NCBI GenBank assembly: GCA_010015805.1
Contig: ML978127.1
Location: 1,054,001-1,118,000, forward strand
DNA length: 64,000 nucleotides
Source: Rhizodiscina lignyota
Lineage: Eukaryota
Direction of reading: 5' to 3'
Part shown: in pieces, positions 1 to 64,000 of the stretch
How positions within the stretch are numbered: the first letter of the stretch is position 1
Layout: each line of letters begins with the position of its first letter
Position numbers and translations under genes: made by a program
Notes under the pieces: model-generated
What the model was told of the DNA's origin: nothing
Databases searched by the model: none
What the model saw: only the letters and a program-made list of their open reading frames with translations

Positions 1-576
1 TTCTCTGATGCGAGAGCTTGCTTCTGGTACGCCGAATGCTACTGAATATTACATGAAACGAAACTTATGGCATATAGGTGCATCGGAGGCCGCCATACAC
101 AGACATCTCGGTGGCCTACCTACGAAGACTATGTTCACGATAGTGTTGAGCTACCTCTTGCAGCCGCGAGAGTATTCGCAACCTCGGTCGCCCCAAGTCT
201 AGCGCAGAAACCATTCCGCTTCATCTTCTGCAGTGGAGACTCCACCGAGCTTGATCCAAGCAAGAGCTTGTGGATCATGGGAACGACGAGAAAGGTCAAG
301 GGGAAGGCTGAGAAAGGCCTCTATGAACTTGCGGATCAGTGCCCGACGGAGTTTGAGGCTTACAGTGCACGGCCATGTGGCATTTACTCACCAAACCCGA
401 ATATAAAAGAGCGGCTCCTGACAACCTTCGTGTTGCCGTCATTGAGGGTAGAGGCTCTGGCAGCGACCATGGTCTATTTAGCGAAAGAGGGATACGACCA
501 AAGGATCGTTGATCACAAGACAGCAAAGGAGCTCGGAGAACGCCTGCTCGAGAAAGAAAAAGAAGGCAATATTTGA
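1..576 (+). CDS. 3' part of an NAD(P)-binding Rossmann / epimerase-like protein (5' truncated by window edge)
   Basis: Exon 1-26 (FSDARACFW) splices via a GT-AG intron at 27-77 to CIGG...; KPFRFIFCSG...RKVKG.AE pattern typical of fungal atypical SDR/epimerase proteins; stop at 576. Confidence 0.6.
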
Positions 577-820
577 CAATTACCTCGAAGTGTCTGAATG
601 AGTGTGTGTGCTTACAAAACAGGAGTAGTGGAACCAGTGTGTTGTGTACCACGATTGTTTCTTTAGTATGTTACATTCAAACTTCTCACCCATGTACTGA
701 AGGAAAGTCTATTGTGTATGTGATGTCAGAAAGGAAATACTGCAAAACACCTTCCAAAATCTCTACGCTTAAAAAGGGTTACAATAATCATCGACCTCGA
801 GAATTGATACTGCATCATAA

Positions 821-2325
821 TCAATCATAGATATAGCACATATCGTAATCGATAGTCGACATCGCCTGCTCATGAGTGATCGTTGGTCCCACTGTGCCAA
901 AGGACAACGGATCCTGGAGTGTTACAAGCGGCGCATTCGGGGAATCTGTGTTTCGATGAGCATCATCGTGCATGACATGGCACCCTTGAAACTGTGACAG
1001 CATACCAGTGAAAGGAACAGTTGTACCGCCAAGTGCCAGCTTTCGGTTCTCGAAGTCTTGTCCCTGCCAAATTGCCCATATGCGATCCAGCTGCGCGTGA
1101 TGCAAGTAGAAGACAGGATCTCCAGGACTCGCAAAAGGATCATTCTGCAGACCGCCAATGGAGAAATGTCCAGCGGAATGGACCTGTTGCTGAGTTTGCT
1201 GCTTCACGTAGCGACCCTTAGCGTACGGCCTAGAAGGCGCATTCACTGGAATAGTCTCCCAGCCATCAGCGCGCTTCTCAAGGCAAACAACATCAGGACA
1301 CTGAAGGAGATAGACAACATTATTGAGGCAAGACTGCTGTGACCAGGACGGGTTGATATCGCGTGTCAGACATCGAGGGTTATAATCGAGTGCTGAAGGA
1401 GCGGAGGTGTTGGCAGTAGGTCCGGCATTCTCCAGTGGCAGCGCAGCCAAAACTACCCTATTTGCGGGAGCGATTGTTGGCGACAATCCCAAGTGAACAG
1501 TGAGGTCTTGGAAAGGGCCCTTGTAGACGCACCCTCCGCCAGTTCCTGGGGTAAGTTCAAGATGGAGACCGAACGCTGTAAGTGTCGTGTTTCCATGCGG
1601 CTCATATCGACCATTACTGCCCATTGAATATCTGCCACCGTCGAATACTGGAGATTTGCGTTGATCGCGGCAATGTGGAACCCAGTCCCAGTACGGAATC
1701 GGTCCCTTATATCCACACTCGTCCTTCAACGCTTTCGAGTACAAGTGCGTTAGATATCGGTGCCAGGCGTACAAGTTGCCATTGAAATGAATATAATCCG
1801 ACTGTTGGATGTGTACCGCAACGAAGTCATCTAGGCGATTGAGCGCTCCCGGAACATCAGACGGATTGCTCTTGGCTGGTGACCTTTTGACGTCGTAGAG
1901 GCACTGGACTATCACCAGAATCTCAGCAAACGTAATGAGCAGTAGTGAATCAAGGTCAAGATACTCACCAGCTGAAATATATCGTGCTCGGTCGGTTTCT
2001 TTTATGGAGCTCCTGAAAAGATTAGCATCAAGCCATAATCTGATGGCCCATTGAAATAAAATTGGAGCTGTCTGACTTGCCATTCTTTCCGCGTAACAAC
2101 GCTGTCCGCATCACAAGTAGGCAATGCATTCAGGCAAGCCTTGTTTCCATTGCATTCTTTCTTTTGTTCGGATCGTTGTTTTAGAATATTATTCATGGTG
2201 TTCTTATAGTTGTTGTACAGCTGTTTAAAGTCCTGGGTGAGGCCGCGCTCTTCGACAGCTGGCGCTCCAAAGATGCCCTGGACCAGCAGCATGCCAAAAA
2301 TAAATAAGAAACTTGAGAGGCGCAT
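821..2325 (-). CDS. Secreted tyrosinase / di-copper-centre (type-3 copper) oxidase
   Basis: Signal peptide MRLSSFLFIFGMLLVQGIFG; RKEW motif; CuA (VH...IHFNGNLYAWHR), ECGY.G.IPYWDW, CuB (HSAGH...SPGDPVFYLHHAQLDR), C-terminal CYIY. Introns at about 2080-2013 (GC-AG) and 1968-1909, plus probable in-frame introns downstream. Confidence 0.92.
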
Positions 2326-3394
2326 GTTGGCGATCAGTCAGAAGCCGACTTGTAATGAAGGGGAAATTAAGAACTCTGAAGGATTTGACTGAAGTAAGAG
2401 AACGCGTTGGAGGAATTATAGAAATAAAAGAATGCAATACCACATCTACCAGTCTTGTCCTGCAAATAGCACAGTCTCCTCAGCTCTGAAGGTTTACGAG
2501 AATGCCTTCGTCTAATAGCTTGGAACAGAAGCTCTGGCCAACAGAGGGCTCTGTCCAGGAAGGCGCTGTCCAGAAGAACAGCTTATAGCAAGATACAGAT
2601 GTTCTCGTTACACAGAATATTGACCGGCAAAGAGACCAGCTGAACATTTACTCAGAACGAAGGCTGTAAGTTTAATGAAGCCGAAGTAATGTGGAGCATC
2701 TTCTCTAAGGCCAATCAGCTCCGGGTGGGAGATGACGACGAATTTCGTCATGTTTGGAAGTGCTGACAACGAAAGGCAAAATGTTCAGCACGATGCTTCA
2801 CCGAATGAGGCTCTACAGAGATTATGCTTCCCGGCTCGATAAACCTACGCAGGTACGATGGAGGGTAGATAGGGAGGCTGAAGTCGTATGTTTGGACCGA
2901 GCACCAAAGAAACGTGCCAATTGTAGCGCAAAGATGCCTGACTGTCTGGAGATGCAAGTAACCATGTTGCTCAGCCACGTTCTGGGCGAGCGCGACAACG
3001 TTCATGTGCCAAGGAGAACGATGGTGTCAGGTAGGGTAACGATGGTCGAGTGAAGGCCTTCTCCGTTACGGAGCTGGAAACTGACGTAGTACAAGAGAAG
3101 ACCTCGGCGGACAGCTACAGAGCCTGACCACAGCCATGTGCTCACGATATTATCTTTGTACAACTTCAAAATAAAGAATGATTGAAGAGCTGAGTCAACG
3201 AAGCCGCAAGAAGAACCGAAGCGGGAAGTGCCGCAAAGTCCTCGACGTCGCATTCTGCGTATCTGCAGTTCACGAGCAACATCCACGGTAAGGCCTCTGT
3301 TACGCAGTAACCCATTGACAAGCTTTGCTAACAATAGACCTCATTTTATGATAGCTACGAATCTAGGCTAACGATGAACATGTAGGGAGTAGGC

Positions 3395-4795
3395 TTAGCC
3401 GAGCAAGCTGCAAGCGTCCCTGACTTGTTCATTCATGTCCACCCCCCATATCCACTCGAACCGTTCGGTCAAGTCCTCTTCGATCTTGGTGACATCATCA
3501 CCTCCAGGACCTTTGAAAGCATAAACCATACCACATTGACGACTGGTTGAAACAACCTTCTGGGAACGCGGCCTGCGAATTGCGTCATATGCCGCAAAGG
3601 CTTTGCTCGTGTCGCATGCGGAACGTATGCGCTCATCATCAAGCAAGCACGAGAGGACAAGTGCATCTTCCAGTGCTTGCCCAGCACCCGCACCTTGGTG
3701 CGGCGTTGAAGCATGCGCAGCATCTCCAAGCAGGGCAACTCGACCTTTCACATATGTCGACGCAGGCTTGTGATCGAACAGTGCCCATATGTCGACACTC
3801 TCGATGAGCTGGAGAGTATTCTTTGATCAGCTCGTACATTGCTGCAAGTAACTGAACGACTCACTGTACCTTTACCACCCTTTCAACGGTCTCTCCGAAC
3901 CCTACAAAATCTCGCCTCATGTCAACAACACGGCCCTTTAACACCCAGGTCTCATGATCCCAAGTCGAATCCATGTCCTTGAATCCAACTACATTCATAG
4001 TGGCTCCCTTGTCGATAGGATAAGTCAACAAGTGGCCTCCATACCCAAGGTACCTGCGCCAAGCCGTGTCAGCGATATGTCGTTCAACCTTGGCTCTCCA
4101 GGAAGGAGGAGCTGTCAACGAAGAACAGATTGACTGTACATTTGACTGTTTCCGGCAAGGTACTCCCCGAGGGATATTTTTGCTCTTTCCATCGGGACAA
4201 GACCTCTGTAGGCATACTTGCCACTGAACGCCAAGCCCTGTGAGGCGCTTTCCTCCCCGAGCACGAAACGGCGGACCTGAGAACGGACACCGTCACACCC
4301 AACCACCGCGTCTGCCGATGCCGTTGTCCCGTCTTCAAATCGAAGTTTCAGCTTGCCTCCTCCGCTGCTTTCCAAATACGTTAGTCGTTTGTTGAATTGA
4401 GCGACTTCCTCTGGCACCATTGCTGCGAGCTCTTCAAGAAATCTTGCTCGGTGAACGCTACTCAGGCCCGTCTTGTCTCTGTCTGTCGTCCGGACTTTAG
4501 CAATGAGTTGTGATTCGCGTTCCCCTGAGCGAAAGTTGATCCACGTTGCTTCCTCCTCTTTTTCTTCATTCTTCGTAGCCAATTTCAAAAATACCTCTCG
4601 AATCTTCGGATCAATGAGTCTCATAGCCTCAATAGAATTCGGAGAGAACGCGATACCAGCGCCTACCTCGGCAAAGCCAGAGGCAGCCTCGAAAATTTGA
4701 GCTGACACTCCTCGACGATGGAGACCGATGGCAAGCGAAAGGCCACCAATACCTCCGCCAACAATCGCGACGGTGAATGGCTTAACAGGCTTCAT
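3395..4795 (-). CDS. FAD-dependent monooxygenase, salicylate 1-hydroxylase-like
   Basis: AIVGGGIGG FAD-binding motif, VGAGI, VHRARFL, GCDGVRS, AYRGLVP, GDAAHASTPHQGAGAGQALEDA; three exons (ORFs 4115-4795, 3861-4118, 3395-3751). Confidence 0.93.
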
Positions 4796-5934
4796 ATTTG
4801 CGATAACTTTTGCAATTGGAGAGAAGTGAGACGTTGGTGTTTCTTGATAATTGCTGATAGATTAGCACTCTGGGCGAAGGCTTGAACTAATCTTTTGTTC
4901 AGTTTAAGGAGCCATCAGTAGCCAAGATCCAGAAGTCAACCCATTAACCCAATAAGTGTCAACAATTACGATATCTTTCTGGCTAATTTTAGAGTAGAGT
5001 CAGCTTTTGCACTTGGCTGCACAACATCGCCTACCCCGTCTCAGCCATCATCGTATTCATCATCAGCCTCATAAACGTCAAAAAGAAATGCGCTTAGCAA
5101 ATCAACATTAGTTTGCCGGAGCTTCATATCAAAATGAGCTTGCGAGTCAGCTCAGGCTGACGAGTTACGATGTTGCACAACACATGTATCGGTCGTGGTA
5201 TTGTTCCGCCGGATCACAACATCAGATTCGTAAGATATTTCTTTTGTGAATGTCGCACAGCATGTGATGTACCTTCCATTGAAGGAGAAGCGTGCGAGCG
5301 ACACTCAAATTCGAATTTCAAAGTCGGTGAGATAGAATCGTATTTTCGTCCATTGTTCGTAATGGACTTCAAACCTTCGAATGTCTTGGAAACCTTGGAA
5401 ACCCTTGGAATACCTTTCATTGCGTTAATTTCGGAAATATTTCGTGTCGTAGTTTCAGAGACGCTGCCATTGTCAGTAAAGGGAAAGCCACAACACTTTC
5501 CTTGACCGGATCTGAACAATATTGTCGTATCGGTCCGAAAGAGGTTGGCTCGGGGGCAAGCAATGACGAATCGGATTAGCTCAGTGTGTATGTGACTGAG
5601 GTTTCTGTAAACCTCCCGTTGGGAGCGTATTGTATGATTGGTGAAATCAGCCCTTAGACTTTCACCGTGAGATCATTATTCGCGACAGGTGGCAGGTACA
5701 CCTCAGAACTCGCGATGCGTTGAGGTGTATATAAACTTTGTTTCCAGTATTCCTTCCGATTCTCGCCACCCCAACAATTTAGACTCGCGCGCTCCTCCGT
5801 GCTTCCCACTTCGGCCATTTACCTTCGCCGACCCTTCGCCGAACATAATCTCATTCTCTCTTGCAAAACACTACTTCTCTCACCCTTCTCTATCTCTGTC
5901 TCGAGGCGAATTTGTACTCCTCGTTTCGTCTATC

Positions 5935-8900
5935 ATGTCTCCGTTTCTTGATGGTGTGTCTGATCAAAATCGCTCGGCGTTATGCGGGCTGCTAACGAGT
6001 GTTCAGTTGACGCGGAGTCCAGCGATTCTTTTTCAGTTGTAAGCGGTCAAAATGTCCATGCATCTCCGGAGCAGTCTCGACAGGTATGTCAGTTCCTCTA
6101 AAAGAAAAATACGACTTCAAGCCCCTTTTTGGCACCAGACAGGCGGATTCATCTTCGAGGCAGACACTTACGGAAGACAGCTTTATCTGGACGATATCGC
6201 CGTGGTCGGAATGGCCTGCCGTGCCGCAGGAGAGAACGACTCTCCCGAAAAGCTGTGGGACTCCATCCTGGGGAAAGTGGTCGCCTCCAAAGAGATGGAT
6301 CCAGCAAGGTGGGAGCCTTACAATCGCCGCGATAGCCGGAACCCAAAGATCCTGAAAGAGACCACTTCTCGGGGGTACTTTGTAGACAACATCGGAGACT
6401 TTGACAGCACCTTCTTCGGCATATCACCTAAAGAAGCTGTGCTCATGGATCCGCAACAACGCATAACGACCGAGATCACCTGGGAAGCACTAGAAGATGC
6501 TGGTATCCCACCCCAGAGCTTGGCTGGATCTAACACTGCGGTGTACATGGGTGTCAACAGTGACGACTATTCGAAGCTCCTGCTCGAAGATCTTCCGGGT
6601 GTCGAGGCCTGGATGGGCATTGGGACCGCTTACTGTGGCGTGCCAAACCGCATCTCATATCTCTTGGACCTTCGTGGACCATCTACTGCGGTCGATGCAG
6701 CATGCGCATCATCTCTGGTCGCTGTTCATCACGGGCGACAATCCCTTTTGGCGAGAGAGACCGACATTGCTATTGTCGGTGGAGTCAATGCCATCTGCGG
6801 CCCTGGCCTTGTCCGTGTCCTTGACAAAGCTGGTGCTATTTCCAAAGATGGAATGTGCCGTTCCTTTGATGACGGTGCCAACGGTTACGGCCGTGGAGAG
6901 GGTGCTGCTGTGATTATTCTCAAGCGAATGACCGATGCTCTCCACAACAAGGACCGCATTCTAGCAGTGCTGAAAGGTTCCGCCGTCGGGCAAGACGGAC
7001 GAACAAATGGCATCATGGCTCCCAACGGTCTCGCACAAGAAGCGGTCGCTCGCCAAGCGCTTGGCAACATCTCCCCTGCTACGATCGAATACGTCGAAGC
7101 GCATGCAACGTCTACATCTGTCGGTGATCCGGTAGAGATCGGTGCCATGTCGAAAGTCTACGGAGCGAATCGGCCATTGGACCTACCCTGCTATATTGGA
7201 AGCGTTAAGCCCAATATCGGCCACCTCGAGGCTGGGGCAGGCGCAATGGGCTTTATCAAGGCAGTACTGGCTATTCGGAACGGAATCATACCTCCGCAGG
7301 CCAATTTGAAGACTCCAAACAAGAAAATTGATTGGGCGTCCGCCGGCTTGAAAGTACCAACTAATCCTGTGTCGTGGCTTCAACACGATGGCCAAAGGAG
7401 AGCAGCGGTGTGCTCATACGGATATGGTGGCACTGTCTCGCATGCCGTGATCGAAAGCGCTCCACCTGTCATAGGGCTCTCGAATGATGACGACGGAAAA
7501 GAGCCGACAATTCTGGTCTTGGCTGCTCCCCAAGAGAAACGATTAGCGGCAAGCGCAAGAGCTCTTGGTAGTTGGACCGAACGGGAAGGCAGGGATACTC
7601 CACTGAAGTCTATCGCTTCAACCTTGGCTACCAGGCGCGGGCATCACGATTACCGTATCGCTTTCATCGTTGACGAGCGATCTGAAATTGGTGACCTTGT
7701 TACTAAGTTGTCTTCTGACACGGCTGTACCAGAGATTGTGAGTGGCCGGTCAATCACGCAGAAAGAACATGTGGACGCATGTTGGATGTTCAGTGGCCAT
7801 GGAGCACAGTGGCCCGACATGGGCAAGGAGCTCCTTGTTCACGAACCCGTCTTCCGTTCAACTGTCGAAGAACTCGATCCGATAATCTATGCAGAAGTGG
7901 GCTTTTCTCCGTTCTCTGCTCTTGCCGAGGGCAAAATGTCGTCTTCCGATGAAGTCCAAATCCTCACGTATGTCGTCCAAGTTGCGCTTGCGTCTCTTCT
8001 ACACAGCAAAGGGGCGCAACCCGGTGCCATCATCGGTCACAGTGTTGGGGAGATTGCAGCTTCGGTTGTAGCAGGCGCACTAACTCCTGAAGAGGGAGCC
8101 ATTGTTGTATCCAGGCGTGCGAAGCTCTACCGCGAGGTCATGGGATATGGAGCAATGGCCTTGGTCCACATTCCCTTCCATGAAGCCTCTGACCTGCTTA
8201 CGAATCGATCCGACCTCTTTGCCGCCATCGACTCATCACCAAGCTCTTGTGTCGTCTCCGGCACTGTCGATGCCGTGAAACAATTCTCCGCTGAGTGCCA
8301 AGGACGTGGCATAAAGGCTCTCCAAGTGAAGTCCGACATTGCATTCCACTGTCCCCTCCTGAACAGTCTCACGGTTTCCCTATCTGCTGCCCTCACAGGT
8401 GCCATCGAACCACAACAGCCTACTGTAGCACTCTACTCCACTGCATTTGCAGATGCTCGAGTTGATGCACCACGAGACGCGGCGTACTGGGTCCGCAACA
8501 TGCTGCAACCAGTTTTGCTCAGGAATGCAGTTTGCACTGCCGCAGAAGATGGCCACAAGGTCTTCATGGAAATTTCAAGCCATCCAATTATCAAACACTC
8601 TGTAGAAGAGACACTGATGGACATGGACTGCGAAGATGCACTGGTTATCCCGACTCTGCTGCGCAGCAAGCCGACACGCAAGAGCATTCTCAAGTGCTTA
8701 GGTGCATTGTGGTGCAAAGGCATATCCATCGACTGGCAGAAGCTTTTCGCGGGAGTAAAGTGGACTCCGAATGTCCCAAAGACGCAATGGATGCACCAGA
8801 CCTATTGGAAAGAAATCAGCACTGGTGCAACTGAAGGCTCTAAAGTGCACGACGTGGATTCACATACTCTGCTTGGTCAATGTATACCCATTGCCGGAGC

Positions 8901-11436
8901 ACATGCGACACTATTCACCACCAAGATTGACGAGAACACAAAGCCTTTCCCGGGTAACCACCCTCTCCACGGTACGGAGATAATACCTGCGGCTGTTCTC
9001 TTCAATACCTTCCTGCATGCGACGGGCGAGAATAGTCTAAGCAACATCAATCTTCGAGTTCCGGTTGCCATTAGTGCTCCAAGGGATGTCCAGATCCTTG
9101 CGCAAGATTCCGAGATTTGCCTTATGTCTCGACTGATTCAGGCAAATGATGATGAGACAGACCGCTCTTCATCGTGGCTAACGCATACCACTGCATCAAT
9201 CAAACAAGGTGCAGCTAACGAAGGATGTGTCTCTGATATCGACATCGAGGAAATCAGAGGACGCATCGGTACGGAACTCAAGAGCACTTTCTCTATCGAC
9301 TATCTGGATAGCGTCGGAGTATCCGCCATGGGCTTTCCATGGGCAGTGACACAACATATGGGAAACACCAAAGAAATGCTGGCCCAAGTGGATACCTGCC
9401 CTTCTTTGCCTGATGATGCTCTGCTGCCGTGGCACTCTGCATCCTGGGCACCCATTTTCGACTCCGCGACATCCGTTGGCTCAACTTTGTTTTACGAGAC
9501 ACCACGACTTCGTATGCCAGCACATGTTGAGCATGTAACGGTCCGCGAGGGTGCTGTTCCCCCTAAGACCGCCTACATATATGTTCAAGAAGCTTGTGCA
9601 GATGAGAAGAATCTTGCCGTACACGTCACAATCACGGACGAGACTGGTCAAACGCTCGCAAGACTTCACAACATGAAGTTTGCCGAGATTGAGGGTACTC
9701 CTGGAGCAAGGGAGAGTGCGGATGGACTGGTCCATCAATTGGCTTGGCCTCCAGCAAAACTCCGTGAGGTACCTCTGCCGATGAAACATGTCTTCCTAAT
9801 TGGAGACTGCACTAGTCCTCTGCTCTCCAGCTACCAGAGACAGCTCGAGAAACGTGGAATCAAAACATCGCTTGCGCCCTGTATCAGTGGCGTTTCCAGT
9901 GGAGATTTGGCTCAAACCTCGGAGGGGAGACTAATCGTGTATTTGCCGGCGGAGGTCAAAGACATCGACGCAGTTTCGGAGGCCGCTAACCAAAGCTGCA
10001 AAGATTTGCTGGATATTGTCAAGGCTGTTGCGGCCTGCGGTGGGAAGTATCGCATATATGTCGCTACCAATGATGCCCTAAGCGGTGCCATTCCAACCGG
10101 ACTTGCTCATGCTCCACTGGTCGGCTTGTCAAGGATCATCGCAGCGGAGCATCCCCAACTTTGGGGAGCTCTGATTGATCTTGATTCCGACCTCTTCCCT
10201 TTTCAGGCTGTGAAGCACGTCTCTGACGTCGATGTCATCAAGATGGCCGACGGCATCGCTAGGATTGGTCGCCTTCGTCCGATGCCAAGGGAAAAGCTAC
10301 TACCGGCAAGCGCAGCTAGTCGTTTCGAGCCAAAAGCCAGAGGCACTTATGTTGTGTCTGGTGGCCTTGGAGCTCTGGGTCTTGAAGTCGCAGCCTTCCT
10401 CGTAGAGCGTGGAGCAAGAAGAATCGTTCTGCTATCTCGACGTGCTTTACCGCCTCGCAAGCAGTGGGAACAAGCAGAAGGATCACTGGGCGAAGTCATG
10501 CGCAAGATCGAAGCGATTGAGAGTACCGGAGCGTCGATACACACGCTTGATGTTGACCTATCAAGCCCGGAAGCAGCAACGATGCTCATGGCCCGTCTCG
10601 AGGCGATGGGACTGCCGAAAGTCCTCGGCGTCATCCATGCTGCCGGCGTACTCGAAGACCAAATGGTACTTAACACGACCCGGGAATCGTTCAATCGGGT
10701 TCTCGCTCCCAAAATTGCCGGCGCTCTTGCTCTTCACAAGGCCTTCCCTCCCGGCTCGGTTGATTTCTTCATGCTGTTCTCAAGCTGCGGTCAACTTTTC
10801 GGCTTCCCAGGACAGGCATCATACGCGAGTGGCAACGCCTTCCTGGACAGTCTCGCCGAGCATCGCCGAGCTTTCGAAGATAACTCGGTCGCTTTCCAAT
10901 GGACAAGCTGGCGTGGCATGGGTATGGCTGCGAGCACTGATTTCATCGAAGCTGAACTGGCGACTAAGGGTATAACTTCGGTCTCTCGGAATGAAGCGTT
11001 TCTCGCCTGGGATGAGGTGGCGAAATATGACATCTCACATGGCGTTGTACTTCGTGCGCTGCCCTTGAATGCGGATGAACCCCTCCCAGCGGACATTTTG
11101 GAGGAAATCGCTGTTCGCTGCCAACCCACCGCCAAAGATGTCAGTTCATCAGAGGCAGCGAATACGTCAAACGTTATGCCACCGCCAGGGCAGGACCGTT
11201 TCGCATATCTGGAGAAGAAGATCACCGAGTGCGTCGCCACTGTCTTACAGATGAATACCGCAGACGTGGATGCCAAAGTTGCACTGCCGGAATTGGGCAT
11301 GGATTCGGTGATGACAGTCACTTTGCGGAGGCAGCTGCAGCAGGTCTTGAAAGTCAAGATCCCGCCGACACTGATTTGGGGCCATCCGACCGTGTCGCAT
11401 TTGACGAAGTGGTTTGTGGAGCAGCTAAGTGGTTGA
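5935..11436 (+). CDS. Iterative type I partially reducing PKS, 6-methylsalicylic acid synthase (MSAS) type: KS-AT-TH/DH-KR-ACP
   Basis: About 1780 aa; KS DAACASS / EAHATST / KPNIGHLEAGAG; AT GHSVG and DIAFH; HPLHGTEIIP; KR GGLGALG and YASGN; ACP LGMDSV. Proposed ATG 5935 with introns 5954-6006 and 6084-6180 restores frame to LYLDDIAVVG. Confidence 0.95.
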
Positions 11437-11714
11437 ACGCAGCGAGCGCCTTCTTTTTTATCTTCCATATGCGGGCATGGTTTCTTTTCTTCGATTACTT
11501 CTGCTCTAGATTCGATTGCACTACTTCGTGCTGCATGATTAAACTTGTTTTGACATTCAAGTGTCAGTATGTCACATTTGAGACAGCGATCATAGGGATT
11601 CCGCACGACTTTCACCGTTGCTAGTTTCCAGTAGCTATAGACGATAGACCTCTCTCACGATACTGAATTCCAGAATTTGCACTTACACGAACTGCACGCA
11701 AACCATGAGAAACA

Positions 11715-13523
11715 TCAAGACCTCTTCCTGACCCTCATCATGGTACCGCCGCGCGGGGGCTTCGCTTCCATCGCCAACTCCTGGAAAATCCTATCGCCAT
11801 AAATTGTGTCCAATTTAGTATAGCTCGTACGAGGCTCTTTATTCGGTACCAGGTCTGCGATCTCGAAGTCGTAGTCACGAAGCGTCATAACTAGGATGAC
11901 CTTCAGCTCATTTACTGCCAAGTTCTGCCCTAAGCACGCCCTAGCGCCTCTACTAAATGTCCGGAACGCGTTACGAGGGGGCATGTTGTCTGGGTCCATC
12001 CACCGATCTGGTATGAACTCGTCCGGCTTCGGGTAGATTTTCGGATCGTACTGAAGGGTGTGTGGTGTGTTGACTACGACGACGTTGCCCATGGCATATT
12101 GTTTACCGGCGTAAGAGATGGTCGCGCTAAATTAAAGAGTCAACGATATATAGCGATTGGAGACTCGGGTTATCGCGTACTCATCCTCCGCTTGTCTCAC
12201 ACTAAATCCCACAGGAAACAATCTCAGGGTCTCTCGGATCACAGCACCAGTATATTCTAATTCCTCTAGCTTATGAGGGGATGCTTGAAGTATGTTTAGA
12301 GTTTCGTTGAAGTCTGGGTGGAGGATACGGGAATGCTCTTCTCTGAGTTTCTGAATAACTTCCGGATTTTTGGACAGTAGTATGTAGATGTACTGAAACG
12401 TGTTAATCCCTGATCCGCGAAATTATTTACGATACTTACGCATAAAGTGTCCGTGGTTGTGCCGTGGCCTCCAACGAGTAGTCCCTTAACACTGCCAAAT
12501 TTTAGCATGTATATCAGTATCGGTCCGCAGACTTACTTCGCTAACAGCAATTCAAGCCATTCGGGGCTGATGTCTTCGACGTCCTTTCCTTCTTTCAATT
12601 CCCCACCGTCCTGCAGTTGCTCACGCAGCATCAAGTCCAATATACTGTAAGGATCTTTCCTCGAGGGCACGATTTGATCCTGACGCAACATGCTGAGGCG
12701 GTTCTTGATTTGCGCCATGATGGAGGGATTCAGCCTCGCGAGAACGACTCTTCTCCTAAAGAATGTCGAAATGTGCACGAACGGGTTCCAGGAAAGCTGA
12801 TTTTCGGCAAGATGGATCATCTCCCTTAGATCTTCCAGGTATGAGCTCCCTTCTGTCTGTGCGTTGAGTGAGAAGTTAAAGAGGATCTTTCCGATAATAT
12901 CAAAGACTAGTTTTGCGCTGGTATCCTCCATCGAAAAGGTCTCTCCTGTTTTCGCTAGTTGGTCCAATGTGTTGCGGAAATGCATACACTCGTCAACGAA
13001 AACCGTCGTCAAGCTCCGAATGTGGCTCCATGAGAATGCAGGTACCATGGAGTTGTGCAACTTCTTCCAGACTGGTCCATTTGCGGCAGCAACGACATTC
13101 CTTCCTACCATGGGCGCGAGGTAATCGTCCGCCATTTGATGTATGGGGAGTACTCTCGTCACGGTCACCTGGTCAAGGAGTTCCGGGGACGTCAGGACGA
13201 GTTGCGGTTCAGCGGCCGGCCACAGATCCAGATAGAATAGGCCGTCCAGATTATACTTTTGCGCAATGACAGTCAGGTAGGCCTGGGGGTGCATGTTTGG
13301 CGGCAACGTTGCTGCAGCCTCGCCCATCACCTTAAGATGGCCCCATAGCCAACTGTGTGGTGGTCCGCGCTGCAATTTGTTAGATAGTGAAGAAGCCACA
13401 AACTGTGAATGAGCATACTAGATCTCTGAACCGCCTGCGGTGTCTGTACATGCGGTACGCGAAGTTTAGGAGCCATGCTGACGCTAAGGAGAGCACGACA
13501 ACTAAAATCGATCCAATTGCCAT
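11715..13523 (-). CDS. Cytochrome P450 monooxygenase
   Basis: Membrane anchor MAIGSILVVVLSLASAWLL, PPHSWLWGHLK, I-helix GGHGTT, ETLR, PDRW, heme motif FSRGARACLG; multi-exon. The N-terminal pattern resembles StcS/AflN-like P450s (inference). Confidence 0.93.
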
Positions 13524-14107
13524 GACACGACGGAAGCCAACTAGTTCACAATGACAGTTGGTAGATCGCGTCGCACAAAGACAAAAAGGGACACAGAGTA
13601 TTTCGTTCAGCGGAGACCAATGCGAGAAGGATTACTCCGTATGTAATACTCGTGCAAAGACACTGGCCGAAGTCAAGATTGGCTGCTGACTTCGCGCCTA
13701 TCGCGCCTAGTCAAAAGCCTGGAAACGATCCGATTGGCCACATGCTACTCCTCCCCTGTATTAAGATAGTGCGACAAGTCCTACCGCAGCTTTCGGCTCA
13801 ACAGGTATCGCGCGAGAGCGCAGTAGTCTGTTGCACCGAAAGCTGCGGCATCTGTTAATTCGCTAGCTTGAAAAAATTAACTTGGAAATGGCAATCTTTG
13901 ATTTGTCATGGCTATGTGCAATGCGAGGTAACGACAACCAGAAAGACAACCGTAACAGACCGTAGTCATACTTTTTACAAAACCAAACAATTGTCATGAG
14001 AACAAGTAGAGAAAATGGCCCAGCAGCCAAAAGTTACTCCAGCTTCTTGCTAAATCCATCTTTCCCACGTTGCTCCAGAGTCAGAAATAAAGCGCTTTAT
14101 GATAAAT

Positions 14108-15251
14108 CTAGTGGCCCTTCTTGCCACCCTTTTGGGCCTGGCTTTGAATGGTTTGAGTTTGGTTGGTGGCGGCACCAGCGTTGGCGGCTCCAGCGTTTGC
14201 GCCAGTGTTGGCGGCTCCAGCGTTTGCGCCAGTGTTGGCAGCTCCAGCGTTTGCGCCAGTGTTGGCAGCTCCAGCGTTTGCGCCAGTGTTGGCAGCTCCA
14301 GCGTTGGCACCATTCTGAGCACCAGCATTGGCACCAGTGTTGGTAGCACCAGTGTTTGCGCCAGTGTTGCCAGTGTTGCCAGTGTTGCCAGTGTTGCCAG
14401 TGTTGCCAGTGTTGCCAGTGTTGCCAGTGTTGCCAGTGTTGCCAGTATTAGTAGCGCCAGTGTTGCCCTGGTTGCCCGTGTTGGTGTTAGCGGTGGTGGC
14501 AGGCTGCCCAGTCAGCGTCAACTTTGAGTTGGGCGTATAGCCTGAAATTGTGCCACCGCCAACGTTCTGCTGGACAACGTTCGTCTGCGCGTTGGCCGCG
14601 AGCTGCTGGTATTGTTGCAGCAATTGCTGGTTTCCGTTGATCATCATGACCTGTCTAGATGTTAGCAGTTGGTCAAGCACCATTCAGATTATTCATCTTA
14701 CCATTCCCTGCTGGCAATGTTGTTGCTGAGCACAATAAACTGGGATTGGGTTCGTGTTCTGGACCTGGACGGTGAAGGAGGCAGTGCCAGCAGCGCGCTC
14801 TTCGAGGAAGACGACATCGCTTCCGCGAATTCTGAACCTGTTGTTCTTGCCGTTCTTACCATTCTGGGCAGCCTGGCCTTGGGCAGCCTGGCCGGTTTGA
14901 CCGGTCTGAGTCTGGCCCTTGGTTTGGCCTGGAATTGTGGCAGGCACCGTCGGGTTGTTATTTACGGCAACAAAGCCGGAGTTGAATCCGCCGGCCGGCT
15001 GGCAACCAGCACTCATGGTACCTTGGGTAGCAGAGTGATTCTGCGACTGTTAGCAGGTGCAAGCAGTGCTGTGTGTTCGAGAGACATACCGCGTTCACAA
15101 AGAGGAACTGAACATTGTCACCCGGCTGAGCGGCGACCATTGGGGGAGTAAAGGTCAGGCCGTTGTTCTGTCCAACCATGACCTGCATAGTGGCACCGTA
15201 GACGGTGGCGCACTGAGCGAGAGCGGCAACGACGGAGGGTTTGAAATGCAT
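14108..15251 (-). CDS. Secreted cupredoxin-domain protein with N/T/G/A-rich repetitive tail
   Basis: Signal peptide; VMVG..GLTFTP...A.PGDNVQF.F, NHSVTQ, GFNSGF, YCAQQQHCQQGMV (type-1 Cu ligand pattern His/Cys/His/Met); three exons; tail of NTG and GANAGAANT repeats ending KGGKKGH. Confidence 0.85.
14190..14297. repeat. Coding minisatellite, 4 x 27 bp (CCAGCGTTTGCGCCAGTGTTGGCRGCT), encoding GANAGAANT on the minus strand
   Basis: Directly visible tandem copies. Confidence 0.95.
14361..14450. repeat. Coding tandem repeat, 9 perfect x CCAGTGTTG plus one variant, encoding (NTG)n on the minus strand
   Basis: Directly visible tandem copies. Confidence 0.97.
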
Positions 15252-17112
15252 CTTGTTGTCGTAAAGAGAGACTTTCTGTGATATGGATGAAGATTAAGTT
15301 TATGCAGATAAAGCTCCGGCCGGCCGAAAGAGTGACTTGAAGAGAATCGAAGTGAACTGGCTACACAGTAGCTTGGCAAGAAAAGACCGGTGGAGGAGAG
15401 GTGAAGATACTTTGCTGCACTGCAGTAGTATTTAGAACGAATGATGCCGAGAAAAATATGGAAGCTTGGCTGCAAACATATATACCTACTCGTGGAGAAG
15501 CTTTCCTGGTGGAGAATGACAATTCCGCCCAGGAGGTATGGTCAAGGGTGGTTCGTGATGCCATGAGCATTGTCTCGAGCTCTTCGACGAGACGCCTAAC
15601 GTTGCTCGTGGAGTTCGGATACCTGATCTGCGTATGTAGCAGAAAGGCGGCTCCAGCAACGCGAGCTGTGAGTGGCTTCGCCTACGACGATGTTCTATTC
15701 AGAGAACGGCAGAGCGTCGAACACGGCGTGCCAGACCCGCTCCGAACACCTGTTGGGCTTGGGAGTCAGTCGCAGCCGGGTTTCAGACGACTTTGACGAT
15801 TGAAGCGATGTTCTAGTGCGGCTGAAAGGTGCGATCTCAGTTGAGCCAGAAGTTGTCACACTTGGCGCTTGGCCGCATGTACCTGGCGTGGCCGGGGTGC
15901 CTGGTTGAAACTCTCCGTGACAGTCGATTGTTTCTTTCCGATTCAGGTGACATCGACCTCTGAGCGCCGGTGCCTCTGGCATCGACTTGCCTTTTTGTCA
16001 CAATTTTCCCATAGGCTGAACTCCTCCATACCCGATACTGCCAAGCTGCTTCATGAAAAAAGGAAAAGGCGGGGGAGAAATGAAAGGTTCGGCATGCATC
16101 GTGCCCCGTAGTTTCGTGTCACTTCAGATTCCCGCTCCGCGCGCCTCTGCTCGCGGTGACCATCGATGTTGGAACAAGCCCGCTATTCAACCCGCAAAAA
16201 GGAATGACGTGCAGACGGGGTTGCTTCAGCCGTCAGTGAAGCTATACACGCGAATAGACGAAATTAGCTGGTCACGTGAGAGGCTGGACGGCATCTGCGG
16301 CCCGCGCCTCAGGAAGCGCCCAGACCTCCGGCTGCTTTTGCTTTTGCTTCCTCTCCTGCTTCATCCAAGCGAAGCTCCAAGGACATTGATCATGCAGCGC
16401 CCGTTCCTGACGAGCACGGGCTGTCGGTGGCAATCTGGGCAAACGGAACGAGTCGAACATGTTTTCAAAGAGCCTGTCAAGATATTGTTAGCAGCTGCGA
16501 ACTGCCGCCTACAGCCCCTTATTGTTCCTGGGTGGAGAGAGCCAAGAGTCCCGTCCAGGAGCAACGGAAAGTCTGACGATTCTCACTGCCAAGCTCGTCT
16601 CTGAATGCAAGATCAAATTGACGAGTTGGCAGCCCATTAGCCCGATATACGTCTTGGTAGCAAGCACACGAAGGAACCACCAAGACATCCAACACTGAGC
16701 AAAGACAGCACGCGCCTGTGAGAATACATGCCTTGGAAGTGGCAGAAAGGTGGTCCCACTGGTGTGTCTGCCTAGTCTCCACAGAAGCGTTACATTTCCT
16801 CCGGGACTCCGAGAGCTTTTCTGCCACACCTTGCGCTGGTGTCCAATGAAGCAGTTTCATCCGAACTCAACCCGAGACGATGAGCGGCGCTTCACCGGGG
16901 CGGAGAAGATGCATTGCAATACTCCGTACGATGTCATAGGATTGTGCTCATTCCTAACTCAACGGCCTCATTGAGTAATAACTAGTCCCTCAAGGGCATT
17001 TACGTGCTAGGCAGCATGAAAGAGACATAACAAACCATCGCATTATGGTACAGGGCCATTCCGAAAGCATAGTTGAGAGAAAACAAATATTCTACACGCA
17101 TATTCCGAGTAA

Positions 17113-18005
17113 TTACATTGATGTCCTTCCCATTGCTACAATGAGCCTCATCTCCCCACCTCTGGTTTCAATTTCTTGCCGATAGCGCTCTGGTAAGCTA
17201 CCCACGAAGCCCTCCGGTCGATCTACTCCAAGTCGGGTTGCCGCCTCGCAAACGAAATTCACGTTCTGAACGCTCGCCTCCGTGCTGAGTATGGCTATCT
17301 CTTCACTGCTACAACTCTTCCCGTATGGAACTGATACCATCTCCTCCCGTACCTCATCGAGTTCTGCATCTTTCAACCAGGCCACCATGGTGCCTGGTAT
17401 ATTGAAGGTCAGACCACTTCCCCCCTTCTCGAGCATGGAAACGACCAACCGTAGGAAGTCTTTGGCAGCCGGTCCGTCATTGTCTGTCTCTGTCAAGTCC
17501 ATCTCCATCAACTGAATCCAACCCCCCGGCTTTACAAGTGCTGTAAGGTTGGAGACACACTCTTTTGGTGGAATGGAGCGGCTTCTCGCCAGCGCGGCAC
17601 GTTGGTGTACAAGGTCAAATGTCTCATACAGAGCCGTCGGCCACGGGACTTGAAAGTCTTGCTTTATTAGCGCGGTGTGCGGTGGCGCCTTTGATGGGAA
17701 GAAGCTGGTCATAATATCGGCACCGACAAGAGCATATGGGCTTTTGAGATGCGTAGAGATGTCGCGGAGCCATGCACCTAATAAAACGCTGTGAGTATGG
17801 CAGCAGGCGTGCTTAAAAGTGCTTGCGTACCATTTGCCGTCGCAGAGTCCAGGATGCAGAGATCAGGCTTCGACAGGTCGAGCGGAGCCAAGATGAGCCT
17901 GTCATTCATCGCAGCTTTGACAACCGCTTGGGTTTTATCTAAGCGCTCGAGCTCTGTTGGTTCGTCTCTAAGGAGACATCCTTGTTCTCCTTCCGGCTCC
18001 GCCAT
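17113..18005 (-). CDS. Class I SAM-dependent methyltransferase (LaeA/SirN-like fungal family)
   Basis: ELERL...APLD....ILDSATANG.W, LVGADI, FDLVHQR, LVKPGGWIQLME; one intron near 17780-17830. Confidence 0.88.
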
Positions 18006-20089
18006 TTTCTGATTAAGTATCTAATTAGAAAGAACATTAGGATAGAAGAGTTTTGTCGGATTGAATAAGGAACAGTAGCAGTAGATTGAACAGGCCTCCA
18101 AACCTTGGCTATGAAGAGCATTATATGCTTGACGACAAATGGTATCGTATTGAGATGTACGGAGTAGACGCGCTCAATATACTACAAATTGAAAAGGTCT
18201 TAATTTCTCATAGCGCAACGGGCGGTCAAACATCCTGGGCGGAGTGAAAATAAGGGAAAGGCAATTTTATGATTTGAAGAATCGAGCTCGAAATACTACA
18301 AAAGAACATCGTAACCGTTGGAAAGATTTCCTACTGAATGTGGAAAGGTTTGCGACCTCCGGAGATTTATGAAGGAGCTAGTTTCCAGCGAGCCGAACAT
18401 TACATGGACGGAGCGACCCTAAGAAGCTTCCGTATATCAGTAAAATCACATTCGAGGTTATTAGGGAGAAGCTTACCTAGCCTGCTTCAGAAGATTTGCT
18501 TCTCGATATCACGAAAAAGGGACACTGTGATGGGTCTCATTCGCTCGCCGGGAACTACCTCTTTCGTATATTGGGCGGGTTGCTGACTGCTCAACTCCGA
18601 CCGTGTACAAAGTTGGGACAGACGACTCAGACGAGCAATCATAAGCAGAGTACTCTATGACTGCCTCCAAGCTAGAGATTTCGAAGCGAACGAATACACT
18701 GGAGCCTTGAAAGGAAAGGAGCTGACTGTGGTAACAAACTGGGCTGAACCAGTACGGGTTGGCCTGACGGAGAAATCTCCATGCTTCGCTGGAGTTGCAA
18801 GACGGGAGAATAGCAACCCGTGTGCAGAGTAAATATTAATTAGCTCTTGTAAAGGTAATTCGCTTCGTGCTGCCCGAGTCCAAAATGAGAGAGTGAACGC
18901 AAGATTCCGGGCTGTATGTGAATCAAAAGGTGATGGTCACCACCACGGAAATCTTCCGACGCCGACGCCGACGCGTCGCTCCACCATACGTCTCGATCAT
19001 ATACGCGCCGACAACCGCATATGCATGCACTTCGCCCGATCATGCAGCCGAAGCTGGGGCCCTTCCTCGCGGAGCATACGCGCTCAGCGAGATTTTGACG
19101 CGACGTATCGACTTCTTTAAGGCTTCAAACCCCCGATGAAAAGCTACCGAAGGGATGGTCCGAACTTCTTCGCTGACTCACGCCGAGCATCAACAGTATC
19201 GCAACCGCTGACTCTCAAGCATCACAGAAAGAGATTCAAACTTGATATGACAAGCTTGCCGAAGAGGGAAAAGAGAAGCGGGGAATTCTTTTAGAAGGAT
19301 CAGGCTGCCTGCCGTGTAACATTCATGGCCAACAGCGTGGAAGCCACCAACAACGCAACAGATGCTGCTAATCGTGGCTTTCCTTCACTCTTCGTGTTCA
19401 AGCACTGTCGGATGAGGCTCTGATCTCTAAGATCGAGCAAATTAAGCGCCAGGGTCCTCCTTCAGGAATCTGCTACTCCAAAGCTGAAAAATGTCGGGCG
19501 TAAGATCAAAAGTGTTTCAGCCAACCGCAGCCGCGCTTCTCCCCCCGCGGATGCACCTCGCCATATCCGTCTGCTTGGGACGGAAGCATTCGAAGATTCT
19601 TTGCCAATGTCGAATTTTGCCGGCCACACTCCGGCTGTCAATCAGAAGCTCGTCCGTAGGTGTTATGAGCAGGTCAACTCCCTTGTCCATGCCGGAATAC
19701 GCCTATCCCAGAGCTCCGCCACCTGGATATGGACGGTATGCCCCCAGATGTAGGGTCTAGCTCTGTGGTCAATGGTGAGATTCTCTCGAACATCTGTCAA
19801 GCCGGCAGGAAAGTCTGTGCCGCTCCTGCTATTCCCACCAAGTGAGTATGTGGCATATGTACGTTTATCGCCGGGGCGATGGTGTTGTGATTATGTGAAT
19901 ATATATCTGTTGCGACTTTTTCTATCAGCTGTTGCTATGCCGTACACGACTTTCTCATCTCTAGATAGATTCCTCACTCATATTTCAAAACTATTCCAGC
20001 AGTTTAATCTTTAATTCTTCGTCCGATACTTGGACTCACTGCACTTGTTCATCACAGACCTACTCCCACCTTCTATTCATCCTACAGTC

Positions 20090-20587
20090 ATGGAAAACAC
20101 TCAAGGCACACCAAACCATCTCCAACCGCCTCGTCGTGTTGGTCTGCCATCCAGTCCGCGCGAGTATCTCTTGTTTCCGCCGCCTTCCCCGTCAGCCACT
20201 CTCTGTCCTCCTGGATCACCTCCAACGACCACAGCATGCTCAAACCACGATTCCACCCGTCGCACACATCACAAGCCTTCCTTAAGCACTAGCACTGCTG
20301 CTACTGTCATCGGGACACCGCAACCCTCACCAAAAATCGAAGTCGAAGAGCCCGAAGCCGCGGCGCTATGGGGGCAGCAGCCTCGACGAGCTCCTGAGAT
20401 GCCTCGGACTCAACGGACTCTGCGGCAAGTGCAGGTATCTCTACCCACCGAAGAGGCAAGAGAGCCAAAGAAGCGGTCAGGGCTATTTGGCGGGTGCTTC
20501 GGTAGGAAAAGCAAGAAGCCGAACCCTCAAAAGAAGTATCGTGAGCCGCTGTACTTGGTTCCGGATGCGCACTGGACCGAGCTTTAG
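20090..20587 (+). CDS. Small Pro/Ser/Thr-rich hypothetical protein
   Basis: Intronless ORF with good ATG context after a pyrimidine-rich leader; basic C-terminal segment around GGCFG and terminal HWTEL. Confidence 0.6.
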   Translation: MENTQGTPNHLQPPRRVGLPSSPREYLLFPPPSPSATLCPPGSPPTTTACSNHDSTRRTHHKPSLSTSTAATVIGTPQPSPKIEVEEPEAAALWGQQPRRAPEMPRTQRTLRQVQVSLPTEEAREPKKRSGLFGGCFGRKSKKPNPQKKYREPLYLVPDAHWTEL

Positions 20588-22063
20588 CTTGGAGTTAAAA
20601 GGACGATCGTTACTTGACTCTCGTGTTTTTGGTTCCTTTAGACAAGGGTTCACTCCTTCGAAGGGTAGCCGGCGGTTAAGCTCGGCGGGTTTTTCATCTT
20701 GCATCCAGCGTCTTTCATTCACTGTTTGAGCCTTCCGATTGGAGCACGGCCGCAGTCACTACAAGATACCATGTTCCTCTAGTTTCTGTCCGCGCGATAA
20801 TGCGAGTTATGTTGGGAGGGCTTCGAAAGCGAGCATCCATCGCCGCTAAACTGTGTTTACTAGACTTTATACTGTCACTTCTTCAGGTAGTTCCACATGA
20901 TGATCTATTCTGGGATTTTCTTCTTTGAATTCGAAGTTCTTCGATATCATCCGATTAAGCGGAGATTATTATACAGTGCTCGCCAGACGCCGCTGCAATG
21001 CATTTCCCGCCGAACAGTATATATACATGGCCAATAGTTATTGACCGAGTATTGCATGTCTCCTCATAATGTCATCGTCCGAAAAGCGCCAGGAGCGCGT
21101 CCCAAAGTCCTAACACGTGGAGTATTTTGTGTACGGCCGACAGTCCGTAGGATGACGTTTACGGGGGCAGTAAGAACTCGCTCCAGCTGCTGTGTAGAAA
21201 TGTAACGCCGAGCTGTACCGGAATTTGTGTCAACATCAGTTTCTTATATCGGGGCTGCTGCATTTGCTCGCGCGGCGCCGAGACGCCGTAGAGGTGGACG
21301 GAGCTTTATTGGTGACTTACAGCAAACAGGCCGACAGCCGTCACAACGCTCCTATTGTCCGGCGAAGTGAGCGCGCCCACATATGCGCTGACAGTACTTT
21401 GATGTCGAGAACCTCCGCGAGCTGCTTTCGGGGCCATGGCGTTGGTATTGTCGGGATACGGCTTGATAGCGAGGGAAGAGTACAGCCTCTTGCGTCGAAC
21501 TGCAGATATGGGCCGTCAGCAGAGAGTTCAAATGCAAGAGGTATGGGAATCTCCACCTCCTATTCTTTGCTATACGTACCGTTCAGAACCGATGTGCAGA
21601 AATCTTTTGGTCTGTCCTCGCTTCCAGCTACGAGACAAACCCTTCGAAGCGGGAGCTAAGACTTTCCGCTCCGTGCCAAGCCTAGCGCGTGCTCAAGGAC
21701 AGGGGTCTTCGGAGTACTCCGTGATTGCTATATACTTCATACCAACAGTACTCCTTATCACTGGTGATGTCTTGCCCATCTTTGTTTGGCAAATTTAATG
21801 ATGATGGCATTACAACTTGACCGGAAGCAGACCCTGAGCACTTTCACGGCATCGCCATTACGAGCTCATGGACGAATATATGATCACCGTCGTTACATAC
21901 ACTTCAGCGTCGAAGTATGAGCAAACGTGCTTTCCGCTAGCCTAATTGGAACACCTTGCGTGATAAGCATGCGATTAAATGTTTCTTCATGTCAATGCAC
22001 CTTTGAATTGCACAACCTCATCTTTGATTTGACCTTCCAGATGCTCTACTGGCTCAGAGCTCT

Positions 22064-25000
22064 CTATTTCATCCAACATTTAGCCCATTCCGACACGCAC
22101 TTCTTAATCAGTCCGCTTCCAACAACGTCCACACCGTCCCTAATTACACCTGTTCGTTCGCCAGTCTTGCTAGTTTCGAAAACCAGGCCTTTTCGCCCAG
22201 GCATGTCATTGTCGTACTTCTCTACGAAGAATTCCAATAGCTTGATGGTCGGGTTCTTCTCTGGATCCGGTTCCCCTTCTCGGAGCCTCTGGATCCATTC
22301 ACGTTGCGAGACAGTCTCAAATTCCAGCCCTGCTTCTTTCAGCGCAGGAAGAAGATCGTCACTCCAACTAAATAACCGGGGGTTCTGGAGATGGTACACC
22401 AGGTCAATGCCGGAAAGAACTCCCGCATCAACGAACGGTATGCGCAAGCCTGACAGATCTAAGGTGGCTTCTGCACACTTGTCGACCGGCAGCCAGCTAG
22501 GCATCTCATCCAATCTTGGAAGGGCTCGTATGGTTACTGCGGAACGGATCATGAGCGGAATGGCTTCAGTGTCATTCCATAGCCCGTTTATGGTGTCACC
22601 AATAAGCTGGCCTGTCCGCAGAACTCGGGTATCTTGCCCTGTGGATCGCCCAGCGGCCCGGACGATGTGCTCCGCCACGAATTTAGACCGGGCATAACCC
22701 ATATTCTGCGCATGCCCCGGATTTTGAATATACGCCTCTTTGATGCTAGCAGGAACTGGTGTGCCAGCGGCCGCAGAGATCGATGAAATGAATGAGAATC
22801 GTGCAGGTCGGTGGAATGGTACGCTTTGACACACACGCAGGAGATTGTAAGTTCCACGAATGTGGTGTGGTTCGAAACTGGCTACACCGATGTTGAAATT
22901 CACCGCCCATGCGCTGTGGATTACACTCGTGAGAGTGCGTTTTAATGTCGTTAATGTCGTCTCATCAAGACCGAGATCCGGTTTGCTCAAATCACTTGGC
23001 AGTGCTTTGACTTTCTCTGGAGCTGAGAGTGACGGAAGCCTCCTGGCCGCCAGGGACTGCGTGATTCGATCTTGCGCAGCTGCTGTGGATTCTGCTCGTA
23101 CCAGACAGTATACAGCCATAACGTTCGGCAGTGCGAGTAGCTGAGAAAGCAAATGAGCTCCCAGGGATCCAGTCGCTCCCGTCAGGAGAACAACGTCACC
23201 TTGCGGTATTTCATTCCCAGGGACAAAACGTGGGAACGATGAGTACTTCTCGATGAGCTCCCACATCACTTCCACATCATCTTTCCTGTCTCTCATTGAA
23301 CCGATACTGATCGAATACAGATGCTTCGCGAGAGCTCGTATGGATGGATGCTCAAACACAACATTCTGGCCAAGCGTACGACCGGCAAGATAAATTTCCC
23401 TCATGATGTGTCCCCTTGCAGCAATTGCCTGTCGACTATCGGTTCCAGCTTCAAAAAAGTCTTTATCCAGGCTCAGACCAGCAACACCAACGCGATTGGT
23501 GAAAAGGTCCATCAAATAAGCCTCAAGGTCGGCCGAATCAAGCTTTCGCTGTGCATCGGCATCTTCAGGGGTTTCAAATCGAACATATACTTCTTCAATC
23601 AGCTCGGCAAAGTGCTTGTACGAAGCAGCGCGAATCATTGTCCCCTTGTCAGTACGTGGATAATCGATGTCATGCTGAAGTATTTCCACCATCTCCATTG
23701 GAATCTGCCCGAACTTCTCCGTCCGAGTATTAGCAGCCTCTATCGACGGCTTGAGCCTTTCAAGAAGCACTTCTTTGCTAGTGTCTCTTCCCTTTTCGCT
23801 TGGGATTACTAAAATCCCAGGGAAAGCCTTGCCGACTCCGAAGACGAGGCAATCTTGGACGAGGTCGTTCTGTCTAATCTGATGCTCGTAGGGAACAGGC
23901 AGGACCTTCTCTCCATTCACTAGAGTCACTCTGTCATCGAGTCGTCCGAGATATTTCCAAGCATTTGGAATCGTTGGGTGCGCCTCAAACGTGTCTCTCG
24001 TATGGAAGGAGTTCGGCGGGTCATCCGAATTGGAGAGTATCTTTGTTGGCAGGCCATCCAAAACTACGCATTCGAAGACGCCATCACTGACGGGAAGAAA
24101 ACGCAGGTATGGCACTACTTTCGGCAGCGGTCGCATATAATTCCACGCCTTGTCTTCTGAATCGCGGAAGGACGTCATCAACTGACCCATTTCGGTCCTG
24201 GAAGAGGTTAGCTAAGTCAGTGAACAACTGTGATACACTGAGACTGACGCTCCGTAATGCCCAACGACATAGACGCCCGCGCTAACGAGGAGATCACCGA
24301 GTTCATCTGGCAAGCTGCTGCCTCCGAAAAGTACAAGCTTGCACTTTGTTAAAGCGGCCACGCCTTCGTCTGATTCTGCAAGAACCTTCAACGCGTATGG
24401 AACGCAGTGGAAGCTCTCTGGTTCAGCTGCCTTCATCGCCTCGACCAAATTGGAATTCGTGAGCGGCAAGTTTGCGTTGTAGAATACTGTCCGCTTGTTT
24501 GCCACTATCCCTCTAAAAGTTGTCGCAATACCGTGGTTGTGGAACAGCGGCAGCGTCACAAGTGCTCGAAAGCCGCTGCCAAGCGCATAGTTGGATAAGC
24601 ATGATCGGTGCGTCTGAAAGATCGGCTTTGGCAGACCAGTTGATCCGGAGGAATGGACGATAAAAGCTATACAGTTCTCTTCGTTGATCAACTCCACCCG
24701 TCTCTGGAACCTCAACTCTGTTTCCGACATCACGGCATATATCGATCGATCCAAAAGCGGGAATCTCCGCACGCTGTAGACTTCTTCAATGCTTTGGATA
24801 GTCTTTGAGAATTTGTCTGAAGCAACAATATTGGCGCAACTGGACTTCTCCAACAGCGATACGTACGCCTCGATTGGAAGCCGGGTCGACAAGAAGAGCA
24901 CTGCGAAGCCCATCCGTGTGAGTGCCAGCAGTGCGATGAAATAGTCCAAGTTTGACGGGCCCAGGAGCCCGACAACTTCGCTCTTGTCACTTCGTTTCTG

Positions 25001-25261
25001 TCTTGGAACAAGCCCCATACTCGTTAATCGAGTCGCTGCTGCATCTGCGAAAAGATCGAGCTCTTTTGCGGTGTATTCCGCTAAGCTACCGTTCTCGCGG
25101 TCTGAAGCTGGGTAAGCTATCAAGACGGTGTCTGGAATCGTTTCAGCTTTGTGGATAATGAGGTCATTAATGCAGTTTATGTCTTTTCTCTTTGAAGGTT
25201 TTAATGTGGCGGAAACGTCTAACTTAGCCACAGACTCGACTGATGTGATTGAAACCGACAT
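22064..25261 (-). CDS. NRPS-like carboxylic acid reductase (adenylation-thiolation-reductase, A-T-R)
   Basis: A domain HSSGSTGLPKPI, YGATEMG across the intron (about 24199-24247), GRLDDRVTLVNGEK, PRTDKG; T domain DFFEAGTDS; R domain LTGATGSLG, HSAWAVNF, GYARSK. About 1050 aa. Confidence 0.93.
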
Positions 25262-25407
25262 GGTCAAAGTGCTCCGGTTTCTCTTCACGGAGGTTTGGAA
25301 ATACACAACACCCAACGAGCTTAGTTGGGATATATATAAATATATATATTTTACAGGATTCTCAAGCTGGATGCAATGTAACAGACTGGTATCGATGCTA
25401 TGCTTTC

Positions 25408-25467
25408 GGATTATCGGATAATCCTGGAAACCCCCGGAACCATAAGATCAGCTCCCCGATCGGGGAG
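25408..25467. promoter_or_regulatory. CGG-rich palindromes in the divergent CAR / Zn2Cys6 promoter
   Basis: GGATTATC-G-GATAATCC (25408-25424) and CTCCCCGATCGGGGAG (25452-25467) are perfect inverted repeats; a TATA-rich tract lies at about 25330-25352. Confidence 0.5.
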
Positions 25468-25720
25468 ATTGAGCTTCAGAGAGAACATCAAGAATTCTAG
25501 CATTTTTGCACATCGAACGGATTTCAGACGTAAATTCCGGACCAGTGCTTTGATTGTCTCATGTGGAGCTGGAAGCATCGTCGGCTGGGGTCTTCTTAGC
25601 CGTTAGCGCTTGCTGACTAAATGCGGAAAAGCGTCAAATTTCGAGCTTTCGCAACTTCCGACTCTCGATTTCTCCGTCTTCAGTTATCCGTGTGTACACG
25701 CCGAGCGACAACTTCATCGG

Positions 25721-28116
25721 ATGGCGAGTGAGATCATACCCGGCGTCGGATCTATAGTCGCACAAGCCCACCGAGAACAGATTTCAAATGAGACCGCAAA
25801 CTCTCGCCGGAAGCTGAGCAACGGTCCAGACGGAGGTCCCCCGGCTAAGAAGCGGAAAGAGCGAAGTCGAGTGAGTCGAGCGTGTGATCGCTGCAAAGCG
25901 TACGACCATAGCTTGGTTTTGAAGTATGCGGCCTAATAATAGTCTAGGCGAAAGTCGAGATGCTCAGGCAAACGACCATGTACACTCTGCGCTCGATTGG
26001 GAGCAGAGTGTCTCTTTACCGCAGAATATCGACGAGGCAGATTACCGTCAATCGAAAGCGACACAGAGGCCATTGACAACACTTTGGATCACATGACGCC
26101 GCAAATGCCTCACAGTGGTGTTGTAAGCGAGAGTAGCAAGGTGGACAATGCTATGCTCCCAGGCTCAAGTCCGGCCAGCAATGAGCAACTTCAGAATGCG
26201 GGAAATCAGGCCACTCCGGCCTCTTTGCTGAATGTTGAAAATGTACCTGCAAACGATACGATTTCAGCTGCTCAGTCGTCAGGAAATTCTCCAGAGCCGT
26301 TACAAAGCGACCAGCAAGGTCACTTTGTAGGCCCTGCATCGGGTGCATCATTCTTGCTAAGGATCCAGAGGAATCTTCTCCGACAACAGTCTTCTATCTC
26401 ATCTGAGTCCTCGATATTCACGTTCGGGGACCTTCCTTTACCAGAATTCGATCCCTCGTTCGTTATTCTTCCAAACAAGAGTGATGCAGAGGCTTTGGTA
26501 GCTAGATATTTTGAGTTTGCATCAGCTACGCACAGATTCTTGCATCGTCCGACCGTTGAGCAATGGCTTCAGGAGCTGTACACAGATGGTGCAATGAGGC
26601 ACAAACCAAGTGCACGTAGTCGCACTGCTTTGCTTTTCATGGTCTTCGCCCAAGCCCGTGTTTATCAGAAGCCCTCACTCAGCGATGAGATCGATTCTGG
26701 GTTAGTTCCCCTTCCATTGCCGGCAAATGATTACTGACTGAAAGACAAGCGCACGGCTCTTCTCCGCTGCTGAGCATCAATTGGCAGCTGAAAGAGGAGC
26801 AATACGTCTTACGAGTGTCCAAGCTCGCGTTGCACAATGCTTATACCTCTTAGCACAATCTCGTATCAATCATTGCTGGAGTCTCTTTGGAACTACATCA
26901 CACCTTGTATTGGCCCTTGGAATTCATCGCAAGCAAAGAGGAATTAATCGGTCAAATATGGACTACATTGACTTAGAGTGCAGGAGACGAACATTCTGGT
27001 GTGCTTATGTGAGTGGTCTTGTCTTTTGTCCGGATTATAAGCAGTCCTGGCTTGACTGAATTGTTTTAGAATATTGACACCTACCTAAGCGCGGCACTTG
27101 GTAGGCCAAGGACCTTTCACGATGACGACATTGATCAGGCAATGCCTTCGTGTGTCAACGATGAAGACCTTCATACTCGGCACATGAACCCCTCTCCCCT
27201 CCCATCTCAATCTACCATGTCCGGCTGTACAGCGCATATCGACCTCTCGCGGATTCTCGCCAACATTCTCCGAGACTTATACGGTATCAAGCAGCCGTCC
27301 TTTGAAACCAGGCTTAGCCTTTCCGACAAATATGAGCAAGATCTTCAAAACTGGCGAAGAGACCTTCTGTATCTTTTGGACACCAGCGGGATTGATCCGT
27401 CAATGTTCTTACCGATTTTCTTACGACAACGTAATGTTCTGAATCTAGCTTTTTGGCACGCCCAGATCCTCGTTCATCGACCTTTCTTGTTAAGTACCTT
27501 TGCCGGAGGTAGCAAATCGGCGATGAATGAAAGTCCGGAAGTGAACAGACATGTTCGTCAATGCTTAAATGCAGCTCTAAATATCGTCGACCACGTCCAT
27601 CGGATGAGTTCCACTGGCCAACTATATAGCTCGTACTGGTTTACGCAGTACTTCTCATTCTGTGCTGTTGTGGTTCTGTATGTCTACAGTATGCAACAGC
27701 CCGCGTCGTTCTCCGAAGAAGACTATCGCAATGCATTCGAGGCTGGAGCGAGATGTCAAGAACAGCTTTCTGATATAGCCGCAAAAGGGTCATTGGCTGA
27801 GAGATATGGTGTGGTACTGCAGGAGCTTCGTCTCGAAGTTCTCAAGCATGCATCATTTACTCAAAACACAATAGGACCGCAAACAGCCGGCCCTAACCAT
27901 GGCCGAAGCCTTCAGCAAGTGCCTGAGCAGAGGCTTGGGATGTTCCATCAAGGACCAAGCGACACGTTCCTTAGCACTAGCCCGACTGGTTCAATTGGCG
28001 GTGTAACTGGATGGGGTCAATTTGACTCGCTTGTCACCGGAGGACTTGCAGAACTCGAGTCCTTCATGACCGATGGCAATGATGGCGCACTGTGGGACTT
28101 TGGCATCAGCGCATGA
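25721..28116 (+). CDS. Zn(II)2Cys6 transcription factor with fungal-specific TF domain
   Basis: RVSRACDRCK / RKSRCSGKRPCTLCARLGAECLF split by an intron; NLS PAKKRK; YFEF...HRFLH, LGIHRK, ECRRRTFWCAY, LGRP, LVHRPFL. Confidence 0.94.
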
Positions 28117-28156
28117 GAAAATCAAACAACAGAGTACCTTGCGGTAGCGTGTTTAG

Positions 28157-29149
28157 TTACAACTTCTTCAACCCATCGATCACTCTTTGCTCAACTTCAA
28201 TCCAGTCTCTTGCTTTTACCTTTTCCCTCTCCGCATAACTCCTTTCAAATGGCATCCTCAGCTTCGGGCCGCCAGCAAGCGGTTTACTCTCTCGCATCTT
28301 TTCAGAATACTTTGCCACTTCCGACTTGAAGCGATCCACATCCACAAAGCAGCCCGGATCAATACACATAATAACGTAGCCAAAATCTTTCAGCTCCTCC
28401 GGCAGCACTGGAGCTCCCGCCATCGCTCCAAGAAGCTGCACAGCAACAGCAAGTCCACTTCCTCTGGCCTCCCCCCATACAGCTAGCGCACCCTTAAGAG
28501 CAGCAAGTGGATCTGTCGTTGGGTTTCCCTCCGGGTCATAAGCCACTCCTTCCTTCAATTGCTCTCCCAAACGCACGGCGAGCTTCGCTTCCGCTTGGAT
28601 AATTTTGCTCGTGCCAATGTCCCATATTACTGGCACTTTCTCGGCCGATGGAAACCCCATGCACATAGGATTCGTACCGAACATTGGCTCGCAGCCTCCG
28701 TGAGGTGCCACCCATGCTGTGCAGTGGCTAGTGATAACCACGACAAGGTTTTCTTTACATGCTAGCTCGGCGTAATATGAAAGCATGCCAGTGTACCAAG
28801 TACCATTAGCACAGACAACGCTGACACCACAGTTCTTTGCTTTTTTAATTGCCATTTCAGTCGCCGCGAGAGCGACGATGTAGCCGACAGCGTCCCCGCC
28901 ATCGATTTGCGCTGTGCATGGAGACTCGCGGGTCGTGATAACTTCTGTCACAGGCGGCGCATTTGGATCCAGATTTTCTGCAACAGATAGAAGTCGTGCG
29001 AGACCTCCGACCCCGTATGATCGTAATTCAGCGTCAAGAAGGTGATCTGCAACTACTTTTGCTGGCCCTTCAGGGTACCCGAGGCGTTTAAGGGAGTCCA
29101 AAAGTAGTGTTCGTGCTTCTGCAATTGAGAGCTTGACTTTGCCCGACAT
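28157..29149 (-). CDS. Ldh_2 (malate/L-lactate/L-sulfolactate dehydrogenase-type) NAD(P)-dependent oxidoreductase
   Basis: Intronless 330 aa; IDGG..VG, A.KKAK..GVSVV, VAPHGG.EPMFGTNP, WDIGTS, EGVAYD.EG.PTTDP..AL.GAL, RGSGLA, IDP. Confidence 0.88.
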   Translation of the reverse strand: MSGKVKLSIAEARTLLLDSLKRLGYPEGPAKVVADHLLDAELRSYGVGGLARLLSVAENLDPNAPPVTEVITTRESPCTAQIDGGDAVGYIVALAATEMAIKKAKNCGVSVVCANGTWYTGMLSYYAELACKENLVVVITSHCTAWVAPHGGCEPMFGTNPMCMGFPSAEKVPVIWDIGTSKIIQAEAKLAVRLGEQLKEGVAYDPEGNPTTDPLAALKGALAVWGEARGSGLAVAVQLLGAMAGAPVLPEELKDFGYVIMCIDPGCFVDVDRFKSEVAKYSEKMRESKPLAGGPKLRMPFERSYAEREKVKARDWIEVEQRVIDGLKKL

Positions 29150-29666
29150 TTTTCTGGGTATCGATGGCTTAAACTGTATAAATAAAGCTTTTTAAGGCCT
29201 TTGCGCTTTTAACTGATGTGGGAGAGCTCCTCTAACACCGAACAGATTCGAAATGGTGTTGAAGGTCATCTGACGGAAGCATACAAGCCGTTCAGTGCGG
29301 GCAGCCGAGATATCAGCTTTGCGACCGACTTGAATATATATTTATTGCCAAGGAGACATTTTGAGGAATAAAGCTTTGGCGAAGGCCTTGGGGAGTGCTT
29401 GTAAGTTGCATGATGTCAATTAAGTTTGTGTTCTAGAGAGATTGTGCATATTGCAGTGCAATCACCACCTACCTGGGATGGATTACCCCTTTTCTTATGC
29501 TCTATCTGAAGCTTCCCACGGCTTATCAGCAGCTCGAATACCATTAGAGTATACTCTGGTGTGATTAAATCTCACAAACCAGCTTAAGTTGATTACATTC
29601 TTTAACATGAATTATTTGCGGGCATTTCAATTATGTTATGGCGCGGCTGGACTCAAGTCATCTCAT

Positions 29667-30997
29667 TCACCATTCCCTGATTTCACCTCCAGGGCCGGTG
29701 AACGAAAAGTTTTTCCAAGCCTCAGCACCTTTTGACAACTCTCTCACTTTTTCTTCGTCTATCTCAAAGCCCAGCCCAGGTGCTTTCATCAAGTCGACAT
29801 ATCCATCCGTGACTTTCCAGATTTCTGGGTTTTTCATGTAACTTAACAAATCTCCACCAACGTTGTAATGGATGCCTAAGCTCATCTCTTGGATCGCAAA
29901 GTTCGCGATTGTTGCATCAACCTGAATATTGGCAGCAAATGCGATTGGCCCCAACGGACAATGGGGTGCAATCGCAACATCGTACGCTTCTGCCATTGCC
30001 GCTATTCTCTTCAGCTCAGAGATACCGCCAACGTGACTAATGTCAGGCTGTAGTATATCCACACAACCTGCCTCGAGGAATGGCTTTACATCCCAGCGCG
30101 AGTACAGCCTCTCACCGAGTGCAATGGGGTTGTGTGTGAGCTGCGACAGCGCCTTGATACCCTCAATATGCTCTGAAAGCAATGGCTCCTCAATAAACAA
30201 CGGCTGATACGGTTCCAGTGCCTTTGCTAGTTGCTTCGCCATAGGCTTGTGGAGACGGCCATGGAAATCCACGCCCGCGTCCATACCGAGAGACTTAACA
30301 GCCTTGAGTCGCTCAATGGAATCGTTTAAAACCTTGGGAGAATCAAGCCAGCCAACATCCTCTGTAGCATTCATCTTGACTGCTGTGAATCCTTGTTCTT
30401 TCCGTGCCTGGCTTTACAGTGTGTTAGTTAGTCGCCGCTCGGTGCGCTTGAACTTTGCAGACATACGCTTGTTCTCGGACATCTCCTGGACGGTCTCCTC
30501 CGATCCATGAGTAGACTTTGATTTTGTCTCTTACTTTGCCGCCTAGGAGCTGGTAAATTGGCACGCCTAGCTTTCTTGCTGTTCCCCACAATCATCAGCC
30601 GGATTTAACATTAGATTTGGGGCTGCATTAACAGTAGCTAGTTTTTATACCTTTGAGATCCCACAAAGCGATATCTAATCCTGCCAACGCACTCATGAAA
30701 ACAGGACCACCTCTGTAGAACGATGTTCGCCATGAAAGCTGCCATATCTGCTCGATCTCACTGCAAATCCGGTAGTTAGGCACATATGTAAATCCTTGTA
30801 TGAGGTGAGAGATAGCCATACTCTGCTTCCAACCCAGTATAGTGTTTGATCCAAGCATCTAAACAGCCTTCAATGGCCTGCGTATGACCTTCCAATGTTG
30901 CTTCCCCCCAACCTACATTGCCCGCTTCGTCGGTGATCTTGACAAACAGCCACCGAGGTGGTACTCGGAAGTATTCGATGTTAGCAATCTTGCCCAT
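29667..30997 (-). CDS. D-galactonate dehydratase-like enzyme (enolase superfamily, DgoD type)
   Basis: [87 protein letters not shown]; three introns. Confidence 0.93.
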
Positions 30998-31374
30998 TGT
31001 TGTTTCTGGGCCTCTTTGATATCTTATACGGGGCCTAACAGTTCAGTTAAGGTAAAGGTCGGGTCGAACACATAAAGAGAAAATCTTCATCGGCAGCACA
31101 TGCTACGGAGGTTATTGACTATTTCGGAAGCTTCCCGCATAGCCGATCGGAATTCTTGTCACGGAAATCAAGGTTCATTGGAGCTTTCTCGCGCACTCGC
31201 AGACTCCGTATTCTCGCAATTGGGTCTAATTTGCACGTGGAACAACGCGACTTTTGCTGCCAGAACGCCAGCACAAGCTCAAATCTGATAATGCTATTCT
31301 ACGCGTACTTTTCTCTAAACAATTCAATGGCAGCTTTCATATAAAACGAATGAGAAGCATGGTCTATTTCTAGC

Positions 31375-32586
31375 CTATGCTTTTTGCGCTTTTATCTTCT
31401 TCTGTCCCTCTATCCAATCTGCTCGCGCCTTCTTCAGTGTTGCCTCGTCATGTTCGCCAAACACATTCACCCCAAGTCTTATCTAAAACACGAAGGACGA
31501 ATTAGCATTGCTACGCGATCTGACTTTTCAAGAGCTGGCTTACTGGCATGTTGTATCGCTTTTTTCTGTCCAAGGCTGTTATTTTCTCAAAGGCGTCCTC
31601 CGGGAGCTCAAAATCTTGGAAATTGGCCTCTATCCTGGCAGGCGTCACGCTCTTTGGCAACACAACAGTCCCTCTTTGCACTGCCCATTGTATGAGCACC
31701 TGTGCTGGCTCTTTTCCGAGTTCCTTTGCTATGCCGATGACGACAGGGTCGTCAACTCCGCGAGGGAAGTTGTATATGTTGTTGCCGAGCGGGCTATACG
31801 CCGCAACGACTATTCCCTGATCTTGCATCCATTTCGTAAACTCTGGCTGCTGAAAATAGGGGTGTGCTTCGATCTGATTACACGCGACTTTGATTTCGGC
31901 CGTCTTGTGGAGTTCCTCGATCCTCTCACGCGTAAAGTTGCTCACGCCGATACTCCGTATCTTGCCTTTCCTCACTAGTGCCTCCATTGCTCGCCATGTC
32001 TCAGAGGCTGAAACATCTGTTACATGGACACCGCCATCGACAGGACTTATGGGGAATCGGTCTTTGAACGAAGCTTTCTGAAATGAGACAGGCCAATGGA
32101 TCTACTCACGATGTCAGTCAGCTTCAGTCCCTTCAATGGATGTTAGCTCTGATGCTTACGAGGTAGAGGTCAACGTAGTCGGTTTGCAACTCTTTCAGGG
32201 TGTTGTCCAGCCCTTCTTCCACGTCTGCGGCCGCGTGATGGGTGTTCCACAATTTGCTTGTAATGAAAATGTCCTTTCGGGGGACGCCTGAGGCGAGGAT
32301 GCCTCGACCGACTTCATCTTCATTCTCATATGCGGCTGCACCATCGATGTGGCGATATCCCGCTCTCAAAGCGGTCTCCACTGCCTTTGCGACTTCATTT
32401 GGCTTGGATTGCTGAATGTCATTCCATCGTGGTTAGTGACAAGTTCGCCAGGCGCGCCGCGCGCGCTTGTCGGAGAAGCTTTGGCCGGGAGAGAAAGGAG
32501 ACCGGAGCGGCACTCACCCAAGTCCCCAATCCAACCGCTGGAATCGAATAGCCAGAATTCAACTTGAAAGTCCGTCCTGTTGACAT
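31375..32586 (-). CDS. NADPH-dependent aldo-keto reductase
   Basis: LNSGYSIPAVGLGTW, GYRHIDGAAAY.NE.EVG, FITSKLW, DLYLIHWP, IGVSNF, NQIEAHPY, AYSPLG, LPKSVTPARI; last exon IRLGVNVFGEH...KA* ends at 31375. Confidence 0.93.
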
Positions 32587-33009
32587 GATGGCAAACAGCT
32601 TGTATTTCTCCAAATTGGAGAACGTCAGCTCCTTAAGGCTCTCGTCTCGTCGCGCGTCCTCGACGCGGACCTTGTCATGCCGTTGCTTGCTACTCTTTTT
32701 CCGTCCGTGACCTGTTAACCGGAAGCATTTTCTCTTTTCCGAACGAGAGATTCGAGTTCGAGGATCTTTGACAAACGGTAGTCATTTGAGAACCAGTAAC
32801 TTGCTTTATCAGGCGCGCAAGCTCATCATTGCTGCCGCTAGTTACATACGTCTCGGTCCAAGATCTCGCGAACTTGGCCGACAACGGCACCAGACAGTGA
32901 ACTCGTTCTGGCAATCCAACTTTCATCTAATTCATATTTCTTTTCTTAAAGGGGACCAATTTAGTCTCAATTAAGCATTCCCCAACACTACAAGTTCAAA
33001 CCAGACGAC

Positions 33010-34153
33010 ATGGCAGCTATACCACCCGACGGTGTCTTCGTTCCTGTCCCCACCTTCTTCAAACCTGCCTCGAAAGCCTCACTCCAAGCGGCCGTTGACG
33101 TCGAGACGCAAGTAGCACACAGCATACACCTCGCAAAATGCGGTATAACGGGATTAGTTCTCCTCGGCTCGACTGGCGAGGCTATAGCTCTGTCTCGCTC
33201 GGAGCGCTTTGATCTGGTTTCTGGCGTGCGGAAAGGTCTCGATGCTGCAGGCTTCAAAGATTATCCCATAATGGCAGGCGTGCTTATAAATTCTCTGGAC
33301 GAGGCGTTGGAGTGGCTCGGCGACTTCCAAAAGGCCGGTGCACAGTGGGGTATGTCACACTCGTGACGAGGTTGTGCAGACAATTGCTGAAACGATTAGG
33401 ACTGGTGCTGACTCCAGGTTATTTTGGGCCGGCTGTAAACCAGGAGAATCTGGTGAGTGCATACGCATGTGGGAACCCAAACTCCGCTAATGTATCTTCG
33501 TGGTATCTAGGTTGAGTACTATACTACCGTGGCGGATAATAGCCCAATACCAATTTTGATGTGAGTGGATGGACGGCTATACTTTGAGCTGAGAAACTGA
33601 CCAAAGTTGCAGCTACAATTATCCAGGCGTCACGAACAACATCATGGTCGCTCCAGAAACTTATGTCAAGCTTGCTGCCCACCCAAAGATTGTGGGCTGC
33701 AAGATGTCCCATGGAAACGTCTCGCATCACGTTCAAATGTCTCTTAATCCTCAAATCGACACGAAGAACTTCCGCGTCTACTCAGGCTTCGGCCAGCAGC
33801 TTGGCCCCATTGTCGTTTTCGGGGCTGCAGGAGTGATTGATGGTCTCGCGGCAATCTATCCAGCCACGGTTACACGACTGTTCAAGCTTGCGTCGCAGCG
33901 GCCATTGACGGATGAAACGCTCAAGGAACTCCAAGAACTCCAGTTCATCATCTCAGCCGCTGAAGAGTTTGTTGTCAAGGGTGGCATTGTCGGAATTAAG
34001 GAAGGCGTCTACAGAGAGTTGGGAATGGGCACGCTAGAGGGTGGAAGGCTCCCATTAAAGGGAAAGTTGGCCGATGGAGAGTTCGAGAAGTGGAAGAGTG
34101 GGACAGGGGCGTTGGTGGCGATAGGAACACTGGAGGCGAAATTGAAGCCTTGA
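33010..34153 (+). CDS. DHDPS/NAL-family class I aldolase (2-keto-3-deoxy sugar acid / HOG aldolase-like)
   Basis: GVFVPVPTFF, LGSTGEA, YNYPG, HPKIVGCKMS (Schiff-base Lys), GVIDGLA; three introns; divergent from the AKR gene across 423 bp. Confidence 0.92.
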
Positions 34154-35757
34154 GACGACGAGCTATCAGTTGGAAGTACTAAGGTATAGATCTGCCTCGC
34201 CCTAGCTATATAGGCTTCGGCAACTTCCAACGCGTGGGCAACTCAGGCCTCATGATTCCGCTTTCATATTTTACCTTATATGTAAGCATGAATCCCCCAC
34301 GCGCTCCTGCACACTCCATCTCTTCGTAGTAATTGATAGAGAATGGCAAGAGGGTCGCCAGTCAAGGATATGATTATAAAATCTACATTATGCAGTAGTG
34401 CGCCTGCGAGAACAGGTACAAGGCCTCGGAACAAACAGGGGCATTGAGATAGTTGCCAGCCCAGAACCCACCCAAGGTTAGGGCCGATAGGCACCCAAAC
34501 CTAGGTGATGTGGTTGCAACCTTGGGGGCCTTTTGCTCTCGGCCTCTCGGCCTCTCGGAGCTTCGTAGCCCCACGCGCGTTCCTGGTTCTTGGCAAGAGC
34601 TAGCGTCCAAGTCCAACACCAACACCAACGTCTTCGCTAAATCGCGCCCTTTCCTCTTCACCTCTATCCTGCGAACTTTCGTAGAAAACACATTTTATGG
34701 GATTGATGCATCATTTGGCCTTGAGCCTAATGGGTCCCTCGAGTCCTTGAATATGTTTAGCCTGCGTTATCGGACATGCTTAACGCTAATGCGTGCTTAA
34801 CCTCGCTCCGATTGTACTTCTGCTCAAATTGCATCCCTATCCAACTTTATCCAAGACCGTTCCTTCTCTATCAGAATCTCCTTCGAGAACCTATCTAAAC
34901 TACTGCTTTGCAATGCTCTTGGGGCGAAATTCTGCATTAATCGCTTGTTGACTCCACTTTATTGCTTCACTTCATTTCTCAACTGAGGTCTGTATTCCAT
35001 GCACCAGTCTTGTAATCTTGATTTACGTCGGCTTCAGTTTCAATTTTTCAGAACTTTTCAAATGATATTCATATTTTAGATTCTCGAAGCCAATGGCAAC
35101 TGACGCGCAGTGGCTCACAAGTATCTGATGTTATCCCTTCAAACGTTTCCAGGCCGTGGAAAGCAAAATGGGTTCAAGCAGTTGTTGATGTGGGACATCC
35201 CGCGAACATCCATCTATCATTGGTGAGACGAGCCGCTCCTGCATGTAATGTCATCTTCCACGCTGCAGCTTTTGCAGATCACTCACCAGTGGCGGTGGAT
35301 AAAGGTGTCCAACTAACTTCGACTTGCTTGCTTACGATTAATGGACACATACTTCTCGTCCGAGAATTACCAAGACGTATCTATTACGTTCCCAGGAAAG
35401 CTTGTGTGTAGCGTGACCTTTTGACTGCATATGGTGGTAGCATATGCGGAATGAGAGCTCGACTAAACTGATCACAAGGATTGCAAAGCTTAAAGAAAGC
35501 TTAGAGGCTCGTATCTCTTACGTCTTCGCAGTTCGGGATGACTGAACACCAGGAAGCCAGTGAGATTATCTATTAGGAATCCGGTGGGTTGGTCCACATG
35601 TCTTGGCATACGCTGTGGGAACTTGCCCGCTTGGGCGACTCGACATTACGAGGAGATGGACTTCTTAAAGGATCGACCTCCCCGGTGTTTTTGCAAGTGT
35701 TATTCACAGCTTCCCGCTCACCGAGGACACCGTACACTTCCAGCAGTGTTTACCACG

Positions 35758-37446
35758 ATGGACATCACCATGGATCTTGAGATAGGCTTTTTCTGTAAAC
35801 ACTCCGCATTCGGGTCGCCAACACAATGGAAGCATTTATATACGCGCACCTTTTTGGAATGTCTTCTTCTACTTTCCTACGACCCGACGCGAATCTACAT
35901 TCTCCTGCAAGACATTGGGAACATGGCGCTTCGCTTCCTGACTTCCACCTGGGCGATCGTCAACACTGCTAAAAGAATTATCATCGGAGAGAAAATCTTG
36001 ACACACGAGGACAAAGCTCGGCAAATCATATCCCAAATTGAAGCTGTTAGCGATGAACACGCAACAGCGCAACGCCTGAGACGTTTGATCGAGATGGACG
36101 GCGCCGGCTCATGGCCACCGAAGGTAGCTCATGGACCTTCTTGGCCTGCCGCACTTCGTCCATATCACGATATATACATCGAAATGGCCCCAGTTCTCCC
36201 CGTGTATCCCCCATCAGTCGATAGCGAGGCCAATGCTATACGTATCGCGACTTTTCGTTCACGGATACGGAATCTCTTCCATGATAAGATCAACCTTTCG
36301 GAAGTTGAGTCATTACTCATTGCAGCGGAGAGGGGAGAAAGCTCACCGTTTCCCCTGGATGCAAGGAATGGGTTTTTCGCTTGCATTGCACTCTCCCGTC
36401 ATGCCTACAGGTAATACCACCATCAGTTCAACTGTCTCATATGCTCACGAGAATAACTAGGTGGGGCGTTATACCTGTCGTCAAAGTCGCTCAAGATGAG
36501 AAGTTCATCGATATGCCGTTGGAGCTCAATGTGCCCTGGGCTTTCTTACAGCGAATCTATGGTGTGACTTCTCATGGCGGCAATGTCACCTCAAATTACT
36601 TTTACAATTTCGACAAGGACGACAATCTGGTGTACGAGATAAACCACGGAATGCCCAAAATGATCCAAACGGCTGAACACCACTTCGCTCGCATCTTCCC
36701 GGTACTGGAGAAACTTGTAGGTTACAGCATATGGATCGGAGTGAATTCTTGGCTGATATAACGTAGGCTTTGCCAATCTACCATGAGATGGTCAAGTCGA
36801 TGATCGCATTCGATCGCGGCCAACGCGAGCAATGCCTGGAGTCTCTAAAGGAAATCAGTACATCATTGCGCCTTCCATTAAAGGCCTTCTATGATACACT
36901 CGTCAACTCAAAGATCGACCGAAGTGTCTGGCTGTCGTACTGCCAAGGCTTCCAAGGCTGGGCAGCTGGAGAGATGAAAGATGGCGTCTACGTCGAGTAC
37001 GATGGCCTCTCTGGCAATCAGCTTCCCTTCTTCCACTTTGTCGATGCTTTCATCGGGATGCCGCCGTACCTGTCCGAAGAGAATATGCAGCGTTATATTC
37101 CTGCTGCGCAGCGCCATTTCACAGCTTCCCTTCGGGAGCATAGCTTCCGCACAAAGGCAAAAGAAATGGGAGACGTTGAAATTGAAGCCGAGATGGAAAA
37201 GATAGTGAAACAGATGCGTGTAAGCTTTTATGTTCACTTTACTATTACCAATGCTGAGTCTCCATACAGGTCTTCCGGGAAGCTCATCGAGCTCGTGCAC
37301 GACCATATCTCTCGGCGCCCGCGCCCGAAAGGAAGGTAATGACCGCCGGCAAGTCGGTTCTTGAGAGTGAAAAGATACCAGACAGCAACGCTGCCATCGA
37401 ATTTCTTTTCAAGCTTCTTGCAGGGAGACTGAAACAGACTGTCTGA
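35758..37446 (+). CDS. Indoleamine 2,3-dioxygenase-like heme protein (divergent fungal family); start uncertain (35758 or about 35923)
   Basis: DGAGSWPP, HAYR/WG..PVV, YDGLSGNQ, RYIP..QR, FREAHR (proximal His pattern), MTAGKS; introns near 36411-36460, 36717-36766 and 37219-37269. Confidence 0.7.
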
Positions 37447-38916
37447 GGTCTTGTCGGTCACAGGTGGTAAAATGTTCAAGGTGTCAGCTTCGAGGTGTTG
37501 TGAGTTATACCTCGTAGATTGGGTCGGATAAGTATGGAGCATAGTTACTGCATTGAAATGTACATAGGTAGTTCTAGGTAGATTGGAGAGCACGACGTCG
37601 CTCGTTGACGTTGATTTGCCTCAGGGAGGGGCGACCGAGGTGTATTGCGTCGAGGTTGCATTTTGATGATTTTTGATGGTTTGCATGAGCTAAACAACAA
37701 AAGAACGAATTAATGAGTGAATAGAGACAAGATATAGTAAGAAAAACAAATAAACTTAGTAAATTAACGATTGTACACGATTTCGAAGCTTCATTACGGG
37801 GAGGGGAAGGTTATTCGGTAACAGCACGCTAAGTGTCAAGGATTCTTTGTGATTGGCTAATAAGCACTAACCACTTAAACTCATCAGGGGTTTGCCTCTA
37901 CCTCTACGAGACTACGATTGAAACACTGCTGTACTTCTTCCCCCAACGATTTAGCTAATAGCCATTCTCAGGGAGGACAGCTTTATCTTCCCTTTGCTCG
38001 CTCATATGAAGCAAGGACTTGATGCTAACAGCAGCAGTTATATCGACCCGTTCCACATGATTCGAGCTTGCCTCTCCACGACCTCCGATCGAGATGATAT
38101 TTGGCAGACATACAGGCGCGCCGTACACTCTTCCTTGCTCATACTCCAACTACTTCATGGCGGTCGAATGGAAATGCTAGAAGCCAAAGGCAGCGATCAC
38201 TGAATCGGGGAGCAGTACCATGCGGTAGTAGAGCCTTCGGGAGACGTGCCTCGAGAGCATCGAACGGAGTCGTCTGTAGATGAGGTCGCTTAATTGAGAT
38301 CGGCTAAGAGATATAAACTGGAATTCAGTAAGAGCTTATTGGACGCGCTGGTAACGGTGTCAGGGCCACCCACCGGCTGGGTACATGTTTTCGCTGGCCT
38401 AAGATATATTGCTCTGAGATCGGTCAAGAAGTGTGATGAGCCATACCAAAACTTTCCCAGCCAGTACCGTTTGGAATAGAGATAGGGATGACTGAACAAA
38501 ATGCCTCTAAAATTCAGTATTGGAATAAGTCAAGTCCGTTAAGTGTTTACCTAAAGGGCGATACTGGTGTTGCAGCATTGATGCTCTTCGTATCGATTTT
38601 CTCATTTTCAAAGCTAATCATTTTCTCTGCAGCAAATGTCATCATTAATTCTATTGGATCATAACGGCGTGCTTATGATTTCAATGCAATATTGTTGGCT
38701 CACCATATTTCTCTTTTCTAACGGTCGTCATAGTCGGCCTACGCCCGACCAGAATCTCAACGGCACACTATAAAGTTCTCCTACAATCTTAATTTCCTTT
38801 CTTTTCTTTTCCACATTAGGAAAATACCCCAGCGAAGTTCGCATACTTGCAACTGAGGTTACATCTACAATCAGCTTCGCAGTCAGACATACAGCCCAGT
38901 TTCAAGATCATATAAA

Positions 38917-40017
38917 ATGGGACAAGAATCGCAGTCAGCGCGTTCGGAATCTCTCGTTCGCTCATCCCCTGTTGTGCGCTTTAGTCGTAATATTTCAGCC
39001 ATCACTCCTCTTGCTCCATATCTTCGCGACTCCATCTCTCCTGCGTCGACGCAAACCTCTCCAGCCTCGGATGGAACCCAGTCTGTGATACTCCGGGAGG
39101 AGAGTGAAGACATTAATTGGCAGCCGCCAGCAGTGCAGGAAGCATCCGAGACACCGCTCCCAGCATCCAGGCCTCGTTTTGGGGATGAAAATGGCTTCTT
39201 CGTTGGCCCTGATGTCGCACGCCAGCACTTCGACCGCAATGGGCAGAGGGTGACAGAAGGGCTTCTTCCGGGATCGACCATTTCTTCGCAGTTCGATCCC
39301 GTAAATGACATCGGCAACATCAGTTTCGAAGCATATAAAGAGTTCTTTCAATTTGTAAGACAGTTCTTGCCTCACACGGACTCGGGACGGGATCCAAATG
39401 TAGAAGTGGTCGGGAGCACGAGATCCGCAAACGAAAATAGTCGCACCGTAACACCTGCCTCGCAGAGACATCCAAAGTCCTCGTTTTCAGAACGCAAGGC
39501 ATCAAAGCGTGTCCGGAAAGAGGAAGAGTGGAACGTAGCGGGCCCAGAAGAAGCGAAACCAGCTTCCAAGAGAATCAAACAGAATCCTCCGGGTCAGACT
39601 CCACGACTTCCTGTTCCTCTCACAGAGGAAAGGACCGCCGAGGGCCGGCGCAAAGCAACAAGTCGCAACAAGCACTACCTCCAAGCGGAGAAGGAATGGC
39701 TGATCGAGATGTTTGACAATGACAACAACCACGAGCTTACATGGAACAAAATCGTACAATTGTTCAATGATCGGTGGCAGGGTGTTGTTGTCAAGGGCGA
39801 ACCGCGGCCGCCCAGGACGGTGCAGGGCCTGCAAGATATGACCAACCATGCGGAGGTGGGGGCAGCGAAGAAGAGGTGGCAGGCTCGCGAGTTGGCTGTA
39901 AAGGGGAAGAAGAAGCAAGCAAAGGGCAATGAGAATGTAGAGTGCCCTTCGGAGACGGAAAGGCGAGAGGCCTCAGAGCAAATGGATGGGAATGAGAGAA
40001 TTGAGCAGAAGGGATAG
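38917..40017 (+). CDS. Hypothetical nuclear protein with a C-terminal Myb/SANT-like helix-turn-helix
   Basis: 366-aa intronless ORF; Y.QAEKEWL.....TWNKIVQLFNDRW...PRPPRTVQGL pattern; basic NLS-like patches. Confidence 0.6.
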   Translation: MGQESQSARSESLVRSSPVVRFSRNISAITPLAPYLRDSISPASTQTSPASDGTQSVILREESEDINWQPPAVQEASETPLPASRPRFGDENGFFVGPDVARQHFDRNGQRVTEGLLPGSTISSQFDPVNDIGNISFEAYKEFFQFVRQFLPHTDSGRDPNVEVVGSTRSANENSRTVTPASQRHPKSSFSERKASKRVRKEEEWNVAGPEEAKPASKRIKQNPPGQTPRLPVPLTEERTAEGRRKATSRNKHYLQAEKEWLIEMFDNDNNHELTWNKIVQLFNDRWQGVVVKGEPRPPRTVQGLQDMTNHAEVGAAKKRWQARELAVKGKKKQAKGNENVECPSETERREASEQMDGNERIEQKG

Positions 40018-41664
40018 AAGTCAATCTCACATAATCGGATACATGCTCCGTTTACTGTTTGCCTGCGGACATTAGATCATAGATTCTAAGATGTATAACA
40101 CTACGCAAGTCAATGCAGACGTCGTAACCAGACCCCGTTTATAATCGAACAGGTTCTCCACTTGTCGCCGAGCGCACACGCACGAGTAGAGAATTGGAGT
40201 ACTACTACGTTACTGGCTTTACGGTTCACCTTGATGACACCCTTTTATAAAAACTGTAAGTTTTCATGAGTTGGCTGAAGTAGCAAATGGAGATCCCGCA
40301 TATAATCGAACATCGCCTCCGGGGGTCGTTCTGCCCAGGCATAGACAAGAAGAGGGTCTTCGCAATATTATCAATGCAGCATTGGACGGTGAAAGTCCTA
40401 AGCCGTTTTCTGATGGTATCTTACAGCTTTTGAAAGTTCCGTGTGATCGTCCAATAAAGGGACGGGTAATATTTGTCCGCACGCACAGGCCCTCGCGATT
40501 CGCTCCACAATTCGGCCTTTCCAGAGGCTTTCCTCAGAATGCTTACTTTGATATCTCACTCATAAGCAACTCTCAGAAAGCCAGAACATGATGTCGATCA
40601 AGCCTTTGCCCGCATACGCCTTTGGCGTATTCTGCATTCTCTCCGCCGCTCCATTCATCGGCATCCCCTTTCCCAGCTCTCGTGCGTCATCATACTACGC
40701 AAATAAGAATATCTGGATTTCACATATCGCCCAACAATATGGACTTTAAGTCACACCAGCTCAAGCTGGATACTTCGGCGCTGCTCTCAGAATCGTACTG
40801 GGAGTTGGCTTCATCAGTTCGAGATTTCGACTGCCTACGTGTGCGATGATGGGTGCCATCGCTAGCTACGGCACCTTGCAAGCGATCAAGGACGGAAAAC
40901 CGTTGCTTCCGCAATTTGGAATGTTGGCTGCTACGGCGGCGGTAGTGATTTTTGGGTGATTTCGGTCTTCGAGAGGCCGACAGTCTTTAAAGCAGGTTTC
41001 CTTGCGTCTTCAGAGGAGAGATTCATGAAGTCATCTCGGGCTCTGACATGCTCGGAGCCCCACGATTCGCTGATCGGTCTTTTCCGTCATAGAGAAGTCA
41101 TACTCCATATTATAGGTGGCATTTCATAGCTGGGAAAGGGTTTTTCGGGCCTGTAAGGAATATATATAGTAAGTGTGGATACTAAGCTAGGCTTAGTTTG
41201 TAATGGAATTCTGATATCGGGACAGCGTAGGCTTGAGACGACAGAGGTCTGTCTAGTGGAAGGTCATCAACCGCGAAAGAGACTTTGATTGTGGAAGTGT
41301 GATAGTATCATGTTCAGGACATATGATAATTTTCCTTGAATGGTAGACCCTGACAACGAAATTGATCTTTCAGATGACTGAAATGATCAAGTCCACTAGG
41401 ATTTTTGTCCGAAATGGAAAATACCAAGTCGATAGATATGTGGTCGCGAGCGCTATGTGACGGATAATTCGTTCAGCCGGGCTGCGTCCAAGCGGGCCCG
41501 AGCGCTTCGCATCCGAAATAATTTTCCCTGAGTCGACACGCGAGCTTTTCCTGCATTTAACAACCTCCCGCGCGTCAATGTCTCCCAATGTCGTGAGACA
41601 TTGAGTCCGATCGTTCTGGCATTGACAGCACTACATGTCCGGCCTCTGGCGGAGGTACGGTAAG

Positions 41665-43530
41665 ATGGCGATGGCGCCTTCGTCGAAGGCAATCGGCATC
41701 ATTGGCATGGGGGATATGGGGAAGATGTATGCGAAGACGCTGAGCGATGCAGGCTGGAAGTAAGATATCCCTTTTCAGTCGTGCCTGCAGACAAACTGGG
41801 TCATGTGGATATGCTTGGTGAGTACAATTCACTTTTCTTTTTCACATGATATTCGAATGATGACTTGAGCGCATTTGGCTCGAGTATGGCCGTCCACCTG
41901 CTTCTGCGTCGTTATGGCCTGGAGGTTGACGGACTGGTCGTCAGTGATGTAACTGCTTGCTACCTTTTTAACATATTGTCTGAATTTCTTGAAGCTGTTC
42001 ACTATTCACCCTCATCTTGATTTCAGCGTCTGGGTGCATACACTGACATATGAGCAGATATCGATACGATGTTTCCATTTACAGCGGTAGCTGATCATAC
42101 CCTCCCTCAAGTGTCAATGCCTGCGATCTCCCAGATAAATACTACGACCTGCAGAAGGAATTCGAGACCAGGGTAGGAAGCCCTTTCATGTACATAGCAA
42201 TTCGGAGTGTCACTGAGTGCAGCTAGAGCAAAATCAACATTCTTCCTGACGGTCACCTCGTCTCACGCTCCAGCGACTTCATTATCTACAGCGTTGAAGC
42301 AAAGTATATCGACGCTGTCGTGGCTGCCTACGGACCTTCCACTAAGATGAACGCCATCGTAGGCGGTCAGACGTCGTGCAAAGCTCCAGAGATCGCCGCT
42401 TTCGAGAAATACCTTCCCAAGGATGTTGAAATAATATCGTGTCATTCTCTGCATGGTCCGAGGGTGGATCCAAGAGGTCAGCCTCTCGCCATCATCAAAC
42501 ATCGCGCATCCCATGAGAGTTATCTTTTTGTGCAGAAGATCTTGTCAGCCTTTGGCTCAAAAATTGTCCATCTAACTGCCAGTGAGCATGATCGCATCAC
42601 TGCAGACACACAAGCAGTCACACATGCGGCCTTTCTGAGGTAAGTTCAATACCATTTGAACCTGCTACTTAAACATACTGAAGCCCCTGCAAGTATGGGC
42701 GCCGCGTGGTACGCGAACGGTCAATATCCCTGGGACATTCCCCGTTATATTGGCGGTATCGAAAATGTTAAGATCAACATCACGCTGCGCATCTACGCGA
42801 GCAAATGGCACGTCTACGCCGGCCTCGCCATACTGAACCCGTACGCAAAACGACAGATTCGACAATATGCTGCGTCTGTGACCGATTTGTATAAGCTGAT
42901 GCTCGCTGGCCAACGCGAGGAATTGAGCAAGCGCATCAAAAGTGCTGGTGCAGCAGTCTTCAAGCCCGATGCGCACAGAGACCTGCTTCTCGAGGACGAA
43001 GTGCTTGACCGATTCTCGCTTGGAAAGAAGCCTCCAGAAAGGGTAAGGAATAACCATCTCAGTTTACTTGCCATAGTGGATTGCTGGTGGAAGCTGGGAA
43101 TTCATCCCTACGATCATATGATCTGTTCAACTCCAGTAAGTTCTTTCTTGAGCCTCTAATACTTCTGTCTGAATTATCGTAGCTCTTTAGACTGTGGTTG
43201 GGTATCGCAGAATACCTGTTCAGGAACCCGGAGCTACTTGACGAGGTGATCGAGACTGCAATAGAGGACGACACCTTCAGAGCTGATGACCTGGAGTTCA
43301 CGTTTGCTGCACGGGTAAGTAAACCATCCATGTGAATGTGCATTTGCTCAACTCTATACTAGGACTGGAGTGATCGCGTCGACTTGGGGAACATGGATGG
43401 ATATCGCGAGAAGTTTGAAAAGGTGCAGCAGTATTTCGCCCCAAGGTTTCCAGAGGCCACAGCTCTGGGTAATGAGATGGTTCAGACGATTCTGGAGCAC
43501 GTGGAGAAGCAAAACGAAATCGAGGAATGA
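41665..43530 (+). CDS. TYR1: Prephenate dehydrogenase (NADP+)
   Basis: IGIIGMGDMGKMYA, VNACD, GGQTSCKAPEI, CHSLHGP, HDRITADTQAVTHAAF, GGIENVK, KWHVYAGLAILNP, PYDHMICSTP, DDLEFT; 352-nt first intron 41760-42111. Confidence 0.95.
41857..41983 (+). ncRNA. Candidate intronic box C/D snoRNA
   Basis: Box C ATGATGA 41857, D' TTGA 41926, short stem TGACG/CGTCA, C' GTGATGT 41944, box D CTGA 41980, all inside the unusually long TYR1 intron 1. Confidence 0.45.
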
Positions 43531-44264
43531 TTGTTGTTTCCAATGTTTTTATATTTATTTCACTTTGCAATCTCTACCAAAGTTTAGACGCTGCGGGAAT
43601 ATCGGAGTTAGCGATCTAATGACTTATGTTGGCTCAATAGTTCTCCGTACCGGCGTCCGAGAACGCGTATGCAGCGGCTACCTAGCTAATGCCACAAAGG
43701 TTTAATGCGAATAATGATGTCAATGAAATAAGGTCGCATTGATCCTGCGGAATTTCGGCCTTTCCGGCCGTTCCTGTTGTCTGTCCCTGCTGTTCGATCT
43801 GATACGGCCGACGAGATCAAGCCGTCATTCAATGCGATCGCTATAATGTCGAGCCGGACAGTCCCGCAATCGTGCTCGTCTTAAACCCGTCCACCAGGCT
43901 GTCGTCTCGAAGGTGGTATCACTGGACCAAATCACATCTTTGAGAGGTTTCTTCGATGCAATTGCTTAAGCGGAGCGTCCCCTCTTATGCACGAACTATG
44001 CCAGTTACGCGTAGAGTCAGAAGCTCGTTCAATGGCACTTCGAATATGAACGGCATCCGAGGGCCTAAGGAGAGTTGCTGCCAAACGTGTTTGGAGCGCT
44101 CTCGACATTATAATGACTGGCTACATTAGTATCGCGAGCTCTTTGCGCCGTCGGTGTTAAGACAGGCGCCAGGAGGAATGCGCGTTTCCAAGAACTCGTC
44201 CGGGATGCCGATATATTTCAGAATGTCTTGCCATTGAAGGTGTTCCTGAAATAAAGACGACTTT

Positions 44265-45916
44265 ATGTCGCGTGTCTTTATGCGTCCAATTCTTCGGACA
44301 CAGAGAAGCCATTGGAAACCCCAGAAGTCGCTCCACACTACTAGCAGAATGTCTTCCGCGGCAACCGCTGCTGCCCTGTATGCTGCGGCAGTGTCGCCAG
44401 CACAATTGACTGGTGCCGTACCTGAAGACGCGAAGGAGAGAAGACATCATCTCAAAGGAAAGAAAGGGTTCCAGAATCCGTCAGTACCGGAGCAGGATCC
44501 ACTTAAAAAAAAATAGCTGACTCAAGACATAGCTGGGACTCCTTCCGTGACCAGAATGGCTGGAATATCGGACGCGCCATGATATGGTATGACCCTCAAT
44601 GCTCAGCAACAACTGACACTAATTGTGAGAAGGCGCCATTTAACTGGCAAATCCAACAAGCCAGACACTTCACCACCGACCGTCCCTGTCCACGCACCTA
44701 CCTTTCTCCCATCCCGCAGTACCCAAAGCCTCCGCGCAACATGGCTTGGCCATGCATGCTATCTCGTCGAATTCCCGAGCGGCTTCCGCGTCCTCTTCGA
44801 TCCTGTCTTCACGCATAGATGCTCGCCATTTTCATGGATGGGTCCAGCGCGATACACCAAGGCGCCGTGCCAGATTGACGACATACCAATGGTCGACGCT
44901 GTGGTAATATCGCACAACCACTATGACCATCTGAGCCATCCAACGATTATGAGGATCAAGGAGAAGCACCCCGAGGTACATTTCTTCGTGCCGTTGGGGA
45001 ATAAGCGCTGGTTCGAGGAGGCGTGCGGAATCACGAATGTGACGGAGCTGGACTGGTGGGAGTCGCGCGACATTCGGCTGTCGCTTTCTCAGGCGAAGAC
45101 GGGGCCGAAGAGCGGGAGAGATATTATCGTCGAAAATGGCTCCGATTCTGAAAGCACCGCTCGCAGTGATTCGGGCGAGGACATCGTAGCGACAATAGGG
45201 TGTCTCCCGTGCCAGCACATGACAGCGAGGACTCCTTTCGACCGCATGCACACACTCTGGGCATCGTGGAGCGTCGAGAGCGGTGGAAAGAAGGTTTGGT
45301 TCGCAGGGTAAGCACCTCAGTAAATAATCACGATCACTGCTGGGTTTCATGTCGCGTCGCACGTGCTGGCGTCGAAATCAGGTTTAGTGCTTACCCAGCG
45401 TCGGAGGAGCATTATTTCAGCCCCGGTGAAAATTTGTGCTAACATTATCGTCTTCGCGCAGTGACACAGGATATCGTTCTGTTCCAGAGTCCTCGGATGG
45501 TGAGGACGACTATGGCGAGAAGTACAAGAGCTTGCCGCACTGCCCTGCATTTGCCCAGATCGGAGATCTGAGAGGGCCATTTGACTTGGGTCTTATTCCA
45601 ATTGGCGCGTACGATCCAAGATTCATTATGAGCCCAATGCATGCGAATCCAAAGGATGCGGTTAACATCTTTGTGGATTCGAAATGCAGACGGGCTTTGG
45701 GAATGCATTGGGGTACTTGGGTCCTCACAGAAGGTAAGCTAAATTATAGAATTGAGAAGGCGCGAAAATGCTGACGGGGACTCAGAGGATGTTCTTGAAC
45801 CGCCTAAGCTGCTGAGACAGGCACTAGCGGAGAAGGACATATTAGAATGGGGCATCTTTGACGTATGCGATATCGGCGAGAGCCGGGAATTTGCAGATAC
45901 GATGGACAAGCTGTAA
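44265..45916 (+). CDS. N-acyl-phosphatidylethanolamine phospholipase D-like metallo-beta-lactamase (Fmp30/NAPE-PLD family)
   Basis: GFQNP/WDS, ATWLGHA, LFDPVF..RCSP...[59 protein letters not shown]. Confidence 0.92.
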
Positions 45917-46058
45917 CATTTCATTGCATTCTCTCATCTGTGTATTATTTGGCCTGAAAGGCGCAGGAGTTGGTGATTGGATTATTATTCTCAATTCGAC
46001 TCCGGAATATTTCAACCTCTTGTACATCCGGGCTATTTCTTCAATTTCCGAGTCCAGC

Positions 46059-46786
46059 TCAAAGTTCCAAGAAGACGAACGACATGAACGCCATCATTCC
46101 AATCACGAAATTACACGTCCAAACTCCAAATTCTGGTGTCGCTGCTCCGGCTTCTGCTTGAGTAGTCGCTGTCGGCTGCGAAGGCGCGCTATATGTCAGC
46201 GTTCTGGTGAAATTGAAGTTCGATGTTGCTCCCGGGGCCAATATCGACTTGTTAAAGAAAGGAATGGCCGTCGTATCAACCAGAACAGGTCCTGTTTTCG
46301 TGATATTTGCTGTTGTTGATGGAGCGAGAATGGTCGTGAGGATGTAAGCTGGTGGTGTCCGTGTAGTCACCGTGACGAGTGGATTTGATGAAGAGGAGGA
46401 GGAAGCGTAGAGACAAATGCTTGATGCGATGCTTGATGCGACTGCAAACCTTTATGTCAGCCGTTACGATCCGTTCCAAACCAGAAGAATCGCTACATAC
46501 GAGACTGGTCCTTGGAGTTGCAGTTCTGGCGGATGCCATAGTCCAGATCAGACATCATATGGCTATCTTTGCAGATGCATGCTGTGTCTGTAGGGTCGCA
46601 CGGGCTAGCAGCGAGGTCTTGGAAGATTCCATATTGCTTCGCGACTGTGTTAGCGACTGTGCTCGAAGTTGCACACTTGATAGTACTTACAGCACAGGAA
46701 GGAAGCTGACCGATATCAATTGTAGTCGTTTGTGCTGCGGAACATAACGACGCTGTGAGGACTGAGGAGATATGGAGGAGACGCAT
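46059..46786 (-). CDS. CFEM-domain cell-surface protein, probably GPI-anchored
   Basis: Signal peptide; LPSCA...CDPTDTACIC...C-x15-C after splicing two introns; Thr/Ser-rich stalk; hydrophobic C-terminus. Confidence 0.8.
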
Positions 46787-48765
46787 CTTGCAAGTACAAG
46801 TTTCATCCAGTGTCCAGTTTATCGAACTTCGGGGCCTTGAAGGCACCCTCTGTTTTTGAGACACTCCGCATCATTATGGCTTTCCGCTTGCACAGTATCT
46901 TTTCGAATTCCTCAAACTGAAGGCCATTCAAGTTTTCCGTCCGCTTTCGCAGCAAAGTTCTAATGTTGAGACGGTTGTGGTGTGTCACCCGTCCGCGCTG
47001 CGATTGGTCTGGAATGTGGACGTTTCCCAATGCAGACAGTAACAAAGACCGATCCAGTTAAGCGCTAATCTTTCGCCGCAATCACTCGTGGGCGACGGCA
47101 GATTCCATTCGCTCTTTGTTCGGATTCTAGATTGGGTAATACTTGGCCACAGACTTGGTTGCGACGTCATTGGGAGGTTCTACGGGTAAGGCTGGAGAGA
47201 CCCAGCGCATATAATAAAGATGTGGGGAATCGTCCGGGGGCCGAGATGGCTAATAGTCCTCTTGACCCACTTCACATTCGCACAGGAACAGCTCTTTGTG
47301 AGACACCTCAATTTCCGATCCTCATGCATCCTAACGATGCCCACTTGAGTCCGCCTTGCTCGCCAACAGCTCCGGGGGTCCAAAATGGTGTCAGCGTCTA
47401 TTCTAGGTTAGCCTCCCTCGCGTGACTCTCATATGAAGAAGTATAATAACTATCCTTAGGAGATTGTCAACCCATATTGCATCTCTTCTAGCGGAAGCCA
47501 CCCGCACTGCTGCGACTCGAGAATGTATCCCACCAGCTCATTTACCAACATCCAAAGGCAATCTCATGAGTGCCGGAGCGGCTGCGGAGATGGAGGCGAC
47601 AATGGCAAGGTTATCGTTAGACTCGAATACGGTTCCAAGAGTGCGCATGGTGAAAGTTGAGAAAGAAGGCGATGACGAGAACTCCGCGGCGGAGAAGAGG
47701 AAGTCGATGAACAAACATAGATTACGTTTGAGCCTGAGTGAGAGGAGAACATCAATATGAAATTTTGTAAAAGAAATGGATTTTTTGATATGAGACGAGC
47801 GTATCGAAACGTTTCATTGATTTCCATAGCAAATTCAATGCCATTTTGGGCAGCTGTTTTGCGCACGAGCTCACGCTCGCCACTCTCCCCGAAGTAATCT
47901 TTGTCCGCACAAGAGGACTCGAACAAATGTTCTGCTAAACAGATATCCGAACTTAAGGCTCTACGCTAATAAAGTCGAGTGGATGTTATTCTTGACGTGA
48001 ATTGAAGATTTTGGCTCCGCGCCGTGGCTCTGCTCTATTGGGCACCCTTGAGTTTAACGCAGGAAGACAGTAGTGACACTGCTTGTCGAGCATGATCTCT
48101 TAGGCATTTAGTGTAGCTTCGGAGATGTACAAAGGATGAGGTTGAAAAGATGAGCCCCAAAAGTGGAGGCTTCAGGTTAAAACGTTGTCGAAGTTCATGG
48201 AGGTACGATACCGCGTTTTAGAGAACGTCGGAATCCGCCTAAGAAAAGACACCTACCTCCGTGCGGCTTCCTTGGGTTCGCCTAAAATGTTCAATCAGAC
48301 GCCTGTCCACCAAGAGCACGGAAGCTTCGGTAAAAGTAATATAACCCAGACATTTTTTTAACAACTGAAGCTATGTACATAAGAACAGCCTGCCGTGCTT
48401 GCATGGGTCGCGTGCGGTGCAAGTAATCTACGATCAGCCTTGCAAATAGCGTACAACGGGGGTTGCTCTATCAAAACTGGGGAGAGATCGGATGGAATTA
48501 AAATATCCTACTGGGCCGGGGCTTTGAGGCGCCGTCGGAATGTCTCTGTAAGACTTACTTCTGCCCAGGTGCCAGCTGAGCCAAGTTCCTTCTACATCAC
48601 TCCGTCTTACATACACGAAGTTACATGGAAAAAGATGTATTTATAAGGCGCGTCCTCTGAAACTAAAGAGACATCCAGCGCATCTCTCATCTTTTGTTGC
48701 TATCTAAGTAGCAGTCACTGCGCCGTTCCTTTCGAGCCTCTTCCCCCAATTTCGTGGATATCGCT

Positions 48766-49290
48766 ATGGCATCCCTCCAGGAGTCCGCTGAGGCATATGT
48801 CCAGAAATATGCCGCTGAAATCTCGACAGGCAAAGAGCTCATGGAAGCGACGAGCGAAGAAGATCAACAAGCCAGGGTCGATGGTTTTTGCAAAAAGATG
48901 ACTAGCTTTTTCCTTCCAAAGCCTGTGCTGTTTGGAATGCCCGGTCCGCCACAGCAGTGGGCCTCACACGAAGCAGGGCAGCAGATGCTCAAGACCGTGA
49001 TAGGGCGGTACATTGACTTCGGTATCGGATTCCAAGGGGCTCTCAAGTCGAGCAAGGTCCGGGTTCTCTATGATCACGGTGGATTCGGCGCTTGCCTGGT
49101 CGATATCATCTGGACGACAATACCACATGCGAAGAGCGGGCTTGAGCCGTGGGATATGCACGGAATGTACGGGTATCGCAAGCTGCAAACCGGTGAAGAG
49201 GGCTGGGAATTGGGATATAATGACGATGAAATTGCGAACCTCTTGAAGCGTTTTCCGAACTTCTTCGAGGGTATGGGACCACCTCAGTGA
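48766..49290 (+). CDS. Hypothetical protein, possibly NTF2/SnoaL-like fold
   Basis: Intronless 174-aa ORF with a TATA (TATTTATAA near 48638) upstream; W...YGYR......GWE....DDEI..L pattern. The fold assignment is inference. Confidence 0.6.
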   Translation: MASLQESAEAYVQKYAAEISTGKELMEATSEEDQQARVDGFCKKMTSFFLPKPVLFGMPGPPQQWASHEAGQQMLKTVIGRYIDFGIGFQGALKSSKVRVLYDHGGFGACLVDIIWTTIPHAKSGLEPWDMHGMYGYRKLQTGEEGWELGYNDDEIANLLKRFPNFFEGMGPPQ

Positions 49291-50900
49291 GATCCAAGAG
49301 GGGAAGGAAAGAACAACGGAACTAAATTTAAAGGATGTGAAGTGCAGAACAGGGCATAGTTCAGAAAGTATGCACAAACGGATGGTTGATACAATAGCAG
49401 TTGTGCCAAGCGCGAGTTCTTCAGAAAGCTCCGTTGTAAGAATCTATCGCCGTTTAGATCGTCATGCTTGCCTTCTTAAAAGTTTTTTGTTTGTGATTGG
49501 ACTGGTTTTCAGATACATGCTGAAATGCAACAGTCATAAAGTTGCTGACGTTGTTGGAGTCTTCCGCGGAAAGGGGGTTGTACGGAATGATCATTGGATG
49601 GCTCGACTATCTGCAATGTGGAACCCCAAAGCCTCACAGCTTTACAGACTGCCTCTTCCGGTATAGAGTTTGAGATTGTCGGGAATTTCGACGACCAGCA
49701 GCAATTCAATTAGTGCTCTACCATTATGTATAGTAGATGGATTTAAGAGGAAGATGAAACTCCGCCTTTCGGAGGTCCTTTCTGGCCTGTAACGTTTAGA
49801 GTCTCTTGCATCGCCTTGACTGAATGTCTCCTTCCAGTTAATATTCCTGTATCGAAGGAGCACAGTTGAGAGATCCCATCGCTCGCATTTAGAGTGAGGA
49901 TGGAGTCTTCTGCACCCAGAGCTGAGAGCAATAACGGATTAATGAAGTAACACCGGCGCAGCTTTGGACGAGCGAATGTGGCCGAGAGTGGTATATAAAG
50001 GAGAGACAATCTACCTCATGCGTCTAGATTAAGCATAGAGATCATCCTTTCAATTCCTCTGATCAAGCTTCAAGCACCAACTGCAAATTCCAAGATGTAT
50101 GCCTTTACTTTTCTCGTCCAAGCTCACTTGTTAGGTATCTTTATAAGAAAATGTCATATGGTATTGCTGTAAGAAAGCTGAAACCTAGAATTTACTGTAC
50201 CGCCAAACTGCTGCTCAAGCTTGAAACGGTGGAGTAATCATGCTGTGCAGGGCATTCCCTCTTGAGGAGCCCGGAGCATCGATCATCGTACACACAGAAA
50301 TGGGTTGAAATTGGAAGTTAGGTAATTCAAGGCTGCAGACGACGGGAGTGATCAATCACAATCACATTATGAGATGACGAGGCTTGGCGCCTTGTCCAAC
50401 AAATTCGAAGCTCTGCGCCCGACGCGGAAGCCCGCACGCCTTTGCACGTGTTGCATAATGCATGCGCAACAGCTTCCATGCAAGCGATAAGAACAAAAAT
50501 AGCAGCCCAGAATACGAATCTGAATAATGGAAGATCCTCATGTTGCAGGTGGCTGGAAGAGATGCGGTGCATCCTTTCTCCGCACTCATCCATCCGTTCT
50601 GCCCAGCCACCAGCTTCACCTCGCTCGGTCGCACCAATCGTGCGGCTAGCGACATGCGGGTCCCTGACGTGACGCACCTTCGCAGCCGAAGCACAGGGCG
50701 TCCCTTGCCTGCTTGCTGCTCGCCGCAGCTCATTGCCCACAGAGCCGGTTGCCCCCAGCTCCAGCCTTTTCCCAGAGAGCTTCCGGCAGCTCCAGCTCGC
50801 CCTCCTCCCCCTTCGCCTGGAATCTCACCACCACTTTTCTTCCTCCAACCTTCCCGTCCCCCTCCCCCCATACATTACCTTCGGCCGAGAGACAGCAGCA

Positions 50901-51622
50901 ATGTCCACACGCAAGAGAAAGCAAGAGGAGGAAGAGCTCCAGGCTCTCCCATCCGACGAGGAGGACGAAGAAGAGGAGTAAGTGCCCGCCTTGCTTTGAC
51001 GTCATGCGCTTTTTCCACCCACGTTGTCGCACTGTTGCGCAAACGGGTCAATTGTTGTCGCGGAGTCTTTCTGTATGCATTATGAATTGATTGAATCCAA
51101 TTTTGCCCGCCTTTCTCTCGTCTCGAACTGCTTATTGCTGTTGATTTGCCCCGCAAGGCTGACGCGACCCCTTTTGTGACAGGTATGAAGAGGACGACGA
51201 AGAGGAGTATGATGAGGAGGACGATGAAGAAGACGAAGAAGACGCCGTGGAAGAACCTGCTCGTTCGTTCACCCTCTGAGACCCCTCCAGTGCGCCCAAG
51301 AAGCTCTTCTAACACCGCATCAGCTCCCAAAGCCAAGAAGCAGAAGATTGCCCAGCCTCCTCCCGAAGAGGAAGAGGACGAAGAAGAGCCCGAGGGCGAG
51401 GAGGATGATGAAGATGGAGAACCAGAGAAGGATGATGATGAGGAAGATGATGCAAATGGCGAAGCTGATGGCAAGAAGCCTGTTGAGAAGCCTGCCAAGT
51501 CTGGTGTTGCTGCTCCTCCTGCTGCTGCTCCTGCTGCCGCTGCTGCGAAGGCCAAGGTGGCCAATGCCCCCAAGGAGGCTGATTTGGCTGAGATCGAGGA
51601 CGATGACGATGATGATGAGTAA
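50901..51622 (+). CDS. Small highly acidic nuclear protein (MSTRKRKQ...; histone-chaperone-like composition)
   Basis: Three exons; N-terminal RKRK, D/E tracts, PKAKKQK NLS; pyrimidine-rich leader. Confidence 0.8.
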
Positions 51623-51990
51623 ATGGATCGGTGGACATCTGTGGACGATATCTGAGTGTAATGGGCTTTGGGATATGGCTGGCTCTATAACTCTGGAGGT
51701 ATGATAAGTAACAAAAATCAAGGAAATAGGTCGCGAATTGCCTTCAAGAACCTCTCAATTGTATCTTCCAGTTTGTTCCGGGACATAGGTTGAGGCCTCG
51801 CAGACCGAGTTTGTGCTGCAGCGGCGAAAGAGGCAGGAACGCCAGGCAGCCTCATTCATTTTATCTCTTCAACCTCACTTTCAATCTTTCGACTCCTACC
51901 TCTTCACTACATTCATTGACAGCTCACTACATTCGTTGACAGCCATCAGGTTTCTCTTGCGTTTCAAAAGTCGGCTGTTTATCATTCGCG

Positions 51991-53398
51991 ATGTCAATGG
52001 TACGTGTCCTCTGTATTTGACGCGTTCATCGCGCTTCCGCACCCTTCTAGCTTTCATAGCTGCGGCTTACCCAATTACAGGCGACTTCCCTACCGCAAAA
52101 GAAGATACTGAGCTATGATCCAAGGTCGCGACCCATTGACGCAGTGCTCGATCCCAAGGGCGATGTCGTGTTCGTCGTCGGCACAGGTCAGCCGAAGCTG
52201 ATTCGAGTGTCCTCGCAAGTCATGTCAAAAGCGTCACCTTACTTCCAAAACCTATTTGGTCCAAATTTTGCTGAGGGTGTTGCCCTCAAAAATGAAAAAT
52301 TGTGAGTGCTGACGTAAAACAAAGTAGAGCTCATCGCACTGACAGTTGTCTTAACCTGCAGGGCGAAACCTCTCGAAGTTCCCCTTCGTGATGATCACCC
52401 AGTCGCGATGGAGATCCTGTGCCGCCATATTCATGGAGAGCCCATGCTCGTATTAATTCTCGGAACCCTAGAGCGCCTATCAGTTCTTGCGGATCAGTAT
52501 CTGTGCGTCGACAATATTCGAGCCTCTGTACTCATCTCGTTACGCAGTCTGCTGGGCTCACTCAATGCCTTGTCAATCGATAATTCGGTGAAAGTTCTGA
52601 AAATCGCCCGTATCTTCGAGGATGCTACAACTTTCAAAAAGGTTTCTGCAAGACTTATCTGGATGCTCTCACCTCGAGAGAGCGACCCATGGTCATTTCA
52701 ACCGCAAGAGACGCGTTGGGATGAAATTGGTCTTCAGGATTCCGAGGCTGCTCATATACGCAATGTCGCTTCATACCAGACAAGGCATGCGTGGATTGAG
52801 CTGCATATAGGATTTGACAAGAAGAGGCGCCAGCTTCTAAATCCGCAAGAGGGACAAGTTGGGCAGTCAAGCGCTATGACGTCTGTTACTGGCCCCGGGA
52901 CTGCTTCATGGTCATCAGTCACGGCAGTGTCTGCAAAATTCTGCACTCATCTTGGAGTGTGAGCGAATGCGACTCCCTATTTTCTCTCTATGTTCTCAAC
53001 CTACAGACTTGGCCCTTTTCGAGATCGAGAAGTCCTTAGCATCTCTGAAGAATCAAGATTTCATCAATGCCTGCAATCTACAAGACATTGGTGGGAATCA
53101 TGAAGGTTGCAAAGTTTGTCGATTTGACCTAAAGAATTTTGTCGCAAGCATGGAAGAAAAGATGAAAGAGGAAGTGTCTGGTTTCTGTCTAGGCTGCTTA
53201 CGAGGTGGAGTAGCAGCAAGCAAGCACGGACGAACAGACGACTGTCCGACGAGCAGACACGACCACCACGTTCTTGAAAACGACACTGCAGCGTCAGAGA
53301 GCTTCCGGAAGAGTCATGTTCCATCCATACGTCCGCCGAAGTTCAGAGTGGAATTACGATCCATGTCTAGTTGCGAGCACACCGCTAAGGACACTTGA
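51991..53398 (+). CDS. BTB/POZ-domain protein (frame break or unusual intron near 52860-52960)
   Basis: LDPKGDVVFVVG...IRVSSQVMSKASPYFQNLFGPNFAEG, L.DDHPVAMEILCRHIH, LADQYLC, C-terminal CKVC...GFCLGC. Confidence 0.75.
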
Positions 53399-53808
53399 AT
53401 TTGCTTTGAGCTATGTGAGTTGTGTTTGAAGCTGTGCATTTGAAGCCCAGAATCACTCTCATTACAGTTGTGCTCACCGCCAACTGATTTCTTCTTATGG
53501 AGGTCTGAATAAGGACCTAGAGTTATGCTGCTTTGCTGCTGGAGGAGACTCGGGTCTCAGGAGAAGGTGAATCTCTATGGAACATTCGAGTTATATCTTG
53601 CTTCTCTGGTAAAGGAAATTTCAGCATTGCCCTAATGTCGCCCGTGCTATTTCAGAATAAGACCAATTGTGTTGCGACTCTTTATTCCGATCCAAAATCG
53701 TCCTCTGTTTCATCTGCCTTCTAATCATACTCTCAATTTAAACACTTTGTTGAAACAACAGTAAATCTCCATGATGCTGATCGCGTCGAGATTCCGCCCC
53801 AACTAATA

Positions 53809-54011
53809 ATGGCGGTGTCGCCGACACCGAATGTCTGTGTTGTCTTTGTCTGGGGTGATGCGAAAGACACGAACATTCCAGTCTCGTCATACATACTCTC
53901 TTACGCCTCAAGGTCTTCAGCGCCATGTTCAATGGAAACTTGGCTGAAGCGCAGAACTTGCGAGCAGTCGATTGCAGAGAGTTGTGGATGAGTGTATTAG
54001 CGAGACGCTAG
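53809..54011 (+). pseudogene. Frameshifted BTB-domain relic
   Basis: VVFVWG...IPVSSYILSYAS in one frame continues as KVFSAMFNGNLAEAQ in another after a 1-nt shift at about 53910, then stops at 54011. Confidence 0.6.
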
Positions 54012-56741
54012 AGGATAAATTGCGGATATTTGGCGGAGACGCGGAACGAGTGCTGCACCCAGCAATGGAGGTATGTTGAATTCTCAAGATGGTCGGCGCC
54101 AGCGGAGGACACTCCTGAAGCAACATCTCCACCAACACAAAATCGTAGCGTAGTAGCTCATCATAGCAACACGTGCTGACGTGCGTCCGAGCATTTATTT
54201 CCCTCTATTTTGGAGTCATCAACCTCTTTAACCACTAACTCCGATTGAACTTAACCAATACACCTAGCGCACAAGAGCCACGGTACACTGCAGCTCTCAT
54301 TGGTACGCCGTAGCCGGAGGGCAAACTGCAACGCGTTGGAATGCTGCTCTGGCACCCACACCTTGTAGCTATTCCTTATGGTGGCCTCCCGAGGTCTGAA
54401 GCCGTGGAGTAGTCGATCCGCACTAGATCACATGCAATTGTTTTTGCTGGCGGACGACCTGCAGTAGACACTACATCGAATCCCACACATGACCACAGTC
54501 ACATAGCTGCTGAGGCCGAGGAGAACATTTATCCGACATCGCGGAATGCGCTCGATATCATCAGAGTCGTGAGATTTTTATATCTCATCGAAGCTGATGT
54601 TATCTTAATCCAATGTTGTGAGGACCTCGTCTAGAGCACAGCCAGTGAATGTCACTAAAATAGGTTATATCAACCTTGGCGACGTAATTTCAGGAGCTGT
54701 TGGGTTGCAGATTTTGGCGTGGAGAGTGGACGTTTGGCCAAATTCCCGAGAATTATTCGAAGATGTGTTCGTTGCGTTTGAGCCTCTAGTTGCTCTGCGG
54801 GCGTATCGTCCCATGTCAAGAAGTTGGATGCTCGCACCGGGTCTGCTGGCAACTGCTGCTCCCACTTCTTCCTTCAGGTGCGTTTCTTTATTTCCTTGTA
54901 CGTCCAACATTACTCCATCAGCATCATAGCACACATGCTCAGTGCCTTCTAGTTTTGCCTCTTCCTGCTCATCATCGTCATCAACCGGCTCTTCAAAGAC
55001 ACGGTTGGATGGTACAGGCTCCTCATTAGAGATCAACTCTCCGCGACTATACATTCTCCTCTCTTCCCGACACGAACTTCGTCTATAACTGTCTTGCTCC
55101 TATTCCTCGGATGCTTCGTACGATTCGTTACCGTCCTCCAGGGCAGAAGAGAATCGTGCTAAGATGCACCGTCGCTGGAGTGTGTGGAGGTATATTCGTT
55201 TAAATTTTGTGAACCGAAGGATGATTGCACTGGGCAGGATCATCTTGATCCGAACTGAAGCGCGGGAGGGAGGTGGAGGGAGGTGAGGCAAGAGAACTGA
55301 AGGCAGAGTTCAATGGAGCCCAGGGAGGAGGAGTTGCAATTAGAACCCTGTCAAGCTGTCATGGCCGATATGGAGACTGTAGTACTGGAAATTTGATAAA
55401 GGACGGAATGAGCCTGCACAAGACTGTCGTAGGAGACATAGACGGCTTTGAGAGGAGATATATATCTCTCGACCTACCACAACCGATCCCATGTAGTGGT
55501 CGACAAGTTTTGCGATGGTTTGCTTAGAGGACGGAAATGTATGTAAGTGCAAACTTTTCCATTCTTCTTAGTTGCTTCCATTGATTGATTCGGATTGGTG
55601 AAGAGAGTGGTTGGTTGTTGTAGGTGTGAAGTTTAGGTGCATCTATCCCGATTGTTGGGTGCATGGATAACTAAGTTTGGGTGCTGTCAGGGGCACATTG
55701 TGGCCGAAGCGATGGGATGCCTCGGACTTATGTTGTCGCGCGCACCATTGTCAGCTAAGGGGGCCTGGACATCGACGTCAACGACATCCGGTCCGCTCAA
55801 CAATCTAATGTTCAATATATCTTCTTCAAGGTTAAATACCATTTGAGGACTTTAACTCGATCCAGTAACTTTTTAGGAGTGACACTCACCATGGGCAAAT
55901 TTTTGGAGTCTTTTGGCAGCGACATCAGCAAGTCCAAAGACTTTACGGCAAGGACACCAACAAACGAAACTCTACATGCAGGACGCCGCTGGGATGGAAC
56001 GCTCGTTGATAAGTCAAACAGAGCAGTCACATTTCTTTGCATGTCCATCGCTTGATCGTCGGTGGCTGTCCAATGACCTCTAGATCCTCCTCTGTCGTCG
56101 GCTCGGATTTCCTCAGTTGTCGCCGTTGGCATCCCAAACTTCAGCGCCCCAGATGATTGTAATTTGCTACAAGCATGAGATATTGCAAGGCCAACTACAT
56201 GTTCTGCCTCGGTGCACTAATCTTTGGTCTACAGCAGGGATGTGATCAGATTCTGTGTCTGCTGCTGCTCGTCCCTCTATACTTCACCTTCTTTTATTTA
56301 ACTTTTGACACACATATTCTGCCGAAAGCCTTCATTTCATTGAAATATCTCTCCATTAGGCGCGCGGTTATCCTTGCTACTACTACCTCTTCTTGTCTTA
56401 AGATTGAAATTTATGGTGGCTGGGGAAATACTTTGGCTCCCACCTTTGGCCAGCACAGAACTCTCCAAAACCTTTCCGGACTACTATGGATACTCTCTTT
56501 AAGTTTAAAGGAGCGCGCTAAGTGCACGGTCCCTTAATTCCTTACGCAAAGAACTTAAAGTTTGCCTAACTCTCTTCTCTTCATAATAACCTCTTCTCAA
56601 CAAACTTCTCCTTCTCACAACTCTTTCTCTCAACTCTACGCACTTTAGGTGCACTTGCTTAAATCCCACACCTCTCTCAAACTATTCAATTCACCAACTT
56701 GTTAACGCACTCTTAATTACTCACGCCTCTGCCAACCCAAG

Positions 56742-59185
56742 ATGGCACGTGAAAGTACTAAAGAGATAATTGAAGCGAGTCACTCGATGAATATTCAACC
56801 ATCATAGCGCTAATATGATTTAGATTCTGGATGAGGAAGATCGTGACGAGCTTGAATGTATGAAACCCGACACCCAATCTGACTTGCTCTAATACTGATC
56901 GAAACATCCAGTGTCACCGTTCACCTTGGATGAACTTGAGAGAATTGACCTCACTAACGACGACGACGACAACGATGATGACACTGCAGATGAGCTTATT
57001 GTCACTCATGTGCAAACCAACACAGCGGCACAGCCACGTCGAGTCCTTACACCTCAGCGATGCACCAGATCTATCGCTCGACCATCCATTCCGCGCCGCA
57101 ACCAACCGATTGAACACCCGTTGAATGAATTGGACCATTTCGAGTTGTCTCAACAAACTACGCTAAAACAAGGTCATACGTACGAATTGATAGATGAATA
57201 TGGCGACGTTGGCCAGTTCATTTACGTCCGACACATTATCTTCGACCATCGAACGGCTGAGGTCCTTGTTCGCGGCCTGATTTTGAATCGCAATTCCCGT
57301 CTAAAGAATATGTTAGACAAAAGATTGAACGAAGTCTGCATCTCTGCGGAGGAGGATAGAGACGATCCACGCTCCATCTTTGAGCAGGCAATGGTGGACG
57401 TCCCAGTTGCGGCTATTGGACGAGAACGAGAGCTCGTCTACTCAAGGCGACTTTTCCCTGAAGACTCGTTCCGCTCCTACATTGACATCGATCCGAGTAT
57501 TCCAAAAGAAGATATCAGGCACCACATCTTCAACTACGAGCGGTTAACGTGCCGACGCGTCTACATTAAATCATTTCCAACTGCTCTTGGCCGCGTGAAA
57601 GGTGTCACGCGTAGGGAGATAGAAGAGGAAATCAGGATCCTTTCTGAAAACGCAATTGACGAATTGGCGTCTAAATTGGAACCGAAACCCGAATCGGAAT
57701 CGAACAATGCTTACCAGGATACACCTACTCGCCGCCTATCCACGCGAAAGCGCTTTGAGCGATCGCCCTCCCTAGAGATTTTGGAAGAGTCACCATCCAA
57801 AAAGACTCGTCAACACATGCATATCCCGGCAAACTCCCAGAAACAGCACAGATATACCTACGGCTCAGCTTTCTGCGGGGCGGGCGGGGATTCATGTGGT
57901 GCAGCCCTTGCTGGGGCTGATGTAGCTGCCGGCTTCGACAACTCAGAGGACAGGTGTTCATGCTGGAGCGAAAACAATCCGCGAGGGAGAATCCTCAATA
58001 AAGAGGCATGGGAAGCTTGGCTTGGTTACTTGGATATACTACATATATCTTGTCCATGCAAGTTCTGGTCATTGTTGCACACAAGACCTGGAAAGAACGA
58101 CGAGGCGAATGAAGCATCCCTCTATTCTGTTCGCGCGCTGATCGAGAGAGCAGCATACAGGATCGTGACTTTGGAGCAAGTTCGTGGTTTGATTGTGAAG
58201 CATCGTCCGGTCTTTAACCGGCTGATAAACCAAATCGTGGAAGCTGGGCCAGGTTATTCAGTGAGATGGAAGTTGATGGATTTCAGAGAGTTTGGAGTCA
58301 TGGCGAATCGTGAGCGCCTTATCATAATTGCTTCGAGGTATGCCCTGTCTTCTTTCTTGCACTGCGGAGCAACTGACCCTTAATTCTGAGCAGACGCAAT
58401 GAACCTCTCCCTCCGTTCCCTAAGCCTACGCACGGGGATGCTGCTCCAAGGCACGGATTAAAACCATTCGAGACCATCTGGTCAGCACTATCTCCTCTAC
58501 GCAATGCCCCCTTTGCGAGCCATAATGACCCGCAAAATCCAAACCATTGCAGCATATTCAATGTCGACAAGCTCCGAGAAGGGTATAACCCGAAAGGCGA
58601 TAGGCGTATGCCCTGCATCACAACCAGCGGTGGCGATGTACGTTATCATGTGGTGCAAATATGGAATTTAGAACCATGCTGACTTGTTCCATCTAATTTC
58701 AGGGCAATGTCCATTGGTCAGGTTCAAGATCATTCACCAACCGAGAACTGGCTTGTCTAAACGGCGTTCCAGTCACATTCAAGTTCACAAGTTCAAAACT
58801 CGGAGTGGTCCGTCAGCAAATTGGAGACATGGTTCCTCCACTTGCATGGAAAGCCGTCATTGGAAGTGTTATCAAAACGCTCAAAGCGTTTGATGCTCGC
58901 GAAATTGATAGCGATGGCAACAAAACCGCTATTGCTCCCGGGCAGGCTCTAAGTACCACGACCACGGCCACATCAACTGCACCCACCCTCATGCGGAGGA
59001 TGAGACAGTTGTCTGTCTCCGTTGCAAGCAGTCGAACAATATCTGCCGACCCTCCATCTGACGTCGACAGGAAGGGAAAGAAGCCTGCGGAAACTACTAC
59101 CGACATGAACACGACGGATAAGAGACGTGAGACAATCGATCTCACTGGAGATGATGACGAATGGAACGATGAATATATCATCTGA
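56742..59185 (+). CDS. rid: RID/Masc1-family C5 cytosine DNA methyltransferase
   Basis: Motif I SAFCGAGG, DILHISCPC, GKNDEAN, TLEQV.G, YSVRWK, R.RLIIIAS, EPLPPFPKPTH, CITTSGG, H.SG.R.FT.RELACL, QIGDMVPP. The 5' exons (ATG 56742, introns 56775-56823 and 56858-56911) are inferred. Confidence 0.88.
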
Positions 59186-60476
59186 GTAGTGCGAAGGTCA
59201 ACTTTTGGGGGATTGGCTGGACTCAGATTCGTCCGAACACATTGGAGACAAAATGAGCATGACTTGCCTTCCGAGCGAAAGAGAGCATAAGACGGTGTTG
59301 GCTTCGCAAAGCATCGCGAACACATGAGATTATGAGGGGATGGCATCGAACTCTACGGTTTTGGGATTGAGGAAGCCGTTTTAAGGACCTGAAGATGGAG
59401 TACGGAGCACTGGCTGTTAGCGATTTCGCCCCTTTGGCAGATTTTACCATCATTGTAGTTTTAGAGTCAGCAACTAATTCATGTCTCCGTCTCGAAATCC
59501 ACCCTGCTTCCGTGACCAAAAGATACGTACATACTACTTTTCCCTGGGAGTCTCCCCTTCTTAATTTAGAGAGGGACTTCCAGCACTGCCTGAGCTCGCC
59601 CCGCGATCCTCACTAATGCGCTCTGTGCGCCGACGTGTCCAAGATAATCTACACAACTTCCTCTCTCGGGAGATAGTCGTACAGCCTCGTCGTCTATGCC
59701 TCGTCTATGCAGGTATGTCTACATCAATATACACATCTAGAATTCTGTCAGCAAGGGGGAATGAATAGTAATACAAGGACGCCTCTGGCCGCCCCCATCG
59801 TATGTACAACCGCGCGCCGCTCCGCGGTACCGATATTCCACATCTTACAGTAATTACAGAGCGCCTCTCGCCACCACGGTTCGTGCGTCCCATGCAGGTG
59901 TTTGACTCGCAGGCAAACTCGTACCCGCGATCTCGCGAACTGGTGGTCCCCGAGCGCGAGAGCAACTTCACACGCCCTCAAGAAACGATATTCACAGCCG
60001 AAGGGAAAAAAGTGACCAAGGTCAAACAGCCTATCCTTCGCAGCAAATTCAAGCATAAGGTACAAAGTAAAAGTTCCATGAGGCCCCCCCATCCAGGGCA
60101 GAATGATCTCAAAACCCAGGCCGCAAAGGGCGCTGAGCAACGCCGGCTCGCCTCCCATGGAAGGTTTGACATCTGGCAGCTACTCCACGACTCCATAGCC
60201 AGCCGCCATGCAACAGCCACGTCAAGTGATGTGATATACAAGAGTACTGAATTGTATCAGGGGGGTGTGATATCAGCTTCAAGTTTCTCTCAAACTCAAC
60301 TCCACGCTTCGAAATCATCCGCAACTGGGCCAAAAACTGCAAACAGCTCCAGTAGATGCTCGCCCATGTCCGCATGCATTCTCCATAGCAATATATGCAG
60401 AATGAAGAGCAAACTCAAGCAAAACACGCACACTTCAGACACCTCAACACCTCCGCTGCAACCATTATGATCAATG

Positions 60477-62792
60477 TTACAAAACACCTTCCCACATGCC
60501 AGGCCCTTCCCTTGGCGTCACAACCTCCTTTGCACAGCACGCCCTCTTCCTTCCATCCCTTTGCACTTGCACCGGCAACCTCCTTTCCAAGCACGGCACG
60601 CTTCGCGCAGGACTCTGAAGCTCAAGCCTTTTGCCCAGCACGAAGCTGCTCGCGACAATGTCGTCGACCTGCACGTTTGATCTCGCACCGCAGCCTCTTG
60701 CTAAAGACCGCACCTCCGGAACAAGGAGGTTGCGCACGTTTTGGTGGAGACTGAGGTCGACAGACGAGCGGCCGCGCTTGCGGTTGCGGCTATGCGCATT
60801 CTCATTGACGATGTCTGCAAAAACAGACGACGTCTTGACGTGGGAGGGACTTGCCACCTCGACCTTGAGCGGCGAGCTCATCGAGCTCGTGATCATCGAA
60901 GAATCGTCCGACGCGGTCGACGAGATTGATAGGTACGACCGGGCGCTGTCCATGCGCTCGAGCCTTGCCATGTCGTCTGGGATCGACGGTGCGGGCGTCT
61001 CCACTTCGTGAATGTGAAACGACTCAAAGTCGGGCGAGCTCATCGGTTCAATAGTAATACCATCATCGCCATCCATCATCTCAGCATGGTGACTGACCTC
61101 CTTCGTCGGGCCAAGCCCAGCGCAACGCAGGGTAGCAAGTCGCGCCAACTTCACGGGCGTGGAGATGCAGGCCTGCGCAGTGCCATAAGGCGCCGAGCTG
61201 ACCGACGAGGCGGAGCTGATTGACGAAGCGCGTGATGAGCGCGACGACGCATCTGAGATCATGGACTCGGGTGAGTTATTCATAGTGACAGAGCCAGTGC
61301 TTGGTGCAAGTGAAGGTCTTCGCAAGCTTCCCATGCAGGACCACTGGTCAGCCATACGGTTCGCGAAATTCACCTGAGCGGCCTGCATGGCAGCGCACAT
61401 GCTTGGTCGTCGTGGGCCGGCGGCGCACAGCATACTCGCTGCAGGAGTGCTGGCACCTGAGGTAGACACGGTGGACTGTGGAGTCATTGAAGGAGTCGGC
61501 AATGGACCAAGGCGTGCCGGAGTCGGAGGACGCACGTCGAGGCGTGGTTCGAAGTATGATGGAAGGTGGAAGGGTGCTGTTGGCGTTGGAGTAGACTCGG
61601 ATGAAGCGGAGAGTCCAGAGTTAAGTGGTGTCGGAGTAATAGGAGTCGTTGGGGTTGCTGGTGATGGCGGCGGAAGCGGCCATGTACTTGCTCTTTTTGA
61701 CTGGCATCGTGGAGTAATAGCCACGCCTTCCAAGTCAGGTGTTAGTCGTTGAACGAGCATCTTCCACTCACTCCACCGTGCGTCTATCGATGTGCCGCAA
61801 AGCGGTGAGGACGACGACGGTGTATAGCGCAGAATGATGTCCTGCCACTTTTCGAAGATTGACTCGTGGATGTGCAGCTTCCATTGCACCGCTGTCAAGA
61901 ACGCGATCTCATTCATATTGATCTCGGCGACTTTCAGCCCGGATATTTTACTCCAGGCCCGAGCTGAATAGTTGCGGTCTTGCAGGTACTTAGAGGCCTA
62001 AATAGCGGAGTGAGTTAGCACAGCTTTTGGTTTCATAGGTAGAATAGGTTCGGGTGGGCCATACCAGTATAAGTGCGCTGAGAAACATCCTCCTGCCGCA
62101 CTGTAGACTACGGCAAACCGGTGTGTCTTCCGGCTGGGGGTGCGTAAAGTCATAGTGGGGCACGTGGGCCTTGATAAGAATGAGGTAGTACAGCGCGACC
62201 TGTAGGGTGCTGAAGCTGGTTCTGGATCGACGAAGTGTTTCTTGTATGAAGGTCCGGAGAGGTAGAATACCACTCCTACCGCTTTCCTTTCGGCAGGCGG
62301 GAGCAGAAGTTGGCCAGATCACTTCGACCATTTGTGTTGCGGAGTCTCCAAGAAAGGAACAGTTTAGCAAACTAAAATGGGGACTTATCAGACATTGTGA
62401 AACTCACCAACAAGACAATCAACGAATTGGCCCTTGCGTTCGCTCTGTCGTACGAGCGCCGGCGGCGCACGGTTGCCAGAGAGAGAGCATCGGCGGGGGT
62501 GTTGACGTTGGTCGACTGCTACCGGAGGCGGCAAGACCCGCTTTGCGGTTGTGGGGGGTTCGAGAGACACGCGGCAGGCATCTGAGAACCTCCATGATGC
62601 GTCGCCAGAGCTTGGGGGAATTGAGTCTGAGACGGATGATTGTGATGATTGCGACGAATGGGATGGAGCGTCGACAGAGAAAATAGAAGAAGCCGATGAG
62701 GAGGCGGAGGATGAGAGTGACGACTGGTAGGGGTGCGTTGTCCTTGGGGACGTCTCGCAAGGCGGATGAGGTAATAGGTAGGTAGTGTTCAT
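60477..62792 (-). CDS. Pho85-type cyclin (Pcl/Clg1-like)
   Basis: LPLRTFIQETLRRSRTSFSTLQVALYYL, CGRRMFLSALIL/ASKYLQDRNYSARAWSKISGL...EIN.NE..FL..V.WKLHI; Ser/Pro-rich tails; two introns. Confidence 0.92.
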
Positions 62793-63419
62793 GATGATGG
62801 AAGCGGCAATGCCTAAAGTAAGCTCTAGACTGCCTCTCGTAGATGTTTTATGGGTCGTGTTAGAGGTGGAGTGACCAGTCGGAGCCCTTCCGAAAAGGTC
62901 GAGGAGTGGTTCGGTGGAATGGGAAATACGCAGTGATCGTGATAATGATCACACCAAAAGCCGATGAGACAAATCCGTTCGATATGCCGAGACACCACGA
63001 CGTGGGGGTGGTTGATGAGTCCGACGTCGTCCACAGGTACTCCTGTTGTCAATCGCGTGGCTGCAGGGTATCGCGAAATCTTCCGAAGTCGCTCGTCTGA
63101 CGGTGGTCTGACAGCGCCTTTCGATCGAAAAGATACACGACAAGCCCGAAAGCTCGGATTAATGCAAGATAGAGGATATGGTGCTCGATGAGATGCAGCT
63201 CTTTCGCAAAGACCCAAAAGGATATGAATTTAGACAAGCAAATGTCTAAACCCAGGCCAGATGCGCCTTCGAAACTCCAGCCACCGTATGCTGCAGAATA
63301 AAACCGACAAGACCTCGCCTATGGGAGACCTTTGCGCCTTTGCACTATTGTCCCTAAATGCGACCTTTCTCGAAGAAAAGGGCCGCTGAGAGAATCGACT
63401 TTGTGCTGTGGCGAAGGGC

Positions 63420-63509
63420 CTAGCAAGGAAAACCTCCGTTGACGAGAGAGGTAATGCGACCGGTAATATCTGAGCTACGTGTGACTGGAGTGCCAAATTT
63501 GATGAGCAT
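63420..63509 (-). promoter_or_regulatory. Upstream ORF (MLIKFGTPVTRSSDITGRITSLVNGGFPC*) in the putative cyclin 5' leader
   Basis: Only minus-strand ATG found between 62793 and 64000; CACAATG context; 30 codons including the stop. Confidence 0.55.
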
Positions 63510-64000
63510 TGTGAGGGTGTTGTGTTGTAGTTGTGGTGAGTGTTCTCGAGAAGTGGCTACCGTCGAGGGGTCGCCACGGAGACCACGGAGGCAGGGGTCG
63601 GTCGATGGGTTTTTAGGTGGATGGCGGGATTTTTTTGATGCTTTCGAGTCGGCGTTCGAAACCTTTTGAATTAAATGCGATTAAGAGCAGGTGATGTACC
63701 GCTACTCGGTCGGGAGTAGCGGTGGCGGGTGGAGTGGTGACTAGGCCGCAGCAGAGTGCAGTGACGGTCGAGAGGAGAGTCAAGGTGCCACTGGCGCCTA
63801 AGTGCGTGTCGCAACTTTTAAGATTGAGGGGAGAGTTGTGAGTAATGTACAAGATGTTTTTCAAAGAGAGTCAATGATAAGTGTGGCGTGTCCTTCAGTG
63901 AAGTGGAAGCCTGAGTGAAGCGGAAGCCTAGAGGCGGCAACGGAAATTGCAAGCACAAAGCAGAAAAGGAAATCAGAGGGCCCAGGAGCGTCACGTAGGA

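Follow-up and report, generated by a model that had tools for sequence, protein, structure and literature searches.

A candidate reductive galactarate pathway encoded beside an NRPS-like carboxylic acid reductase in Rhizodiscina lignyota

Within a 64,000-nucleotide stretch of the Rhizodiscina lignyota genome (hereafter the window), we found a group of genes led by an NRPS-like carboxylic acid reductase (CAR), for which we show here what the genes encode, that catalytic motifs are intact, that linkage is conserved, and that there is both co-divergence and a common promoter element. Our preferred reading, to which we assign a probability of roughly one half, is that the group forms a regulated catabolic cluster, not a secondary-metabolite cluster, that would convert galactarate to L-galacturonate, D-galactonate, 2-keto-3-deoxy-D-galactonate (KDGal) and, finally, pyruvate and D-glyceraldehyde. 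The grouping is more than chance, as the same genes recur beside CAR orthologues of other fungi.

All six genes were confirmed at the coordinates and orientations given in the initial annotation, and Pfam matches and translations bore out the anatomy it had described, namely an A-T-R enzyme, a Zn2Cys6 factor, an Ldh_2 protein, a DgoD-type dehydratase and an aldo-keto reductase (AKR)/aldolase pair:

22064..25261, minus strand: CAR, NRPS-like carboxylic acid reductase (A-T-R), 1048 aa, two exons (Pfam, P0001 mapping)
25262..25942, no strand: divergent CAR/regulator promoter, with CGGAAAAG at 25624-25631
about 25943..28116, plus strand: Zn2Cys6/Fungal_trans transcription factor, at least three exons, 5′ end approximate (Pfam)
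28157..29149, minus strand: Ldh_2-family 2-hydroxyacid/oxoacid oxidoreductase (Pfam, 3.9e-75)
29667..30997, minus strand: DgoD-type D-galactonate dehydratase (enolase superfamily), about four exons (MR_MLE_C 1.5e-66, NF010624)
31511..32586, minus strand: AKR1A-like aldo-keto reductase, three exons (two Aldo_ket_red exon matches, 2.9e-31 and 5.7e-20)
32587..33009, no strand: divergent AKR/aldolase promoter, with CGGAAAAG at 32734-32741
33010..34153, plus strand: DHDPS-family class I pyruvate aldolase, at least two exons (Pfam, 1.2e-07 and 8.2e-10)

The annotated CAR protein (P0001, 1048 aa) maps to 25261-22067 with 100% identity over the queried exon, and the gene has one in-frame, stop-bearing intron near 24150-24214. 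The regulator, its exons mapped via an orthologue from locus L031, is divergent from the CAR and matched Zn_clus (6.1e-06) and Fungal_trans (5.1e-12 and 4.1e-10), while the aldolase gene is divergent from that of the AKR. There was no transporter within the window cluster.

Adenylation, thiolation and reductase domains, the combination that defines CAR-type A-T-R enzymes, were present in one chain (AMP-binding 1.1e-31, AMP-binding_C_3 3e-40, PP-binding 4.7e-06, NAD_binding_4 6.2e-42). Across 16 orthologues, the phosphopantetheine (Ppant) serine Ser592, in a DS motif (D591-S592), was invariant, as were Lys522, Tyr839/Lys843 of the R domain and the NADPH-binding motif T677-G678-x-T680-G681 (consensus TGxTGSLG). 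The A-T-R layout, Ppant serine, NADPH motif and Tyr/Lys pair are thus common to this protein and to known carboxylic acid reductases (EC 1.2.1.30) and the Lys2 alpha-aminoadipate reductase, from which the window CAR differs in having its own A-domain motifs (TLPL[FY]H[NA]HG and HYG[AST]TExGQLMTS) and a catabolic genomic context. It scored just under the cut-off of the TIGR01746 thioester reductase model (208.2 versus 213.35 bits) and far below those of the bacterial CAR equivalog NF041592 (carboxyl_red; 76.4 versus 1300) and the Lys2 equivalog TIGR03443 (108.1 versus 1030). The R domain matched chain 8aep (6.8e-38), whose deposited name is 'Acetyl-CoA synthetase-like protein', and the bacterial CAR 5mso (6.1e-18). 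Orthologues 53-75% identical to the CAR occurred in many Pezizomycotina classes, and in phylogenetic reconstruction its clade, clade A, comprised 32 rows with a support of 99.

The dehydratase exceeded the cut-off of the NCBIfam galactonate dehydratase equivalog NF010624 (327.7 versus 311 bits, a score that rests on the last exon alone, 248 aa), upholding the earlier DgoD-type call. Its closest solved chain was a putative D-galactonate dehydratase (PDB 3rr1, 1.5e-72), and the copies in the related loci L016, L027 and L031 were 75-78% identical. In the AKR, the Asp/Tyr/Lys/His tetrad was readable in the exon translations, where HIDGAAAY supplies Asp and Tyr, SKLW the Lys and IHWP the His, and the first-listed PDB matches were to an aldose reductase (5zci, 7.5e-38) and to aldehyde reductases such as 2alr, with E values near 1e-37. 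The DHDPS-family protein retained its catalytic motifs, with the tyrosine in YNYPGVT and the Schiff-base lysine in IVGCKMS. Its L031 orthologue, 64-68% identical to the window protein, matched the fungal structure 3qfe (1.7e-35), with the lysine aligned to that of 3qfe, as well as HOGA1 (2.8e-21) and, distantly, E. coli YagE, labelled a KDGal aldolase (3.5e-16). From its genomic context, we consider this gene a candidate for the fungal KDGal aldolase.

We compared gene linkage using clade-A CAR loci on fungal metagenome contigs. The regulator adjoined the CAR in 6/6 distinct contexts, and AKR and DgoD were kept in three of the four evaluable ones (L016, L027 and L031), the fourth (L057) retaining only the regulator beside the CAR. 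With the window counted, DgoD lay inside the module, between AKR and regulator, in 4/5 evaluable contexts, and the aldolase was adjacent in 2/3 (the window and L031). The order in L031 was AKR(-)/DHDPS(+)-DgoD-TF-CAR with unrelated genes on both bounds, and in L016 a triose kinase (DAK, Dak1/Dak2) was placed between regulator and CAR. The flanks of the window had nothing in common with any locus compared. Among the 24 clade-B loci flanked by 4 kb or more, 10 (six distinct contexts) had AKR and regulator, often with an MFS transporter. Co-conservation thus held for CAR, regulator, DgoD and AKR, and in one locus for the aldolase, but failed for Ldh_2, which had a homologue in 0/80 related loci.

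Moreover, the AKRs linked to CARs fell into two clades, A and B, matching those of the CARs (SH-aLRT 100 and 100), and the regulators linked to clade-A CARs formed one clade (SH-aLRT 100), such that the CAR, AKR and regulator trees split alike and the three have co-diverged.

A cis-element conserved across species, as looked for in a co-regulated cluster, was found in the 8-mer CGGAAAAG. Of the 13 clade-A loci with at least 260 bp of sequence upstream of the CAR, 12 had it there, at a distance of 227-428 bp from the inferred start; it was also present in 10/16 cluster promoters from four fungi, including the L031 AKR/DHDPS promoter and the L027 AKR upstream region. In 200 dinucleotide-preserving shuffles, no 8-mer was common to more than seven promoters and none of the 200 reached 10. 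Over the window alone the element was not enriched (5 found versus 2.58 expected). Exact copies were absent from the DgoD upstream regions of all four fungi, and those of the window and L031 had not even a one-mismatch copy. The region upstream of Ldh_2 also lacked the element with one mismatch allowed. With this absence and that from the related loci, the six-gene pathway of the initial annotation was not supported; membership of Ldh_2 is doubtful, and it is probably a lineage-specific passenger. Its best NCBIfam match, to the L-sulfolactate dehydrogenase model, reached 182 bits where the cut-off is 500, and its best PDB match was 2x06 (1e-51).

Galactarate use has been studied genetically in Aspergillus niger. 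In Kuivanen et al. 2016 (PMC5153877), the two genes most induced on galactarate were the A-T-R gene 39114 (about 8700-fold) and the AKR gene 1090836 (about 8000-fold), while the Zn2Cys6 gene 1125622 (about 750-fold) and the MR/MLE gene 1146483 (about 320-fold) were also induced. Deletion of 39114 abolished galactarate use, deletion of the AKR lowered it and deletion of the MR/MLE gene did not block it, and Kuivanen et al. detected no activity of 39114 on galactarate in yeast extracts (PMC5153877). The initial annotation was accurate in stating that an AMP-dependent reductase-like gene and an AKR were needed. Additionally, galactarate is still consumed by a strain that lacks both gaaA and gaaC and expresses uronate dehydrogenase (PMC6419801), so that the route does not run via D-galacturonate and GaaC.

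The same four protein classes are found in the window as are co-induced on galactarate in A. niger. The two ORF primers for 1146483 encode WLFVKV and HPEAIK, and the window dehydratase has WLFVKI and HIEGIK in the right order; these primer-encoded peptides indicate that the galactarate-induced dehydratase is of DgoD type. The systems differ in that the A. niger genes are unlinked, whereas those of the window are contiguous; the linkage looked for in A. niger was not found, the genes lying on four different chromosome pieces (chr_701, chr_502, chr_601 and chr_602). The window lacks a counterpart of the FAD oxidoreductase 1121140, which A. niger also requires, and the A. niger study identified no aldolase, whereas the window has one of the DHDPS family. 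Nor did orthology of the window CAR to 39114 emerge. Using A. steynii P0118 as the clade-A search seed, the best 120 matches, all at least 49% identical, included A. homomorphus, A. uvarum, A. sclerotioniger and A. sclerotiicarbonarius of section Nigri and no protein of the A. niger/tubingensis group. Because no member of that group was among these matches, 39114 is probably a paralogue of the window CAR; as 39114 is the only genetically tested gene, the tested gene is thus probably a paralogue. Its primer-encoded ELVCLD has the 'ELV' form seen in clade-B members, and 39114 possibly belongs to clade B. Should galactarate already be the substrate of clade B, that of clade A may be a different acid.

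In our preferred reading, the A-T-R enzyme would act on an aldaric acid, for which meso-galactarate is the most likely candidate: it would adenylate one of the two carboxylates, load the acyl group on its phosphopantetheine arm and, with NADPH, reduce the resulting thioester to L-galacturonate, the uronic aldehyde. The AKR1A-like reductase would convert this aldehyde to D-galactonate, the DgoD-type dehydratase would yield KDGal and the DHDPS-family aldolase would cleave the latter to pyruvate and D-glyceraldehyde, which the clustered triose kinase of one relative may phosphorylate. The Zn2Cys6 factor would drive the CAR, its own gene and the AKR/aldolase pair through CGGAAAAG, a putative regulator-to-element link. 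The substrate (galactarate), step order and product chirality are those that we infer.

An unlikely alternative is that CAR, AKR and regulator reduce a different acid (D-glucarate, another aldarate or a hydroxy-diacid), with DgoD and aldolase as a separate D-galactonate unit, of the oxidative De Ley-Doudoroff route from D-galactose, alongside. The clade-B loci that have CAR, AKR and regulator without DgoD or aldolase (10/24, six contexts) would fit this, as would the absence of DgoD from L057, the lack of exact CGGAAAAG in DgoD promoters and the apparent absence of the likely A. niger galactarate gene from clade A. Set against these are the position of DgoD inside the module in most evaluable clade-A contexts, the sharing of one CGGAAAAG-bearing promoter by aldolase and AKR in both the window and L031, and the induction of a DgoD-type gene by galactarate in A. 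niger; on chemical grounds, moreover, reduction of a carboxylate to the alcohol would yield D-galactonate from galactarate only. Less likely still is an oxidative D-galactose/D-galactonate pathway in which the AKR would serve as sugar 1-dehydrogenase or glyceraldehyde reductase, and the CAR would act on an aldonic acid (e.g., D-galactonate to D-galactose) or be accessory. Certain yeast AKRs turn sugars into lactones, which speaks for such a pathway, and DgoD, aldolase and DAK correspond to the lower part of the non-phosphorylative De Ley-Doudoroff pathway depicted for A. niger. However, co-divergence of AKR and CAR extends to loci without DgoD, which points to a CAR-then-AKR couple, the cluster is without a lactonase or dehydrogenase, and a reductase consuming the dehydratase's own substrate would be its competitor.

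We regard as very improbable that the CAR belongs to a neighbouring polyketide cluster and acts on an aryl or polyketide acid, its sugar-acid neighbours being coincidental. A tyrosinase, an FAD monooxygenase, a KS-AT-DH-KR-ACP synthase (6043-11433) and a P450 do lie 9-21 kb upstream, and CAR orthologues carry the database labels 'NRPS-like' or 'secondary metabolism', a mislabelling that had been predicted and that pipelines have indeed applied to the Botrytis orthologue, BCIN_03g00210. Against this, the P450 and CAR are separated by an 8.6 kb gap with no Pfam match among ORFs of at least 120 aa, and no ketosynthase domain was detected among the ORFs of at least 130 aa in the flanks of six other clade-A loci. 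Furthermore, the CAR is well conserved over many Pezizomycotina classes and travels instead with regulator, AKR and DgoD.

The preferred pathway, galactarate to pyruvate and D-glyceraldehyde, shares its logic with the fungal D-galacturonate pathway (gaaA-gaaB-gaaC-gaaD), in which a reductase forms an aldonate that passes to an enolase-type dehydratase and then a pyruvate aldolase, and the bidirectional reductase/aldolase promoter of the window likewise has a counterpart in gaaA/gaaC (PMC6419801). In contrast, the window dehydratase is of the D-galactonate (DgoD), not the L-galactonate, type, and there is a preceding CAR step. A DgoD-type dehydratase and an aldolase yielding pyruvate and D-glyceraldehyde are also common to the A. 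niger non-phosphorylative De Ley-Doudoroff pathway (DgdA/DgdB, DAK), for which a 2022 model places DAK, the kinase encoded in L016, as the final step. Entry there is oxidative from D-galactose, whereas that proposed for the window is reductive from the diacid. Moreover, two sources (PMC6231085, PMC9781776) call the KDGal aldolase gene of fungi unassigned or elusive, whereas the window clusters a DHDPS-family candidate. Our fungal proposal concerns the same substrate class as the bacterial galactarate/glucarate routes, but would cost ATP and 2 NADPH and desymmetrise the meso-diacid first. In the bacterial routes, the diacid is dehydrated directly, without ATP, the dehydratase coming first and an aldolase or decarboxylating dehydratase following, and pyruvate is an end product.

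Our literature search on reduction of galactarate or aldarates by a carboxylic acid reductase or NRPS-like enzyme returned reviews only and no route-resolving paper, and a 2025 review cites knock-outs alone for the fungal galactarate route. The cluster turns this question, open since 2016, into a concrete, testable proposal for the use of a pectin-derived diacid: because CAR, AKR, DgoD and aldolase are physically linked, it becomes one of a four-enzyme reconstitution. The cluster also puts forward a candidate for the gene behind the 'elusive' KDGal aldolase in the De Ley-Doudoroff pathway of fungi and offers deletion targets for galactaric-acid production strains beyond A. niger, and it cautions that a widespread, well-conserved NRPS-like clade has been mislabelled as secondary metabolism. 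More tentatively, we suggest that there may be a fungal family of catabolic 'aldarate reductases', each an NRPS-like A-T-R enzyme with its own AKR and Zn2Cys6 regulator, which would use ATP and NADPH to turn sugar diacids, by desymmetrisation, into aldonic acids. In this family, clade A would convert galactarate to D-galactonate, with DgoD and the long-sought fungal KDGal aldolase joined to it, and clade B would act on another aldarate, e.g., glucarate. If true, this family would offer a reductive alternative to every bacterial aldarate route known, and would give enzymes that are routinely classed as secondary metabolism a part in primary metabolism.

We recovered with Pfam each element of the six-gene cluster listed in the initial annotation of this Rhizodiscina lignyota window, as follows.

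25261-22067, minus strand: CAR, the A-T-R NRPS-like carboxylic acid reductase (P0001, 1048 aa, mapped; single in-frame intron with a stop)
~25943-28116, plus strand: the regulator, a Zn_clus/Fungal_trans (Zn2Cys6) factor, divergent from the CAR
28157-29149, minus strand: Ldh_2 gene
29667-30997, minus strand: dehydratase of the enolase superfamily (DgoD)
31511-32586, minus strand: aldo-keto reductase (AKR)
33010-34153, plus strand: DHDPS-family gene, the candidate 2-keto-3-deoxy-D-galactonate (KDGal) aldolase, divergent from the AKR

The larger CAR exon was 100% identical to P0001, which is annotated as an 'acetyl-CoA synthetase-like protein', and the domains were AMP-binding, AMP-binding_C_3, PP-binding, and NAD_binding_4 (Pfam). 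Across 16 CAR orthologues, the Ppant Ser, NADPH motif, R-domain Tyr/Lys, and A10 Lys were invariant. The dehydratase proved to be DgoD-type, scoring 327.7 bits from its last exon alone (the NCBIfam galactonate dehydratase equivalog cut-off being 311 bits), and its best solved match was 3rr1, a putative D-galactonate dehydratase (1.5e-72). The AKR was nearest to aldose and aldehyde reductases (E ~1e-37), with the catalytic tetrad present. The DHDPS protein retained the Tyr of the YxxPG motif as well as the Schiff-base Lys; its relatives included 3qfe (a fungal structure with function unassigned), HOGA1, and E. coli YagE, and an ESM Atlas search returned generic DHDPS clusters and nothing more specific. 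Ldh_2 was nearest to L-sulfolactate and malate dehydrogenases, with a score far under every equivalog cut-off.

Upstream, at 0.8-13.4 kb, is a secondary-metabolite set distinct from the CAR cluster.

824-2110, minus strand: tyrosinase
3398-4861, minus strand: FAD monooxygenase
6043-11433, plus strand: partially reducing polyketide synthase, KS-AT-DH-KR-ACP
11718-13417, minus strand: P450

In the 8.6 kb between this set and the CAR, no ORF of 120 aa or more had a Pfam match. Neither the 13.4-22.1 kb nor the 34.15-44 kb flank had any protein-level similarity to any related locus, and the conserved block therefore spans exactly CAR to aldolase. Downstream of the cluster are a metallo-beta-lactamase-fold gene (44583-45308, plus strand) and a CFEM-domain ORF (46496-46870, minus strand), neither conserved at related loci. 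A C-5 cytosine DNA methyltransferase gene is present in two ORF pieces at 56899-59182, plus strand (DNA_methylase 2.7e-18 and 2.1e-07, Pfam).

Orthologues of the CAR, at 53-75% identity, were distributed across Dothideomycetes, Sordariomycetes, Leotiomycetes, Eurotiomycetes, and Lecanoromycetes, an unusually wide spread if the CAR were a tailoring enzyme specific to one cluster. A literature search on the neighbours of the Botrytis CAR yielded only a secondary-metabolism inventory. Scanning fungal metagenome contigs with a 16-sequence CAR alignment yielded 80 loci, which we examined with the window exon peptides and Pfam. The CAR tree (73 rows) resolved four groups. The window fell in clade A with Botrytis, Aspergillus, and other sequences (32 rows, support 99); the other three groups were a sister clade, clade B, and a minor L008-like group. 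Where a locus was too short to enter the tree, we assigned its clade by identity. The clade-A CAR of Botrytis cinerea is BCIN_03g00210, and Pyricularia oryzae, Verticillium dahliae, and A. steynii are further clade-A species. The A-domain motifs TLPL[FY]H[NA]HG and HYG[AST]TExGQLMTS were common to clades A and B. In contrast to P0001-P0159, the sister clade (P0160-P0279), with members from Chaetothyriales, Pleosporales, Xylaria, Fusarium, and Colletotrichum, had NYGATETG in place of HYGATExGQLMTS and lacked the TLPLxHxHG motif. Several species were in both the clade-A and sister lists, such as Fusarium decemcellulare and Cylindrodendrum hubeiense.

Eight clade-A loci had 4 kb or more of flanking sequence and represented six distinct contexts. 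Synteny, proposed earlier as a check on the cluster, was partly retained in these: the regulator was beside the CAR in all six, while AKR and DgoD were both beside it in three (L016/17, L027, and L031), that is, in three of the four evaluable contexts. Two contexts stop at the regulator, such that AKR and DgoD cannot be judged there, and in the evaluable L057 both were missing. Gene order in L031 was AKR(-)/DHDPS(+)-DgoD-TF-CAR, with genes for a TPR protein and for MAP65 as outer neighbours. DHDPS was not found in the 3.5 kb past the AKR of L027, and the L016 sequence stops 726 nt before the AKR. L016 also carried a Dak1 + Dak2 dihydroxyacetone/triose kinase (DAK; L016:7550-9549, minus strand) between the regulator and the CAR. 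Thus, of the six-gene cluster originally proposed, the linkage of CAR, regulator, AKR, and DgoD recurs, as does the aldolase in L031, but Ldh_2 was found in none of the 80 CAR-related loci and should be regarded as a local addition. The ORFs of 130 aa or more scanned in the flanks of the six clade-A loci contained no ketosynthase domain.

Of 24 clade-B loci with 4 kb or more of flanking sequence, 10, representing six distinct contexts (L005, L006/7/14, L060-62, L066, L068, and L070), had AKR and regulator with the CAR, frequently with an MFS transporter and never with DgoD. This second, paralogous module, also present at L033 and L044, was without dehydratase or aldolase. None of the cluster genes AKR, regulator, and DgoD was beside the CAR in 11 sister-clade or five L008-like loci; the changed motifs of the sister clade and its lack of AKR and regulator neighbours suggest a different substrate class. 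AKRs linked to clade-A and to clade-B CARs formed two clades (SH-aLRT 100 each), with internal groupings that paralleled the CAR tree, and the regulators linked to clade-A CARs formed a single clade (SH-aLRT 100). Because of this co-divergence, and of the A-domain motifs common to clades A and B, CAR, AKR, and regulator seem to form a single ancient module that underwent duplication as a whole.

A shared promoter element was also detected. The 8-mer CGGAAAAG was present in 10 of 16 cluster-gene promoters from four fungi, as compared with a maximum of seven promoters for any 8-mer in 200 dinucleotide-preserving shuffles. It was upstream of CAR and regulator in all four fungi and of AKR in three; the AKR promoter that carries it doubles as the aldolase promoter in the window and L031, and the 374 bp divergent DAK/CAR promoter of L016 carries it as well. 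Of the 13 clade-A loci whose upstream sequence extends 260 bp or more, 12 had the element, at 227-428 bp from the inferred start of the CAR (~365 bp upstream in the window). In the window alone it was not enriched (5 observed versus 2.58 expected). The exact element was absent from the DgoD upstream regions of all four fungi and from that of Ldh_2 (window 29192-29666 and 31007-31513; L031:4350-4910; L016:1677-2430; L027:4390-5000); one-mismatch copies were present in the DgoD regions of L016 and L027, with none in those of window DgoD, window Ldh_2, or L031 DgoD. No other motif united the four DgoD upstream regions, which had one 7-mer in common; shuffles gave a mean of 0.24 and a maximum of 2. 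At the edge of clade-B locus L044, three copies of the 8-mer (L044:102-128) had 13 nt spacing, and a fourth was ~430 nt upstream of the CAR.

In A. niger grown on galactarate, the A-T-R gene 39114 and the AKR gene 1090836 were the top two induced genes, followed by a Zn2Cys6 gene and the MR/MLE gene 1146483; deletion of 39114 abolished galactarate use, deletion of 1090836 or an FAD oxidoreductase reduced it, and deletion of the MR/MLE gene did not (Kuivanen et al. 2016, PMC5153877). No enzyme activity was obtained in that study, which called the pathway unknown (PMC5153877). Unlike the window cluster, the four A. niger genes are on four chromosome pieces (PMC5153877), and the required FAD enzyme has no counterpart gene in the window cluster. 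The MR/MLE ORF primers encode WLFVKV and HPEAIK, matching WLFVKI and HIEGIK of the window DgoD in the same order, and the best DNA matches of the first primer fell at the corresponding position of DgoD in L031, L016, and the window; A. niger thus induces a DgoD-type gene on galactarate. Orthology of the window CAR to 39114 was not supported. Many aspergilli contributed clade-A proteins to the best 120 matches to A. steynii P0118; four section Nigri species were represented, the A. niger/tubingensis group was not, and no Aspergillus protein was among the matches listed for the sister-clade profile. Given these absences, 39114 is most likely a paralogue of the window CAR. Perhaps, on a weak hint, it belongs to clade B; of its ORF-primer peptides, both short, ELVCLD was exact solely in clade-B L073, while the SLSSR of SLSSRC occurred in all clades. 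DNA matches of the primers for 39114 and the A. niger AKR did not exceed chance level.

The reading we favor, at roughly even odds (about 0.5), is that galactarate is converted via L-galacturonate, D-galactonate, and KDGal to pyruvate and D-glyceraldehyde. The CAR would attack the galactarate end that gives L-galacturonate, with AKR, DgoD, and aldolase following in order, and then DAK in L016. We infer that galactarate is the sole possible source of D-galactonate by carboxylate-to-alcohol reduction, and this order would consequently account for every conserved gene. An A. niger gaaA/gaaC double deletion still consumed galactarate (PMC6419801), which argues against a D-galacturonate/GaaC route and fits the L-galacturonate/D-galactonate side. 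The proposed lower steps match the lower De Ley-Doudoroff pathway of A. niger as drawn in the literature, where the aldolase gene is described as unassigned (PMC6231085, PMC9781776). The weak points of the galactarate reading are that 39114 is probably a paralogue, that DgoD promoters are without the exact CGGAAAAG, that one clade-A context is without DgoD, and that the A. niger FAD enzyme is absent here.

In the literature covered, which excludes most subscription journals, no paper resolved the galactarate route; only reviews were found, and a 2025 review cited the 2016 knock-outs alone. A-T-R reductases, sugar-acid clusters, and the genetic need for the A-T-R gene are already known from published work. 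What is new is the conserved physical and regulatory linkage of the CAR to DgoD and aldolase, together with the picture of a two-module family, clades A and B, in which A. niger 39114 may belong to the clade-B module.
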